In this document: positions 1-64,000 of the stretch, in pieces
Numbering within the stretch: position 1 is the first letter of the stretch
Layout: each line of letters opens with the position of its first letter
Assembly: GCA_965200245.1 (NCBI GenBank)
Contig: CBDATS010000005.1
Coordinates: 416,001-480,000, forward strand
DNA: 64,000 nt
Direction of reading: 5' to 3'
Origin: a bacterium
GTDB taxonomy: Bacteria; UBA8248
Notes under the pieces: generated by a model
Database searches by the model: none
Seen by the model: only the letters and a program-made list of their open reading frames with translations
What the model was told of the DNA's origin: nothing
Position numbers and translations under genes: made by a program

Positions 1-325
1 TCCCCTCGTTGGGACGCTGATAAGCGCGCCAAATCACCCCCTCTCTTACCTCTTCTGCCTTGATGGAACGCGATCCCGCTTCGGGGCAAAGCGAGACGAC
101 ATCGGGGTGTACGTTCGCAAGCGTCTTCTTGCATGCCGCACAATTCCCGCAAGGCGGCGCATCACCGGTACACTGTAGCACCTGCGCGAAAAGGCGCGCC
201 ACGAGTGCCTTGCCGACTCCGTCAGGACCATAAAAGAGATAGGCGCCAGCCACCTGACCGGAGGATAAATCTCTCCGTAGCAGTTCTATAGCCGTGCCCT
301 GGCCACGGATGGATTCCCAGCCCAT
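1..325 (-). CDS. holB: DNA polymerase III delta' subunit (N-terminal part, runs off the window)
   Basis: Manual translation from ATG at 325: MGWESIRGQ...AYLFYGPDGVGKALVARLFAQVLQC...PCGNCAACKK...HPDV (Walker A, zinc motif, HPD). Overlaps the end of tmk, the conserved tmk-holB order. Confidence 0.9.
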   Translation of the reverse strand, partial: MGWESIRGQGTAIELLRRDLSSGQVAGAYLFYGPDGVGKALVARLFAQVLQCTGDAPPCGNCAACKKTLANVHPDVVSLCPEAGSRSIKAEEVREGVIWRAYQRPNEG

Positions 326-939
326 TCGACCCTTTCCCCCACGATGGCCATTACCTCTTTACGCACCTGCTCTATCGCACCCTCGCCCAGCACGCGAAAA
401 CGCTTGGGCTCACGTCTGGCCAACTCATCAAAACCCGCCTGTACCCTGCGGTGAAACGCCAGATTCTCGCTTTCAAGACGGTCGCCCGCACCTTCACCCC
501 TCGCGCGCAAGAGGCCTTCCTCGACAGGCACAGAAAACAGCAGTGTCAAGTCGGGAACGAGCCCCCCACTCGCCATACGGTTCATCTCCATCACCATGCG
601 CTCGTCCAGTCCTCTCCCGAACGCCTGATACGCCGTCGTGGAATCGAAAAACCTGTCGCAAAGAACGTGGGTGCCCGCTTCCAGGGCCGGCCGAATCACC
701 TCGCCAACATGCTGCGCGCGCGCCGCCTCGTAAAGCATGAGTTCAGCGGCTGCGTCCAAACCCTCATCGCGTGGGGCGAGGAGAAGCTCGCGTATCACCT
801 CCCCCACCTTCGTGCCGCCGGGTTCTCTCGTGGCGAGAACCGCCAGACCCGCTTCTTCCATCCACGCACGCAGATGCGCCATCTGGGTTGACTTGCCGCT
901 ACCCTCCACACCCTCGAACGTGATGAAACGACCCCGCAT
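286..939 (-). CDS. tmk: thymidylate (dTMP) kinase
   Basis: FITFEGVEGSGKST P-loop, TREPGGT, LCDRFFDST. Start placed at ATG 939 behind a GAGGAG RBS. Confidence 0.95.
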   Translation of the reverse strand: MRGRFITFEGVEGSGKSTQMAHLRAWMEEAGLAVLATREPGGTKVGEVIRELLLAPRDEGLDAAAELMLYEAARAQHVGEVIRPALEAGTHVLCDRFFDSTTAYQAFGRGLDERMVMEMNRMASGGLVPDLTLLFSVPVEEGLLRARGEGAGDRLESENLAFHRRVQAGFDELARREPKRFRVLGEGAIEQVRKEVMAIVGERVEWAGNPSVARARL

Positions 940-1013
940 CGGAAGACTCCTCGGCATATCCTGACACGTCACCTGACCACAACATTCTCATGAAACGGGC
1001 GAGGCGCGGATGA

Positions 1014-2393
1014 TCACCTCCCGTCCAGTTTCCGGTAAATGGTGCGTGTGGCGATTCCCAGGAGGCGGGCAGCGGCGTTCTTGTCACCCCCCGTGTGCCG
1101 GAGAGTCTCCAGAATGACCTGGAGCTCGACCTCCGCGAGCGGGGTGCCGACTTCGACGTTGATGAGCGGCGAACCCGACGCCATCGACCGCTCCCCGTTC
1201 ACGGGTTCGCTCCTGGCAAGCGGCGCGGGCATATCCCCGAGTGAAATCATTTCGCCCCGGCTCAGTACCACGGCGCGCTCCACCATGTTTTCGAGTTCAC
1301 GCACGTTTCCCGGCCAGTGGTAGTTCGACATCGCATTGAGCACCTCGCGCGAAAACGCGAGAACGGGGCGGTTGTTCTTCGCGGCGAGGCGCTGGAGGAA
1401 ATGCTCGGCGAGCAGCGGAATGTCGCTTCGCCTCTCCCGCAGGGAAGGCATCTCCATGGTGACTACGTTCAGGCGATAGTAGAGATCCTCGCGAAACCTC
1501 CTCTCGGCCACGGCGGTTTGCAAGTCCGCGTTGGTGGAAGCCACGATTCGCACGTCGACCTTCAAAGTTTCCGTTCCACCGACGCGCTCAAATTCGCCTT
1601 CCTGGATAACCCGGAGAATCTTCGGCTGCAGGGAGAGAGGCATATCCCCGATCTCATCGAGAAACAGCGTACCCTCATGCGCGAGCCTGAAGCGGCCCTC
1701 CTTCCGGCCCACTGCGCCCGTGTATGCCCCGCGTTCGTGACCGAACAGTTCGTTCTCGATGAGCGTATCCGGCATCGCGGCACAGTTCACCTTCACCAGG
1801 GGCTTGCCCGCCCTTTCGCTCCCCTGGTGCAGGGCGTTCGCCACCAATTCCTTGCCCGTCCCGCTCTCACCGAGCACCAGCACCGTGGCGGAGGTGGGCG
1901 CGACCTGGCGAATCATATCCTTCACCCGGCGGATCGATGGGTGATCTCCCAGAATGCCCGAAGTGTCACGCAGACTCTGGAGCTGGGCCCGCAAGTCCGC
2001 GTTTTCCCGCATGAGGGTCTGTTTTTCGAGGGCCTTTTCAATCGCCTTCAAGACGACCACACGCTCGAGTGGCTTTGTCAGAAAATCATAAGCTCCCTCG
2101 CGCATCGCCTCGACGGCCGATTCGATGCTGCCTGCGCCGGAGATCAGAATAACTTCCGTGTCCGGGCTGAGACGCTTCACCTTTTTCAGAAGTCCGATGC
2201 CGCCCATCCCCGGCATTCTGAGATCGGTGATGACCAGATTCACAGGGTCTGCGTCGAACATTTCGGAGGCGGTTTGCCCGTCATGCGCCATGGCAACCTC
2301 GAATCCTTCCTTGGCGATCATCTTCTGGAGAGCCTCGCGGCTGCCGCGCTTGTCGTCCACCACCATGACACGCGCTCCGTCGCGACTACTCAT
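1014..2393 (-). CDS. sigma54-dependent response regulator, NtrC/AtoC family (REC-AAA+-Fis HTH)
   Basis: REC domain (VVDD, ITDLRMP, KP), GESGTGKE, ELFGHERGAYTGA, LFLDEIG, WPGNVREL, C-terminal HTH. Confidence 0.95.
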   Translation of the reverse strand: MSSRDGARVMVVDDKRGSREALQKMIAKEGFEVAMAHDGQTASEMFDADPVNLVITDLRMPGMGGIGLLKKVKRLSPDTEVILISGAGSIESAVEAMREGAYDFLTKPLERVVVLKAIEKALEKQTLMRENADLRAQLQSLRDTSGILGDHPSIRRVKDMIRQVAPTSATVLVLGESGTGKELVANALHQGSERAGKPLVKVNCAAMPDTLIENELFGHERGAYTGAVGRKEGRFRLAHEGTLFLDEIGDMPLSLQPKILRVIQEGEFERVGGTETLKVDVRIVASTNADLQTAVAERRFREDLYYRLNVVTMEMPSLRERRSDIPLLAEHFLQRLAAKNNRPVLAFSREVLNAMSNYHWPGNVRELENMVERAVVLSRGEMISLGDMPAPLARSEPVNGERSMASGSPLINVEVGTPLAEVELQVILETLRHTGGDKNAAARLLGIATRTIYRKLDGR

Positions 2394-4615
2394 ACCTTCG
2401 CCTCCTGCGCCACGGCGAGCGGGAGTTCTACGATAAAGGTGGCACCCGTTCCCTCGGTACTCTCCAGACGAATGCCACCCCCGTGCTCGGTGATAATCTG
2501 CCGGCTCAGCACGAGGCCGAGCCCGGTTCCGTTTGCCTTCGTCGTGAAAAACGGCGTGAACAGGGATGCCTGACCCTCAGGACTGATGCCCACGCCGCTG
2601 TCCGATATCCGGATGACGAGATGCTGATCTGCCAACTCGGTCTTTACCAGCAGACGGCCGCCGTCGGGCATCGCATCGAAGCCGTTCATAATGAGATTCT
2701 GAATCGCGACGCGAATTTGCGCCTCATCCAGGGCGACCTCGGGAATGTCTCTTGTAAAATCCTGTTCTATCTGGATATTCCGGCCTGCCGCCACCTCCGT
2801 ATACAGATCCAGCAAATCTTCAAGCATCTCGTTGCAGTCGACCGGCGTTTTCTCCAGGCTGGGCATTCGCACGAATTTGAGATAGTCCGCCGTCACCTGC
2901 CTCATGATGTCCACCTCCGCCCTCACGGACTTGAGCAGGGCCCACGCCTCAGAGGTGTCCGCTCCTGTGAACTGCGACAATTCATCGCCAAGCAGTTCCG
3001 CGCTCAGGTTGATGGCCGAGAGGGGGTTGCGTATCGAATGTGCCACCTGTTCGCTCATCTTGCCGACGATGGAGAGCCTGTCTTGCTGAAGAACTTCTTT
3101 TTCGAGCACCTTGCGCTCGGTCACGTCCTTCAAATACAGAATCACCTGTAGTGTGTCTCCCGATGCGGCAAGAATCGGATACGTGTAGTATTCCATATCC
3201 ATCCGCCGCCCGTCTTCCCGTAAAATCGACTTTTCGAAAAAGCCCGGTTCGCCCGTCGCAAAAGTACCGGCGACAACGGATGGGGCAACGAAAGCCTCGG
3301 GTACAGCGGTCTCCGGCGATATCTCCCATTTTTGAGCCAGCAAATCCGACGTCTCCCATCCGAAAAGTCTGCCCATCGATTGATTGAGCATACAGATGCG
3401 AAAACCCTCGTCCAGAATGCAGATGGCGTCCGTGATGCCGTTGAACAGCGTCTCTAGCCGCCTGTTGCTTTCCAGCACCTGAACGGACCAGTGAATTCTA
3501 TCCTCGGCGCGTATTCGCCTGCGATCGCGATCGAGAATCAACAGAGCGGCCAGAATCAGGGCAACAAAACCGAAACCCGTTAACAGCAGGCCCTTCTGGA
3601 ACAGGTTTCCGAGCAACCCGACGACCTCCGCGGAGGGCGTCGTCAGGGCGAACACCCAGTTCTCATGCCCGACCTGGAACCTGCTGAAAGCCGTCAGATA
3701 ACGCAGGTGCTTTTCTTTTTTTTCAGGCTCCAGGTTGAGATGCCAATCGAAGCCTTTCTCTTCGCTCTTCATGCGTTCGGCCAGTTTTTCGAGCCTTGCG
3801 TCTTTCAATTCACGCGCGAGGGTGGACAATTGAACGCCTTCCAGCCAAGCGATGCCAGGAGAAAAGACAATTCTGCCCCCGCCGTCCACGAGCCACGCCC
3901 GTTCCCGGCCTTCCGATTGCATGGGCTCGATAAAGGTGCGCGCCAATTCCGCCAAGGAAATTCGAGCGTAGAGCCAATCGCTTTTCTTCCGGTTCTCCTC
4001 TCCTTCAGTCACAACCCCCTGGAGTTTCACGGGTACCGCCGCGAACAGGGAGGAAACCCTTTTGTCTCTATCGCGAATCACGAGGAGGCAGGCTCCCGGC
4101 GGCCAGGAACAGTTCGCGAGTCTGTCAATATATTCTTTCGGAATCGTCGCGTTCTGCTCATCTCCGCTTTGCAGATAACCCAGTTCGCTCACGCGGCCTC
4201 TCCCGCCCAGCCTTTCATATAAAGCCATCATCGCCGCCACCCTTCCGGGGTGTTCGGGTTCGATGGTCCGCAGAAACCCCGCGCTATGGCGCAGAGACGC
4301 CGTGAGCGCTTCGAGGAACGAGGAGACGCGCTCTCCGGCCTGCTCCACGAGAAGAAGCTGTCGACGGTTCGATCTCTGCTCTGTCTCGAGTTTGGTGTCT
4401 ACGTAGAGTCGGTAAGAGAGAAAGCTCAATATCACCAGCAAAACGAAAGTCGCGCCTATCGTGCAGTACTGGAATTTTCGGTTCGCGATGCGCGACTTCG
4501 CGATTCGCGAACGCACTGAATCCCCGGTTTCATGGATCGTTACCTCACGCGGCCGCCGCCTCCCAAACCATCGTCCCGGAACCGACCGTACGGCTTTCGC
4601 CCATCCATTCGACAT
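2390..4615 (-). CDS. membrane sensor histidine kinase (periplasmic sensor, PAS, HisKA, HATPase_c)
   Basis: Two hydrophobic segments, PAS-like region, VAHSIRNPL H-box, NLIMNGFDA, DSGVG, PFFTTK, GTGLGL. ATGA overlap with the regulator. Start uncertain. Confidence 0.9.
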   Translation of the reverse strand: MSNGWAKAVRSVPGRWFGRRRPREVTIHETGDSVRSRIAKSRIANRKFQYCTIGATFVLLVILSFLSYRLYVDTKLETEQRSNRRQLLLVEQAGERVSSFLEALTASLRHSAGFLRTIEPEHPGRVAAMMALYERLGGRGRVSELGYLQSGDEQNATIPKEYIDRLANCSWPPGACLLVIRDRDKRVSSLFAAVPVKLQGVVTEGEENRKKSDWLYARISLAELARTFIEPMQSEGRERAWLVDGGGRIVFSPGIAWLEGVQLSTLARELKDARLEKLAERMKSEEKGFDWHLNLEPEKKEKHLRYLTAFSRFQVGHENWVFALTTPSAEVVGLLGNLFQKGLLLTGFGFVALILAALLILDRDRRRIRAEDRIHWSVQVLESNRRLETLFNGITDAICILDEGFRICMLNQSMGRLFGWETSDLLAQKWEISPETAVPEAFVAPSVVAGTFATGEPGFFEKSILREDGRRMDMEYYTYPILAASGDTLQVILYLKDVTERKVLEKEVLQQDRLSIVGKMSEQVAHSIRNPLSAINLSAELLGDELSQFTGADTSEAWALLKSVRAEVDIMRQVTADYLKFVRMPSLEKTPVDCNEMLEDLLDLYTEVAAGRNIQIEQDFTRDIPEVALDEAQIRVAIQNLIMNGFDAMPDGGRLLVKTELADQHLVIRISDSGVGISPEGQASLFTPFFTTKANGTGLGLVLSRQIITEHGGGIRLESTEGTGATFIVELPLAVAQEAKV

Positions 4616-4720
4616 TAATGCTTCTCAAGAATCAATCGTTTTCGTCAATTCCAAAGCCCGACGCTTGTGTTCGCGCTTCGGGGTTTGAAAAACCACTTCT
4701 CCCCGCCCCGACCTGCGCAC

Positions 4721-4749
4721 TTGACACACGGGAATTCCCTCCATATGTT
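4721..4749 (+). promoter_or_regulatory. sigma70-type promoter of hrcA
   Basis: TTGACA (4721-4726), 17-nt spacer, TATGTT (4744-4749). Confidence 0.6.
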
Positions 4750-4756
4750 TTCTAAA

Positions 4757-4783
4757 CTAGCATCTCATAGTCCGGAGTGCCAC
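4757..4783. promoter_or_regulatory. degenerate CIRCE operator (HrcA binding site)
   Basis: CTAGCATCT-N9-GAGTGCCAC versus consensus TTAGCACTC-N9-GAGTGCTAA, lying between the promoter and hrcA. Confidence 0.65.
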
Positions 4784-4827
4784 ATCAAAATTTCATGTGG
4801 AAGACGCCGCACCGGGAGGCTCTCGAA

Positions 4828-5877
4828 ATGGACGCCCTAGAACTCGCCCGGAGAAACCGAGAAATCCTGCGCGCCATCGTCAACATCTTCGTGGACACGG
4901 GTGACCCCGTGGGGAGCCGCACGCTCTCGAAGCACGCCGACATCGCCCTGAGCCCTGCCACCATACGAAACATCATGAGCGACCTGGCTGATGCGGGTTT
5001 CCTCACCAAACCCCACGTCTCCTCCGGCAGGCTCCCCACCGACCTGGGCTATCGCCACTTCGTCGACGACCTCATGGATTCCCATACCCTCACGGATGAA
5101 GAACAGGAATCCATACTTCGCGGTGCCTCCGCGCAGGCTGCTCAAATCGAGCAGGTGCTCGCGCAGGCCACGCGCGTGCTCTCCGAACTCACCAACACGG
5201 CGGGGTTGGTGCTCCTGCCGGCAGGCGAGCAGCTCCACTTTCGGCACATCAACTTCGTGAAAATGTCAGAGGAAAAAACCCTGGCCGTCATCGTCTCCAT
5301 GAGCGGGGTGGTGCAAAACCGCGTCATCCCCATGGAGATCCCCATCGGCCAGGAGGAATTGAACAGGATTTCGAACATACTGAACGAGGAGTTCAGCGGA
5401 CTCGCCCTGCGGGAAGTGCGCGAGAAGATCATCCAGAAGATGACCCTCGCGCGCGACGGCCTCGACACCCTTTACCGCCAGGCGCTCGAACTAAGCAAGG
5501 CGGCGCTCTCCGAGAACGAAGACACACAGGAGTCCGTCTTCGTCGAAGGGGCCTCGCGTGTGTTCTCGCAGCCCGATTTCGCCACCAACGCGGAAAAGCT
5601 CCAGACTCTCTACCGCACTTTCGAGGAGAGGGTAAAGCTCGTCCGCCTGCTGGACAAGTGCATGGAATCTTCGGACATCACCATTCTCATCGGATCAGAA
5701 AACGATTTCGAGGAAATGAAGGACTGCAGCGTCGTCGCCCAGCGCTACTATATGGACGACCGCCCGCTGGGCAGCATCGGCATCATCGGACCCAAGCGCA
5801 TGCGGTATGATCGTGCCGTCTCGCTCGTGGAATGGACAGCGGATTCGGTGTCGAAGTTCCTCTCCTCGGGAAAGTAA
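4828..5877 (+). CDS. hrcA: heat-inducible transcription repressor HrcA
   Basis: ILRAIV..FVDTGDPVGSRTL, SPATIRNIMSDL, PHVSSGRLPTDLGYRHFVD, GIIGPKRMRY. Confidence 0.95.
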   Translation: MDALELARRNREILRAIVNIFVDTGDPVGSRTLSKHADIALSPATIRNIMSDLADAGFLTKPHVSSGRLPTDLGYRHFVDDLMDSHTLTDEEQESILRGASAQAAQIEQVLAQATRVLSELTNTAGLVLLPAGEQLHFRHINFVKMSEEKTLAVIVSMSGVVQNRVIPMEIPIGQEELNRISNILNEEFSGLALREVREKIIQKMTLARDGLDTLYRQALELSKAALSENEDTQESVFVEGASRVFSQPDFATNAEKLQTLYRTFEERVKLVRLLDKCMESSDITILIGSENDFEEMKDCSVVAQRYYMDDRPLGSIGIIGPKRMRYDRAVSLVEWTADSVSKFLSSGK

Positions 5878-5925
5878 TCGTCGAGAAAGCGCTTCATCCC
5901 CACCCTTCCCGGAGATCATGATTCG

Positions 5926-7011
5926 GTGAAGATCACCGACGCCCTCAAAATCCTCGGCCTTGCGCAAGACGCCACGACATCCGAGATCAAACGCGTCTAC
6001 AAGAAGCTGGCCCTCGAGTTCCACCCGGACAGAAACCCCGGCGATCCCGAGGCGGAAAGACGCTTCAGGCAAATCGTCATCGCCCACGAAACCCTCAAGA
6101 ACCCGAAACGCTACTCCCCCGGCCGGTTATCCCGCGGGCGGAGGTCGGCGCGCCCCAAAAACGAATACGAGGAGAAATGGGAGGATATCTTCTCTCATAT
6201 CTTCCGCAGCGCACATGAACCCGCGGGTGAGAAGAAAAGCACGGCCAGGGACCTGAACACCCAGGTCGAGGTGACGTTCGAAGAGTTGACGCGAGATGTG
6301 GAAAAGGAAATCACCATATCACGCAGCGTACGCTGCGTTGCCTGCCGAGGGCGCGGCACAGCACCGGGCACGCAAAGAAGCGCCTGCCCGACGTGCAAGG
6401 GCACGGGCGAGATTCGCTACAGGCAGGGACTTGCGGAACTTCGCATCCCCTGCTCGGCTTGCGATGGAAGCGGCAAACACGAGGGCGAGGCGTGCCCGGA
6501 CTGCAGGGGAGAAGGCCGTAACAACAGGCGCGAGAAACTGAGCGTGAAAGTTCCCGCCGCGATGGAAGAGGGGACGCAAATCAGGATGAAAAGCAAGGGC
6601 CATGAGAATGCACGCACCGGCGAGGCAGGCGACCTCATCGTCACGGTACGCGTGAAGCCCCACTCCCTGTTCCGAAGAAAGGGCAACGACATCCTCCTCG
6701 ATCTGCCCGTGAGTTTCTCACAGGCCGCCCTCGGCCACGAAACCCTCGTACCCACACTGAAAGAAGCCAGGAAGTTCAGGATTCCAGCGGGCACCCAGTC
6801 GGGCCGGGAATTTCTCCTCAAGGGCGAGGGTCTCGCCCCCGCAGGGGGGCGCAACACCGGCGATATGCGCATCCGCGTGCTCGTCGAAACGCCCACCAAG
6901 CTCGACGAGCACCAACGCGCAATCCTCGCCAGGTTACAGCGCATCTCTTCGCTGTCCAATCACCCGAGGACCCGGACGTTTCATGAAAAGACACGATTTC
7001 TTCTCGAATGA
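5926..7011 (+). CDS. dnaJ: chaperone DnaJ
   Basis: J domain with HPD, four CxxCxGxG repeats, C-terminal domain (GDLIVTV, LPVSFSQAALG). Confidence 0.9.
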   Translation: MKITDALKILGLAQDATTSEIKRVYKKLALEFHPDRNPGDPEAERRFRQIVIAHETLKNPKRYSPGRLSRGRRSARPKNEYEEKWEDIFSHIFRSAHEPAGEKKSTARDLNTQVEVTFEELTRDVEKEITISRSVRCVACRGRGTAPGTQRSACPTCKGTGEIRYRQGLAELRIPCSACDGSGKHEGEACPDCRGEGRNNRREKLSVKVPAAMEEGTQIRMKSKGHENARTGEAGDLIVTVRVKPHSLFRRKGNDILLDLPVSFSQAALGHETLVPTLKEARKFRIPAGTQSGREFLLKGEGLAPAGGRNTGDMRIRVLVETPTKLDEHQRAILARLQRISSLSNHPRTRTFHEKTRFLLE

Positions 7012-7119
7012 GGGGTACCAAGCCGCCTTGTAGCGCTTGGAATTTCCTGCTACATAACTCATTCTGAAATCAAGACCATCCAACATATCCACGAACAGCA
7101 GACACAGGAGCATCCAACA

Positions 7120-8205
7120 TTGTCGAATCAAGCACGCATTGATGAGTTCATCGAGAAGACCCGCGAACTGAACGGCCGGCCCGTGCGCGAGCGCGAGGCC
7201 TGGAACAACGAGGCGAGCACCGACGCCATCCGCCACTTTGCATACGGTATCGACGACGACAATCCCCTTTGGCTCGACGCGGAATACGCAGCTGGCACGT
7301 CGTACGGAAACATCATGGCACCGCCTGCTTTTCTGGTGTCGGTTCTCTACCCGATACTCCACGGTGCGCCAATGGAGGTTCCCCTATCCTCGTTGATCGG
7401 GGGCGTGGAATTCGAGTGGGAAAAACCTATCTCGCAAGGCGAGAAGCTGCGCGCCGAATCCATACAGAAGGATTCCTACGTCAAGCAGAACAAGGCAGGC
7501 CGTCAACTCATCTTCATCATCTCGGAGTGCACCTACTGGAACGAGGCAGACGAAGTTGTCGCCAAGGGCACGGGCACGATGATCCGCACCCTTCAGGAGG
7601 GGAATACGCTCCTTTACGAGCGGCCTGTCAGGAAATACGACGAGGCGGAATTTGCAGAAATCGAAAACGCTTACACAGCGGAAGAAAGACGCGGCAGCGA
7701 GAAGCGCCGATTCGCGGACGTATCCGTAGGCGATGAACTGCCAACCATGCTTCGTGGCCCCCTCACCATCGGCGACATGGTTGCCTGGAACGCGGGCAAC
7801 GGACCCTCCTACAAGGCGGGCCGGCGCGGCTATCTCGATCTCCAGAAAGCGCCGCACAACGCCGTCCTGATCCCCCAGATCGGCATCAAGGTAAAAAACT
7901 CCCAGCAGCATGAGGACTTCAATCTCGCTTCGGGGCGCGGGATGCCGGGACCGTTTGACAACGGAGTCATGCGCTTCGCCTGGGTGAGCCCTTTCATCAC
8001 CAACTGGATGGGAGACGACGCGTTCCTGAAGAATCTCTACGTTCAGGTGCGCCGCCCGATGATCTACGGCGATACCATCCGGCACGAAGGCAAGGTGGTC
8101 GAGAAAAACGATGTTGATCGAACCGTCAGGGTGGAGATCACCGGAACGAATCAAGAGAGCGAGTTGGCAACGGCCGGCTCCGCCGTAGTTCGCCTGCCGG
8201 AGTAA
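7120..8205 (+). CDS. tandem MaoC/hot-dog fold dehydratase-like protein
   Basis: AIRHFAYGIDDDNPLWLDAEYA..APPAF first domain; second MaoC domain (VGDELP..GPLT, QHED, GPFDNG, TNWMGD). TTG start with GGAG RBS. Confidence 0.8.
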   Translation: MSNQARIDEFIEKTRELNGRPVREREAWNNEASTDAIRHFAYGIDDDNPLWLDAEYAAGTSYGNIMAPPAFLVSVLYPILHGAPMEVPLSSLIGGVEFEWEKPISQGEKLRAESIQKDSYVKQNKAGRQLIFIISECTYWNEADEVVAKGTGTMIRTLQEGNTLLYERPVRKYDEAEFAEIENAYTAEERRGSEKRRFADVSVGDELPTMLRGPLTIGDMVAWNAGNGPSYKAGRRGYLDLQKAPHNAVLIPQIGIKVKNSQQHEDFNLASGRGMPGPFDNGVMRFAWVSPFITNWMGDDAFLKNLYVQVRRPMIYGDTIRHEGKVVEKNDVDRTVRVEITGTNQESELATAGSAVVRLPE

Positions 8206-8217
8206 GACCGAAAATCC

Positions 8218-9096
8218 GTGGCGAAAAAGTGGCTCGAACTCATCATCGAGGTTCGTGAGGAACTCGCCGAGGAAGCCGCCGCCTGCATACTCGAAGCGGG
8301 CGCTTCCGCTGTGGAGGAACGAGACGGTGCGAATGGTGCATCGCTGCTTATCTCGCACATCGATCTGAAAGACCGTGCGACCGTGAAACTCCGCGAGATA
8401 GAGGCGTTCCTTGCCACGCTGGGCGTCGAAAAGAACGCCATCACCCTCAGGAACATCGAGGATCAGGACTGGGTCGCCCAATCACGCGGTCATTTCAAAG
8501 GCGAACCCTACGGCGAGATACTGTGGGTGCGGCCGCCTTGGGAAGAGAGTGAAACGCCTGAGGGGCGCATTGAGTTGGTGTTGGAGCCAAGTCTCGCCTT
8601 CGGAACGGGCAGGCACCCGTCTACCCGTCTGGCTCTTCTGGCGATTGAACGCTGCTGCGAAAGAAAACCTCCCGAGCGCATGGTGGATTTGGGCTGCGGC
8701 TCGGGCATCCTGGGCGTCGCCACCCTACTCCTCGGCGCAAAGCATGTCGTCGCATTCGACCTCGATCCTGCGGCCATCGAGGAAACCACCGTCCTGGCGA
8801 AGCGAAACGCGGTGACGGATCGCATGACAACGCGCAACACGACGCTCGCACCGCGTGCGCTGGGTGACTGGTGGGGCCGGGTGGATTTTATCGCGGCGAA
8901 CATATTTCTGGACGCCCTGAGAGTACTCGCACCGCATATTCTCGAAGCACTCGCTCCGGAAGGCCAAGCTGTCCTTTCAGGGGTCGGCTACGAGCAGGCA
9001 GAAACCCTCGCCCGCATTTACGAGGAAGCCGGTTTCATGGTCGGGCAGATGAATCGCATTGAGGAATGGGCGAGCGTCGAGGTGATGAAGCCATGA
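8218..9096 (+). CDS. prmA: ribosomal protein L11 methyltransferase
   Basis: RPPWE, LEPSLAFGTGRHPST, DLGCGSGIL, ANI, LSG. Confidence 0.92.
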   Translation: MAKKWLELIIEVREELAEEAAACILEAGASAVEERDGANGASLLISHIDLKDRATVKLREIEAFLATLGVEKNAITLRNIEDQDWVAQSRGHFKGEPYGEILWVRPPWEESETPEGRIELVLEPSLAFGTGRHPSTRLALLAIERCCERKPPERMVDLGCGSGILGVATLLLGAKHVVAFDLDPAAIEETTVLAKRNAVTDRMTTRNTTLAPRALGDWWGRVDFIAANIFLDALRVLAPHILEALAPEGQAVLSGVGYEQAETLARIYEEAGFMVGQMNRIEEWASVEVMKP

Positions 9097-9857
9097 CGCG
9101 CGACAGCCTCAGGCTTTTCTACGCGCCGCCGGGAGCGGTTCAGGGCAAACGGGTCATCCTAGGAGCGGAGGAATCCGTGCATGTCCGCCGCGTTCTCAGA
9201 ATGCAACCGGGCGCAATCTGCCGCGTGGCGACAGAAGATGGACAAGAATACAAGGTGGAGCTTGAGGAGATCTCCGATGCGGAGTGTGCCTGCCGAATCA
9301 TCGAGCGCCTGCCGGGCAGGCCGCCCGCCCCCTTGTCCATCGTTCTCGGGCTTCCCCTCATCAAGGGTGAGCACTTCGAGTGGGTACTCCAGAAAGGCCG
9401 TGAACTCGGCGTCGATTCCTTCCATCCCCTGGTGCTTGAGCGCTGCGAGGTCAGAATTGAGGAGAGGCGAATCGCCGAGCGTCACAAACGCTGGCGTCGC
9501 ATCGTCCTGGAAGCCGCCAAACAGTGCGATCGCACACCTCCGCCCGAGGCTCGTGAACCCGGCGGGTTGAAGGGTTTTCTCTCCGAGACCAGAAATTTCG
9601 ACCTGAAGCTGATGGGCTACCTGGGAGAAGGCGCAGTTCCGATGCATGAGGCGTTATCACGCATGAGCGACAAAAAAACCCCGATTCGCGTCGCCATCCT
9701 GACCGGCCCCGAGGGAGACCTTACGAATGAGGAAGTGGAACGGTCAATAGGTGCAGGATTCCTGCCGGTGACATTGGGGCCCAGAGTCCTGCGCGCGGAC
9801 ACCGCGCCCATAGCACTCCTCACCATCGTGCAGCACGTGCTCGGGGATATGAACTGA
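9093..9857 (+). CDS. rsmE: 16S rRNA m3U1498 methyltransferase
   Basis: HVRRVLRM, QKGRELGV, EAAKQC, GPEGDL, LGPRVLRADTA. ATGA overlap with prmA. Confidence 0.93.
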   Translation: MTRDSLRLFYAPPGAVQGKRVILGAEESVHVRRVLRMQPGAICRVATEDGQEYKVELEEISDAECACRIIERLPGRPPAPLSIVLGLPLIKGEHFEWVLQKGRELGVDSFHPLVLERCEVRIEERRIAERHKRWRRIVLEAAKQCDRTPPPEAREPGGLKGFLSETRNFDLKLMGYLGEGAVPMHEALSRMSDKKTPIRVAILTGPEGDLTNEEVERSIGAGFLPVTLGPRVLRADTAPIALLTIVQHVLGDMN

Positions 9858-9934
9858 TGCACACGGAATCGTTTGACACCCATTTCACTCCACACTAGGT
9901 TGTGGGTACCATCATTTTCTGACGGGAATATCCA

Positions 9935-11215
9935 ATGAAGGTCATCATTGTCGGCGGGGGCGGGCGCGAGCACGCTCTGGCCTGGAAACTCAGCCAAAGC
10001 CCCGACGTGGAAACGATAGTCTGCGCGCCCGGAAACGCGGGCACGGCACAGATTGGGCGAAATGCGTCCGTCGGCGCGGAAGACATCCAGGGCCTCGTCA
10101 CGCTGGCGAGAAAGGAAAACCCGGGTCTTGTCGTCGTCGGTCCTGAAGCCCCCCTGGCCTTGGGGCTGGTCGACGAACTCGAATCGATCGGTATCCCCGC
10201 GTTCGGCCCAAGCGCCGAGGCCGCCCGCATCGAGGCGAGCAAGGCATTCTCCAAGGCCCTGATGGGTGAGGCGGGAATCCTCACCGCCGCCTACGGCGTT
10301 TTCGAGGATGCGCAAGCGGCGAAGGGTTTCGTCTCGGAACGCGGCGGCGCATGGGCGGTCAAGGCCGACGGCCTGGCAGCGGGCAAGGGAGTGCTCCTCT
10401 GCCCCGACGTGGCGAGCGCTCATGTGGCTATAGCGCAGATCATGGAACAACGGGCTTTCGGCGATGCTGGCAAGAGGTGTGTGGTGGAGGAATTTCTGGA
10501 AGGCGAGGAGGCGAGCTTTCTCGCGTTTGCAGACGGAGAGACGGCGCTCCCCATGGCTTCGGCCCAGGATCACAAGGCCATCGGCGAGGGGGACACCGGT
10601 CCCAACACGGGCGGCATGGGCGCGTATTCACCTGCACCCGTGCTTTCGGGCACACTCGAGGAGAAGGCGCTCGAAACCGTCATCAAGCCCGCCATCCGTG
10701 CCATGGCAAAGCGGGGAACACCTTACCGGGGAGTTCTCTATGCCGGTCTCATGGTACAGGGCGATGAACTGAAAGTCCTGGAATTCAACTGCCGCTTTGG
10801 CGATCCCGAGTGCCAGCCGCTTCTCATCCGCATGAATGGAGATTTGCTGCCCATCCTCATGGCCAGCGTGGAAGGCAACCTGCACGAGACGGCCATACGC
10901 TATTCGAAAGACCCCGCGGTCTGCGTCGTCATGGCGGCGGGCGGATACCCGGATAATTACAGGAAGGGCGACTCGGTCCACGGCATCGAGGACGCCGATG
11001 CCCTGCCCGGCGTTCACATCTTTCACGCCGGAACCGCCCGGAACGATGCGGGCGACATCGTGACAACAGGAGGCCGTGTATTGGGTGTCACCGCACGCGG
11101 GCTTGATATCCGCGCCGCTATCGCGCGCGCTTATGAGGCGTGCGACCTGATCCATTGGGAAGACGCGTATTTCAGAAAAGACATCGGCGCCAAGGCCTTG
11201 AGACGCCTAGTCTGA
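9935..11215 (+). CDS. purD: phosphoribosylamine--glycine ligase
   Basis: GGGGREHALAWK, VKADGLAAGKGV, QDHK..DTGPNTGGMGAYSP, EFNCRFGDPE. Confidence 0.97.
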   Translation: MKVIIVGGGGREHALAWKLSQSPDVETIVCAPGNAGTAQIGRNASVGAEDIQGLVTLARKENPGLVVVGPEAPLALGLVDELESIGIPAFGPSAEAARIEASKAFSKALMGEAGILTAAYGVFEDAQAAKGFVSERGGAWAVKADGLAAGKGVLLCPDVASAHVAIAQIMEQRAFGDAGKRCVVEEFLEGEEASFLAFADGETALPMASAQDHKAIGEGDTGPNTGGMGAYSPAPVLSGTLEEKALETVIKPAIRAMAKRGTPYRGVLYAGLMVQGDELKVLEFNCRFGDPECQPLLIRMNGDLLPILMASVEGNLHETAIRYSKDPAVCVVMAAGGYPDNYRKGDSVHGIEDADALPGVHIFHAGTARNDAGDIVTTGGRVLGVTARGLDIRAAIARAYEACDLIHWEDAYFRKDIGAKALRRLV

Positions 11216-11985
11216 TTCGTGGTCTTCCCCATACACACCCTCGTCATCCTTACCTTTACAGACGGGGGGCGACCCACCTGTTTCGAAGTCTCATTCACCC
11301 CGAATCCCGATGCAATCACAAACAAGAGTGCACACTTCACCTTGTCGTGACAGACATCCTCTGTCACCAACGTGAAAGCGACTCGATGCTCGGCGTCGCG
11401 TCTCCCGCTGCGCACGGCATTACGGCCAACTACTCCCTGAACGCAGGGAAAAGTGCGGTGCCCGTCACCAAAAACCGTCAGGTCACCCAGCACGGAAATC
11501 AGTGTGACGAGGCCTCCGTTCACCTGGAATACGAGACGATTCCCCAGAAACTCTTGCCAACCTGAAAACGTACCCCGGAATCGAGGACGCGCTGCCGCAC
11601 CGCAATGTCAACTCGTGCCTCGAGTTGATCCCCGAGTGGATGAGTGACGTGATGGTACTGGCGGATTCGGGGACTGTATCCGGCGTGACTGATGTGGCCG
11701 AACGCGAGGTTCAACCGAGAAGCCACGACTCGCTGCAAGAAAACGTCGTGTCTCTGGGGGCTGAAAGTTTTCTGGTTTCACACCAGGCAACCGACCGCAC
11801 CGTTTCAAGTGCGCCCGCTACATGATGGAGAGACTCTGATACGACATAACCTGTGGCCACGCAGCCCGTTCAATCATCAGGCATCACGCTTGAGGCACAG
11901 AATTTTCTCGTCGATTCCCGGGAAAGGGTACGGGAATACATCCCGAGTGACAGGGACACGTTCAAGCGGCCCACTGATTCCGTGA

Positions 11986-13004
11986 CTAACACTCTTGCGC
12001 CGCGCGTTGCTCTAGATAATCTTCCAGCGCAAAAGGCGTGCCTTGCCTCTCGGGTTCGATCAGTTCGACGCCGGGAAAGTGTGACGCCTCCTCGAACCAG
12101 GTCCGTTGCGCAGGCAGGCCCACCCTCCCCCGGCATTAAGTTCCGAGACGTCCCAAGCCACCGGCTCTATCTCCAAATCCAGCATCTGATGCGGCGCATC
12201 GAGGAGTATTTCACCCCGGTGGCCATCCGGGTCACGGATATAGACATACTGGACGTGTCCCATCGTGTACCGACCAGGACCACGTTCCACGGCGTCGCCG
12301 TAACCCATCTGTCCTGCAATGTCACAAGCGCGCATCATGTTCTGAAACGAGCGCGTGACATACGCGAAGTGGTGCATCCGTGGTCCCCTGCCCGTCAGAA
12401 AGACGATATCCCAGGGAATATCTTTGCGATAGGAAAATATTCCCAGCACGTCGCTTGAGCCCGGCGCCGTCATATAGTCACTGATCCGAAACCCGAGCCT
12501 GTTGTAAAGGTCGAAAGCGCTCACGACGTCGGCCGCATGGAGTTGCATGTGATCGAAGCGCAACCCGCAGGCTCCTTTGTGCACGTTGTAATCGGGATCG
12601 GCGCGTTCGATACGATCCATACGGGCGCAAAATTCCAGCGGCGTCCCGTTGGGGTCGGAAACCCGGAGCGTCCGCCCTTGATGGGGAGCATCGACCCAGT
12701 GGGGTGAGAGTTTCTCGGCGATAAAGAACCGATCTGCCTTTTCGAGTTCCTCCTCCGTCAAAACACGGAACCCGATGGTTTCACAAACCGGCTCGGCATC
12801 GGCGCGTTTGAGAATGAGGCTGTGGTGGCACGCCTCCTCAATACCGCGCAGGTAGACAGCCTCGCCGTCTTCCTCGGTGACGACCAGGCCGAATACCTCC
12901 GTATAGAAATCGCGGCTACGCGCGGGGTCACGGCAAGTGATAACGGCGTGGCTGATACGAGTGATGTTGAATGGCGGATAGAACACCGGAGAAGGAATCG
13001 GCAT
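11986..13004 (-). pseudogene. HpaD-like (homoprotocatechuate 2,3-dioxygenase family) extradiol dioxygenase with a frameshift near the C-terminus
   Basis: PPFNITRISH, YLRGIEEACHHSL, FDH, MHHFAY, YIRDPDGHRGE. The family tail (LPAQRTWFEEASHFPGVE...LEDYL) continues in another frame after the G/C-run near 12118-12132 and stops at 11986. Could be a one-base sequencing error. Confidence 0.8.
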
Positions 13005-13122
13005 ATCTTGCTCCTCTTCATGAGGTTCGCGCGCATCTTTTAGTCGTATCACCAGATGTGACCGGCCGGGCGTGCGCTGCACCTTTCCGGCTGCCAGCGT
13101 TCACTACCCGGCTCCGTAACGG

Positions 13123-13782
13123 TCATCCAGCAACCGGGTTTCCCACGAATTGCGATATCGGGGCGACGACGCGGCCAGCCGATATCGGAATGCACGTCTG
13201 TGCAATTTCCTGTTTGATCTCGATGCCACGATCACGCACTTCATCGATGAACTGCCCAAGATGTCGCATGGCACCGGTAGGAACGTCATGGAGAACCACG
13301 ACAGTCCAGTCCTGAGCGTCACAATGTTCGAGAGCTGTTTTCACCCAATCGTCGGGATGCTCCCAGTCACGCGGGATGCTGTTCCACAATACCATGGAGA
13401 AACCGTCTTCAATCAGGATGTCCCGCGCCCTCGGGCTGAGCAGATGGTCGCCCAGCAAGCCGCCGTCCCCTTTGGGACGAAACATGCGGTGGTTCGTAGC
13501 GAAATCGTCAATCAGGGCCTGGGTCCCGCATATTTCGCGCTCGACGATCTCCTCCGACGGCTGTCGGCCCAAAGGTGTCGAATGCGACCAGGTGTGGTTT
13601 CCGATCCAGTGCCCCGCGGCCGACACGCTCTGGGCAAGCGAACGGCCCTCCGGCATCGCCAGCCTCTCGCCGAGCATGAAGAAAGTGGCCAGAATCTCCC
13701 TGTCCTCCAGCACGCGGAGAACATGCGGGGTAACTTCGGCGAAGGGGCCGTTGTCGAAGGTGGGGGTCAGAGATTTGGTCAT
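13123..13782 (-). CDS. polysaccharide deacetylase (NodB/CE4) family protein
   Basis: TFDNGP, ATFF, GNHTWSH, FRP, VVLHD. Confidence 0.85.
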   Translation of the reverse strand: MTKSLTPTFDNGPFAEVTPHVLRVLEDREILATFFMLGERLAMPEGRSLAQSVSAAGHWIGNHTWSHSTPLGRQPSEEIVEREICGTQALIDDFATNHRMFRPKGDGGLLGDHLLSPRARDILIEDGFSMVLWNSIPRDWEHPDDWVKTALEHCDAQDWTVVVLHDVPTGAMRHLGQFIDEVRDRGIEIKQEIAQTCIPISAGRVVAPISQFVGNPVAG

Positions 13783-13785
13783 GGC

Positions 13786-14331
13786 TCAGAACGGCGCCGA
13801 AACACCGGAGGGGAGGTCGTGCTCAGCCGCGTTGAGAAGTGCCGCGCCGTTGATGCAATGCCCGATGAGGCCCGAAATCTCGACAACGCCGGGAAGGCCA
13901 AATTCCGTTCGCACCGCATTGAACTGTGCGTCGGACACTCGGCGCTCCCTGAGCAGGGCGATCACATAGCCGTACACCGCCGCTTCGGCTACATCGTCGA
14001 AACGCGGGGGGCGGTCGGTGCGGATGGCCTCGATGACTTCGCTGCCCAGTCCGTTCTTTCGCGCAATCGGCACGTGCACGAACCATTCATGATGACAGCG
14101 CCAGTCGCGGGCGACGATCAGGATAACCAACTTTCGGACGTTTCCAGGAAGCGTCCCCTAGAAGCGCAGGTATTCGCCGAGTTCCTGGGCGCGAGCCGCA
14201 AAATCGGGCTGGTGAAGCCACAATGCCATGAGCCCGCCGGCATGGCCGCGCCTGCCCGCAATCATCCGATCCGCCACTTCACGCTGGCGGGCGGTCATCT
14301 CATTCTCATCGACACCGTAAAAGCGAGCCAC
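13786..14331 (-). pseudogene. carboxymuconolactone decarboxylase/AhpD-like protein interrupted by an in-frame TAG
   Basis: One frame reads ...WLHQPDFAARAQELGEYLRF*GTLPGNVRKLVILIVARDWRCHHEWFVH... with TAG at 14158-14160. Confidence 0.8.
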
Positions 14332-14435
14332 AGGCCACTCTCCGAAAAACCGGAAACAGATCAACAGCGATACCTCTTGCTCGAGGTAAAGGCTCCATGT
14401 ACCCAGTGGAAATTGGTCGCGCGGCTCACGCCACC

Positions 14436-14822
14436 TCAGGGATTTCGCTTGAGCCAGGGGAATTTTTCATCTATACCCGGCCAAATCTCGCGGATGGAGA
14501 AAAAACATATCGCTATCCAGATGGCTAACCCCAAGTCGAAACCCTCGAGTACCCGCACCATCCAGATAAAATCGAAGACGCCCAGTACCAACACAGAGAG
14601 ATAGCAGCACCACGCGAACCCCCACCGGGTCGCCAGCCCGAACACGCACAACGCCGCCCCCGCCCCCAGCGTGGCCCAGCCGTAGCCCACTCTGCCCGGC
14701 TGATTCATATACATGGCGGAAACGGTGAAGACGACGAGTAACGTGCCGACAAGCAAGGTTGTCCTGGCCGCACGCAGCGCGCTGAACACTCTTTCTTCTC
14801 CTGCGGGGGGTTCATTCATCAC
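14436..14822 (-). CDS. small integral membrane protein (about 4 TM)
   Basis: 128 aa, four hydrophobic stretches, no recognised motif. Confidence 0.55.
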   Translation of the reverse strand: MMNEPPAGEERVFSALRAARTTLLVGTLLVVFTVSAMYMNQPGRVGYGWATLGAGAALCVFGLATRWGFAWCCYLSVLVLGVFDFIWMVRVLEGFDLGLAIWIAICFFSIREIWPGIDEKFPWLKRNP

Positions 14823-14948
14823 TTCTCGCTTTCCGTTTGGACACCACCCTGTGAGGGTACGCCATACGTTCCTCGTTGCCTAGGTACTCTTCCGTGTGGT
14901 GTAATCGCGAGACTGAATTCCCATTCATTTATTTGAGGAGGACGCGCC

Positions 14949-15989
14949 TTGAAGGCAATGGTGCTAAGAGAACCGGGAAAACCCTTTACCGAGGAAGAAT
15001 ATCCGGATCCCGTGCCGGGACCGGGGGAAGCGGTCGCGAAGGTACTGGCCTGCGGAGCAGGGTTGACCATCCACCACGCCCGTATGGGCCGGGTGCCGGG
15101 GGTGAACTATCCCCTCATTATCGGCCATGAGATAACAGCCGTCATCAGTGCCTTGGGCAGTGGCGTGGAGGGTCTCCGGGAGGGGGATGCGGTGACCGCC
15201 CATTTCTACGTCACCTGCGGGCGGTGCAAATGGTGCCTTATCAACCGCGAAACCCTGTGCGAGAACTTTACGGGCTATATCGGCCGCCAGGTGCAGGGTG
15301 CCTATGCGGAATACATCAAGCTGCCCGCACGGAATTTCATCAAGCTGCCCGCCGGACTGGACTACGAGAACAACGCGGCGGAAGTCTCCGTTATCTGCGA
15401 CGCCATAGCCACACCCTACAAGGTGACGAGGCGCGCGCGCATTGCCCCGCTTGAGAACGTGGCCGTCATAGGTGCTGGCGGCGGCGTGGGCATCCACATG
15501 GTGATGATGGCGAAGTGGGCGCGCGCCAGGGTCATCGCTGTGGACGTGGCGGCAAACAAACTCGGCAAATGCCGCGATGTAGGAGCGGATGAGACCTTCG
15601 ACGCGTCACAGGGAGACGTAGCCGGCGCGCTCATGGACTTGACGAACGGCAAGGGCGTGGACGTGGTGATCGATTTCGTCTCCTCCGCCTCCACGATGGA
15701 AGCGGGTGTTCAGTCCCTGGGAACCGGCGGTCGTCTCGTTACGTTGGGTGGCACGGGGCAGCCGTTCCAGGCTGCAGCACGCAATATGGTGCAAAAAGAA
15801 CTCGAACTCATGGGCAGCCGCTACGCGTCAAAACAGGAACTCAAGGACTCGCTCGAACTGGTGGCGCGGGGCGATGTCTGGCCCGTGGTGACGGAAACCT
15901 ATTCGTTCACAGTCGATGAGGTGGAAAAAGTCCACGAACGGCTCGAGGCGGCGGCCGTGACGGGCCGCGCAGTCGTCGTGATGGATTAA
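14949..15989 (+). CDS. zinc-binding alcohol dehydrogenase (MDR family)
   Basis: IIGHE, CGRCKWC...C structural zinc, GAGGGVG. GAGGAGG RBS before a TTG start. Confidence 0.9.
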   Translation: MKAMVLREPGKPFTEEEYPDPVPGPGEAVAKVLACGAGLTIHHARMGRVPGVNYPLIIGHEITAVISALGSGVEGLREGDAVTAHFYVTCGRCKWCLINRETLCENFTGYIGRQVQGAYAEYIKLPARNFIKLPAGLDYENNAAEVSVICDAIATPYKVTRRARIAPLENVAVIGAGGGVGIHMVMMAKWARARVIAVDVAANKLGKCRDVGADETFDASQGDVAGALMDLTNGKGVDVVIDFVSSASTMEAGVQSLGTGGRLVTLGGTGQPFQAAARNMVQKELELMGSRYASKQELKDSLELVARGDVWPVVTETYSFTVDEVEKVHERLEAAAVTGRAVVVMD

Positions 15990-16003
15990 GCAACGACAAC
16001 GGT

Positions 16004-16744
16004 TTAGTTGACGAGTTTCCACTGACCGTCGGGCTGTCTGCAGGCGGTGCCGTATGCGCTTTGCCTCTCGCCGTTGATGACAACCGTCTGCTGAAATTCC
16101 CGGCAGTACTGGTTGAGTTCGTTCTTGAACGCCGGCCTGGGAACAACAACGCCGCACACCCGCCTGTCGGGGTTGTCCCACACGGTGCGCGTACCGGATC
16201 GCTGGTTCTCGAGCGCGTACTGCGTGGCATTCGCGAGCTTGAGCCGTTCGACCTCGTCAAGATCGCGTCCAATCTGCCCGCCGACGATGCTGCCAAGCAG
16301 CACGCCTGCGAAGGTGGCGAGCGCGCGTCCGCTGCCCTTGCCGACATGGTGACCGATGACGCCGCCGCTGATAGCGCCAATCATCGAGCCGAGAACCTCG
16401 TTGTCGCTGCTCGTGTAATAGACCGCGCAATCATCGTCGGAGGGATGATAGACGTAACGTTGGCGTGGGTAGGGTCCATAGACGACGCGGGGGCCAGCCC
16501 AGACCGGATAGCCGTACCACACCGGAGCGACGAAGCTCGGGCCGTACCAGAAGTTATGTCGAATGACGACGCGAGGACGGCGATGTGACCTGTGTTTATG
16601 GCGATGCGACTTGTATTTATGTTGCCTATGTTGCCGATGATATCCGTGACGCCTGTCACCACGACTATCCGCCAACGCAGTATTGGCAAGAAATACGACC
16701 GCCAGCCCACTCAACAGGACGGCGATTCCTAAACGCTTCATCAA
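16004..16744 (-). CDS. exported glycine-zipper 2TM / 17-kDa surface antigen-like protein
   Basis: Signal peptide, His/Arg-rich stretch, GAISGGVIGHHVGKGSG..GSIVGGQIGRDLDE, WDNPD, YCREFQQTVVING..AYGTACRQPDGQWK. Confidence 0.85.
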   Translation of the reverse strand: MMKRLGIAVLLSGLAVVFLANTALADSRGDRRHGYHRQHRQHKYKSHRHKHRSHRRPRVVIRHNFWYGPSFVAPVWYGYPVWAGPRVVYGPYPRQRYVYHPSDDDCAVYYTSSDNEVLGSMIGAISGGVIGHHVGKGSGRALATFAGVLLGSIVGGQIGRDLDEVERLKLANATQYALENQRSGTRTVWDNPDRRVCGVVVPRPAFKNELNQYCREFQQTVVINGERQSAYGTACRQPDGQWKLVN

Positions 16745-17057
16745 GCCACCTCCTTATAGCTTTTTCTATCCGACCGGAAAAGATTCACCCGGCTATCCGT
16801 TTATTATACCTTTCGACGCCGCCAGGTTCCATCTTTTTTACATACCAATATTCCACCGATTGCCCTGCTTTCTTCCAAAGCGGCCCTCACTCCTTCGATT
16901 GCGCTCCATTACTGGCCCACTTGGTCGGGGATGAGCTTCACAACCCCCATCTCTCTTCCCTGGAGGGGAACCCCTCTGAACTTTGAAGATTCTCGCCTCC
17001 GCGTATAGAATCGTCCACTTGCGGAATCACACGATAATTCAGGAGGTTTCAGTTCCG

Positions 17058-17513
17058 ATGAGCGAAGGCGTTGCGTTCGAAAAGTGGGAAGTCGGAAGTA
17101 AATTCACCACGCGGGGCAGAACCATTACCGAGACCGACGTGGTAAACTACGTCAACCTCGTGGGCTATACGGAAAGTCTGTTCCTCGACATGGAATTTCT
17201 GCGGGAAAAAGGCCACGACAGGCGCATGGCTCCTGCCCTGTTCACCTGCGGAATCGCGGATACCCTAATCGTCCAGACAGGCGTCTTGCACGATTACGCG
17301 ATAGCGCTCCTGGGCGTGGACGGCCTTGTGGCGCGCAAGCCGGTCTACGTGGACGATACGCTCACGGTGGAAGTCGAGACGACCGACGTGCGGCCTTCCA
17401 GAAGCAGGCCCGATCGCGGTGTCGTCTCCACACACCAGAGGGTACGCAACCAAGACGGCGAGGTCGTGCTCGAGTACGACGTGAAGCGCATGCTGTTAAG
17501 AAGCGACGCCTGA
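17058..17513 (+). CDS. MaoC family dehydratase
   Basis: GRTITETDV, PVYVDDTL, RPDRGVV, NQDGEVV. AGGAGG RBS. Confidence 0.85.
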   Translation: MSEGVAFEKWEVGSKFTTRGRTITETDVVNYVNLVGYTESLFLDMEFLREKGHDRRMAPALFTCGIADTLIVQTGVLHDYAIALLGVDGLVARKPVYVDDTLTVEVETTDVRPSRSRPDRGVVSTHQRVRNQDGEVVLEYDVKRMLLRSDA

Positions 17514-17523
17514 TGCGGACATT

Positions 17524-18501
17524 TTACAGTCCGAAGAACTTCCTCGCCGTACCGCTCCATATTTTCTCTGCGTCTTCGGCTGAAAGATCGAGCACGTCCA
17601 TCATGTCGGCGTGGCGCTTCACGGGCACCCAAGGGGCGTCGCTCGCGAACATCATGCGCGATGGGCCCATCTCCTGTAAGGAAAATTCGAGTGCCGTCCG
17701 GGAGTGAACCACCGTATCCGTATAGAAACGCGCGAAGTACTCGCTCGGATCACGCGTGATGAGGTCCTGCTCATCACGGTAGCGCGAACTCAGGTTGTCC
17801 ACCCGCCCGATGAATAGCGGAAGCGAGGCGCCTCCGTGCGGCAGGAGCACCTTGAGGTCGGGGTAGCGTTCCAGCACGCCACCCAGGATGAGCCTGAGCG
17901 CCGCCAGGCACTCATCGAACATGAAACCAATCATCGGTCCCAGCCAGTGATCCTCATACTGCGGACCTGAGGGAGAAGGCCCGGGGTGCAATACAAGCGG
18001 AACGCCGCGCTCGGCCAGTAGCCCCCAGAGTGGCTCGTAGGCCGCGTCGTCGATGTAACGTTCACCGCCGATGTAGGCGAATACCTGAAGACCCACGAAA
18101 TCGAGTTCGTCCACGCAGCGCTCCAGTTCGCGGCAAGATGCGTCCACGTCCCCGAACCCCAGCGAGGCCACACACCGGAGGCGCTCCGGGTGCCGTGTCG
18201 CCGCCTCGGCCAGGCCGTCGTTGCCGATTCTCGCGAGTTCGTCCGCGTCCTTGGTTTTTTTTGCGAGGTCCGGGCCTGGAATGTTGATGCTGATCAGGGC
18301 AATATCAATTTCCTGTTCATCCATCTCGGCGAGCTTGATGTCGATATCCAGCGCAGGAAGCCGCATGGGAAGTTTTTGCGACGGGCTCGCCCACGCCCAC
18401 CAAAAATCCCCAGCCTTCTCGTAACGCGGGAAATCGGTGCGGGCGGCGAGCGCCGTGACGTAGGCTTGTGGTACATAATGGGTCTGAACATCGATGCGCA
18501 T
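17524..18501 (-). CDS. amidohydrolase-2 family protein (ACMSD-like decarboxylase/hydratase)
   Basis: IDVQTH, LVLHP, GVLERYPDLKVLLPHGGA, FYTDT, MFASDAP. Confidence 0.85.
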   Translation of the reverse strand: MRIDVQTHYVPQAYVTALAARTDFPRYEKAGDFWWAWASPSQKLPMRLPALDIDIKLAEMDEQEIDIALISINIPGPDLAKKTKDADELARIGNDGLAEAATRHPERLRCVASLGFGDVDASCRELERCVDELDFVGLQVFAYIGGERYIDDAAYEPLWGLLAERGVPLVLHPGPSPSGPQYEDHWLGPMIGFMFDECLAALRLILGGVLERYPDLKVLLPHGGASLPLFIGRVDNLSSRYRDEQDLITRDPSEYFARFYTDTVVHSRTALEFSLQEMGPSRMMFASDAPWVPVKRHADMMDVLDLSAEDAEKIWSGTARKFFGL

Positions 18502-18594
18502 GTAATTCTCCAGATGTATGGTGAAATCCTAGATTGGACACGGAGATTATTCCCCCGAAACGCAGCGGATGCAAATTCAAGTGAGGAGACGATT

Positions 18595-19653
18595 GTGAAA
18601 ACGACAGGAGTAGCCGTCATTGGCGCAGGCGGTATCGGAACGCTTAGGGCGCATGCATGCGCGCAGATTCCCCAGGTGGACTACCTCGCCGTGTGCGACA
18701 TCGTGCCCGAGAAGCTGGACCGCCTTGCTGAGTCGGTGCGTGCCGACGTGGCCACGGAAAAATATGAGGTGGCGATACGGGACGAGCGCGTGGGTGCCGT
18801 CATCGTCTCATCGGACGAGGAATACCACCACGGACCCGCCGCTCTGGCGACCGAACTCGGAAAGCCCGTGCTCATCGAAAAGCCCTTCGTCCTCGACCTC
18901 GACGAGGCGGACGACATTATCGCCAAGGCCGACAAGTCGGGGGCCGAGATTTTCGTGGGCTACACCCAGCGTTACAGAAGGCGCTTTCTGCTCGCCAAGC
19001 AGGCGGCCTTCGCCGGGCAACTTGGCGACATCGTGATGGCACTTGGCAAAATTTACGTCACGCGCGCCGTGGGCGAGGCCGTGGCGAAACGTTCGCCCAA
19101 CACTACGCCCTCCATCAACACCCTCACCTACATGGTCGACCTCATCCTCTGGTATATGGAGGGAAAAAAGCCTGTCGAGGTCTACGCCCGCTCGGCAAGC
19201 TTCGTGTTCAAGAAATACAATCGCGACGATTTCCAGTGGATGATCGTCTCCTTCGACGACGGGAGCGTGGCCACCCTGGGCACGAGTTGGCTCCCGCCTC
19301 ATCACTGGCCCGCCTATACGGCAACAATGGAGATCGACTTGCAAGGCACCAAAGGGTCCCTGAACGTGGACGATGCTCACCGAGACGTCATTCTCGCGCC
19401 CGAGGAAGCGATCCCCTGCCCCTACACGCCCGAGCACCAGGTAAACGTCGCCTTCCTGGGCTCCGCCATGCCGGGGGATTTCGTGATGGGTGAGTTTTTC
19501 GGTCCCATGAAGGAAGAAACCGACGCCTTCGTTCGTCACATTCTGGGAATCGGCGGGGTGGGACTTGCTACTGGCGCGCATGCGAGAGAGGTGCTCGCCC
19601 TCACCATGGCGGCGGACCGATCCTGCAAGGAGGGTAAACCCGTCGCGCTTTAG
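18595..19653 (+). CDS. Gfo/Idh/MocA family oxidoreductase
   Basis: VAVIGAGGIG, GKPVLIEKP, VGYTQRY. GTG start behind GAGGAG. Confidence 0.88.
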   Translation: MKTTGVAVIGAGGIGTLRAHACAQIPQVDYLAVCDIVPEKLDRLAESVRADVATEKYEVAIRDERVGAVIVSSDEEYHHGPAALATELGKPVLIEKPFVLDLDEADDIIAKADKSGAEIFVGYTQRYRRRFLLAKQAAFAGQLGDIVMALGKIYVTRAVGEAVAKRSPNTTPSINTLTYMVDLILWYMEGKKPVEVYARSASFVFKKYNRDDFQWMIVSFDDGSVATLGTSWLPPHHWPAYTATMEIDLQGTKGSLNVDDAHRDVILAPEEAIPCPYTPEHQVNVAFLGSAMPGDFVMGEFFGPMKEETDAFVRHILGIGGVGLATGAHAREVLALTMAADRSCKEGKPVAL

Positions 19654-19710
19654 TATCTGCACGGATAACGCCTGGATGTATCCGGGCGGGCAGGATGTAC
19701 TGGATTCTTG

Positions 19711-21204
19711 TCAGCGCGGCATGAGGCTTCTGATCTGCGCCTCGAGCGGTTCCGTGGCGAGACGCTGGCAGCCCAAGTGGCGGGAGAGCGAATCGCCGTC
19801 GTGGCGCTGCCCGTCGCGCCAGATGTCCATCAGGAATCTGCCACTGCCTTGATTGGCCCACCACCTCTTGCCGAACTTCGTTTTCAGGACTTCGGATATC
19901 TGGGCCTGAAGCATCCACGCCCGAAGATAATTCGCGCAGTAGAAAAACGGGTCCACATCGTCGAGATAGGAGACTCGCGGGTATTCCACACATGTCGCCT
20001 CGCTAAGTTTCTCCCGGTAGGTGGCATCCTTGCCCCCGAGTTCCGCACCTTGGTGAAGCGTGAGTTCATAGTCGATTTTCGCCGCATAGCGCCTGAGCAT
20101 ATAGAGTTCGAAAAGCGCATGGTGCGCCAGAAACGCCTCGTAGTCCAACGCCTGCCCGCCCAGGGCATCCTCAAGCCAGAGCGGATCGAGCAGCAAGTGA
20201 TCGAAGAGCATGGCGAAACCCTCCGTTACGGAGTTGTCCCCCAGGCGCCTCCACTCGAAGGGTGCGTCCACTGCCACATTGGCAAAATGTAACGCATGGC
20301 CAAGTTCGTGCCAGAACGCGCTGTAATCGTCATAGCCGCCACGGGGTCTGATCACGAGATAGACTTCTTCGGGAACTCTCAAGGAAGCGCAAAACGCCCG
20401 GGGACTCTTCAAGGGACGGTCCCCGATGTCGAGGCGCACCCTGCCCCCCACCTGGAGATCGAGACCCATCGAGACGCAAATCTCCCGCGCCGAGGATTCA
20501 ATCTTCTCCACCGGGAAGAGGGTGTCGAATCCAGCACCCCGGGAACAATACTGCGCATCGTGGCGCTGTGCGGAGGAAGGCGGAACACCCGCTTTGCTCA
20601 TTGCCTCCTCCATCGCTTCGGCATACAGCACTTCAGTGCGTTTGAGAAATTGCGCCATCTCGTCTCGAACGGGCTCAAGCGGGTAACGCTTCACCGCCGC
20701 CATCATCCCCAGATAACTCCCGAATCCCAGTTCATCGGCCATTTCGTGCGTGGTGCGGTGAATTCTTTCCAGAAATTCGTTCTTCTCCGCCAGGACTTCT
20801 GAACGTGCATTTTCCAGAAAAATCCGTTTCTCCCGATCCGGTTCGTTCAGGAGAACGACAGCGCTTTGCCGATATGGGATGGATTCGCCCTCAGCAGTCT
20901 CTACCATCGTCCTGGTTTCGAACAAAAGCGCCTGCTCACTCGACTCTCTTGTCGCATTCCGAATATGTGCCAGTGTCAGGAAACCGTGCAGTTCGGACAA
21001 ACGCGAATGTTCGACCGGATCATCGGCCGAACCACAGAGGGAGGAGAGCACCTCGATGTTCTCAAGAGTAAAAAGATCGGCATATTCGGCGAAAATCTCG
21101 CTCAGGCGCACGTCTGCCTTGAGACCCGCGCCGATCTCGTACCATTCTTTTCTCGATTCGGCGAAGAATGCTTCGGCGCGGGTACGGATATCTGTCAAAC
21201 GCAT
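19711..21204 (-). CDS. M3-like zinc metallopeptidase
   Basis: KSPRAFC, HELGHALH (HExxH), downstream TEGFAMLF third ligand. Confidence 0.75.
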   Translation of the reverse strand: MRLTDIRTRAEAFFAESRKEWYEIGAGLKADVRLSEIFAEYADLFTLENIEVLSSLCGSADDPVEHSRLSELHGFLTLAHIRNATRESSEQALLFETRTMVETAEGESIPYRQSAVVLLNEPDREKRIFLENARSEVLAEKNEFLERIHRTTHEMADELGFGSYLGMMAAVKRYPLEPVRDEMAQFLKRTEVLYAEAMEEAMSKAGVPPSSAQRHDAQYCSRGAGFDTLFPVEKIESSAREICVSMGLDLQVGGRVRLDIGDRPLKSPRAFCASLRVPEEVYLVIRPRGGYDDYSAFWHELGHALHFANVAVDAPFEWRRLGDNSVTEGFAMLFDHLLLDPLWLEDALGGQALDYEAFLAHHALFELYMLRRYAAKIDYELTLHQGAELGGKDATYREKLSEATCVEYPRVSYLDDVDPFFYCANYLRAWMLQAQISEVLKTKFGKRWWANQGSGRFLMDIWRDGQRHDGDSLSRHLGCQRLATEPLEAQIRSLMPR

Positions 21205-21209
21205 GGGAA

Positions 21210-22463
21210 CTATATAGCCGGCCGGGTGAACCCGCGCGGCAAGACGACGATGCCCGATGGATCGACAACGGCGCCGGAATAGGCATCAGCGTTTCCATCC
21301 ACCACAGAAGCCCCCGCTTCGATCCGGTTGAATCTGTCTACAATCGCTTTCTCGATCTTCGCGCCAGCTCCGATGAGAGTGTGGTCCATGACAATCGAAT
21401 CTATGATCTCCGCCCCCTTTTCGATCATTACTCCGCGGCCGATGACGGAGCGATCGATGCGCGCACCTGCAATCTGACATCCTTCCCCGATGAGGGCGTT
21501 TTCTACCTGTGTGGATACGACGCGGCTGCCCGGGCCTGGATAGGGGCTGGTGTGAATCGGCCATTCGAGGTTACTCAAATCGAGAAGCGGCGCTTCTCCC
21601 AGCAGGTCCATCTGTGTCTCCCAGTAGGTCTTGATGGTGCCCACGTCGCGCCAGTAACCCTTCTTCTCGCTCGCCTTCATTCCGGGGATTTCATTCTGCA
21701 GAAAATCATAGGCGTAGAGTTTCTTGCGCTCACCCAGAAGAGCGGGGATGACGGTGCGCCCGAAGTCGTGCTCCCCCTCGCGCGCTGCGTCGCTGATGAG
21801 GGCATCCATCAGCACCTGGGCGGAAAACACATAGTTTCCCATGGAGCACAACGCGCGCGAAGGATCGCCCGGCATGGGCCGGGGGTCGGGATGCTTCTCG
21901 TCGAAACGCTCCACGCGTCCCGCTTCATTCACAGCCAGCACACCGAATTCCCGAGCGTCTTCGATGGGTACGGGCAGTGCCGATATGGTCGCGTCTGCCC
22001 CGCGTTCGAGATGGAAGCGAACCATCTGGCTCACGTCCATGCGGTAGATGTGGTCGGCCCCGAACACCAGCACGATGTCGGGCGCATTGTCGGTTACCAG
22101 GTTTCTGTTCTGGTGGATGGAATCGGCCGTTCCCTTGAACCAGAACTCCCCAACACGCTGCTGCGGTGGCACAGCCGTCACAAAATCCTTGCCCAGAGTC
22201 CTGCTGATGTTCCACGAACGCCTGAGATGTTCGATCAGCGACTGCGCCAGGTACTGCACCAGCACGTAGATGGAGCGATAGCCCGAGTTCACCAGATTGC
22301 TCAGCACGAAGTCGATAATGCGGTATTTCGAGCCGAACGGCACGGCAGGCTTGCCACGTGCGACAGTGAGGGGACGAAGCCTGCTTCCGGCACCGCCCGC
22401 CATGACGAAGGCTATGATTCGGGGATCACGCGAATCCAAGATATACTCCTTCGCTCGGCCCAT
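21210..22463 (-). CDS. glgC: glucose-1-phosphate adenylyltransferase
   Basis: AGGAGSRLRPLT..KPAVPFG, GTADS, GADHIYRMD, SMGNYVF, YWRDVGT. Confidence 0.96.
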   Translation of the reverse strand: MGRAKEYILDSRDPRIIAFVMAGGAGSRLRPLTVARGKPAVPFGSKYRIIDFVLSNLVNSGYRSIYVLVQYLAQSLIEHLRRSWNISRTLGKDFVTAVPPQQRVGEFWFKGTADSIHQNRNLVTDNAPDIVLVFGADHIYRMDVSQMVRFHLERGADATISALPVPIEDAREFGVLAVNEAGRVERFDEKHPDPRPMPGDPSRALCSMGNYVFSAQVLMDALISDAAREGEHDFGRTVIPALLGERKKLYAYDFLQNEIPGMKASEKKGYWRDVGTIKTYWETQMDLLGEAPLLDLSNLEWPIHTSPYPGPGSRVVSTQVENALIGEGCQIAGARIDRSVIGRGVMIEKGAEIIDSIVMDHTLIGAGAKIEKAIVDRFNRIEAGASVVDGNADAYSGAVVDPSGIVVLPRGFTRPAI

Positions 22464-22464
22464 C

Positions 22465-23919
22465 TCAACGCGTCTGCGTGTACATCGCCTTTTCGTACAA
22501 ATCGACGTAGCGCGGAACAACACCGTCCCAACCGGAATCCTTCTCCATCGCGTTGCGCATCATCATACGCCAAAACCCGCGATCCAGAAATGCCCTGCGA
22601 ATCCTCTCCATCCCGGCAAGGAAATCGGCCGGGGTGAAGGCGTCGAAATGAAAACCTGTATCCGTGCGCGCCTCAGGCACGGGTGATGAGGAAACCGAAT
22701 CTGCAAGCCCTCCAACTCGCCTCACGTAAGGTAGCGTCCCGTAGCGCATGGCGTATAGCTGGTTCAGGCCTGAAGGTTCATGGCGCGAAGGCATGAGCAG
22801 CACGTCGCCGCCCGCATACATGCGGTGGGAGAGCACCTCATCGTAAACGGGCGCGAACGCCAACCGACCCCGGTAGACCGATGCGGCCCTGGCCAAAGCG
22901 CTCTCAAGCGCCTTCTCCCCGGTTCCGAGAACGGCCAGGCTGACGCCTGAATCCATCAATTGGTCCATCGTCTCAAGAATGAGGTCGATGCCCTTCTGGT
23001 GTGCCAGCCGCGAGACGACAACACACAAAGGCCCCTCGGAGTCCAGGCCCAACTCCGCTTGAAGCGCTGCCTTGCATTTCGCCTTGCCCTCGGGATGCGT
23101 ACTCGAGAAACAGGCCGTAATGTACGGATCGATTTCGGGGTTCCAGACAGCGTCGTCAATGCCGTTCATGATCCCGAACAAAGCATCCTTTCTGAGAACG
23201 ACCACGCCCTCGAGCCCTTCTCCCTGCTCTTCCGTTTGCATCTCCTGCGCATAGCGGTCACTCACGGTGGAGATGACGTCGCCGCACAGGATACCGCCCT
23301 TCATAAAATTCACGTCACCGTAAAATTCGAGACCCTCGATATCCATCGCCTCATCAGGAAGAGATGTGTGCGCGAAATCATTCGGGTGGAAACGGCCTTG
23401 ATAGGCGAGATTATGGATGGTGAAAACGGTGGAAACCCCGCGCCATTTTTCATCGTCCCCGTGGCAGTATTTTAGCAAGGGCGGTATCAAGGCACTTTGC
23501 CAGTCATGGCAGTGGATGATGAAGGGATATTCCCTCTCCCCCTCCATATGAGAGAGCACGCCCTTGGCAAAACGTGCAAAACGCTCCGCATTGTCGGGAA
23601 AAACCCCGCGCTCGTCTCCGTAGAATCCGTCCCGATCAAACAAATCCTCGGCGGCGATGAGTCGGACGGAAACACCCTCATGTTCAAGCGAGTACACTTC
23701 GTTGCGCACGCCTGTGAATGCGTCCTCGACCCGTGTGGGAGAGCCTGCCTGATGATCCCTGAGAACAGATCGGTACGCGGGCAGGTAAACACACACTTTG
23801 TGGCCCATCCGCACGAGCGCCAAAGGCAGCGCACCGATGACGTCGCCCAGCCCGCCAGATTTGGCGAAGGGGAACATCTCACTCGCCACCATGGTAATTT
23901 CCATCGATCTCTCCGCCAT
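22465..23919 (-). CDS. glgA: glycogen synthase
   Basis: KSGGLGDV, HCHDWQ, TIHNLAYQG, SRLAHQKG, MPSRHEPSGLNQL. Confidence 0.95.
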   Translation of the reverse strand: MAERSMEITMVASEMFPFAKSGGLGDVIGALPLALVRMGHKVCVYLPAYRSVLRDHQAGSPTRVEDAFTGVRNEVYSLEHEGVSVRLIAAEDLFDRDGFYGDERGVFPDNAERFARFAKGVLSHMEGEREYPFIIHCHDWQSALIPPLLKYCHGDDEKWRGVSTVFTIHNLAYQGRFHPNDFAHTSLPDEAMDIEGLEFYGDVNFMKGGILCGDVISTVSDRYAQEMQTEEQGEGLEGVVVLRKDALFGIMNGIDDAVWNPEIDPYITACFSSTHPEGKAKCKAALQAELGLDSEGPLCVVVSRLAHQKGIDLILETMDQLMDSGVSLAVLGTGEKALESALARAASVYRGRLAFAPVYDEVLSHRMYAGGDVLLMPSRHEPSGLNQLYAMRYGTLPYVRRVGGLADSVSSSPVPEARTDTGFHFDAFTPADFLAGMERIRRAFLDRGFWRMMMRNAMEKDSGWDGVVPRYVDLYEKAMYTQTR

Positions 23920-24058
23920 TTCACTAATTCCCCGTTTCAACGATTCGCCGTCCTGCGGCACATGCGACCGCGAGTCGAAATAACTGCACTCTATACACGA
24001 ATCGTACCCTGTATGTTACAATTAAATGAAGGATTCATGAAAAAAGAATGGAGGCTGC

Positions 24059-24466
24059 ATGCGGTATCTGGTACGCGGAAAGGTCATCGAGGGCAAGGGC
24101 GCCGCTCTTCTCGAAGCCATCGAATTGGGCGAACTCGGGCGCGGATCCATCGCGCACCAGACGTTCTTGAAGTGTATGAAAGAGGCGCGGCTCACCGAGC
24201 AGGGCCAGGTTCGCTGGCTTGAGGTCTGCTACTGTCGCGAGGCGTTCGGTCCGGGTTACGAGTTGTATGAGGAACTGCCCTACTGGGAGGCGTATTTCGA
24301 GGAGATCGACGTGCGCTTCGCACGCAAACCGGAAGACTGCGAAGGTTATCCTGTCTGTGGCAATTGCGACTGCACGGAAAAGCTCGAGGCGAAACTCGAC
24401 AAACTGGGCGTTCCCTTCTTCAGTCATCTGAAAGAAACCGTATCTTCCTCTTCATCCTCATCCTGA
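24059..24466 (+). CDS. Cys-rich hypothetical protein
   Basis: 135 aa with coding-like codon usage; motifs CYC and C-x5-C-x2-C-x-C; GGAGG RBS. Confidence 0.7.
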   Translation: MRYLVRGKVIEGKGAALLEAIELGELGRGSIAHQTFLKCMKEARLTEQGQVRWLEVCYCREAFGPGYELYEELPYWEAYFEEIDVRFARKPEDCEGYPVCGNCDCTEKLEAKLDKLGVPFFSHLKETVSSSSSSS

Positions 24467-25444
24467 ATCGGCCCAGCGCGCCTTGCCCTGTTCTTTGGTG
24501 AGTTTCCACCTGTCGTGAACCCATAGATACTGCTCAGGTCCTTGCCGGATGAAGTTTTCCGTCTCTGCGTTCACCGCCTTGGTAAGCCTCTCGATTTCAC
24601 TCCTGGTGCTTTGCGCGTACATATCAGGCGCTATCGGATCGCTCAGCAATATTTCGTAGCGGCGTCCGTCGCCCTTTCTCAAGCACGAGATCAGGACAAT
24701 GGGCCGATCATACAATACAGCAAGTGCCGCAGGTGCGGGTGTCGTTCTGGCCAGCTTGCCGAAAAAGGGAGTGTCTATCCCCTCGCCGCCCGCATTCTGA
24801 TCCGCGAGAATCGCCACAGAACGTCCCTTTCGCAATGCCTCGCGCAGATGGAAAAAGGCATTTTTCCTGGAAAGAATCTCCTGACCCGAGGACGCACGCA
24901 TTTCATACAGCGAGGCCTCAAGTTTCCGGTTGTCCAGGGGACGAACGGGAATGGTGAGCGGAATCCCCGCCAGTGCGCCGGCATGGGCGAGGCACTCCCA
25001 GTTCCCCAGGTGTGGCACGACGAACACGCAGCCGCCCGCGTCTTCGTGAATCGCACGCACTTTTTCGAACATCTCCTCCGCCCCGTCCACAATCTCGCAC
25101 ACCATCTTCTTCGCCCGCAGGGGATCGAAGGTGGTGAGAAACTTCGCTGCCTCCAGGCAAGTGAGGACGAACGAGCGACAACTGCGCCTCGCCAGAACCA
25201 GGCGCTGCGCCTCGTTGAGTCCGGGAAACGCGATACGCAGATTCGCGCGCGCAATGCGTCTTCTCCTTGGAGCGAAACGGAAAAGCCCCTCCCCTGCCAG
25301 GACAGCGACCACGCGGCAGACACCATAGGGTAGTATACGGATCAATTTGAGAAGCGAAACGAGCAGTGCGCATTCCACCCACTGGTGCAACGCGCCCTTG
25401 TCCTTGCTGCGCTTTCTGGCGGGGTGGGGCGCGGACTTGCTCAC
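24458..25444 (-). CDS. lipid A biosynthesis acyltransferase family (LpxL/HtrB-like)
   Basis: ANLRIAFP, HLGNWE (HX4E), ILADQ, PFFG, PEQYLWVHDRWK. GTGA overlap with the upstream KS gene. Confidence 0.9.
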   Translation of the reverse strand: MSKSAPHPARKRSKDKGALHQWVECALLVSLLKLIRILPYGVCRVVAVLAGEGLFRFAPRRRRIARANLRIAFPGLNEAQRLVLARRSCRSFVLTCLEAAKFLTTFDPLRAKKMVCEIVDGAEEMFEKVRAIHEDAGGCVFVVPHLGNWECLAHAGALAGIPLTIPVRPLDNRKLEASLYEMRASSGQEILSRKNAFFHLREALRKGRSVAILADQNAGGEGIDTPFFGKLARTTPAPAALAVLYDRPIVLISCLRKGDGRRYEILLSDPIAPDMYAQSTRSEIERLTKAVNAETENFIRQGPEQYLWVHDRWKLTKEQGKARWADSG

Positions 25445-26739
25445 GGCGCGGCGGTGATGACCGCGGAGGATTGCCCGCCGATACCGTGGCTCAAGGACAA
25501 GAACGCACCCCCCGTAACAGCACATTCTTCGGTGGGGATATGGAGAGCCTCGAACGCATCTTCTTTCAGTCCAAGACCCGGCGTGGGCGGAAGGCGGCCT
25601 TCCTTGAGAGCGTATAGTCCCAGAACAATCTCAGCCAAATCGCTGGCCGATCCCATGTGTCCCGTATAGGGCTTCCAGCCTGCGAGCGGTATCGCGTCTT
25701 TCGCATCTGCGCAACAGTCCAGTAAGGCGGAGAGTTCGCCTGCGTCACCCTTCGGCGTCGCGCTCCCGTGAGGGAGGATAAAGGCCAGATCATCGCTCGT
25801 GAGGCCCGCCTCGACCAATACGGATTTCACCGCATGGCGCACCGCGCTTGCAGGCACGGGAATATAGCGATCCGAAGAGAATTCCTGGCAGTTCGCCGTC
25901 CCCATGACGCGCCCCAGGGGCTTCGCCCCCCGCGCCCGGGCGGATTCTGCACTCTCGAGCAACAGGGCAGCGGCACCCTCTCCAAGCAAGAATCCATCGC
26001 GCCGCCTGTCGAAGGGCCGGAACGACGCCGCGCTCTCTTTCGCCTTCGAGAGAATGCCCAAGCCGTCGAGTTCCAGAAGCATTATGGGGTGCGCCCAGCT
26101 TCCACAGCCCACGACAAGACCGACATCGGCTTCGCCGAAGCGCAGCACGCGTTCGCAGTTCTCAAGCGCCTGTGCACCGCATGAGGAAAGGCTCGAGAAA
26201 CTGCCGTTCGGCCCCATAAACTCGTAAATAGCCGACAAATAGCTGAAAAGGTTGTTGGGCAAACCTTCCAGCAGAAAAAAGGGGCTCACACTGTGGAGCG
26301 ACGCCTCGTTCAGGGAGGCAGGTTCAGGCGCTTCCCACGAAGCGCCTGCCGTCTGTTTAAGCGCCGCGTAGAAATCGATGTAGCCCATTCTTGTGAAATC
26401 GCCCGAGCCCACGTAGAGGGATTTCCTGTCGGGAGCCACCTCTCCCATGTCGAGACCCGCGCAGGCCACAGCCTCGGCGGCGGCGTACAGTCCCAAGATG
26501 GAACTCCTGTTCAGGAATTTGCGCTGACTGGCGAGTTTGGGCGTTACCTCGGGCGGGTCTTGATGACCGGGAACGGTGCCGTGGTAAGCGAAATTAGGCG
26601 GAAGGGACGCATTCTCCTCGCCCTGATGGCAGGCAACCCCGCATTTGCCGGCGCGAAGCGATTCCCAGTTTTCCGGGACATTCTCGCCAACAGAGGTCAG
26701 CAACCCCACGCCCGTAATCCACAACTCCTTGCCTCGCAT
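25441..26739 (-). CDS. ketosynthase homologue with catalytic Cys->Ser (putative decarboxylase or chain-length factor)
   Basis: FabF fold motifs RPFDRRRDGF, GEGAA, PHGSAT, KPYTGH. The active-site loop reads GPNGSFSSLSSCG where FabF has GPNxxxSTACAT. Confidence 0.85.
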   Translation of the reverse strand: MRGKELWITGVGLLTSVGENVPENWESLRAGKCGVACHQGEENASLPPNFAYHGTVPGHQDPPEVTPKLASQRKFLNRSSILGLYAAAEAVACAGLDMGEVAPDRKSLYVGSGDFTRMGYIDFYAALKQTAGASWEAPEPASLNEASLHSVSPFFLLEGLPNNLFSYLSAIYEFMGPNGSFSSLSSCGAQALENCERVLRFGEADVGLVVGCGSWAHPIMLLELDGLGILSKAKESAASFRPFDRRRDGFLLGEGAAALLLESAESARARGAKPLGRVMGTANCQEFSSDRYIPVPASAVRHAVKSVLVEAGLTSDDLAFILPHGSATPKGDAGELSALLDCCADAKDAIPLAGWKPYTGHMGSASDLAEIVLGLYALKEGRLPPTPGLGLKEDAFEALHIPTEECAVTGGAFLSLSHGIGGQSSAVITAAP

Positions 26740-26751
26740 CGCTCATCCCGC

Positions 26752-27204
26752 CTAGCTCAACCGGATCTCGCGCCCCAGAACACGAAAATGATGGCGCTGC
26801 TCCTCGGGGTCTTCATAGTCCGCGAGCGGCACTGTCCTGCCGCCAAAATCGGCGACCACCCGGCGCTCTCCCTCCACTGTGGCCACGCCCCTGAAGCTTC
26901 TCAGTTCTGTTTCCTCGCCCTGTGCCTCCACGTTCAGGAGGACCTGATCCCCCGGAAAGGCAAACCCATAGTACCTGACGCTCCGAACCTTTTCCAAAAG
27001 TATCCACCGCGTGAAATCCGAACTCGCCGCTTCCAGCCAGCCTGCAAGCTGCACCAGTGCCTCGACAATCAGCGCGCCCGGCATGACGGGAAACCGGGGG
27101 AAGTGGTACTCCAGAAAATCTTCGCTCATCGTGATGTTCTTCACCCCCTGGATGGAAACTCCCCCTTCCCACTCCGTCACTCTGTCCACGAGCATGTATC
27201 TCAA
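26752..27204 (-). CDS. FabZ-like 3-hydroxyacyl-ACP dehydratase (short N-terminus)
   Basis: MRYMLVDRV, GVKNIT, HFPRFPVMPGALIVEALVQ, PGD. Confidence 0.88.
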   Translation of the reverse strand: MRYMLVDRVTEWEGGVSIQGVKNITMSEDFLEYHFPRFPVMPGALIVEALVQLAGWLEAASSDFTRWILLEKVRSVRYYGFAFPGDQVLLNVEAQGEETELRSFRGVATVEGERRVVADFGGRTVPLADYEDPEEQRHHFRVLGREIRLS

Positions 27205-27216
27205 ATCAAAGGCCTC

Positions 27217-27633
27217 CTAATCGTCCTCTGTCGGCGGACCTTTGCCCAACAGAATCACCTGGGCCATCGCCAACTCCAGCGTATGGCTCATCGAGATGGT
27301 AGATTGGGTGATCTTCCTTCGCACGCTCATGCGCTCCATTGAGCCACTCAGTTTGAGCGTAGGCTTGCCCGAAGCAGAAGATTCCACCTCGATTTCGCGC
27401 AGGCGGCCCCTGCCGCCCAACCCGCCCGGCTCGGAAATGCCAAGGCCGAACGCCTTGAGGCAGGCTTCTTTCGCCGCGAAGCGGGCAGCGAAATGAGGAT
27501 AGGGATTGCTGCGCCTCAAACAATACGTCCGTTCCGTTTCGGTGAACACGTCCTCGCCGAACGCCTCGTGACGCTCATAGGCTTCCTTCAGGCGCGCCAC
27601 TTCCACCAAATCCACCCCCTGGTACAGCCGCAT
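27217..27633 (-). CDS. acpS: holo-ACP synthase (AcpS-type phosphopantetheinyl transferase)
   Basis: GVDLVEVAR, FTETERTYC, AARFAAKEA, GKP, SMSH. Confidence 0.92.
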   Translation of the reverse strand: MRLYQGVDLVEVARLKEAYERHEAFGEDVFTETERTYCLRRSNPYPHFAARFAAKEACLKAFGLGISEPGGLGGRGRLREIEVESSASGKPTLKLSGSMERMSVRRKITQSTISMSHTLELAMAQVILLGKGPPTEDD

Positions 27634-27650
27634 TTCAGAAATCTCCCGCT

Positions 27651-28403
27651 CTAGCCGGTGAGCAGACCGCCGTCCACGGCTATCGCCTGGCCGTTGATGT
27701 AGTTCGATTCCTCAGACGCCAGGAATACTACAAGTTTGGCTACGTCCTCGGGCTCGCCGAAGCGGCCCGCCGGTATGCGCTGGAGAATCGCGTCGCCGCC
27801 CTTCTCACGTACGCGCTCGCTCATGTCGGTGACGATCATGCCCGGCAAAATGGTGTTGAACTGGATGCCCCGTTTCCCCATCTCCGCAGCGCAGGCGCGC
27901 ATGAAGGCGATGATGCCCGCCTTGGCGGAAGCGTAGTTCGTCTGCCCGGCTCCACCCAGTACGCCTATGACGGAGGAGATACTGATTACCTTGCCGGAGC
28001 GTTTGCGAAGCATAATCTCACCTGCCGCCTTCGTACAGTGATATGCGCCGTCCAGACTCACGCCGAGCACCTTGCGCCAGCCAGTGGGCTTCATGGTGAG
28101 CAGCAAGGTGTCGTGAATCACACCCGCGTTGTTCACAAGGATGTCGATCGTGCCGAAATCAGCCTTCACCTGGTCGAACATGGCCGTCACATCCTCGAAA
28201 GACGAGACGTCGGCCAGGTATGTCCGCGCCTGGCCACCCGCGGCCTCAATTTCCGCCCACACCTCCTCAGCAGCCTCCGCCGAGCGACTGTAGTTGATCG
28301 CCACCGAAGCACCCGCCCTGGCCAATGCCATACAGCATGCGCGTCCGATGCCCCGTCCGCCCCCGGTCACCAGCGCGATTTTTCCACTCAAGTCGATTTT
28401 CAT
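27651..28403 (-). CDS. fabG: 3-oxoacyl-ACP reductase
   Basis: TGGGRGIG, LVNNAGV, GQTNYASAK, IPAGRFGEPEDVA. Confidence 0.9.
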   Translation of the reverse strand: MKIDLSGKIALVTGGGRGIGRACCMALARAGASVAINYSRSAEAAEEVWAEIEAAGGQARTYLADVSSFEDVTAMFDQVKADFGTIDILVNNAGVIHDTLLLTMKPTGWRKVLGVSLDGAYHCTKAAGEIMLRKRSGKVISISSVIGVLGGAGQTNYASAKAGIIAFMRACAAEMGKRGIQFNTILPGMIVTDMSERVREKGGDAILQRIPAGRFGEPEDVAKLVVFLASEESNYINGQAIAVDGGLLTG

Positions 28404-28421
28404 TCCAAATTACCCCTCATC

Positions 28422-29690
28422 TTAGGCTGCCTTTGTCACAAGCAAGGTGGCGTTTTGTCCGCCGAAACCAAAGGAATTCGTGATGGCGGCAGGCACGGGC
28501 ATCTCCCGCGCACCCCCGGCCACATAGTCGAGATCGCATTTCGGGTCCGGATTCTCCAAATTCGTCGTAGGATGCACGATGTCACGCGCGACGCTCAAGG
28601 CCGTGAAGATGAATTCGGGCGCGCCGCAGGCAGCGATCAAATGCCCGATCATGGATTTGGACGAACTCACCGCCAGTGAATCCGCCCGCGCGCCGAATAC
28701 TTCGCGAATTGCCCTGGTCTCAACCGGATCGTTCAGCTTCGTGCCCGTGCCGTGCGCGTTAACGTAAGTAATGCCGTCAGGCTGAAGACCCGCATCCTTG
28801 ATCGCCTCGCGCATTGAACTTACCGCACCCCGGCCCGCCGGGTGAGGAGCTGTCACCTGGTGGGCGTCCATGCTCACGCCATAACCCGAAAGGACGGCGT
28901 AGGGCTCAGCCCCCCGCGCACGCGCATGATCCTGCGATTCGAGAACCACCACGCCCGCTCCTTCGCCCACAGCCAGGCCTGTGCGACTCCTGTCGAAGGG
29001 GCGGCAAAGAGGGGGGGACTTCGATTTGGATGCCGCGCCGAGCAAGAGGAATATGGCCACCCCGACCGGGTGGATCATCGAATCGGCTCCGCCGCAAAGT
29101 ACCACGTCCGCCTCACCTCGGCGGATCATGCGCATTCCGAGTCCTATCGCCTGGCCAGCCGCTGCACAGGCGGAAGTTATTGTTCCCGAGAGACCGGCGA
29201 GTTCGAACCATTCCGCAATCCGGGACGTCGCCCGCTCGGGCGGGTTCTTGAAGTAGCCCGACTCGTGCGTCTCTTCGAACTCCGCAGCGAAGCGCGCAGC
29301 GTCGAAGCTGTTTTGCGGATCCGCCCAGGCGATGAAATCTTCCAGGCAGTAACTGCTAAGTCCGGTTCCCATTACTACGCCCGCACGCTCGGGCGCGTAA
29401 CCACCCAGAAAAATTCCGGCGTCCGTCATGGCACTTTGCGCGGCGTCGAGAGCAAAAAGCACCCTGCGTTCGCCCTCGCCCGCATATTCCTCGGGCAACC
29501 TTCTCCTGATGGCGGAGAGCGTCTCTTCTGAAACCTCGCCCGCTCCGGCAATGGGCAGTGTATTCGCGTCGAAGGAATCAATGGGAGAGAGACCCGACTC
29601 ACCCGCCAGCGCCCTTTGCCAGCATACCTCTACCCCCGCACCCAGGGAAGTCACCATGCCGAGCCCGGTGATGAATACCTGCGTGCTCAT
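28422..29690 (-). CDS. beta-ketoacyl-ACP synthase (FabF-like, Cys-His-His intact)
   Basis: TSACAAA, NAHGTGT, KSMIGH, NSFGFGG. ATG at 29690 overlaps the stop of the dehydratase gene. Confidence 0.92.
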   Translation of the reverse strand: MSTQVFITGLGMVTSLGAGVEVCWQRALAGESGLSPIDSFDANTLPIAGAGEVSEETLSAIRRRLPEEYAGEGERRVLFALDAAQSAMTDAGIFLGGYAPERAGVVMGTGLSSYCLEDFIAWADPQNSFDAARFAAEFEETHESGYFKNPPERATSRIAEWFELAGLSGTITSACAAAGQAIGLGMRMIRRGEADVVLCGGADSMIHPVGVAIFLLLGAASKSKSPPLCRPFDRSRTGLAVGEGAGVVVLESQDHARARGAEPYAVLSGYGVSMDAHQVTAPHPAGRGAVSSMREAIKDAGLQPDGITYVNAHGTGTKLNDPVETRAIREVFGARADSLAVSSSKSMIGHLIAACGAPEFIFTALSVARDIVHPTTNLENPDPKCDLDYVAGGAREMPVPAAITNSFGFGGQNATLLVTKAA

Positions 29691-30139
29691 GGCCTCTCCT
29701 TGAACGCCAGCCAGCCGTAGCGCCTGAAACGTTCTTTCAGTCCTTCGGGATCGTCGCTGGGAAAGTGGGCATACACGAACCGTTCGGCCCTGGCAACGGG
29801 GACACCGTTTTTTTCGACGCGCGCGCGGCACAGACTCGCCCGCTCGTTCGTATCGATTATCTCGCCGTGAATCTCCAGAGAAACGCCCGGGCCCAGATCG
29901 TTCGCCACCTCCACATCGTCGATGAGCGATATGATGCACGAGGTCCTGAAATCATGAGTGTAGACCACGAGCCAACCCGCAAGCTGTGCCATCGCCTCAA
30001 TAAGGACCGATCCGGGTACGCGGGGAGCACGCCTGAAATGGGCATTCAGGTAGACTTCGGTGAGTGGAAACGTCTTGACGCCCACGATGTACTCGCCGTG
30101 TACCACCTCTTTGATCTGATCGAAAAAGAGAAAACGCAA
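29687..30139 (-). CDS. FabZ-like 3-hydroxyacyl-ACP dehydratase (second copy)
   Basis: MRFLFFDQI, GVKTF, HFRRAPRVPGSVLIEAMAQ. Confidence 0.85.
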   Translation of the reverse strand: MRFLFFDQIKEVVHGEYIVGVKTFPLTEVYLNAHFRRAPRVPGSVLIEAMAQLAGWLVVYTHDFRTSCIISLIDDVEVANDLGPGVSLEIHGEIIDTNERASLCRARVEKNGVPVARAERFVYAHFPSDDPEGLKERFRRYGWLAFKERP

Positions 30140-30154
30140 TTTCCCGCTCTCCCG

Positions 30155-31348
30155 TCATGCGTTTTTGCCGACCACGAAGGCCACGCACACGCCGTCGAAT
30201 CCCTGAACCAACACAAGCGCGCTTCGCAGTGCATCCCGCCCCGGACGCCACGCGGTGTCATGAAACAATTCTGCTTCCGTTGCCGGAGATGGGGGCGGTG
30301 CGCCCTCGTTCAGGGATTTCATCGCCATGATCAGGTCCAGCACAGGACTCCCCCCCCAAAGGTGGCCGAATATGCCCTTCGTCGCAAGCCCCCAAGGCCC
30401 ACGGTCAACGAAAAGAGAGGCCATCGCTGCGGCCTCCGCACCATCCAATCGAGGCTTGTCCTCTCCATGAATCACGAGGAGGTCCACCTGCTCTGCTCCC
30501 AGACCGGCGCTTGCGAGCGCATTCCGGGCCGATTCCAGTATTGCTCCGGTGAGACCACCCCGTTTTTCAAGCGCGCGAGAGGAAGAATATCCTTTGAGCC
30601 AACAAAGTATATCGGCCGGGTCAACATTCTCGGGCTGATCGAGGAGAATCACGCCTGCCCCCTCGCCCAATTCCTCCGCGTCACCCTCCGATCCGCTACG
30701 CAGGGCCGCACGGGCCATCATGCGGGCGGAAATCACCCCGCTTACACCTGCAGCGAGGGCGAGTTTCGCCTTTCCCGATTGAATCGAGGCTGCCGCCTCG
30801 CAGACAGCGCGCGCCGTGGCATCAGCGCCCGAACTGAAAACGGCGTTCTCTCCCCGCCACCGATGCTGAATCGCCACCTGACTGAAGCCGATCGCATTCA
30901 ACATGCCCAGCGGCCATAAGGGGGGGATGGTGTCCATCCCCTCACGGAAAAAATGTCCCAAGTCCACTCGGCCATCCGATTCTCGTAACGCGCCTATCAA
31001 ATCATCTTTCCCCGGATCGACGGAATCCATCCCCGCGAAAAAAGCGATCTCCTCTTCCTCCCTCCCCAGGAAAGCGGAACCGTCGCCCATCGCTTCATGA
31101 ATCGCCGCCAGAAGCATGTGGGTCTGATGGCCCATGATTCTCGCCGCGCGGCGATCCACACCGAGGGACTCAGGGTCTATCGGCGCGCACCGCGCCGTTC
31201 TGCAGAGAGGATAACCGGCGAGTTCGGGATCGGCGTCAGCAACCAAAAATGTGCGACCCGCGCAAAGCGCTTCCCAAGCGGGCCCTGCGCCGCGCCCCGC
31301 CGCTGTTATCAGGCCGGCGCCAGTGACTGGAATGGAGGGAAACTTCAC
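30155..31348 (-). CDS. ketosynthase homologue lacking the catalytic Cys (chain-length-factor-like)
   Basis: PPLWPLGMLNA, GENAVFSSGADA (Cys position is Ala), LGEGAG, IHGED, KGIFGH. GTGA-coupled to the upstream KS. Confidence 0.8.
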   Translation of the reverse strand: MKFPSIPVTGAGLITAAGRGAGPAWEALCAGRTFLVADADPELAGYPLCRTARCAPIDPESLGVDRRAARIMGHQTHMLLAAIHEAMGDGSAFLGREEEEIAFFAGMDSVDPGKDDLIGALRESDGRVDLGHFFREGMDTIPPLWPLGMLNAIGFSQVAIQHRWRGENAVFSSGADATARAVCEAAASIQSGKAKLALAAGVSGVISARMMARAALRSGSEGDAEELGEGAGVILLDQPENVDPADILCWLKGYSSSRALEKRGGLTGAILESARNALASAGLGAEQVDLLVIHGEDKPRLDGAEAAAMASLFVDRGPWGLATKGIFGHLWGGSPVLDLIMAMKSLNEGAPPPSPATEAELFHDTAWRPGRDALRSALVLVQGFDGVCVAFVVGKNA

Positions 31349-32655
31349 GCGATCTCGGGTCCGCCCAGACAAAGACAAGCGTTCTGCCCACCGAACCCGA
31401 AACTGTTGGAAAGGGTCACGCGATGGACCTGCGCCCTCGTCTCGTTGGGTACGTAGTCCAAATCGCACTTGGGGTCACGATTCTTGTAGTTGATGGTGGG
31501 CAGTATCTCGGAGCGGCGCATTCCCTCGACCGCCAGAATCGCCTCGACGGCCCCAGCCGCACCGATGGTGTGGCCGATCATGGATTTGTTCGAACTGACA
31601 GGTATATTCTCCGCGTGCGCGCCGAACACCTCCTTGATGGCCTTGGTTTCGGTGAAATCGTTCTTGGGCGTCGAGGTACCGTGCGCGTTGATGTATTCGA
31701 CTTTATCGGGCGCAAGCCGCGCGTCGCTCAGCGCCTTTTTCATGGCGAATACCGCGCCCAACCCCCTCGGGTGCATGTCGGTGATGCGAAACGCATCCGA
31801 GGAATCGCCGTAGCCGAGCACTTCTCCCAGAATCTCGGCACCGCGGGCGTGCGCGTGCTCATAGCTTTCCAGGATCATGGCGCCCGCGCCTTCAGACATC
31901 ACGAAGCCGTTTCGCTTCCTGTCGAAGGGCCGGGACGCACTCTGCGGGGTTTCGTATCTCTCCACCAGCGCGGTGAGCAGGACAAAACCGAGAAACCCCA
32001 CGTAGGTGATGGGTGCCTCGCAGCCTCCGGCCACCATCACGTCGGCCTTCGCGTCTCGGATCAAACGCACCGACTCGCCAATCGCCTGCGCTCCTGCCGC
32101 GCAAGCCGAGCAGATGGAGACCATTGGCCCCCGGCAGTCGAAATCAATGGCGACGACCGAGGTCGCCACATCGGATTTTCTTCTGAAAAACATCATCAGA
32201 TCATAGCCGCCGCGGCTCTTGAGTCCCTCAATGTCCCATCCGCCTTGCAAGAGGTCGCCGTTTGCGGGTTTCCAGTAGGGGAAAATGCGGAGCAACTCTT
32301 CGACATCGGGATGATCGCCGTGAGAACCAAGCGCGACGCCGATTCGATTTCTATCAGAAACCTCATTGAGCCGCGCCTTGCGCGCCGCCTGGGATACGGC
32401 CACGCGCATCATCCGCACGCCGCGCGTGGAGAATTTGTCGAGTCTGCGCCCTGCACCGTTTTCCTGCGAGGCGACCCACTCGTCCTTTACCTCGCCTGCG
32501 ATTCGGCAGGGCAGTTTTTCAGGATTGAAACTGCGGATCTCATTGATTCCGGAGTGGCCCTCGCGCGCGGCATCAAACGTGGAAGCGACATCCCCGCCCA
32601 GAGGCGTCAGCGCTCCGTATCCGGTAATCACGACCCGTCTGCCGTTACCGGCCAT
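31345..32655 (-). CDS. beta-ketoacyl-ACP synthase (FabF-like, Cys-His-His intact)
   Basis: RRVVITGYG, CSACAAG, NAHGTST, KSMIGH, NSFGFGG. Confidence 0.93.
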   Translation of the reverse strand: MAGNGRRVVITGYGALTPLGGDVASTFDAAREGHSGINEIRSFNPEKLPCRIAGEVKDEWVASQENGAGRRLDKFSTRGVRMMRVAVSQAARKARLNEVSDRNRIGVALGSHGDHPDVEELLRIFPYWKPANGDLLQGGWDIEGLKSRGGYDLMMFFRRKSDVATSVVAIDFDCRGPMVSICSACAAGAQAIGESVRLIRDAKADVMVAGGCEAPITYVGFLGFVLLTALVERYETPQSASRPFDRKRNGFVMSEGAGAMILESYEHAHARGAEILGEVLGYGDSSDAFRITDMHPRGLGAVFAMKKALSDARLAPDKVEYINAHGTSTPKNDFTETKAIKEVFGAHAENIPVSSNKSMIGHTIGAAGAVEAILAVEGMRRSEILPTINYKNRDPKCDLDYVPNETRAQVHRVTLSNSFGFGGQNACLCLGGPEIA

Positions 32656-32697
32656 CCACGCGTTCTCCCGGCAAGAAGGATGGAATGAGGCAGGCCC

Positions 32698-33261
32698 TCA
32701 GGAGGAGAAGAGGCTCTTTTCCTCCTGGAGCCGATTCAGCCAGTTCTGTACCACCTCATCCCCGCTAGGCAAGGAGGCGGGCTCGTTCGTCTGCGCACAT
32801 ACAATTCGCGTTCCATTCTCGACTTTCCAGTCAGAACCCGCCGGGCTTTTCTCTGGCAAGAAGTTCAGCACGTCGCGCACCGCGCCCGCCAGCGTCTTCG
32901 GCGTGACGAGGGCAGGCAGTTCATCCACGGGAGTTCCGGGCACAAGAGCATCGGCTGCCTCGCTCAAGCGCAGTTTCAGGACTTCGACTCCCGTTTCCGT
33001 CACCTCGCTTTCATCGTTGATCGCCACGCCCTCACCAAACATCTCCTCCACGTGCTCCAGGACGAAATTGCGCGCCATCTTGATGCCGAACACCTGTTCG
33101 AGGCGAAAGTTCACGTCCAGGAAATCGAGCGACAAAACGCCCAAGTCATCCACCAGAGAGCTGTCCGGCTCAATGGTCTCCAGATCGACGCCTGTGGTTT
33201 GAGAAATAGCCTTTTTCACTTCTTCCAGAATCGTATCGTCCGATATCAGGTTTTGCGACAT
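32698..33261 (-). CDS. extended acyl carrier protein (AcpXL-like core, 187 aa)
   Basis: PDSSLVDDLGVLSLDFLDVNFRLEQVFGIK, followed by a long insertion and a C-terminal extension; acidic; AGGA RBS. Confidence 0.85.
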   Translation of the reverse strand: MSQNLISDDTILEEVKKAISQTTGVDLETIEPDSSLVDDLGVLSLDFLDVNFRLEQVFGIKMARNFVLEHVEEMFGEGVAINDESEVTETGVEVLKLRLSEAADALVPGTPVDELPALVTPKTLAGAVRDVLNFLPEKSPAGSDWKVENGTRIVCAQTNEPASLPSGDEVVQNWLNRLQEEKSLFSS

Positions 33262-33396
33262 GGGTGTCCTCTTTCACGATCAAGCGCGCGGTCTATCCTC
33301 GTATTGGACGCGCACGAATTTGCCGATGCTTTCAAGCGTATAGAACCAAGGAAGGAAACGAAAATCAACCGCGCCTGAAGAATCTCCCCTGTTCCG

Positions 33397-34173
33397 TTAC
33401 CCCGGAGAACGATTCAGCCGGTTGCTGAGACCTCGGTCGACCACCAGGGTCTGTCCCCGTATGGAAGCCGCCCCCGCGCCTGCGAGAAAATAGACCGACT
33501 CGGCCACTTCTTCTGGCGTCACGAAAAAACGCTCGGGCAACGAATCCAACTCAGGTTGAACCAGGCGCAGCGTCTTGAACGAATCGGTTTTCACCAGTCC
33601 TGCGCAGACGGCGTTTACCGATACGCCCTTCTCCTCGAAACTCTCCGCCCAGTGCCTGACCGCCGCCTCCATGGCCGCCTTCATCGGCCCCAGCGGGTAG
33701 TCGGGATGATAGAAGCGACTCCCCAGACTCGATATGAACACGACGGAGCCGCCCCGTTGCGAGAGCAGCGGAAGCGCTCCCTGCAGGCAGAAGACATTGC
33801 CCAGAAAATTCGTTTCCACCAGAAGTCTGAGATCACGCTCCAGGAGCTTCTCCCAGGACTTGAAGGGCGCGCGCGCCGCGTTCAAGACGAGCGCGTCGAT
33901 CCGTCCGAACTGTTCCTGCACACGGGTGAACATGGCCTTGACGGCGTCTCTTTTCGAAATGTCCGCCGGAATGACAACCGCCCGCCCTCCGGCGGCACCT
34001 ATTTCGCGGCAAAGCTCCTCCACCATTTGCGCGGAACGGCCCTTGCCGTCCCTGTGGTTCAGGACCAGATGCGCGCCTTCACGCGCGAAGCGCCTCGCAA
34101 TGGCCGCGCCGATCCCGCGGGAGGCGCCCGTCACCACGACCACTTTATCTTTCGTTTCCACAGGTTTGGGCAT
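33397..34173 (-). CDS. SDR reductase, FabL-like enoyl-ACP reductase
   Basis: TGASRGIG, LNAA, ISSLGSRFYHPDYPLGPMKAAMEA, resembling the FabL ISSLGS..Y...KAALE pattern. First gene of the FAS cluster. Confidence 0.75.
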   Translation of the reverse strand: MPKPVETKDKVVVVTGASRGIGAAIARRFAREGAHLVLNHRDGKGRSAQMVEELCREIGAAGGRAVVIPADISKRDAVKAMFTRVQEQFGRIDALVLNAARAPFKSWEKLLERDLRLLVETNFLGNVFCLQGALPLLSQRGGSVVFISSLGSRFYHPDYPLGPMKAAMEAAVRHWAESFEEKGVSVNAVCAGLVKTDSFKTLRLVQPELDSLPERFFVTPEEVAESVYFLAGAGAASIRGQTLVVDRGLSNRLNRSPG

Positions 34174-34424
34174 GTTTCTGGTTCATCCCTCAGTCTGTAC
34201 CACCTGACCCGCGCCTTTGCCCCCAAAAGCAAATTCAATCACAGCTTCCCACCGCAAGGGACTACAGGCTCTAAAGCTGAGAATTTATATCCCACGGACG
34301 TGGCGTCATCAAACACCGCATGAGAAACCTCGAAATCAAGGATTGAATCCCCATCCGAGACCTCTTAGAATAGTTCTCTTTCTTTTCGACTCAAACTCAT
34401 CAAGCGGTCAGGGGGACAAATTCA

Positions 34425-35312
34425 ATGGAAAATCTGGAGATCAAGGAAACGCCGCAGCTCAGAGACCCCGCTCTGCTCATGGCTTTCGCCGGCTGGAACG
34501 ACGCCAGTAGTGCCGCCACGACCGCCGCCAGTTTCATCACCGAAAAGATGGGGGGATCGGAGTTCGCCCGAATCGACTCGGATCCGTTCTACAATTTTCA
34601 GGATATGCGACCCCACGTGAGTCTTGATGAGAACAGTCGCCGCAAGATTACATGGCCCTCGAATACGTTCTATGCGTGCAAGACGCCGGATCTCGAACAC
34701 GACGTGGTGGTATTCCTGGGAGTGGAGCCTCACCTGCAATGGGGAAGATTCTCGAAAATCATCTTGTCCATGGTGCGCGAATGCAAAGTGCGGATGGCGG
34801 TGACAGTGGGCGCCCTGCTCGCCGACGTCTATCACCGCAACAGGGTACGGATCACCGGCACTTCCACGAACCCCGATCTGGCCTCACAACTGGGCCTCAA
34901 GGCCTCACGTTATGAGGGCCCCACAGGGATTGTCGGCGTGCTGAACAATCTGTTCCGCGACGAAAACCTGCCCGCTGTCAGCGTATGGGCGAACGTACCG
35001 CACTACGTCAATGTGACGCCCAACCCGAAAGCGGCACTTGCCCTGGTGGAGCGGCTTAGCGACTTGCTCTCCTATCCCTTGAACCTCTCCGAACTCGAGG
35101 CAGGCGCGCACGAATTCGAGGATAAGGTCGACGAGGCACTCCAGAAAAACAAGTCGGTGAGAGACTACGTAGAGCAGCTAAAGCTCAGAAACGACGGTTT
35201 CGATGAGGAAATCCAGCCGGGCGAACTTCCCTCGGGAGACGAATTGGCCAGGGAACTGGAGCGCTTCCTGAGAAACCGGGGCACCGATGGAGGCGACCCT
35301 GAGAAGGAATAG
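34425..35312 (+). CDS. PAC2 (proteasome assembly chaperone-like) family protein
   Basis: AFAGWNDA, GVEPHLQW, GALLADVYH, YEGPTGIVG, WANVPHY..PNPKAALAL, LPSGDELARELERFL. Confidence 0.85.
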   Translation: MENLEIKETPQLRDPALLMAFAGWNDASSAATTAASFITEKMGGSEFARIDSDPFYNFQDMRPHVSLDENSRRKITWPSNTFYACKTPDLEHDVVVFLGVEPHLQWGRFSKIILSMVRECKVRMAVTVGALLADVYHRNRVRITGTSTNPDLASQLGLKASRYEGPTGIVGVLNNLFRDENLPAVSVWANVPHYVNVTPNPKAALALVERLSDLLSYPLNLSELEAGAHEFEDKVDEALQKNKSVRDYVEQLKLRNDGFDEEIQPGELPSGDELARELERFLRNRGTDGGDPEKE

Positions 35313-35402
35313 CCGAAACCATATCCCTGCGCGGGCGATAACCTGCAGCAGCCATGATGGTTGTGGGGACGCGTCGGTTCCGACTCTGATCTTCGGGTGC
35401 GC

Positions 35403-35996
35403 CTAAACCGGCCTCCAACGATTCAGGACGGCCTCCTTTACCAGATTTCTCAGGCCCGATGCGTCCACCGGCCTGGAGAAGCAATGCGCCGCGCCCAGGT
35501 CGAGAATGCGCCTACGCTCCTCTCCACCGCCGCCATCTATCACCACGACACACGTTTCGGTGCCGGTTTCGCCCTGTTTAATCTGGCGGCACACCTCGTA
35601 ACCATCCACGCTCGCGTGATTCAGGTCGAGTATCACCACGTCGGGATTCGAGGCAGAATACAACACACCCGCCCGGAAGCCGTCGTGCGCCACCTCGATT
35701 TCATAACCCGGCTCTTCCGAGGAGAGCACCTCTTTGATGGTATCGGCGTGCCCCTGATCTCCGTTCACGATGAGCACCCGGGGGTTTACACCCTTTCCCG
35801 GAAAAGGATGGGGAATGCCGCGTGATTCCAGAAATGATAGAAGGGCCTCTTTTTTCACCCTCCTGTGCCCTCCGGGCGTCCGGTATGCTCGCAGCCAGCC
35901 CTTGTCTATCCAGTTTTGAATCGTGACCGGCGTGACGTCGCATATTTTGGCAACCTCAAACGTTGTGAACACCTTCTTGCTAAACAATTCATCCAC
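35403..35996 (-). CDS. excisionase/MerR-type HTH fused to an atypical receiver domain
   Basis: FTTFEVAKICDVTPVTIQNWID..AYRTPGGHRR, then REC-like (DGF.AG, VILDL, DGYEVC). Start uncertain. Confidence 0.85.
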   Translation of the reverse strand: MDELFSKKVFTTFEVAKICDVTPVTIQNWIDKGWLRAYRTPGGHRRVKKEALLSFLESRGIPHPFPGKGVNPRVLIVNGDQGHADTIKEVLSSEEPGYEIEVAHDGFRAGVLYSASNPDVVILDLNHASVDGYEVCRQIKQGETGTETCVVVIDGGGGEERRRILDLGAAHCFSRPVDASGLRNLVKEAVLNRWRPV

Positions 35997-36254
35997 ACTA
36001 GACACAACCCGCCCCCATATGTGGCTACGGTGAAGACTTACATTCGGTTTTGCATGAGTATTACTATGAAATACTTTCGGAATATGTCGCACATTGCGCT
36101 TCGCATTTCAACCGGGTCAAGCGGCAAGGGCACTGGCTGGCTCATAGGTTCGCGGGCGTTGAATTTGAAGGGTCACGCTATATATTCTGAACCCTGTCGC
36201 CTGTAAAAGTGGTTTTGGGGAACATGGAGAAATGACTACCAGGGATGAGCGAAA

Positions 36255-36704
36255 ATGAGAGCTGTCGTACAGCGCGTGAGCGAAGCGAGCGTCCGGGTGG
36301 GTTCCGGGGTCGCTGGAGATATCCGGGTCGGACTACTCGTGCTCCTGAGCGTAGGGCGTGAGTATGATGAGAAAGACACCGATTTCCTCGCTGAAAAAAT
36401 CGTACATTTAAGGATATTCCCGGATGAAACGCAGAGAATGAACCTCTCGCTTCTCGACGCAGGCGGTGAGATGCTCGTCGTCAGCCAGTTCACCTTACAT
36501 GGCGATTGCCGAAAGGGAAGACGTCCCGCCTTCACTGCCGCCGCCCCGCCAGAGCGGGCGGAGCCTCTCTATGAGCGATTCGTCGCGCAGGTCGAAAAGC
36601 TGGGCGTTCGCGTCGCGACAGGCCGCTTCGGCAAGATGATGGAGGTAGCGCTCGTGAACGACGGCCCCGTCACCTTGCTGCTTGATTCCAGGGGTACTTT
36701 CTAG
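36255..36704 (+). CDS. dtd: D-aminoacyl-tRNA deacylase
   Basis: [26 protein letters not shown]. Confidence 0.96.
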
Positions 36705-37621
36705 TGGCTCTCAAGGCGAAAGACGTGCCCTTGCTCAAGAAGAGGCTCGACGCACTCGCCCGCACCTATCACGACGCCTATCTCGCCACCGACCCGCTCG
36801 GGGTCGTCCACGCCTACCGTGGCGCGCAGGACCGCGAGGTCGCGGCGTTTCTGAGTGCAACACTCGCCTTCGGCAACGCCGCCGCGATACGGATAAGCGT
36901 AAAGCGCATCATGGAGCGCATAGGCCCAGAGCCCGCCACCGTACTGCGTCGCATCCAGCCTGAGGAGAGTGTCCGCATTTTCGAAGGCCTTTACCACCGT
37001 TGGGTGGGGCCCGAAGCCATCGGACTCTTCACATATATCATCGGCGCTGTGCTCAGGAAAGAAGGGTCACTCGAAACCTTGTTCCTGAAAGGCTATCGCG
37101 CGGATGAAGAAACACTACAGGAAGCACTCAAGAGATTCAGAGAGCGTTTGCTGGACTATCTACCCACGCCCCCTGCGAACGCGCGGATTGAGCGCGGAAT
37201 AAGCTATCTGCTTCCCGATCCCGATAACGGAAGCGCGTGCAAGCGCCTCCACCTGTTCCTCAGATGGATGGTGCGACCAGCCGACGGGTTGGACCTGGGT
37301 TTGTGGAAAGGGCCTAAAACGCGCCAGCTCATTATACCGCTCGACACTCACATCGCGCGCATCGGACGTCTTCTGGGACTCACCGACAGGAAGACGCCCG
37401 ACCTCAAGATGGCGCTCGAGATCACCAGAAACCTGAGGCGCATCGACCCCGACGACCCGGTGCGTTACGATTTCGCCATCTCAAGGATGGGTATCCTGAA
37501 ACATTGCCCGAGCACGCGAAACATCGCGCTTTGCGCCGGCTGCCTCCTGCAGGACTCTTGCCGCTACTGGCGGCGTCTGCCGAGAAGAAGAAAAAACGCA
37601 GCGTTGCAGGCGATCGCATGA
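36704..37621 (+). CDS. TIGR02757/DUF2400 family protein (HhH glycosylase-like)
   Basis: DREVAAF..LAFG, SACKRLHLFLRWMVR, DLGLW, PLDTHIAR, DPDDPVRYDFA, C-terminal Cys cluster. Confidence 0.85.
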   Translation: MALKAKDVPLLKKRLDALARTYHDAYLATDPLGVVHAYRGAQDREVAAFLSATLAFGNAAAIRISVKRIMERIGPEPATVLRRIQPEESVRIFEGLYHRWVGPEAIGLFTYIIGAVLRKEGSLETLFLKGYRADEETLQEALKRFRERLLDYLPTPPANARIERGISYLLPDPDNGSACKRLHLFLRWMVRPADGLDLGLWKGPKTRQLIIPLDTHIARIGRLLGLTDRKTPDLKMALEITRNLRRIDPDDPVRYDFAISRMGILKHCPSTRNIALCAGCLLQDSCRYWRRLPRRRKNAALQAIA

Positions 37622-37661
37622 GCAGCAAGCGCGGTTGCCGCCGCATGGACCCTGAGATACC

Positions 37662-38600
37662 TTGCCACCAATACCGATTCGGGAGATTCATCTCGTGGCG
37701 ACAAACATAGAGCGCATCGCACTGACCGCGTGGGCGGGAGCACAAAAAAATCCGCTTGACTTCGCCGGACTTACCGCCTGGCTGAGGGATAGAGGATTCG
37801 AGGTGCAACTCGATCTCGATACGGCCCGGATGGCGGGCGAGCCAACAGGCGCAGCGCGAGAAGAGGTCGTCAAGCAAGCCGATCTGGTCATTGTCTTTGG
37901 TGGCGACGGCTCCATGCTGCGCACTGCGCACAACATCGGCGAGGAATCTCCGCTGTTGTTGGGCATCAACACCGGGCATCTGGGTTTTCTGGCGGATGTG
38001 CCTCAGGCCGAACTCTATCCGGCACTGGAGCGGATACTCGTCAACAAGGAGTTTTCTATCGAATCGCGGATGCGGCTCGGCGCCTCGGTGAACAAAAACG
38101 GAGGCGCACCGCCTGAACTTTCCAATTCACTCAACGACATCGTGCTCACCACCGGCCCCCTGGCCCGCATGGTTGAATACGAAGTGCAGATGGAAGGCCG
38201 CCACCTGGGCTATTTCCGGGCAGACGGTCTCATCGTCGCTACGCCAACGGGCTCCACGGCCTATTCACTCTCTGCAGGCGGACCGCTCGTACTGCCCGAT
38301 CTGAACGTGATCCTCATCAACCCGATATGCCCGCACACGCTCAGCAACCGGCCCATCGTCGTTCCCGCCGAGGCAGTGCTCGAAATCACCATCTTCCCGG
38401 ATACCGAAGCAGAGGGGCGAGAGGTCCTTCTCACGCTCGACGGCTTCCCCGGATGCGAACTCGAAGCGGGCGATTCCGTGAGAATCTTGAAAAGCCGGAC
38501 GCCGGTGCGAATCATCCGGCCCAAGGGGGTGGATTTCTTTCAAACGCTCAGAGAGAAGCTCTCGTGGGAGACGCATCCGCGTGGTGGACGGAAAACCTGA
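37662..38600 (+). CDS. nadK: NAD kinase
   Basis: GGDGSML, GINTGHLGFL, LND, DGLIVATPTGSTAYSLSAGGP, PICPH. Confidence 0.95.
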   Translation: MPPIPIREIHLVATNIERIALTAWAGAQKNPLDFAGLTAWLRDRGFEVQLDLDTARMAGEPTGAAREEVVKQADLVIVFGGDGSMLRTAHNIGEESPLLLGINTGHLGFLADVPQAELYPALERILVNKEFSIESRMRLGASVNKNGGAPPELSNSLNDIVLTTGPLARMVEYEVQMEGRHLGYFRADGLIVATPTGSTAYSLSAGGPLVLPDLNVILINPICPHTLSNRPIVVPAEAVLEITIFPDTEAEGREVLLTLDGFPGCELEAGDSVRILKSRTPVRIIRPKGVDFFQTLREKLSWETHPRGGRKT

Positions 38601-38607
38601 GAAACCG

Positions 38608-40141
38608 ATGCTTCGACTTCTCAGGATCACGAACTTCGCCATCATCGACGACCTGGAAATCGCCTTCGGCCCGGGCCTGAATGTCCTGACGGGAGAGACG
38701 GGTGCGGGAAAATCCATCATTTTCGGCGCCTTGAACCTCGCTCTTGGCTCGCGCGCGGGGGGAGACCTCGTTCGCGCAGGCGCGAGGGAGGCGATCATCG
38801 AATCGCTCTTCGAGATACCCGACACCGAAGGCGGCCTCGCAGCCTGCACCCTGCTCGAAGAGGCGGGCGTGGAGGTCGAAGAGGACGGCGAACTCATCGT
38901 GCGCCGCAGAGTCGCTGAAACGGGCAGAAACCGCATCTATCTGAACGGAGTGCTCGCCACGGCGTCCCTGCTCTCTCAAGTGGGCGAGCGCCTCGTCAAC
39001 ATTCACGGCCAGCACGCACAACAAAGCCTCCTGCGCCCGGCCTCTCACCTGGGACTTCTGGACAATTTCGCAGGGACGAACGGGGAGCGAGAGACGCTCG
39101 GAGAACTCGTGCGCGATTTGAAGACCGCCGAGGAAACGTTAAGCGCACACCGTGAAGGCGTGCGCGAGCGCGCCCAGAGAGCAGATCTCCTCCGCTTTCA
39201 GGTTCAGGAACTGGAAAAGGCCACACTGCGCGCTGGCGAACTCGCGGAAATCGAGGCCGAGCTGCCGAGGCTCAGAAACGCGGGCCGCCTGATGGAAGGC
39301 GCCGCCTCGCTGTATCAGCGGCTCTACGAGGCGGAAGGGTCGGTGGTAGAAAAGACGGGCGAAATTCAGCGTGAGTTGGAGGGCATGGCCACTCTGGATG
39401 AATCGCTGGGTCTCATCCTGGAGGAAGCCGCGTCCGCACAGGCCCAACTCGCAAACCTCGCCGACTCGCTTCGCGATTACACGGAAAGAATCGAACACGA
39501 TCCGGAGCGTCTCGAAGCTCTGGAAGCGAGACGCGCGGTGATACGCGAGATGACCAAAAAATACGGCGACGAGGAGGCGGAATGCCTTGATTTTCTGGAA
39601 AAGTGCCGAAGCAGCCTCACCTCGATTTCGGATGAAGAAGGAAACGAGGCGCGCTACGTGGACACACGCGACGCGCTCAGAACCGACCTCGCAAATTCTG
39701 CCCTCGCACTCTCGGAGAAAAGAACAAGCGCCGCCCAAAATCTAGATGCGCGCATGGAAGAAACGCTGGCCGAACTGGGCCTTGCGGGCGCAAGGTTCGA
39801 GACGCTCATCACGCACTGGGAAGATCCTGAAAGCTTCATCCACATCGGCGGGCGGACGGTGGCCGTTCACTCAAACGGGGTCGACCGCGCACAGTTTCAC
39901 TTCTCGCCCAATCCCGGCGAGCCATCAGGTACTCGTCGTCACCCATCTGCCCCAGGTCGCAAGTCTCGGCGACCGCCACTTCCGAGTGAAAAAACACGTT
40001 GCAGGAGATCGCACGCAGACGCGCGTCGAACTTCTCGGCGATGCCGAACGCGTGGAGGAGATCGCCCGCATGGGAACGGGGATCGAAATCACCGACGCCG
40101 CCCGTGAACACGCGCGTGAGATGCTTGAAAAGGCAGAGTAG
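38608..40141 (+). pseudogene. recN: DNA repair protein RecN with an internal deletion and frameshift near 39923
   Basis: GETGAGKS Walker A, IHGQH Q-loop and coiled coil are intact up to FSPNPGEP. The sequence then jumps, in another frame, to HQVLVVTHLPQVA...EEIARM. The SGGE signature and FDE Walker B segment are absent. Confidence 0.88.
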
Positions 40142-40185
40142 CCTCTGCGTCTTCCCTGGCAAGCACCCTTCTGTTTAGTTTGCAA

Positions 40186-40253
40186 TCACTCCCCCTTGAG
40201 GGGAAGTAGCAGAAGCCAAGTGGTTTGTGCGAAGTCTGATGCATGGGGGGTGA
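40186..40253. repeat. REP/MITE-like palindromic element
   Basis: Hairpin ACTCCCCC-TTGA-GGGGAAGT (40188-40207) and an imperfect terminal inverted repeat TCACTCCCCC ... GGGGGGTGA (to 40253). One copy in this window. Confidence 0.45.
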
Positions 40254-40289
40254 ATTTCGACTGAGGAGGGAGGAATGCTTCCAAGCGAT

Positions 40290-40640
40290 GAACAAGAAAC
40301 ATATATTGGCGACCTTGAGAAGAACAGGCACAGGGACAAAAAACAAAAGCCAGGTGGTGGAGCGAAGGGCAATGTTTCTGTCCTCGGCATGAAAGAACGA
40401 GAAGGACGTGTCAAGGCCATTGGCATCGAAGATGGCGAAGGCGAAACTCTCCAGAAATTCGTTTGCGAGAACATCATCCCCGGAACTACTCTCTTCACCG
40501 ATGAGAATCACGGATATGTTCATCTTGATGATGAATACGGGGCGAATACAAGCATGAGTCCGTGAAACATTCGGCAGGGAGTTCATGAAAGGCATAGCCA
40601 ATACGAACGGAGTCGAGGGTGTCTGTGCAGATTTTTGCAC
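40290..40640 (+). mobile_element. IS1595-family (ISXO2-like) transposase remnant
   Basis: Fragments across frames: ETYIGDLEKNRHRDKK, VLGMKEREGRVKA, TLFTDE..GY, KHESVKHSAG, EFMKGIANTNGVEG. Several frameshifts, lower GC. Confidence 0.8.
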
Positions 40641-40694
40641 ATAAATCCCAAATTGTTGCTATGAACTTTTAGCCAAAGACTAAGACGAAACCTC

Positions 40695-41903
40695 TCAGGC
40701 TGGAATTTCATCGCGCGCCGAGAGTGTCGTGACGCCAAGGGAACCCAATGCGTTCGAATACCTGAGGCCCGAGCCCGTGTTCATCAAGACAACGCGCTCA
40801 TCGGGGCGGACGACGCCATCTTTCAGCGCGCGCTTCAAACCCGCAAGTGTCGTGGCTACTTCAGGACACGCCAGAATCCCATCGTAACGAGCCAGGTCCG
40901 AAACGGCCGAGATCGCCCCCTCCTTCCCAATAGCGAAGGCTGCGCCGTTCGTCACGCGAATCAGCCGCAAGACGTGAACGCCTCCGGCGGGGCTAGGCGA
41001 TTTCAGGCCGCCGGGAATGATATCTATCTCTACCCAGGCCTCCACGTGCTCCTCTCCGCGCTCGAAGGCACGGACGATGGGCGCGCATCCTTCGTACTGG
41101 GTCACCACAAGCCTGGGGTCCGGGCCTTCCGCCCAACCCATCTCGCGGAGTTCCGATATCGCCTTGTAGATCGCCACTACCCCCAACCCCCCGCCTGTGG
41201 GATAGAAAATGACATCAGGCAGCCGCCAGCCCAACTGCTCGCAGATTTCCAGACCCATCGTCCTTTTCCCTTCAACGCGGTAGGGTTCGCGCATCGTGTT
41301 CACGTAGTGCCACCCGTGCGCGTGTGCAGCTTCGAACACCATGCGGCCCGATTCGGCCCAGGGACCCCTGAGTTCGAAGGTACGCGCGCCGAACAGGGCA
41401 CACTGGCGCACTGCGCCAGACGGAGCGTCACTGGGCAGAAGCACAGTGCAGGTCACGCCTCCGCGCGCCGTATAGGAGGCCCATGCCACACCCGCATTGC
41501 CCGAACTGTTCAGTGCCACGTGCACAGCCCCTAACTCGCGCACCCGGCTTAACGCCACGCTAGCGCCGCGATCCTTGAATGTACCGGTAGGGTTCACACC
41601 CTCGTTTTTTACCCACAGCGCGTCCAGGTCAAGCGCGCGAGCGAGTCGTTCTGCGCGGTGTAACGGTGTCCAGCCCTCATTCTGCGTGACGGCGTTTTCA
41701 GGCTCCCCAACCGGCAGGAAAGGCGCATAGCGCCATAGCGTCGGCGGGCCTGCGCTTATTTGTTCTCGCGTCACGTCTCTCTTGATTCGCACCATGTCGT
41801 AGCACGCAAACAAACACCCACCGCAGGAGCAGACGTTCACGAGCGTGTCCGCCCCGTGCGTCCTTCCGCAATCCGTGCATATCAAGTGGGACAGGTAGGA
41901 CAT
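40695..41903 (-). CDS. thrC: threonine synthase-like PLP enzyme
   Basis: EGWTPL, KNEGVNPTGTFKDRG, SSGNAG, EPYRVEGKRTMG, YPTGGG, NTGSG. Confidence 0.8.
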   Translation of the reverse strand: MSYLSHLICTDCGRTHGADTLVNVCSCGGCLFACYDMVRIKRDVTREQISAGPPTLWRYAPFLPVGEPENAVTQNEGWTPLHRAERLARALDLDALWVKNEGVNPTGTFKDRGASVALSRVRELGAVHVALNSSGNAGVAWASYTARGGVTCTVLLPSDAPSGAVRQCALFGARTFELRGPWAESGRMVFEAAHAHGWHYVNTMREPYRVEGKRTMGLEICEQLGWRLPDVIFYPTGGGLGVVAIYKAISELREMGWAEGPDPRLVVTQYEGCAPIVRAFERGEEHVEAWVEIDIIPGGLKSPSPAGGVHVLRLIRVTNGAAFAIGKEGAISAVSDLARYDGILACPEVATTLAGLKRALKDGVVRPDERVVLMNTGSGLRYSNALGSLGVTTLSARDEIPA

Positions 41904-41993
41904 GGCGTTCTCAAGTGATTTCCGTCATTCCGACAAATACTGGAATCCAGGGCAGATAAACTTCCTGACCGATGATTTCAGGATTCCCAAGTG

Positions 41994-42290
41994 TCAGGTC
42001 TCAATCAACTTCAACTGGGTGCCGAACTTCACACCAGCGATATCGCAGGCTATTCTGATATATTGTCGCACCTGAACCGTGGAGATGTTAGTTCCTAGCC
42101 ACCATCCATTCCCGAGATCCTTAGAAAATTTTTCAACTAAATCACGCCTACCGGGGTAAAGTTCATTTTGATCTTGCGCCACCAATTTGCGCGTTCGTGC
42201 CCGAGCCACAACTTCATCAGCGAAGCGCACCATGAATCCAGGATTATGACGACCAAACTCGCAAACAATTTCCTCATCTATACCTACGCA
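41994..42290 (-). pseudogene. low-GC remnant, probably the C-terminal domain of a restriction-associated protein
   Basis: Open frame ...NPGFMVRFADEVVARARTRKLVAQDQNELYPGRRDL...GWWLGTNIS...IACDIAGVKFG with no clear start; AT-richer than flanks. Family assignment is from memory only. Confidence 0.35.
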
Positions 42291-42319
42291 AACCCTCCCT
42301 CCCCGGTCGGGTTTGACCC

Positions 42320-44275
42320 TTACTCGTCCTGGTACTGCTGGAGGCTCTGGAGGACGGAAATGTCTTCGAGCGTCGTGGTATCGCCAATCTGGTCCGATCC
42401 CGAAGCGATGTCACGCAGCAGCCTTCGCATTATCTTCCCGCTCCGCGTTTTGGGCAGCGCGTCGGTGAAGCGCATGTAGTCGGGCCTCGCGATGGCGCCG
42501 ATCTCCTTGACCACCCAGTCCTTGAGGTGTTTCTCCAGGGCACTGTTCTTCTTGTTCGCGCCCTTCATGGTGACGAAAGCGGCGATGCACTCGCCCTTGA
42601 TCTCGTGCGGGATGCCCACGCAGGCAGCCTCGGCCACGTCCGGGTTCGCCACGAGCGCGCTTTCAACTTCCATCGTACCGAGGCGATGACCCGAGATGTT
42701 GATGACATCGTCCACGCGGCCCATGATCCACACGTAGCCGTCCTTATCTCTCCGCGCACCGTCGCCCGTGAAGTAACACCCCTTCACGTCGCTCCAGTAT
42801 TGCTTCTTGTAGCGCGCGTCGTCGCCCCAGATGGTGCGCAACATGGAGGGCCATGGCTTCCGCACGACGAGCAGGCCGCCGCCCTCGGGCCCTACCGATA
42901 CGCCGTCTTTCGTCACGATGTCGGGCACGATACCGAAAAACGGAAGCGTGGCGGTGCCGGGTTTGGTGGGCGTGGCACCGGGCAGCGGTGTGATCATGAT
43001 GGAGCCTGTCTCGGTCTGCCACCAGGTGTCCACGATGGGGCAGCGCTCCCCGCCGATAACCTTGTGGTACCACATCCAGGCTTCTGGATTGATGGGCTCG
43101 CCCACAGTGCCGAGAAGGCGCAGGGAAGAGAGGTCCCGTGCCTCTGGGTGATCGTCGCCCCACTTCATGAACGCACGGATGGCGGTGGGGGCAGTGTAGA
43201 AGATGTTGATGCTGTATTTCTCCACGATGTCCCAGAAACGCCCCGGATCGGGGTGGTTGGGTGCTCCCTCGTACATGACCGACGATGCGCCGTTCAGCAG
43301 CGGGCCGTAAACGATGTAGCTGTGGCCCGTCACCCAGCCGATATCCGCCGTACACCAGTAAGTGTCCTCGTCTTTCAAATCGAACACGTATTTCGAAGTG
43401 AGATACGTGCCGCACATATACCCGCCCGTCGTGTGCATGATGCCCTTGGGCTTGCCCGTCGTGCCGCTGGTATAGAGGATGTAGAGAGGGTGCTCGGAAT
43501 CGAGCTTGGAGGCGGGGCATACGGGTGAGGCGTTTTCCATCAAGTCGTGGTACCAGTGGTCGCGGCCCTGCTTCATCGGCACCTCGTTGCCCGTTCGACG
43601 AAGCACGATCATCGTCTTGACGGATTTCGCGCCGTCTACCGCCTCGTCCGCGTTTTTCTTCAGTGGTACGATGTTCCCGCGGCGGAAACCCCCGTCCGCC
43701 GTCAGGACGGCCTTGGCGCGGCAATCGTCGATGCGGTCGCGCAGCGAGTTCGCGCTGAAGCCGGCGAAAACCACACTATGCGGCGCACCGATGCGCGCGC
43801 AGGCGAGCATGGCAATGGCCGCCTCAGGCGTCTGCGGCATATAGATGATGACGCGATCACCCTTTCTGATTCCGACACTTCTCATCGCGTTGGCGAATTT
43901 GCATACCTCGCGGTGAAGTTCCTGATAGGTAAGGATGCGCGAGTCGCCCGGCTCGCCCTCCCAGATGATGGCCGCCTTGTTCTTGCGCCAGGTGGTGAGA
44001 TGGCGGTCGAGACAGTTGTAGGAAATGTTCGTCTCACCACCCACGAACCACTTGGCGTGCGGTTCCTTCCATTCGAGAACTTTCCCCCACTTCTTGAACC
44101 AATGGAAGTTGTTCGCCACTTTCGACCAGAACCTGGCGGGCCTCCTGATGGACTCCTCGTACATCTCCCGGTATTGGGCCATGGACCGGATGTGGGCCTG
44201 TTTCGAAAAATCACGGCTTGGCTTGAACACCCGTTTTTCCTGCAACAAGGTGTCGAACTGTTTTGCGTCGACCAT
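42320..44275 (-). CDS. acs: acetyl-CoA synthetase
   Basis: [46 protein letters not shown]. Confidence 0.97.
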
Positions 44276-44391
44276 GAGAATACCTCCCGGATGGGTCAGG
44301 TGAGAAAATCATAGCATTAGCGATTTTCCGCTATTGTTGGATATTCACACGGATTTCTCAAGTAGCCGCGCGCGGATTGGGACAGGATGAA

Positions 44392-45018
44392 TCATACGTG
44401 GAGCGCCGCGCGCACCTCCCGTGCCGCTTGGGCGGGGTCTTCGGCTCCGAGGATCGCGCCAATGAGAGCGACACCATGCGCGCCCCGCTCAAGACACAAT
44501 GAAGTGTTCGCAGCCCCCACGCCGCCAAGCGCATAGACAGGTCCGCCCGCGATCTCGCATTCACGCGCGAAGGCATCGAGGCCCATAACGGGGCTGGATG
44601 AGAATTTGCTGTTGGTGGGAAAAACGGGGCTCAGCGTCGCAAAATCAGCGCCTTGGGCAAACGCACACGCTGCTTCAGCACCAGAGTGGGCGGAATAGCC
44701 GACGAAACCGGAATATTCTCCCCCGCGCACGGCCGAGACAGAGGGCGTCCCCTTTCCGAGATGAACGCCCGCCGCGCCCAGAATATTAGCGAGTTCCGGA
44801 TCTCCATTCACGATCAGGCACGCCTCGTACTCAGCCGCGCGGGAGGCAACCTCCCGCCCCAACTCAAGTCTTTCGGTGTGAGATAGATCCTTCTCACGGA
44901 ACTGAACGAAGCGCACACCGCCCGAGAGTGCGGCCTCCAGTGTGCCGAGGAAATCGCCCGATGGAGGCGCGTTCCTGTCCGTTATGAGGTAGAGCGGGTC
45001 GAACAGGGATGGCTCCAA
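44392..45018 (-). CDS. thiE: thiamine-phosphate synthase
   Basis: LYLITD, VQFREK, GVHLG, GYSAH, SPVFPTNSK, YALGG; in the thiSG operon. Confidence 0.85.
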   Translation of the reverse strand: MEPSLFDPLYLITDRNAPPSGDFLGTLEAALSGGVRFVQFREKDLSHTERLELGREVASRAAEYEACLIVNGDPELANILGAAGVHLGKGTPSVSAVRGGEYSGFVGYSAHSGAEAACAFAQGADFATLSPVFPTNSKFSSSPVMGLDAFARECEIAGGPVYALGGVGAANTSLCLERGAHGVALIGAILGAEDPAQAAREVRAALHV

Positions 45019-45038
45019 AATCCTGGCCGGTATCCGCC

Positions 45039-45815
45039 TTAGGACCCGATGACGCCGGTCAGCGGGCTCGACGCTGTGGCGTAGAGCTTCATAGGAATGC
45101 GCCCGGCCTCGTGCGCCAGTCTCCCTGATTCGACGGCTAGGTTCATGGCGCGCGCCATCTTCACCGGATCGTCTGCACCCGCAATGGCCGTCTGCATCAA
45201 GACGGCGGTCGCGCCGAGTTCCATGGCGACTGCTGCGTCCGAAGCCGTGCCCACACCTGCGTCCACGATGACGGGAATCGACATCTGCTCCAGGATGATC
45301 TTGAGGCTGTACGGGTTCCGTATCCCAAGGCCTGAGCCGATCGGCGCGGCGAGCGGCATGACGGCATGGCAGCCGAGTTGTTCGAGTTTTTTGCAGATTA
45401 CAAGATCATCAATGCAGTAGGGCAGGACGATAAATCCGTCGTCCAGCAGAATCCGGCACGCTTCGAGAAGGCCCTCGTTATCCGGGAAAAGCGTGTCCTC
45501 ATCACCGATGACTTCGACCTTCACGAAGTCGGATCCGGTAGCCTCGCGCGCGAGACGCGCCGTCGTCACCGCGCTCTTCACGTCGTAGCAGCCCGCCGTG
45601 TTGGGCAGCATTGTAAATTTGTCCTTGTCGAAATGCGCCCAGAAACCCTCCGAGGACTCATCCGTGAGATCCACACGACGCACGGCGACGGTGACCATCT
45701 CCGTCCCGCTTGCCTCGAGCGCGTCGCGCATCACGGCGAAACTCGGGTATTTTCCGGAACCCACCCAAAGGCGAGAAGTAAACGTCCTGCCCCCAATCTC
45801 ATACGTGCTCATCAC
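45039..45815 (-). CDS. thiG: thiazole synthase
   Basis: [41 protein letters not shown]. Confidence 0.96.
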
Positions 45816-45863
45816 ACCCCCTCCCGGCGCGAGCCAAAAAGCTGCGCCTTTGTGTATTCTGGA

Positions 45864-46064
45864 TCAGCCCCCGCCCACGGCACGGACGATCTCCAGTTCA
45901 TCCCCGTCTGACAATCGAGTGTCCGCGTATTCGCCACGGCGGACGATCTCCATGTTGAGCGCCACGGCGATGCCGTTTACCTCAAGCGACATCGAATCCA
46001 GCAAAGTGGCAACACTCACACCCTCTTCGAGTTCCCTGTCCTCTCCGTTCACCCGGACACGCAA
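45864..46064 (-). CDS. thiS: sulfur carrier protein ThiS
   Basis: 66 aa, VNGE...IAVALN..IVR...[13 protein letters not shown]. Confidence 0.93.
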
Positions 46065-46093
46065 GAAACCATCTCCTCGGGATACTTTCCATC

Positions 46094-46124
46094 AAAAAGG
46101 CCGCCCCGCAAATCGGGAGCGGCC
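46094..46124 (-). terminator. intrinsic terminator (riboswitch expression platform)
   Basis: Minus strand GGCCGCTCCCG-ATTTG-CGGGGCGGCC followed by TTTTT, between the aptamer and thiS. Confidence 0.85.
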
Positions 46125-46146
46125 ACGAAAATGCGACATCCTCTGG

Positions 46147-46232
46147 CCCGCTTCCCTTCGCTGGCATTACCCAGTGCAGGTTCCAAGGGTTGCCCGACCT
46201 TCCAAGCTCTCAGTGCATACACCTCTAGCAGG
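46147..46232 (-). ncRNA. TPP riboswitch aptamer
   Basis: Minus strand CTGAGA ... ACCCTTGGAACCTG-CACTGGGTAATGCCAGCGAAGGGAAG matches the THI-element core; upstream of thiS-thiG-thiE. Confidence 0.92.
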
Positions 46233-46395
46233 AACTTCCTTGCAAGAGCATATACGGATGCTTGCCCTCTTGCAACGCCCGATGGGATGCGGAGTGTGCA
46301 ATTTGCGCCGTTTTCAGGTATGAATACGAAAAACTACAGGAAATCGACGGTGTTCGACGGACCGTGAGCATATCCATCGACTGAGGAGCACATCC

Positions 46396-47496
46396 ATGAA
46401 AGCAGCCATCTTCCACGAAGTCGGCAAACCGATGACTATTGAATCCATCCAAGTGGAACCACCCAAGGAGGGCGAGGTACTCGTGCACTACCGCGCGGGC
46501 GGCGTGTGCCACAGCGATCACCACGCCATCGCTGGCCTGTTCCCGGTGCCCACGCCCATCATCATGGGGCATGAGGGCGCAGGTGTCGTGGAAGAGGTGG
46601 GGCCGGGCGTGACTTCCGTTAAGCCAGGCGATCACGTGGTAACGGTGTGGCGTTACAGTTGCGGCACTTGTGAACTTTGCCTCTCGAACCGGCCCGCCAT
46701 CTGTGGCGAGGGCATCCGCATGCGGGCCGACGGCACGTTATCGGACGGCACGACGCGCTTTTCCATCAACGGCCAGCAGGTGCACCACTTCCTCGGCGTC
46801 TCGACGTTCAGTTCCCACTCGGTGGTGTCGGAAAAATCGGTGCTCAAGATTCGCGAAGACATGTCGCTCGAAAAAGCGGCGGTGGTGAGTTGCGCCGTCA
46901 TCACGGGCGTGGGCGCGGTGGTGAACGGCGCGAAGGTGGGTCCCGGCGAGAGCGTGGCCGTATTCGGCGCGGGGGGTGTGGGGTTGAACGCTATTCAGGG
47001 CGCGGCCCTCGTGGGGGCGGAGCCCATTATCGCTGTCGATTTGATGCAGAACAAGCTCGAGATGGCGAAAAAATTCGGCGCGACCCACACGGTGAACTCG
47101 TCAGACGAGGACGCGGTGGAGGCCATCCGTTCGCTCACCGACGGCAAGGGGGCGCACTACGCCTTCGAGTTCATCGGCGTACCCGAGGTGATGTCCACGG
47201 CCTTCGCCAGTGTCCGCACAGGCGGTACGGCCGTCATCGTGGGAATAGCGGACGTGAAGTCACAGGTCTCGATTCAGCCCACCTCGCTCGTGACGGAGGA
47301 GAAACGCCTCATCGGCTCGCTGTACGGCTCATCCAACCCGCGCCTGTTCGTACCCCGGCTTATCGACCTCTACATGGCCGGAAAGCTCAACCTCGACGAT
47401 TTGCTCACCAAGGAGTGGCCCATCGAGCAGATCAACGAGGCCTACGACGCGCTACTGAACGGCGAGGTGGCCCGCAGCGTTGTCGTGCACGAGTAG
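46396..47496 (+). CDS. Zn-dependent alcohol dehydrogenase, class III-like
   Basis: GVCHSD, GHEGAG, CGTCELC, CAVITGVGA, GAGGVG, GKLNLDDL. Confidence 0.92.
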   Translation: MKAAIFHEVGKPMTIESIQVEPPKEGEVLVHYRAGGVCHSDHHAIAGLFPVPTPIIMGHEGAGVVEEVGPGVTSVKPGDHVVTVWRYSCGTCELCLSNRPAICGEGIRMRADGTLSDGTTRFSINGQQVHHFLGVSTFSSHSVVSEKSVLKIREDMSLEKAAVVSCAVITGVGAVVNGAKVGPGESVAVFGAGGVGLNAIQGAALVGAEPIIAVDLMQNKLEMAKKFGATHTVNSSDEDAVEAIRSLTDGKGAHYAFEFIGVPEVMSTAFASVRTGGTAVIVGIADVKSQVSIQPTSLVTEEKRLIGSLYGSSNPRLFVPRLIDLYMAGKLNLDDLLTKEWPIEQINEAYDALLNGEVARSVVVHE

Positions 47497-47649
47497 TCAG
47501 AAGCAACTGCTACACACTGTCACGCATCGGGACGGGGAGAAACTCGCCGGGTTATGCTCACGTCGGAATTCGAGGCGACCGTACGTCCAGGAAAGGTTTC
47601 TCCTGTAGGTGCGCTTCCGTTTATACGCCATTCCTCCTGGAAACAAGAT

Positions 47650-47853
47650 TGGGACCTGAAAGTCGAGGTAGAGGCAGGGAAAAACGTCGTCATTGATACA
47701 AGCACACCCGAGGCGTTCGAGGAAGAACACATTCCCGACGTGATCAACATGGCGCGGATCGGATTCCGGGTGAAGGAACTCATGGGTGGGCTCGATTGGT
47801 GGAAGCGCGATGGCTATCCAACGGGCAACACCGCCCGGTCCCTGAAAACCTGA
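47650..47853 (+). pseudogene. rhodanese-like protein remnant with an internal deletion
   Basis: WDLKVEVEAGKNVVID...EEHIPDVIN joined directly to MARIGFRVKELMGGLDWWKRDGYP. No active-site Cys loop and no proper start. Confidence 0.7.
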
Positions 47854-47955
47854 GAAGGCGGCCGACCTTCCCCCCGAAACCCCGGATTGGACACACGCGG
47901 GCGGCTTTTGATATCCTGGTTCTATCCCACCCCGCCTTCCCAAAAAGGATAGCCC

Positions 47956-48585
47956 ATGGCCATCATCGACATCTCCGTTCCTGTAGAAGAAGGGAAAATG
48001 CCCATCTATCCCGGCAATCCGGGGCTCTCGATGCGCTTCCACAAATCCTTCGACGCAGGTGACGATGTCTGCCTCACCGAAGTCCTCTTCGGTGTGCACG
48101 CCGGCACGCACGTGGACGCACCAATGCACTACCTTCATGATGCGGGCGGCATCGAGACACTGAACCTTGAGACCCTCATGGGTCCCACTCGGGTGATCGC
48201 GGTCGAAAACCACGAGTGCATCACTGCGGAAGAACTCGCCACCAAGAACCTGGAAGGCGCTAAGCGCTTCCTCATCAAGACACGAAACTCCGATGAGCAG
48301 TGGTGGACAAAACCGTATCATCCGGATTACTGCCACATGACGCCTGAAGCCGGGCAGCTACTCTACGACCACGGAATGGAGCTTCTCGGCGTGGATTACC
48401 TCGGTGTGGATGCGCCCGACCCGAACGTGCCCGTCCATATGCTTCTGATGCCACTGGGTGTCGTGCTTCTGGAAGGTCTCAATCTGGCGAACACACCCGA
48501 GGGCGATTACGAGCTTATCGCCCTGCCCGCACTCTTCACGGGGAGAGACGGTGCCCCTGCCCGCGCCGTTTTGAGAACTCTCTAG
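47956..48585 (+). CDS. cyclase / kynurenine formamidase (KynB-like) family protein
   Basis: IDISVP, YPGNP, HAGTHVDAP, GVDYL, LEGL, DGAPARA. Confidence 0.9.
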   Translation: MAIIDISVPVEEGKMPIYPGNPGLSMRFHKSFDAGDDVCLTEVLFGVHAGTHVDAPMHYLHDAGGIETLNLETLMGPTRVIAVENHECITAEELATKNLEGAKRFLIKTRNSDEQWWTKPYHPDYCHMTPEAGQLLYDHGMELLGVDYLGVDAPDPNVPVHMLLMPLGVVLLEGLNLANTPEGDYELIALPALFTGRDGAPARAVLRTL

Positions 48586-48660
48586 GCCGCTTGCCTGAGC
48601 GGCAATTTTCAGGAAATACTCCCCCGGCAAACCAAACTTCCAGTATTCGTGAGGAGAGGA

Positions 48661-49440
48661 ATGGATACGTCCAGGGAACAGCGAGAGGCCGTACAGAAAA
48701 TATACAACCAGGATTCGGGCTACTACGTCACCAGCGCACCGCACGCGCGGAGCAGTTCGCTCGCTCGCTCGGCCGAGGTACTGAACCCGAACGGCGGTGT
48801 GCATCTGGACATCGCCACGGGTGCAGGCCACACGGCTTACGAGATGGCGGATAAATGCCTTCACGTCATCGCGAGCGATTTGACCGCTGGCATGCTTGAT
48901 TCCGCCCGCAGGCTGGGAGCGGAGAAGGGCATCGGCAATGTATCTTTCCTGAGAACCGACGCCGAGAACATCGCCATCCAGACAGGCGCGCTCGATTCAG
49001 CCTCGGTACGCATCGCGCCGCACCATTTTCCCGATGTAGAGGCTTCGATGCGTGAGATGTTCCGCGTCCTGAAACCCGGCGGCAGGCTTGTCTACATCGA
49101 CAACATCGCGCCTGAAGAACCCAGGGAACAGGATAGCTACAACGATTTCGAACGTCTGCGCGATCCGAGCCACAACCGTTGCGATAGCCTGCCCGACCTC
49201 GTGGGGATGCTTGAAGCAGCGGGCTTTCGAGTCCTCTATTCGGAAACCTTACGCAAGAAAATGGTGTTCGAAGACTGGGTGCAGCGTCCACACCTGACAG
49301 ATGCGGACAAGGCTGCGCTTCGTGCATATCTCGAAAACGCCTCGCCCACTATCGCCTACTGGCTCGACCCGCGCGAGGAAGACGGGAAATTCGCCTTCGA
49401 CGAGCAGGAAGCCGTTATCCTCGCCGAGCACCCCGCATGA
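48661..49440 (+). CDS. class I SAM-dependent methyltransferase
   Basis: YVTSAPHA, LDIATGAGH, RIAPHHF, RVLKPGG, RDPSH. Confidence 0.88.
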   Translation: MDTSREQREAVQKIYNQDSGYYVTSAPHARSSSLARSAEVLNPNGGVHLDIATGAGHTAYEMADKCLHVIASDLTAGMLDSARRLGAEKGIGNVSFLRTDAENIAIQTGALDSASVRIAPHHFPDVEASMREMFRVLKPGGRLVYIDNIAPEEPREQDSYNDFERLRDPSHNRCDSLPDLVGMLEAAGFRVLYSETLRKKMVFEDWVQRPHLTDADKAALRAYLENASPTIAYWLDPREEDGKFAFDEQEAVILAEHPA

Positions 49441-50810
49441 GCACCGACGAAGCTCAGCGCCTCTGCTGCCTAGCGGACACGGACAGAAGACACCTTTGGC
49501 ACCCCTTCACTCCTATGGATGAGTGGGAACAAGAAGATCCGCCGCTCATCGTTGAACACGGTGAGGGGGCGTACCTGATCGACGTAGAAGGGAATCGATA
49601 CCTGGACGGTGTGTCCTCTCTTTGGGTGAACATCCACGGGCACAGGAAAGAAGAGATAGACGAGGCCGTTCGCGCGCAACTTGCGCGAATCGCTCACACC
49701 ACGCAACTCGGCATGGCGAATCCGACCGCCATCGAACTTGCCGAAAAACTCACACAAATCGCGCCCGAAGGTCTGAAAAGAGTCTTCTATTCGGACTCGG
49801 GTGCTACGACAGTGGAAATCGCCCTCAAGATGGCATTTCAGTACCAAAGGCAAAGAAAGAATCCGAGGCCTGAGAAAGACCGCTTTCTCAAGCTGAGCCT
49901 GGCATACCACGGCGATACGGTCGGCGCGGTCTCGCTGGGCGGAATCGATCTCTTCCACCACATCTTCGGGCCATTGTTGTTCCAGACCATGCGGGCGGAG
50001 GCACCCTATTGTTTCTGGTGCCCGAGGGGGGCTACGCGTCCGCCGTGTTCCGTCTGCTCAGGCGATGAGATAGCACACCAAATTACAGAGAACGCGCCCC
50101 ACCTCGCCGCTGTCGTGCTGGAACCGATGGTACAGGGAGCGGCGGGCATGATCGTGCAGCCACCCGGCTTTCTCGGGAAAGTGCGCGAGGCGTGCTCGGA
50201 ACACGACGTGCTCCTGATAGCAGATGAGGTCGCCACGGGCTTTGGGCGCACCGGTCTCATGTTCGCCTGCGAGCACGAAGGCGTCTCGCCCGACATCCTG
50301 TGCCTCGCCAAAGGCATTACGGGTGGTTACCTGCCCCTTGCGGCGACACTCGCCACCGAGGAGATATTCGACGCCTTTCGCGGCCCGCCCGAGGTGGGCC
50401 GCACATTTTTTCACGGCCACTCCTACACGGGAAATCCTCTGGCTTGCGCCGCCGCGCTTGCGAATCTCGAGATTTTCGAGAAAGAGCGCACCATTGAAAC
50501 AAATCAGGAGAAGATAGCCCACCTTTGGAGCGAACTCGGAAACCTGCAAGACTCGGCCCATGTGGGCGAGGTGCGGGGTCTCGGCTGGATGGTCGGCGTC
50601 GAGCTTCTGAAGGACAAGGCGACGAAAGAACCCTACACGCCTGCAGAGCGCAAAGGGCGCGCTGTCACCTTGGCGGCGAGAAGGCGCGGCCTTGCCGTGC
50701 GGCCCCTGGGCGACGTGGTCATCCTGATGCCGCCCTATTGCGTGAGTATCGAGGAGATAAGCCGGATGGTCGGGGATATTGAGGAGTCCATTCGCGAGGC
50801 GTGCGCCTAG
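49437..50810 (+). CDS. bioA: adenosylmethionine-8-amino-7-oxononanoate aminotransferase
   Basis: LWHPFT, DGVSSLW, YSDSG, YHGDT, DEVATGFGRTG, AKGITGGY, HGHSYTGNP, RPLG. Confidence 0.93.
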   Translation: MSTDEAQRLCCLADTDRRHLWHPFTPMDEWEQEDPPLIVEHGEGAYLIDVEGNRYLDGVSSLWVNIHGHRKEEIDEAVRAQLARIAHTTQLGMANPTAIELAEKLTQIAPEGLKRVFYSDSGATTVEIALKMAFQYQRQRKNPRPEKDRFLKLSLAYHGDTVGAVSLGGIDLFHHIFGPLLFQTMRAEAPYCFWCPRGATRPPCSVCSGDEIAHQITENAPHLAAVVLEPMVQGAAGMIVQPPGFLGKVREACSEHDVLLIADEVATGFGRTGLMFACEHEGVSPDILCLAKGITGGYLPLAATLATEEIFDAFRGPPEVGRTFFHGHSYTGNPLACAAALANLEIFEKERTIETNQEKIAHLWSELGNLQDSAHVGEVRGLGWMVGVELLKDKATKEPYTPAERKGRAVTLAARRRGLAVRPLGDVVILMPPYCVSIEEISRMVGDIEESIREACA

Positions 50811-51607
50811 CGCAAATGTTCAGGCTCACCAGAGGGCGTGCCCACCGCGTCCACATCAGGTTTTTTCTCAGACACTCCCACGGGTGCTACGGGAGTGCTG
50901 CCCACCGGCGGCAAGCTCTCGCTTGGCACGCCGACGGCACTCGCGGGAGGCTGTTGAGTGGTCGTAGCGGTCTTCTCCGTAGCCGTTCCCTGGGCGGCTT
51001 TGGGCGCGCTGCCCGCCTTGGGCGCGGAAACGCGATTCGTTATCAATTCCTCGCGCGCCTTGAGCGGACCCGTTATAGCGAGCGAACCCGCGATGCTCAG
51101 CGTCTCCTGCCCCCCGATGAGCAGCACCACGCGATCATATTCGGGAAAATTTCCGATCACAGTGTTGGCAACTCCATAGGCGGTCACGAGTTCCGCCCAC
51201 ACGCCACCCGGGTGAGCGTCGCGAAGCGTCTCGTCGAAATCGACGTAGACAATTCCCTCAGTCCCCGGAAACACGGCGCGAAGCTTTACTCCTCCGGGGA
51301 TAACGGGCGCGTACCCCTCCTCCCTGGGTCCTGCGATGAGCGCTACCAGCACGTTTCGCAGGGTATCTATCTTGTCCTTCCCGATCTCGACCTCCACGGG
51401 ATAGGGAACGAGAATGTCTTTCGCGGCGCTTGCGAAATAAAGCGTCTTCCTGACGCCTGGCGCACGTTCGGCGTCGGGCCGATCAGTGTCGTCTATGGTG
51501 GCGTCCTGGCTCCGATCAATAAAATCGAGAATCTTTTCCTGGAAGTTCCATACCAGCGCCCCGCTCACGAGGATAAGCAAAAGGGCGAGCGCGATTTTCC
51601 TGAACAC
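50807..51607 (-). CDS. GerMN domain-containing membrane-anchored protein
   Basis: N-terminal TM, TLYFA, LIAGP, VIPGGVKLRAV, VYVDF, HPGG..EL...VANT; low-complexity tail. Confidence 0.8.
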   Translation of the reverse strand: MFRKIALALLLILVSGALVWNFQEKILDFIDRSQDATIDDTDRPDAERAPGVRKTLYFASAAKDILVPYPVEVEIGKDKIDTLRNVLVALIAGPREEGYAPVIPGGVKLRAVFPGTEGIVYVDFDETLRDAHPGGVWAELVTAYGVANTVIGNFPEYDRVVLLIGGQETLSIAGSLAITGPLKAREELITNRVSAPKAGSAPKAAQGTATEKTATTTQQPPASAVGVPSESLPPVGSTPVAPVGVSEKKPDVDAVGTPSGEPEHLR

Positions 51608-51608
51608 C

Positions 51609-52475
51609 CTAGCGCCCCTCCCCCGCAGACTCTACGTCTGGCGCCCCGGACACACCGGATTCGGGCCGGGAAGATTCAGTTGGCACAGCCTGCGATTCGG
51701 TAATCTCGGGCGGTACGGACTCGGCCGGCTGAGGCGTTTTAGGTGGCAGATATTCGGTTAGACCCGCGAACTTGAGGATTTCTTTTGCTAGCGCCGTGAG
51801 GTAGGGATCATCTTCTCCCGTTTCACTCAGGCGTGCTTCGTCCTCGGGCGTGCTGATGACGCCCAGACTCACGTAGGCCGCGGGCATGCGCGCACCTTCA
51901 AGATCACGCACAGCCAGAATGCGAAGCGGCGGATTTGCGCCAGCGCGGATAGCAGCGAATCGTCTTTTCAACCCCAGCGCGAAGCGGCGGTTCAAGGCCA
52001 GATGGATGTTCTGGCTCCGCTGCCAGCGGAGCGCCACGGCCTGGGCGGCTTTTCCCGCCACGCGCGGCGGACGCCTGGGTGCGGCCACCATGATGGAAGG
52101 CCCCCGCGCGCCGGGGCGCCAGGAGGCATCTGCGTGCAGGGTGAGGAACAAGGAGGCGGCGTTGTAGTTCGCCACCGAGGCACGCTGGACAACGGTCATC
52201 TCCGTGTCGGCCTCGCGCGTCAGGATCACCTTTACCTCTTTGCGCCTTTCGAGAAGCGCCGCCAACATGCCCGCCGCGCGAAGGGTGAAATCCTTTTCGA
52301 GAAGTTGCGCGCCTCGGCTCCCGGCGTCCCGTCCACCGTGGCCAGGGTCGATCACCACGACGAAAGGCGCCAATGCGGCAGGCTCGCCCGGCTTTGCGGG
52401 TCCGGCAAAGGCGTCGACACACGAGATAAGGCTCCCGAACCATAATGCCAGAATGATAAGGCGGAATCGTCGCAA
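51609..52475 (-). CDS. N-acetylmuramoyl-L-alanine amidase (Amidase_3), catalytic Glu apparently replaced
   Basis: Signal peptide, VIDPGHGG, LEK, LTRE, LTLHAD; PAAYVSLG in place of PAxLVExG. Confidence 0.8.
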   Translation of the reverse strand: MRRFRLIILALWFGSLISCVDAFAGPAKPGEPAALAPFVVVIDPGHGGRDAGSRGAQLLEKDFTLRAAGMLAALLERRKEVKVILTREADTEMTVVQRASVANYNAASLFLTLHADASWRPGARGPSIMVAAPRRPPRVAGKAAQAVALRWQRSQNIHLALNRRFALGLKRRFAAIRAGANPPLRILAVRDLEGARMPAAYVSLGVISTPEDEARLSETGEDDPYLTALAKEILKFAGLTEYLPPKTPQPAESVPPEITESQAVPTESSRPESGVSGAPDVESAGEGR

Positions 52476-52775
52476 GAAGTCTCCTCCCGTTCACTCGGCA
52501 CAAACTACCATTTCATGGAACTGCAAACCAACCGAGAGGGGGACATAGGGACAGGTCCCTGGTTATCCTGTGTTGAGATTGTCCGCGTTTCACCGACACA
52601 GGAATGAAGGAGGTGCAGTCCGGTTCGACCGATATAACTATTTGTGAAGACCGCATAAATGAGGTGGGCAACGACAAACCGCTCGAAAAATCATCGCCGC
52701 TGGATTAGACTATGGTACTATCCCGAATCGAACATCGCCCGGTATCGCCCGCACCAAAACTCATGAGAGGAACCC

Positions 52776-54074
52776 GTGACAGCGCATCTTGAACGCTTCT
52801 TCGGACTGGCGCAGTGCGGCACCAACGTACGAACGGAAATTACGGCGGGCGTGACGACATTCCTGACGATGGCCTACATCGCCTTCGTAAACCCGCAGAT
52901 ACTTTCAAACGCCGGCATGCTGTTCGACGCTGTGTTCGTCGCCACCTGCATCGCTGCGTCACTCAGTACGCTGCTGATGGGACTTTATGCCAACTACCCG
53001 ATTGCGCTGGCGCCAGGCATGGGCCTCAACGCGTTCTTCGCCTTCAGCGTCGTGCTCGGCCTCGGCCACAAATGAGAAGTCGCGCTAGGCGCGGTCTTCG
53101 TTTCCGGGTTGTTGTTCCTGGTGATCAGCATATTGCCGGTGCGACGCTGGATCGTAGAGGCGATACCACAGGGTCTGAAACTGGCCATCGCGGCCGGTAT
53201 CGGCCTGTTCCTGGGCATCATCGCGCTCAAGAACGCCGGCATCATCCAAGGCAGCAAGGCAACACTGGTCACTCTTGGCCACCTGACGACGCCCGGACCA
53301 TTGCTGTGCTTGGTCGGCTTCTGTTTGATCGTGGCGCTCGCCGCGCGCAAGGTGCCGGGCGCCGCGCTCATCGGGATGCTGGCCGTCTCCGTTACAGGCT
53401 TGATTTTCGGTGTCTCGAAATGGAAGGGCATCGCCTCGCTGCCCCCTGATCCCACGCCGACGCTTTTCGCGCTGGACATCGCCGGCGCGCTGCAAGTGAA
53501 CATGCTTGCAGTCATTCTTGCATTCCTGCTCGTCGACTTGTTCGACACCACGGGCACGCTGATTGGCGTGGCACACCAGGCACGACTCCTGGACGACAAA
53601 GGGCGGCTTCCGCACATGCAGCGCGCGCTGATCGCCGATTCGGCGGGAACGGTCGGAGGCGCCCTGCTCGGCACCTCTCCCGTTACGAGCTATATCGAGA
53701 GCGCAGCCGGGGCGGGCGCGGGCGGACGCACGGGTCTGAGCGCAGTCGTCGTGGCCGTATTGTTCCTCACCTGCCTGTTCTTCTCGCCGCTCGCGGGTTC
53801 TATACCACCATACGCGACTGCAGCGGCCATTCTCTACGTGGCCTGTCTGATGGCGCGCCCACTCATGGACCTGGACTGGAACGACGTGACAGAATCGGCC
53901 GCTGCAGTCCTGACCGTCATCGCCATTCCGATGACGTTTTCCATCGCCGACGGCATCGGCATCGGGGTCATCACCTACGTACTGATCAAGATGATGGCGG
54001 GACGCATGGGCGAATGCTCGCCAACGCTGATCGGGGTCGCGCTTCTGTTTGCCATCAAGTTCGCGTGGCTGTGA
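52776..54074 (+). pseudogene. NCS2/AzgA purine permease interrupted by an in-frame TGA
   Basis: EITAGVTTFLTMAYI, APGMGLNAFF, DLFDTTGT, YIESAAG. TGA at 53073-53075 sits in frame at a normally Trp position (GHK*EVALGAVFVSG). Confidence 0.88.
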
Positions 54075-54424
54075 CGCCAATCAGCACCTTCGGTCCGCTT
54101 CGATATATGAGATGTCCATAGCCGGACAGGCGTAAAACTTGTTCGGGAACTGACGTATCCGCCCTATCCCCAGTGCAGATATCATGAATCAGGCGAACAC
54201 AGGTGCTCTATCCTGCGAAGCACCATTCGGGCAGGGACAACTCCTGGCACCTGCCCTGACGAGGGAACAGAAATTTGAAAAGACAGTCTGTCAACGGGTC
54301 TCTGCTACGGGCCCCCACGGGATACCGGCGAATATCCATTCATCAATAGCGTTTGACCCTTGCACCCCGTTTGAAATTCTTTGATCATGGGTGGTGGTTT
54401 CTGAATTCCGGGAAGGAGCGAGAC

Positions 54425-54712
54425 GTGTGGGGCGACAAGACACCCGAGGGAGTAAGGGGCTCACCGGATCTCAAGCGCATCGCCACGGTGGGCGGGCAGA
54501 TGGAGGCCTTGATCCTCAAAAGCAGGCTTGAGGCCGAACAGATTCCCGTGCACTTAAGCTACGATTCGGCGGGTTCAGTCTACGCCTTCAGCCACACGAA
54601 CCTTGGTACGGTCCACCTCATGGTGCCCGAGGTTTTCGCGGAAGCGGCCCTTAACATTTACCGGGAACTCAGAGGTGGTGGAGAAGTGCCCGGATCATCC
54701 ATCGATACATAG
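54425..54712 (+). CDS. DUF2007-like small protein
   Basis: EALILKSRLEAEQIP...LGTVHLMVPE..AEAA; GGAG RBS before GTG. Confidence 0.7.
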   Translation: MWGDKTPEGVRGSPDLKRIATVGGQMEALILKSRLEAEQIPVHLSYDSAGSVYAFSHTNLGTVHLMVPEVFAEAALNIYRELRGGGEVPGSSIDT

Positions 54713-54722
54713 AGACGACGTC

Positions 54723-55283
54723 ATGACGGACAACGAAACGGACCTGAAAGCCCTGCGGACGCTTTTGCTCGAGAAAGCGTATGAAAAAAGGGCGGTGACG
54801 CTCACCTCGGGACGGCCGAGCGATTTCTACGTCGACTGCCGCCAAGTGACCCTGCACGGCGAGGGAGCGCGGCTCGTGGGCCGGGTGATCCTTGATCGAA
54901 TCAGGGGAAGCGGCGTGGAAGCCGTGGGCGGCCCCACCCTGGGCGCGGACCCTATGGTGACGGCCGTATCAATGACGGCGGCGCTTTGCGGCCTGGACAT
55001 TCCCGCCTTCATCATCCGAAAGGCCGAGAAGGGCCACGGGATGCAAAACCGTATCGAGGGAGCGGGGAACCTGAGGCCCGGCTTTAAGGTCGCCATCATC
55101 GAAGATGTGGTGACCACGGCGGCCTCCACCTTCACGGCCATCGACGCGGCACTGGCTTTTGGTCTCGAAATCGTTCACATCATCTGCCTCGTTGATCGCG
55201 AGGAAGGTGGACGAGAAAATCTTGCCGCACGCGGCTACGATCTGGACGCCGTGTTCACGAAGAGCAGTCTGGTGGGGGAATGA
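54723..55283 (+). CDS. pyrE: orotate phosphoribosyltransferase
   Basis: TLTSGRPSDFYVDCR, GGPTLGADP, IRKAEKGHG, IEDVVTT, LVDREEGG. Confidence 0.93.
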   Translation: MTDNETDLKALRTLLLEKAYEKRAVTLTSGRPSDFYVDCRQVTLHGEGARLVGRVILDRIRGSGVEAVGGPTLGADPMVTAVSMTAALCGLDIPAFIIRKAEKGHGMQNRIEGAGNLRPGFKVAIIEDVVTTAASTFTAIDAALAFGLEIVHIICLVDREEGGRENLAARGYDLDAVFTKSSLVGE

Positions 55284-55348
55284 GGGCCAGGTGCAATCTC
55301 GTAATTCCAGCCTCCATTGATCAGGAAACCATATCTTGGGGAGGGGCA

Positions 55349-55512
55349 ATGTCCATTCCGCTCACGTGAGATTTCAGAGAAACGATTCAGGCACGGGTCC
55401 AACAAGATACTCCCTTCCGGGAGAAACTTCTGGAAGAAGGTGTCGAATTCCTGCGCTCGGGAGAGATGGTAGTCGGCAAGACGGTACAGAGCGATATCGT
55501 CAACGCGACTCC
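55349..55512 (+). pseudogene. addiction-module antitoxin-like regulator remnant
   Basis: PLT*DFRETIQARVQQDTPFREKLLEEGVEFLRSG...GKTV..DIVNAT resembles the PLTRDFKET..DYINAT antitoxin N-terminus. TGA at 55367; HTH half missing. Confidence 0.6.
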
Positions 55513-56179
55513 CGACCTTGATACTCCAAGCTCCCTCACCGGAAAATCCCTGAAATGCCCCATGCGTATACGCGGACATACATATCCTGGAGCTATTTGG
55601 CCACACCACATACGGAAATAGTATTTGCCACTCGCCGTCTGCCCATTTGAGAGACTATTTCTCTTGAAATCAGATACATCAACGGCAATTTACATGTAAA
55701 GAGCCGCTCACGGATCTGAAAGCGACCGAAACGGCGCTCGATAGTCCGCATTGTTCATGACGATAGATTTTGTTGGGGTATTGGCGCGTTTTTCGTCCGG
55801 GTTTACGGATTTCATGAGGTTCAGTTTGTTTTGGTTTTTGGGGTTGGTTTGCGGCTCTTGCCGCGTTGGTCAGGATCCTTGAGCGGCGATGCGTTGGAAC
55901 ACGCCCGCGAGCATCGGCTGGTTTGCCGCTCCTCCTTCGTAAATGCGGACCGGCTGCAGACACCGCCCGCCCGCATGGGCGTTGAAAAAGGACAACCGTT
56001 GACCACCACAGGTGCGGTCGATTGTGTCGTCAATGTCCAGCACAGAATTTGGGGGAACGCAGAAAAATTTCTTGCGTTTCCACCGGAATGTCCCGTATCC
56101 TGTTCATGATGCAAAAGAAAAACGAAAGCAGCGTGGGTGTCAACCCATACCCATTTCTCTCGGGAAAGGAGACAGGAAC

Positions 56180-56449
56180 ATGAAGACAGCGGCCGAGATG
56201 CGGCAGCAGCTGAGTGAGAAGGCAGGCACGGACGAGGCGTTCCGGCAGAAACTGCTCGACGACCCGCGCGGCACGATCGAAAGCGAGTTCGATGTCGCCC
56301 TGCCGGCCGGTTTTTCGGTTTCGGTGCTCGAGGACAGTGCGGATCATGCGCATCTGGTGATCCCGCCCTCGTCGCTGATCCCCGACAGCGACCTCGAGAG
56401 CGTCAGCGGCGGGATAGACCGGTGGGGTAGCCGCGACTACGGCCCCTGA
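56180..56449 (+). CDS. NHLP-leader RiPP precursor (proteusin type), core IDRWGSRDYGP
   Basis: AAAGGAG RBS; KA..DEAFRQKLLDDPRGTIE...LP....V.VLED....HLVIP leader; DLESVSGG double-glycine site; 11-aa core. Confidence 0.88.
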   Translation: MKTAAEMRQQLSEKAGTDEAFRQKLLDDPRGTIESEFDVALPAGFSVSVLEDSADHAHLVIPPSSLIPDSDLESVSGGIDRWGSRDYGP

Positions 56450-56479
56450 CCCTGGCGGGGTCGATAAGTGGCACATATA

Positions 56480-57380
56480 TCAGGCGGCCTCGTTTACTGG
56501 CGGAACAGGACTTTCGGGGTCCATGCCGCTCACTGCGATACCATCGAACCGGCGGCACAGGTTGGCCAGACGTATGTCATCGGTCTGGTCCATTTTATTG
56601 AAAACCCGAATGACAGGTGTGCCGACAGGTCCGATCCCGTCCAGGATTTTTTCTACCGAATTCAGGTTGTCCTCACAATGGGGGGATGAGGCATCCACAA
56701 CATGAAGCAGGAGATCCGCTTCGCTCAACTCTTCCAATGTCGCGCGGAACGCCCCTGTCAATTCCCGGGGGAGGTTGTGAATGAAACCGACGGTATCCGT
56801 GATGATGACTTCCTGTTCGCGGGGAAGCCTGAGTCTGCGGCTCGATGTGTCCAGGGTGGCGAAAAGCCGGTCCCCGGCCATGACGTCGCTGTCTGTCAGG
56901 GCGTTGAGCAGTGTGGATTTTCCGGCGTTGGTATAGCCTACCAGGGAAAGAATCGGTACCTGGCGCCACGTGATGGAGCATGGGAACTGCGAGGATGAGG
57001 GAATCGCGGCAATCCTGAACAGGCATTCCGTGTCCATCAGGGAAGCGGTGCAGATGATGACGGGCCCGTTTCATGGCGAGAGCCGGAAACATCTCCAGTG
57101 TGGACGGGTTCTGCTGTCGCTGCAATCTGCGTGTAACGGACCCAGCTTATGTGCCCGGGTTTACGTGGCGGAAGTGTGTGGGCCTGTGAGGGGCGGGGAT
57201 GGGTGCCATGATGCTGTCCCGGGAAAGCAGGGTCCGGAATACCGGAATCCGGTTTACCTCCTGCATGTCCTGAACTGACAAGGACTGGTAACCGAAAACC
57301 CTGCCGGCGAGCCAGGGACATCGATAATCTGATCTTTCCCAATCGGGCTTTTCCGGGTGCCTGGTCGTGCCATGAATCAT
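56480..57380 (-). pseudogene. hflX: GTPase HflX remnant
   Basis: G domain intact (VGYTNAGKSTLLN, LFATLD, DTVGFI, AFRATLEE, NKMD) in about 56480-56965. The upstream part is scrambled and the central domain is missing; the 5' boundary is approximate. Confidence 0.75.
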
Positions 57381-57586
57381 CCGGCCCTCAGTGAGCGCAG
57401 CGGCAGGGCTTCGGTCTCCGGAGTGGATGGATCGGGACGTCGCGACGCATGGTCGATGTCAAAGCCAGTCACGCCACCACCAGGGCCTGCGTTTACTCCG
57501 TCTGAAACTTCGCGCGTCTCCGCGCCCGACTCGGACCTGAACTCGATATAAAGGCTGTCGGTACAAGGAGAGTAGTGCAGCTTCAT
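57377..57586 (-). CDS. DUF2283 family putative antitoxin (possibly degenerate)
   Basis: MKLHY...DSLYIEF...ETREVSDG...GFDIDHAS; GGAGG RBS. Confidence 0.75.
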   Translation of the reverse strand: MKLHYSPCTDSLYIEFRSESGAETREVSDGVNAGPGGGVTGFDIDHASRRPDPSTPETEALPLRSLRAG

Positions 57587-57598
57587 TGTTCCTCCTCC

Positions 57599-57826
57599 TC
57601 AGAATCTTCGGTCGGAGAAAGTGTTGTGAATTCTCTCCCCGTCGGCAAGCGTGATTGCGCGGAGAATACGTGGGGTGCCCACACCCGGCCGCGTAATTCC
57701 TCCCCAGAAGCGCACCCGCCCATCAGGCTGTTCCTCGTGGCGTAAAGAGGCGGTGATGATCCTAACGTACCATTCAGGCTCGATTTAAGGGCACTTGCGC
57801 AAGATATGTTCCTCGAAATACCGCAT
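57599..57826 (-). pseudogene. RelE-like putative toxin partner of DUF2283 with a premature stop
   Basis: RYFEEHILRKCP*IEPEW...EQPDGRVRFWG...RILRAITLADGERIHNTFSDRRF; TAA at 57785-57787. Confidence 0.65.
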
Positions 57827-57871
57827 CGTATTCGACCGGAATATGTTATATATACGGAATGAGGCGAGACC

Positions 57872-58110
57872 ATGGTTATCAAATCGCAAATTTCCAAGTG
57901 GGACAACAGCTTGGCGCTAAGGATTCCACGACCCGTCGCCGATCAGTGAGGGTCAAGGAAGGGACAGAAATCGAGATCATGCCCCGTGGCGACCAAGTGG
58001 TCTTGAGAAAGAATATCCTTACCCTTGAAACCATGATAGAATAAATCTGCCCCGAGGAAATCCACGCATTGGTGGACTATGGAGCAGAGGCTGGCGCGGA
58101 ATAATGGTAG
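57872..58110 (+). pseudogene. mazE: MazE/AbrB antitoxin pseudogene
   Basis: ISKWDNSLALRIP, then a frameshift to VKEGTEIEI...TLETMIE*ICPEEIH..VDYG...W*; several stops. Confidence 0.8.
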
Positions 58111-58438
58111 CATATGTGCCGGATAGAGGGGACATCGCTTGGTTGGCCTTTACTCCTCGGGCCAGGCATAAGCAGCCGGGATACCGCCCTGCCTTAGTTC
58201 TCAGCCCGAAAATTTATAACGAGAAAACTGGCTTGGCGTTTTCTGCCCCGTCACGTCCCGGGTCAAGGGCTATCCCTTCGAAGTTGCCTAGCCCACCGCT
58301 GGCCCTGTTTCGAGAGTGGTGTTGTCCGACCAATTAAATAATCTGGACTGGCGGGCCAGGCGTGCATGCTTTGAATGCCGGACGACTGCCCGTGTGGTGG
58401 GAGAGGTCATCAAAAATTTGAGAGTCTTTCTGGATTAA
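58104..58438 (+). pseudogene. mazF: MazF endoribonuclease pseudogene
   Basis: YVPDRGDIAWL.F.P...RPALVLSP..YN.KTGLA, frameshift, CPVTSRVKGYPFEVA*...VLSDQ..LDWRAR. Confidence 0.85.
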
Positions 58439-58683
58439 ATGTAATTGTGACACGTTCCCGTCCGATCGGGATAATCAATGTCTATGCCCGCAACTCGCAC
58501 GGTTCCGCCCATCGACGCCCGGGGAAACGTCACGCGGTACAACTCATGACTTTATACACGGAACAGGTCACTTGCGGATGTGATGCTCCCTATCGTTTCC
58601 TTGCCAGCCAGTTGGACTTGCCCTTGGTGCCCAGGCGGCAAAATCCTCTGTTTCACACTGTTGCGCGTTAGAGGTGAAAACGC

Positions 58684-60333
58684 TTGCCTGAAATCGAGTA
58701 TCTTTGGGATATTGTCATCGTACTCGGGTCGGCGGTCGTGGTTGCCACGATACTTCGTCGCGCAGGAGTTCCGTCGATAGCCGGGTTGATCCTTGCGGGT
58801 ACCCTGTCCGGACCCACTGCATTGGGTCTCGTGGACAATACTCATCAAGTCGAGGTGTTGGCCGAGATCGGCGTCGTCCTTCTCCTCTTCGGAATCGGCC
58901 TGGAACTCTCTCTCGAACACCTCCGACGTCTGTGGAAAGTCATCCTGTTGGGCGGAACCATTCAGGTAACGGCCACGGTCGCATGCGCCGCAGCCGTGGC
59001 CTCCTGGTTCGGGCTGGAAACGGGTCCTGCGGTATTTCTCGGCTGTGTCATAGCCATATCGAGCACCGCCGTTATTTTGCGTGGCCTATCCAAGCGGGGT
59101 GAACTGGATGCGCCACACGGCCGTCTGGCGGTCGGCATTCTCGTCTTTCAGGACTTGTGCGTGGTTCCAATGCTTCTGGCAGTACCCATTCTGGCTGGAC
59201 AAGAGAACTCTGCACGGGAAATCGTAATCGCGACCACCACCAGTCTTGCGATCCTTGGGGGCGTGTTGATCGCAGCCGGCTACATCGTCCCATATCTACT
59301 CACATTCGTGGCCAAGACGAAAGAGAGAGATATCTTCGTTCTGTCGGTCTTTCTCGGATGTTTCGGGATCGCATGGGGTCTGTCGCAGGCGGGAATCTCG
59401 CTGGCACTCGGGGGATTCCTCGCAGGCCTGATCTTCGCTGGGAGCGAGTTTCGTCACCAGGCGATGTCGGATCTGATTCCCGTGCGAGAAGTATTCGCCA
59501 GCGTATTTTTTGTTTCTGTGGGTATGTTGCTGGATATTTCGGATGTGTTCGCTCACCTGACGTCGACTCTCGGGCTTCTCGGACTCATCCTCATCGGTAA
59601 ATTCTCAATTATACTCGTAATGGGGTTGATTCTACGATTGTCATTTCGCGTGGCTATTCTGTCGGCGGCCGCTTTGTGTCAGATCGGCGAGTTCTCTTTC
59701 GTACTCCTGAACGCAGCCTCGGGAACAGGTCTCCTGGAAGCCACGCTATCCCACAATCTCTTGACGGCGATCATCCTGTCCATGCTGCTTACTCCGATGG
59801 TTATCTCATTTGGCCCGTACCTGGCTCTCGGCGCGAGCCGTGTCCCTTGGTTAAACCGGATGCTGGATGCAGAACCTCCCGGAATTGGCACTCACGAACC
59901 ACACAGCGATCATGTTATTGTCGCCGGATATGGCCGATCAGGTCGAGAGGTTTGCCGAGCCGCTCGGGCCGCAGGGTTCTCCTGTATCGCGGTTGACGTA
60001 AACGTCGACAATGTCCGTGAAGCAAAAGCGACGGGAGACTTGGCCGTCTTCGGAGATATCACCCGGAAGGAAGTGCTGGAAGAACTTGGTTGCAGGAATG
60101 CCCGTCTGGTAATGGTGTCCATCAATGACAACCGGGCCGCCGAGCTTGCAATCCGCATGATTCGTCGAACGGCTCCCGACGCTCCCATCATCGCACGTGC
60201 CCTGTATGACATAGACGAAGACGCGCTGCGGGCTGCCGGCGCTACCAAGGTCGTCACAGCGGAAGCCACGACCAGCGCCGTGCTCGTCGGCACATGTCTC
60301 GCAGAACTGGGTTCGACAAGATTGGAAGCCTAG
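58684..60333 (+). CDS. CPA2/Kef-type cation:proton antiporter with TrkA-N (RCK) domain
   Basis: AEIGVVLLLFGIGLE, ISSTAV, LVFQDL, QIGEFSFV, VAGYGRSG, FGD. Confidence 0.9.
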   Translation: MPEIEYLWDIVIVLGSAVVVATILRRAGVPSIAGLILAGTLSGPTALGLVDNTHQVEVLAEIGVVLLLFGIGLELSLEHLRRLWKVILLGGTIQVTATVACAAAVASWFGLETGPAVFLGCVIAISSTAVILRGLSKRGELDAPHGRLAVGILVFQDLCVVPMLLAVPILAGQENSAREIVIATTTSLAILGGVLIAAGYIVPYLLTFVAKTKERDIFVLSVFLGCFGIAWGLSQAGISLALGGFLAGLIFAGSEFRHQAMSDLIPVREVFASVFFVSVGMLLDISDVFAHLTSTLGLLGLILIGKFSIILVMGLILRLSFRVAILSAAALCQIGEFSFVLLNAASGTGLLEATLSHNLLTAIILSMLLTPMVISFGPYLALGASRVPWLNRMLDAEPPGIGTHEPHSDHVIVAGYGRSGREVCRAARAAGFSCIAVDVNVDNVREAKATGDLAVFGDITRKEVLEELGCRNARLVMVSINDNRAAELAIRMIRRTAPDAPIIARALYDIDEDALRAAGATKVVTAEATTSAVLVGTCLAELGSTRLEA

Positions 60334-60672
60334 TTCTGGAAACCATGTAGGGTCGAAGCGGGAAAAGGTTCCGTCACTATTCCATTGCAGCTTCCGCTCA
60401 GTTCGTACTCGCTGCGGCTAGCAATGAGGCAGGACCGAAGCGCCAGTCCTCGATCTAGGGATCGGTCACTTTTTTCTTCCAATCAGTTTCCATTCCGAGA
60501 GCGCGGAAAAATGCCGCAGGTCCGCTTTCGCGGAGGAACAGGACAGTGGCGGCGAAACCGACCGCGTACGTGAAATAGAGATCGGTGCCGCATTTTGATA
60601 ATCCAAGGGTATGAAAAGGCAATCCAACTCCAGGCAAGAAACCAAAAATACAGGCGACACCTTGAGACTGAC

Positions 60673-61419
60673 TCATCCCCCCATGACGATGCCACCGTTT
60701 ACATCCAGGCAGACGCCAGTGATGTACTCTGCCTCGTCCGATGCCAGGAAAAGCGCGGCATTTGCCACATCCGAGGGTCTGCCGACACGGCCGAGCGGTA
60801 TCTGTTTCACGATCCCATCGTGGCGGGCGGGGAGCCATCCATCGGTCAGGGGCGTGGCCGTGGGGCCGGGCGCGATGGCGTTCACCGTGACGCCGTAAGG
60901 TCCGAGCGTCCTGGCAAGCGAGCGCGTGAGGCCAATGACGCCGGCTTTCGCCGAGGTGTAGGGGGATGCCGCCCGCAAAACCGCCCGAGCGCCACGCGGA
61001 TGATGAGAGGTTGATGCGACCATAGCGCCTTTCCATCATGGGCTCCGAGACGACGCGGGCGCAGAGGTATTCACCTTTCAGGTTCACGTCGATCACGGCG
61101 TCCCAGTCGTCTTCCGTGTATTCGAGATAACCCTTCTTGGGAGATATACCCGCGTTGTTGACGAGGATGTCGATTTTGCCGAACGCCTTAAGGCAGGATT
61201 CGGCCATCTCCTGAACGGCGGCGGAATCGGAAACGTCGGCCTCAAACGCCAAAACGCCGGGCACACGTACAGATAGCCCCTCCAGGAGGCCCTGGACGGC
61301 GCGGGCTTTTGGTCGCAGACGAGCAATGATGCACCTTCCGCCGCGAAACGCCTGGCCGTGGCCTCACCCAGGCCGCTTCCCGCTCCCGTGATGATGGCTG
61401 CCTTGTCCCTGAGCCGCAT
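60673..61419 (-). pseudogene. SDR (FabG-like) oxidoreductase with two frameshifts
   Basis: Three frames hold ITGAGSGLG, ILVNNAGI and YTSAKAG..IPLGRVGRP. One shift is at the G5 run 60961-60965. Confidence 0.82.
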
Positions 61420-61432
61420 GTGGTTCGCCTGA

Positions 61433-62209
61433 TCAGAATTGAACGAAGCCGCCATCCACGTTGATGGCCTGGCCGGTGATGCCGCCCGAGTCCTCACACG
61501 CCAGCAGAAGGGCAAGCGGAGCACACTCCTCCGGGTCGATAAAACGCTTCATCGGCACCCTGTTCCTGAGTTCCTCTTCCTGTTCCTCGAAGCTCTTGCC
61601 CGTCTCGTCAGCCCATTTCTGGATGCTCTCCTCAAACATGCCGGTCGAGACGAAGGTAGGGCAGATGCAGTTCGCCGTGATGCCGTACGGGGCGACTTCA
61701 GCCGAAAGCGCTTTGGTGAGGCCAAGGACGGCGTGTTTCGAGGCCGCGTAGGCACTTCTGTAAGCCAGACCGATTTTCCCCGAAACAGACGCCACGTTGA
61801 TGATCTTTCCCGATTTTCGCTCAAGCATTGAGGGTAGAACCTCGCGTATCGCCGTGAATGGAGCTTTGGCGTTGATTTGCATGGTGCGCTCCCAAACTTC
61901 GTCGGGAAGTTCGTGAACGGCTTCAAAGCTCACGATACCGGCGTTGTTCACGAGAATGTCGATGGGGCCGAGCACATCGACCGTCTTGCGCAGCGAATCG
62001 AGAATATCCTCATCCCTCATGACGTCGCAGGCGCACACGAGCGCCTTTCGCCCCATCGCCTCGATTTCCTTGGCGAGCGCCTCGAGTTTATCGACAGAGC
62101 GGGCAGCAAGGGCAATGTTCGCTCCCTCGCTCGCGTAGGTGCGCGCAATGGCGCCGCCAATGCCGCCGGATGCGCCCGTGATGAATGCGACTTTACCTTC
62201 GAGTTTCAT
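61433..62209 (-). CDS. SDR oxidoreductase (3-hydroxybutyrate dehydrogenase-like)
   Basis: TGASGGIG, LVNNAG, AYAASKHAVLGLT, ITGQAINVDGG. Confidence 0.9.
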   Translation of the reverse strand: MKLEGKVAFITGASGGIGGAIARTYASEGANIALAARSVDKLEALAKEIEAMGRKALVCACDVMRDEDILDSLRKTVDVLGPIDILVNNAGIVSFEAVHELPDEVWERTMQINAKAPFTAIREVLPSMLERKSGKIINVASVSGKIGLAYRSAYAASKHAVLGLTKALSAEVAPYGITANCICPTFVSTGMFEESIQKWADETGKSFEEQEEELRNRVPMKRFIDPEECAPLALLLACEDSGGITGQAINVDGGFVQF

Positions 62210-62275
62210 GCTTTCTCCTTATCCGTGATCAATTCCAAAGCTTCGCGCGCAGCCTTCGTGAAAAAGCGTTATCGC

Positions 62276-63538
62276 TCAGCAGACCTCGCGTACGATGGCC
62301 TCGAATTCCTCGTTCCCCAGTTGACGCTTTCGCCAGCGAATCTCGGCGCGAACCCGCTCAACAACGTCTTTTTCCTTCTCCTGCGGGAGGTCGAGGTCAA
62401 GTTCCCTCGCCTTGGCACGGACTGCCCAGTTGCCCGAATAATGGCCCAGCAGATTGTGCATGCCGTTACCGAACATCCCGGGCTTCATGCACGAATACGC
62501 CCAGAAGCCCTCCTCCGTGTCGGGCACGCAATAATGCACTTCCACCAGGTGGGAGAATGCCGTTTTCCCGACGAAGGGCATGGTGTCCGTCATGGGCCAC
62601 TTCATGATGTCGGAGACGAGTTTCGAGAGTTCATACATCTTCTCGAGCCTGATCCCGCAGTCGATGCCGTAGTAGATCTGGATTACAGCAGCGACCTCCG
62701 CCAAGGGAGCTATGTGGGCGCGCTCGCCCAGCCCGTTCACGCAGGCGTCGATCAAGTCCGCTCCGCCCTCAAGTCCGGCGTACAGTGCAGCACACGCCAG
62801 ACCAATGTCGTTGTGGGTGTGCAGACCGATTTCAGTACCGGGCAGCAGTCGCTTCATTTCGCGGACGACATAGGTGTACACCGGCGTGATCGCCATGCCA
62901 TTTATGTCGTCGAGCTTTATCATGTCAGCACCTGCATCCACGAGTTTGCTACACACCTCGGCAAGCCGCTCTATCGGAATGCGCGTGCAGTCCTGGATCA
63001 GGCAGCCCACTTTCCTTTCGGGTCCCGATTTTTCCCGGGCGTAGGCCACCGAACCGCAGGCGCGCTCAATGGCTTGCTCGATAGTGATGTTCGGGTCTCC
63101 CGCCATCGATTCGAACAAACACATCTGGTTCGGAGAGAAGGAAAAACAAAGGGTCGTATAGTCCGCGCCATGCTCCACGTTCAGATCGACTTCCACCTTG
63201 GCAAGCTCGGGGTTGAGCACCGCGGTGGGATGCACGAGAGCCTCCACGATGAGGTCAGGATGACGCCGTTTCACCTCCTCCATTTCCCTGGGATCGTCGT
63301 GGTGCATCTGCACCATGCTCACGCCGGCATCGACGAGCGCATCGGCGATGCGTATGACCTCATCGCGCCTCAACGATACGCCCGGAAGCTGCCTGCCTTC
63401 CCTCAGGGTGATGTCGCAAAGCTGGAATTTTTCCGGCAGCGTCATCTTTGATCGGATTTCTTCCGAGAAACAATGCTGTGAAATCCGCCAGTTCTCAGTG
63501 GTGGGTTCCAGATTGCTGTTCACGGGATAGCCTGGCAT
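62276..63538 (-). CDS. LeuA/homocitrate synthase family DRE-TIM metallolyase, no regulatory domain
   Basis: DITLREGRQ.PGV, HTHNDIGLA, NGLGERA, PFVGKTAFSH, LGHYSG. Start at 63538 behind AAGGAGG. Confidence 0.85.
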   Translation of the reverse strand: MPGYPVNSNLEPTTENWRISQHCFSEEIRSKMTLPEKFQLCDITLREGRQLPGVSLRRDEVIRIADALVDAGVSMVQMHHDDPREMEEVKRRHPDLIVEALVHPTAVLNPELAKVEVDLNVEHGADYTTLCFSFSPNQMCLFESMAGDPNITIEQAIERACGSVAYAREKSGPERKVGCLIQDCTRIPIERLAEVCSKLVDAGADMIKLDDINGMAITPVYTYVVREMKRLLPGTEIGLHTHNDIGLACAALYAGLEGGADLIDACVNGLGERAHIAPLAEVAAVIQIYYGIDCGIRLEKMYELSKLVSDIMKWPMTDTMPFVGKTAFSHLVEVHYCVPDTEEGFWAYSCMKPGMFGNGMHNLLGHYSGNWAVRAKARELDLDLPQEKEKDVVERVRAEIRWRKRQLGNEEFEAIVREVC

Positions 63539-63768
63539 TACAACCTCCTTTGATGGAACAAAGTTACTTCCGCAACGAAGTGAAAATGCAAAACAAGTCC
63601 AGATACGCATCGTTTCATCGCTTGGCAGAAATCTTTCTCATCCCCAAGCCATTCATTCGCAACGTGCCCGGAGTGTAACGTCTAATGAAATTGAACGGCC
63701 AAATCTTCCCTCTAGGTGAATGCTGGTCAGATTTTCAACTCGCCTTGAAGTGGAGAGGAAAATCCTTG

Positions 63769-63859
63769 AAGTGGTATACAAACTGGCATGCAGTTCGCCG
63801 AGTTTCCAGATTCTATAAATAACTACAATGCTTTAGAATCAAATGAAAGTGGTATACAA
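63769..63859. promoter_or_regulatory. two identical 13-bp boxes AAGTGGTATACAA (putative GntR/FadR-type operators)
   Basis: Exact copies at 63769-63781 and 63847-63859 in an AT-rich intergenic region; the core TGGTATACAA is near-palindromic. Confidence 0.55.
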
Positions 63860-64000
63860 CAAGAAACTCTTTGTTCTCCGCCACACGCAAGTTCGCCTTA
63901 TGTTAAACTAACATTCGGCACATCATCGGCACCGCCTTGCTTCTCCCGGTGGTTCGGATGAAAACGATGTTTACCCCGTAACCGGCGAGAGGCAGAAGAC

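Follow-up and report, generated by a model that had tools for sequence, protein, structure and literature searches.

Organization of the operon

The window analysed is a stretch of 64,000 nucleotides whose host is an uncultured sponge-associated Nitrospinota bacterium. ORF calls place 11 genes, all on the minus strand, at positions 24458-34173 of the window, in the order FabL-like SDR, acyl carrier protein (ACP), KS1, KS2, DH1, KS3, FabG, AcpS, DH2, KS4 and LpxL-family acyltransferase (Table 1). Pfam and NCBIfam agree with all 11 assignments of a preliminary description of this DNA, and its reading of the ketosynthase (KS) catalytic residues is borne out by the aligned orthologue columns: Cys in KS1 and KS3, Ala in KS2 and Ser in KS4. 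The Pfam search returned no further families on any of the 11 proteins.

Table 1. Genes of the operon in gene order, with positions in the window
Product	Positions	Strand	Domain evidence
FabL-like SDR, probably the dedicated line's enoyl-ACP reductase	33397..34173	-	Pfam adh_short_C2, NCBIfam FabL
Enlarged ACP, 187 aa, PPant Ser44	32698..33261	-	Pfam PP-binding
KS1, canonical Cys-His-His, gating-loop-2 His->Arg	31345..32655	-	ketoacyl-synt N + C domains
KS2, Cys-less (Ala), CLF-like, fast-evolving KS homologue	30155..31348	-	ketoacyl-synt 38-39 bits
DH1, FabZ-fold dehydratase	29687..30139	-	Pfam FabA 41.6 bits
KS3, canonical Cys-His-His, loop-2 His->Gln/Arg	28422..29690	-	ketoacyl-synt N + C domains
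FabG, 3-oxoacyl-ACP reductase	27651..28403	-	TIGR01830 285.9 bits
AcpS, holo-ACP synthase	27217..27633	-	Pfam ACPS 58 bits
DH2, FabZ-fold dehydratase	26752..27204	-	Pfam FabA 68 bits
KS4, Ser-His-His (Cys->Ser) KS homologue	25441..26739	-	ketoacyl-synt N + C domains
LpxL-family acyltransferase, start codon uncertain	24458..25525	-	PF03279 (Lip_A_acyltrans) 162.5 bits

The genes are separated by gaps of 12-135 nt, apart from two 4-nt stop/start overlaps that can be read directly from the sequence: GTGA at 31348-31345, where KS2 starts with GTG within the end of KS1, and ATGA at 29690-29687, where KS3 starts with ATG within the end of DH1. As these overlaps indicate, KS1/KS2 and DH1/KS3 are translationally coupled. 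The start codon of the LpxL gene is uncertain: counted from 25525, the reading frame shares 85 nt with KS4, and its match to the family starts at residue 45. Downstream the operon is flanked by glgA/glgC and upstream by a divergent PAC2 gene.

Components of a dedicated fatty acid synthase line

The SDR matches Pfam adh_short_C2 (171 bits), and its top NCBIfam model is FabL (NF005975; 179.6 bits, below the cut-off of 328). Its top PDB sequence match is the NADPH enoyl-ACP reductase 3oic (E 1e-34), which we take to be B. subtilis FabL; the alignment pairs Tyr and Lys, and the stretch separating these two is one residue shorter. A strict regular expression for the motif SSLG..FY..YPLG.MK hits 11 of 19 orthologues. 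The ACP scores 30.9 bits against PP-binding and is nearest in sequence to the R. palustris 'specialized ACP' RPA2022 (PDB 2kw2/3lmo; E 1.5e-9), which is also its nearest, weak match in the fold search (E 2.4e-3). It is predicted to fold as a single compact unit (pLDDT 95.3, from a 47-sequence alignment), and Ser44 is invariant in all 47 sequences. The family's zinc-ribbon cysteines have been lost from it, with one of four kept. Catalytic His and Glu are present in 15/15 orthologues of DH1 and likewise of DH2, the latter having FabZ structures such as 4h4g as its top PDB matches. FabG falls below the TIGR01830 cut-off of 297.75 and ranks first among the genome's 45 matches (runner-up 245.7 bits).

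The gating loop-2 assignment and the identities of the catalytic KS residues follow PMC7138838. KS1 has the catalytic Cys and the loop-2 motif DA[FY]RITD in all 19 sequences, and NAHGT and KSM.GH in 18, the remaining sequence being frameshifted. All 12 KS3 sequences contain the Cys, NAH[GA]T and KS..GH; their loop-2 residue is Gln in seven and Arg in five. KS2 carries Ala or Pro at the Cys column in 12/12 and evolves faster, at 42-72% identity to orthologues versus 67-90% for KS1. KS4 has Ser in that column in 15/15, and its gating Phe is replaced, the GFGG loop reading G[IL]xG. The His-His-Lys residues of malonyl-ACP decarboxylation are always kept in KS4 (His303, Lys335 and His340, 15/15) and mostly in KS2 (10/12, 11/12 and 10/12, respectively). 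Mutant studies are reported to have found decarboxylase activity in Ser and Ala KS variants. KS4 is a candidate malonyl-ACP decarboxylase that primes synthesis, or a partner subunit. Which KSs would form pairs depends on the criterion: adjacency, with the KS1-KS2 overlap, and co-occurrence, with KS2 and KS3 jointly present or jointly absent in most loci, point to different partners.

Judged by its genes, the operon is a second type II fatty acid synthase line, with an AcpXL-like ACP, two canonical KSs (KS1, KS3), two Cys-less KSs (KS2, KS4) and a full reductive set comprising FabG, two FabZ-type dehydratases and a FabL-type enoyl reductase.

Relation to characterized systems

The nearest known system is the rhizobial acpXL-fabZXL-fabF2XL-fabF1XL-adhA2XL-lpxXL cluster, which makes the very-long-chain fatty acid of lipid A. 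Both have a dedicated ACP, a FabZ-type dehydratase, active and Cys-less KSs and a terminal LpxL-family acyltransferase, and the operon's ACP and acyltransferase match the AcpXL-type (NF005079; PDB 2kw2) and LpxXL-type (NF005120) models best. Both scores, however, lie far below the cut-offs: 48.3 bits against 83 for the ACP, and 133 against 273 for the acyltransferase, where a rhizobial LpxXL control reaches 362. The operon's ACP is twice the size of AcpXL, with an insert and a C-terminal hairpin. Instead of two KSs there are four, and a quick ML tree does not place them as orthologues of FabF1XL/FabF2XL. In FabF2XL the Cys column holds Gln/Glu, and His303 and Lys335 are both missing; KS4, by contrast, is Ser-His-His with the Lys. 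The operon has no Zn-ADH, and has in addition a FabL-type reductase, FabG, AcpS and a second dehydratase. On these scores, the KS tree and the missing Zn-ADH, membership in the rhizobial cluster was rejected; the breakdown of the analogy among orthologues counts against the lipid A reading given below.

Anammox Cluster I is similar in that a FAS-type KS stands next to a homologue without the Cys and both are accompanied by their own ACP and a variant FabZ. According to a preprint (10.64898/2026.05.19.726425), the anammox amxFabF2/amxFabFmut heterodimer decarboxylates malonyl-ACP and thereby initiates synthesis; by analogy, it could serve as a model for how the operon manages without FabH. Beyond the Cys, amxFabFmut has lost both His residues, which KS4 (15/15) and most KS2 sequences retain. 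The shared ACP, FabZ variant and active/inactive KS pair might suggest a pathway of the ladderane type, or some other radical remodelling of a hydrocarbon chain. Cluster I, however, contains radical SAM genes and desaturase-like ones but lacks LpxL, and the operon shows the reverse: it terminates in an LpxL gene, and a domain search of operon and flanks revealed no radical SAM or phytoene-desaturase-like gene. This gene content effectively refutes a ladderane-type pathway, to which we assign almost no probability.

Aryl-polyene and flexirubin clusters combine a KS with a CLF-like partner, a dehydratase, a ketoreductase, an ACP and an LPLAT/LpxL-like acyltransferase, which anchors the product in the outer membrane. 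All these components recur here, with Cys-less KS partners, and FabG scores 239.7 bits against the FlxB model, as a pigment of this kind, or of another highly reducing type II PKS, anchored by an LPLAT-type enzyme would have it. The FlxB score, however, is below its own cut-off (340) and below those of the FabG models. The operon, unlike those clusters, has an enoyl reductase, and no other gene accompanies the ACP as consistently across loci. The preliminary description had reported no FabD/FabH, adenylating starter, thioesterase, methyltransferase, radical SAM, LolA or MMPL gene in the operon, and the Pfam search concurs; the domain search of operon and flanks also found no adenylating starter, thioesterase, methyltransferase, glycosyltransferase, LolA or MMPL gene. 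The closest AMP-binding gene is an acetyl-CoA-synthetase-type ORF at 42320-44275, 8 kb off. A pigment is a very improbable product.

Dependence on the host genome and proposed pathway

A separate housekeeping fab locus, which the preliminary description had named as a point to confirm, was found as plsX-fabH-fabD-acpP-fabF. The operon had been called self-contained, which fails in both directions. Both FabD and FabH are missing from it and have to come from that locus; conversely, the cell's only AcpS, its only PF03279 acyltransferase and its best FabG sit in the operon. The genome has two carrier proteins and a single PF01648 (PPTase) match, the operon's AcpS; at 95.8% completeness and 8.1% contamination, such single-copy counts may turn out wrong. 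In 3/3 genomes of the host's family fabG is missing from the fab locus, whereas 3/3 genomes outside the family have it there, which indicates that this family has lost the fabG of its fab locus. The operon FabG is probably also the housekeeping ketoreductase, and most likely the operon holds three genes that the cell cannot do without: FabG, AcpS and LpxL.

We give slightly better than even chances to the reading that decarboxylation of malonyl-ACP primes the dedicated line and that this line provides lipid A with a secondary acyl chain. AcpS would activate both AcpP and the long ACP, and housekeeping FabD would load malonate. A Cys-less KS would decarboxylate malonyl-ACP, either by itself or as one half of a KS/CLF-like heterodimer, which would explain the absence of FabH from the operon. 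KS1 and KS3 would then extend the chain bound to the dedicated ACP, in two stages in the window's operon and in one stage where just KS1 and KS4 occur. The two-stage scheme, already put forward in the preliminary description, fits the co-occurrence of KS2 with KS3 in most loci. Finally, the LpxL-family enzyme would attach the completed chain as a secondary acyl group to Kdo2-lipid IVA, the product of the host's Raetz pathway. The chain is probably longer than, or otherwise unlike, bulk fatty acids.

Distribution and natural deletions

Synteny is conserved in 7/7 related Nitrospinota loci, one of which is truncated where its contig stops. MAGs labelled Nitrospirae, Syntrophobacteraceae, Desulfobacteraceae, NC10, Acidobacteriota and Gammaproteobacteria share the gene order wholly or for the most part. 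Because of this conservation within Nitrospinota and in other phyla, the arrangement is not due to chance. The architecture, earlier set down as unrecognised, is not rare: it is widespread among uncultured lineages, and the operon is conserved but unstudied. LpxL directly follows DH2-KS4 in 26/26 assessable loci (labelled Nitrospirae, Thermodesulfovibrio, Syntrophobacteraceae, Desulfarculales, Desulfobacteraceae, NC10/Methylomirabilota, Acidobacteriota, Sedimenticolaceae and others), a 27th stopping at a contig end. This position, in 26 of 27 loci from several phyla, upholds the functional link to the LpxL homologue proposed at the outset.

In reduced relatives the eight other genes are gone and exactly FabG-AcpS-LpxL is kept. 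This is as would follow if these three are the cell's working copies in the host's Nitrospinota family. FabG is kept in all reduced loci, and AcpS adjoins LpxL in the three examined. One genome (G033) bears scars of the loss, an in-frame fusion of DH2(1-55) to the KS4 C-terminus and a 19-aa KS3 tail, with FabG-AcpS-LpxL intact; the genus g8 retains FabG-AcpS-LpxL alone.

It is distinctly improbable, in our estimate, that the fatty acid made by the eight accessory genes serves phospholipids or a free or secreted lipid, with the linkage to LpxL, FabG and AcpS reflecting shared regulation of genes for envelope lipids, not substrate channelling. Four Nitrospirae loci consist of an SDR-ACP-KS1 trio alone among unrelated neighbours, which shows that LpxL need not adjoin every part of the system. 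In at least one genome with such a trio, however, a different contig of that assembly carries FabG-DH2-KS4-LpxL, as judged by the record prefix common to L134 and L098. The operon has no thioesterase or other release enzyme, which leaves release unexplained under either reading. Against shared regulation, DH2-KS4-LpxL is invariant in the assessable loci even where the operon lacks FabG or AcpS.

The LpxL homologue and its acceptor

In favour of lipid A as the acceptor, the host genome contains LpxC, LpxD, LpxA, LpxB, LpxK, WaaA and BamA, by which gene content the Raetz pathway is complete, and the operon's LpxL, the one PF03279 match, is the sole candidate for the late acyltransferase, the role of E. 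coli-type LpxL/LpxM. It belongs to the same PF03279 fold family, and the HX4E motif, catalytic in PF03279 late acyltransferases, is kept as H[LI]GNWE in 15/15 sequences. Unlike the E. coli-type enzymes, it scores 97 bits on the LpxL/LpxP model TIGR02207 (cut-off 298), and its gene ends a fatty acid synthase operon that has an ACP of its own. Scores below every curated NCBIfam subfamily cut-off make lipid A a probable rather than a proven acceptor.

As only the broad PF03279 model is passed, the dedicated line might instead feed acylation of another envelope lipid, such as a lysophospholipid, an aminolipid or another glycolipid, which we consider rather unlikely. The second NCBIfam match is 'lysophospholipid acyltransferase family' (NF006487, 118.5 bits), the PIM-acyltransferase model NF005919 scores 81.5 bits, and module-bearing NC10, delta-proteobacterial and Nitrospirae genomes have extra PF03279 genes, possibly their true lipid A enzymes. 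By contrast, the in-cluster LpxL is the only PF03279 protein not only in the host, beside its complete Raetz pathway, but also in two of five other genomes (one Syntrophobacter and one Syntrophobacteraceae). The LpxXL model remains its best match, and LpxL is kept in reduced genomes without the long ACP. For the lipid A reading, the same retention has a further consequence: as a sole copy that outlasts the dedicated ACP and KSs, LpxL must also use ordinary acyl-AcpP in reduced lineages, which weakens the case for its specificity towards a special chain.

Operon organization

All eleven ORFs of the minus-strand operon (24458-34173) are identified by Pfam and NCBIfam models. The preliminary description had listed the same eleven genes, and had read the active-site position of the four ketosynthase homologues (KS1-KS4) as Cys, Cys to Ala, Cys and Cys to Ser; both statements hold up against domain models and alignment columns. 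Intergenic gaps measure 12-135 nt, and two junctions, as read from the sequence, are 4-nt stop/start overlaps: GTGA between KS1 and KS2, and ATGA between DH1 and KS3, the latter with AAGGAGAGG just before it. The glgA/glgC genes lie downstream and a divergent PAC2-family gene upstream. A scan for promoters and terminators was uninformative: promoter-like sites numbered 1, where 2.6 were expected, and terminator-like sites 17, where the expectation was 10.1 +/- 3.7.

Genes of the operon, in order of transcription
Gene	Position	Strand	Assignment
SDR	33397-34173	-	Best model enoyl-ACP reductase FabL, 179.6 bits, below cut-off
ACP	32698-33261	-	PP-binding, 187 aa
KS1	31345-32655	-	Ketosynthase
KS2	30155-31348	-	Ketosynthase homologue
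DH1	29687-30139	-	FabZ-fold dehydratase
KS3	28422-29690	-	Ketosynthase
FabG	27651-28403	-	TIGR01830, 285.9 bits
AcpS	27217-27633	-	Holo-ACP synthase
DH2	26752-27204	-	FabZ-fold dehydratase
KS4	25441-26739	-	Ketosynthase homologue
LpxL homologue	24458-25525	-	PF03279, 162.5 bits

Several further ORFs surround the operon. A conserved 135-aa ORF with a Cys-rich stretch and no Pfam match (orf135; 24059-24466, plus strand) converges on the LpxL gene, and shows 59-92% identity across all loci of the family, including the reduced ones that have no accessory genes. Two more ORFs are likewise devoid of Pfam matches: one of 497 aa beside glgC (19711-21204, minus strand), and one of 489 aa on the opposite strand, overlapping glgC (21168-22637). 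On the other strand, 7-9 kb away from the operon, lies a MaoC/FAS1-type dehydratase ORF (16983-17513, plus strand).

Active sites of the ketosynthases, dehydratases and reductase

Ketosynthase residues were read against the FabF of the window's own genome (639.8 bits on TIGR03150, a model on which KS1-KS4 all score under the cut-off), with Lys335 included as a further residue of the FabF catalytic site. A published study assigns roles to Cys163, His303 and His340, to Phe400 in the GFGG loop 1, and to Asp265-His268-Thr270 in gating loop 2 (PMC7138838). KS1 and KS3 carry the full FabF-type set: Cys163-His303-His340, Lys335, the GFGG loop and Asp265. KS2, which has no Cys, and KS4, which has Ser and GIGG, do not. 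The Cys is present in 19 of 19 KS1 sequences (the window's and 18 orthologues, one of them frameshifted past the loop), KS3 is canonical Cys-His-His in 12 of 12, and the triad His residues sit in the NAHGT and KSMTGH motifs.

The His of the motif DA[YH]H[IM]T was considered as the first catalytic His, which would make KS1 'Cys-Arg-His', and was ruled out: the motif is gating loop 2, as follows from the spacing of 37 residues in the FabF of this genome and from the published loop assignment (PMC7138838). The position of His268 (E. coli FabF numbering) in this loop is Arg in all 19 KS1 sequences, across phyla; the 12 KS3 sequences have Gln (7) or Arg (5) there, also across phyla. The discussion in that study raises the possibility that gating loop 2 adjusts how substrate or ACP is handled (PMC7138838). 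The loop change of KS1 and KS3 may relate to the handling of the enlarged ACP.

The remaining two homologues depart from FabF in different ways. All 15 KS4 sequences have Ser at the Cys column and keep His303, Lys335 and His340, while the gating Phe is replaced. Among 12 KS2 sequences the column holds Ala in 7, Pro in 5 and Cys in none; His303 is retained in 10, Lys335 in 11 and His340 in 10. KS2 is the fastest-evolving ketosynthase, at 42-72% identity versus 67-90% for KS1. As a homologue that is Cys-less throughout (12/12), adjoins an active ketosynthase and is translationally coupled to it, KS2 forms with KS1 a gene pair of the KS/CLF type. In a quick maximum-likelihood tree of 64 rows with SH-aLRT support only, KS1-KS4 are each monophyletic across phyla (99-100), and KS1 and KS3 are sisters (89). 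Both DH1 and DH2 retain their catalytic His and Glu in 15 of 15 sequences. The closest PDB alignment of the SDR is to the NADPH enoyl-ACP reductase 3oic (E 1e-34), with Tyr and Lys matched.

An enlarged carrier protein

In its N-terminal part, the operon's long ACP is nearest to RPA2022 (PDB 2kw2/3lmo; E 1.5e-9), a Rhodopseudomonas palustris protein described as a 'specialized ACP' and the AcpXL orthologue. Structure prediction from a 47-sequence alignment places all 187 residues in one compact unit (pLDDT 95.3, pTM 0.89) and was used in place of an unusable model from 8 sequences (pLDDT 45.8). A Foldseek search with the 47-sequence model found no PDB match at E <= 0.001, the best being a weak one to 3lmo/2kw2 (2.4e-3). 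The family is small yet diverse: 66 clusters at E <= 1e-10 and 9 at E <= 1e-30 among 1.84 billion representatives. Its consensus carries a CxxC...CxxC zinc ribbon, which is kept in 10/10 members from other phyla and lost in all nine Nitrospinota-type long ACPs, the window's included. Similarly, the motif before the phosphopantetheine serine is GAES in the same number of other-phylum relatives (10/10) and has become GVLS in the Nitrospinota long ACPs.

Distribution beyond Nitrospinota

We searched species-representative genomes with ACP and KS4 alignments; the searches were pattern-seeded, so that some loci could be missed. The same operon is found in metagenome-assembled genomes (MAGs) labelled Thermodesulfovibrio/Nitrospirae, Syntrophobacteraceae, Syntrophobacter sp., Desulfarculales, Desulfobacteraceae, 'delta proteobacterium', NC10/Methylomirabilota, Acidobacteriota, Sedimenticolaceae and another gammaproteobacterium, and is conserved gene-for-gene across at least six differently labelled phyla or classes. 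All close matches in this collection are MAGs, with no cultured isolate among them.

One element, a DH2-KS4-LpxL triad, is invariant. KS4 orthologues (37-48% identity) were examined in 27 loci: DH2 lies directly upstream of KS4 in every case, and LpxL directly downstream in 26; the 27th stops at a contig end, so that the linkage holds in 26 of 26 assessable loci. The full eleven genes in the window's order are present in 5 of the 27, a sixth has ACP and KS1 swapped, and the ACP search yielded two further full-order loci. Other variants have no FabG and/or AcpS, or jointly lack KS2 and KS3, and KS1 and KS4 are the only ketosynthases in 7 loci. The co-occurrence of KS2 and KS3 shows two departures: an NC10 locus (L155), whose 1-kb gap probably contains a divergent KS2, and a Nitrospiraceae locus (L143), where KS3 is present with no matches upstream of it. 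Four Nitrospirae loci consist of SDR-ACP-KS1 only, amid unrelated neighbours, and at least one such genome has FabG-DH2-KS4-LpxL on another contig (L098/L134). The in-cluster LpxL is the sole PF03279 match in one Syntrophobacter and one Syntrophobacteraceae genome; NC10, delta and Nitrospirae genomes have 2-3 such matches.

Mutual dependence of the operon and the genome

The window's genome, a sponge-associated member of Nitrospinota (G000; 3.68 Mb, 15 contigs, 95.8% complete, 8.1% contamination), has a separate housekeeping locus, plsX-fabH-fabD-acpP-fabF-rnc, whose presence the preliminary description had proposed to check; the operon is therefore not its sole fatty-acid synthesis (FAS) locus. 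The same description had called the operon self-contained, which does not stand: it encodes no FabD or FabH, and it houses the only AcpS (PF01648) and the only late acyltransferase (PF03279) matches of the genome. The operon and the rest of the genome thus depend on each other in both directions. The operon FabG is also the top of 45 TIGR01830 matches in the genome (about 285.5-285.9 bits versus 245.7 for the next). The genome has only two carrier proteins, the housekeeping AcpP and the long ACP. A second FabL/FabI-like SDR, at about 595.2-596.0 kb of contig C4, is a candidate housekeeping enoyl reductase.

We compared the fab locus of the window's genome (L012; G000:C4:160000-176000) with five others (L207-L211). 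This locus has no fabG in 3/3 genomes examined from the window's family (G000, G033 and G042), and reads fabH-fabD-fabG-acpP in 3/3 operon-less genomes of sister families. The operon FabG shares 48-59% identity with operon FabGs of other phyla versus 41-44% with the fab-cluster FabGs of sister families. It appears to have displaced the native fabG in the window's family, a reading towards which these identities lean.

Natural deletions within the family

The collection covers the phylum with 51 species genomes. An orthologue-level KS2 is present in 36 of the 41 other genomes of the window's family, whereas the other three families of the phylum have paralogue-level matches only (24-28% identity); a search for related loci with KS2 alone gave two true relatives and two spurious short matches (L003, L004). 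The five family members lacking KS2 are one genome of the window's own genus (G033; 2.9 Mb, 98% complete) and four of a second genus, g8 (2.0-2.2 Mb). The locus of G033 extends from PAC2 to the convergent orf135 and contains a 19-residue C-terminal remnant of KS3, FabG, AcpS, a DH2::KS4 fusion and LpxL. The fusion is a deletion scar, in which DH2 residues 1-55 are joined in frame to the last ~22 residues of KS4. Two g8 genomes have a locus of FabG-AcpS-LpxL alone. The long ACP was searched for and found neither in G033, which gave only an AcpP-level match, nor in any of the four g8 genomes.

The reduced loci of G033 and g8 indicate that the eight accessory genes—all but FabG, AcpS and LpxL—are dispensable and were lost at least two times. 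FabG, AcpS and LpxL are retained in every reduced locus (G033 and the two g8 genomes). The series from full operon through scars to FabG-AcpS-LpxL portrays an accessory operon capturing essential genes.

One DNA contig, from run X4, joins across window positions 30723-33871, omitting 3147 nt, with 20 letters on its shorter side. The omitted stretch takes in part of KS2, KS1, ACP and part of the SDR. The joint may reflect either a deletion variant in the population or an artefact of assembly, and was given no weight.

Proposed role in lipid A acylation

The best reading of the operon is a dedicated FAS line feeding a secondary acyl chain to lipid A, and we hold it with slightly better than even confidence. 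The genome encodes a complete Raetz pathway (LpxC, LpxD, LpxA, LpxB, LpxK and WaaA), adjoining BamA. The LpxL homologue scores far over the PF03279 (Lip_A_acyltrans) cut-off of 22.3 bits, and has H[LI]GNWE, an instance of the HX4(D/E) motif that is catalytic in late acyltransferases of this family, in 15 of 15 orthologues. The main rival would keep the acyl line and have its product transferred to an acceptor lipid other than lipid A; we regard it as rather unlikely. Between lpxA and lpxB lies a UDP-GlcNAc 3-dehydrogenase-like gene (G000:C5:~797.9-798.9 kb; L112:9941-10912, minus strand), whose best model is NF040723 (215 bits, under cut-off). Its presence is a hint that the lipid A backbone contains 2,3-diamino-glucose, as is the case in some Alphaproteobacteria.

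In the lipid A reading, AcpS would activate both carriers, malonyl groups would come from the housekeeping FabD, and priming would proceed by decarboxylation through a Cys-less ketosynthase. Ser and Ala variants of ketosynthases reportedly have decarboxylating activity in mutant work. A tested precedent for a decarboxylative start from malonyl-ACP is the anammox pair amxFabF2/amxFabFmut (10.64898/2026.05.19.726425). In the basic form of the operon KS1 would elongate together with KS4; in the eleven-gene form KS3 and KS2 would add a second stage. Each cycle would be completed by FabG, DH1/DH2 and the FabL-like SDR, and LpxL would pass the product to Kdo2-lipid IVA. LpxL must accept ordinary acyl-AcpP in lineages without the long ACP, which disfavours strict channelling.

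A bolder proposal, which we consider unlikely, sees in the operon an 'outer-membrane remodelling cassette' that has spread horizontally and is widespread among uncultured bacteria of several phyla. The two ketosynthase pairs and the enlarged, ancestrally zinc-ribbon ACP would make a chain type new to lipid A, for example one extra-long or mid-chain-functionalised that spans or cross-links the outer membrane. The Ser of KS4 would serve an acyl-O-enzyme hand-over to LpxL instead of mere decarboxylation, and displacement of the host fabG, acpS and lpxL when the cassette arrived in Nitrospinota would have made it undeletable.

Comparison with known systems

The operon is classed with a known kind of system, the dedicated FAS line supplying a lipid A late acyltransferase. 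To our knowledge, such lines have been characterised essentially only in Alphaproteobacteria (acpXL-lpxXL), where the rhizobial cluster leads to lipid A that bears a C26-C30 (omega-1)-hydroxy acyl chain. Three Rhizobiales loci with acpXL-fabZXL-fabF2XL-fabF1XL-ADH-lpxXL were found through the ACP search. The window ACP is closest to the rhizobial AcpXL type, with NF005079 as best model and 2kw2 as best structure, but only residues 12-71 align, and its 48.3 bits fall short of the equivalog cut-off of 83. Likewise, the window LpxL scores 133.3 bits on the LpxXL equivalog NF005120 (cut-off 273), on which a Beijerinckiaceae LpxXL beside acpXL (L110), our positive control, reaches 362.1 bits. Rhizobial FabF1XL is a canonical Cys-His-His ketosynthase; in FabF2XL the Cys column holds Gln or Glu, and His303 and Lys335 are missing, which sets it apart from KS4 and KS2. 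In the quick 64-row tree FabF1XL falls outside the group made up of KS1, KS3 and the FabF of the window's genome, and FabF2XL forms a very long, remote branch. Tree placement and active-site patterns thus speak against orthology of any operon ketosynthase with FabF1XL or FabF2XL. AdhA2XL, a Zn-dependent alcohol dehydrogenase, has no counterpart among the eleven genes. Since model scores, active sites and tree differ, the two systems have a common logic built from non-orthologous parts, and the operon looks like an independently assembled, more elaborate counterpart of acpXL-lpxXL, with four ketosynthase homologues, a double-size carrier and its own reductases. An unlinked Zn-ADH ORF is located 8.5 kb from the operon on the opposite strand (14949-15989, plus strand).

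In anammox Cluster I, synthesis starts with the decarboxylation of malonyl-ACP by a KS/CLF-like heterodimer of amxFabF2 and amxFabFmut, and B12-radical SAM and phytoene-desaturase-like genes accompany the ACP/FabZ/FabF pair, with no LpxL in the cluster as described there (10.64898/2026.05.19.726425). Radical SAM and phytoene-desaturase-like genes are absent from the window operon and its flanks. Aryl-polyene clusters are not known to have an enoyl reductase, whereas the operon has one of FabL type; their starter and export genes, which the preliminary description had noted as missing here, are indeed absent by Pfam (adenylating starter, thioesterase, LolA/MMPL) from the operon and about 8 kb around it.

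No description of the operon was found in the literature on lipid A and very-long-chain acids, on ACP-KS-LpxL clusters or on Nitrospinota sponge symbionts; among the matches listed for acpXL/lpxXL, those on the cluster itself concern Alphaproteobacteria in their accessible text. The present analysis adds the single-copy and displacement status of FabG, AcpS and LpxL, the deletion scars, the invariant KS4-LpxL linkage, the residue-level description of the ketosynthases and the contrast with FabF2XL. If the lipid A reading is true, many uncultured nitrite oxidisers, syntrophs and NC10-type bacteria carry an unknown lipid A modification, which would bear on membrane permeability, host recognition of sponge symbionts and interpretation of lipid biomarkers.

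Habitat and expression

Five runs from two studies contain most of the window, among them two DNA runs labelled sponge metagenome, one of which may be the sample of origin. A metatranscriptomic library, sequenced in two runs of one of these studies, contains 0.33 and 0.28 of the window's sampled words. Runs X8-X10, with small shares of words, were left out of account. RNA libraries can contain DNA, and assembled contigs, the sole data type here, cannot show a single transcript; gaps over operon parts in the RNA library were given no evidential weight. The metatranscriptomic contigs therefore give only a hint that the operon is expressed: they match its parts without differences, including across the ACP/KS1, DH2/KS4 and KS4/LpxL junctions, at a depth similar to that over the flanking genes.
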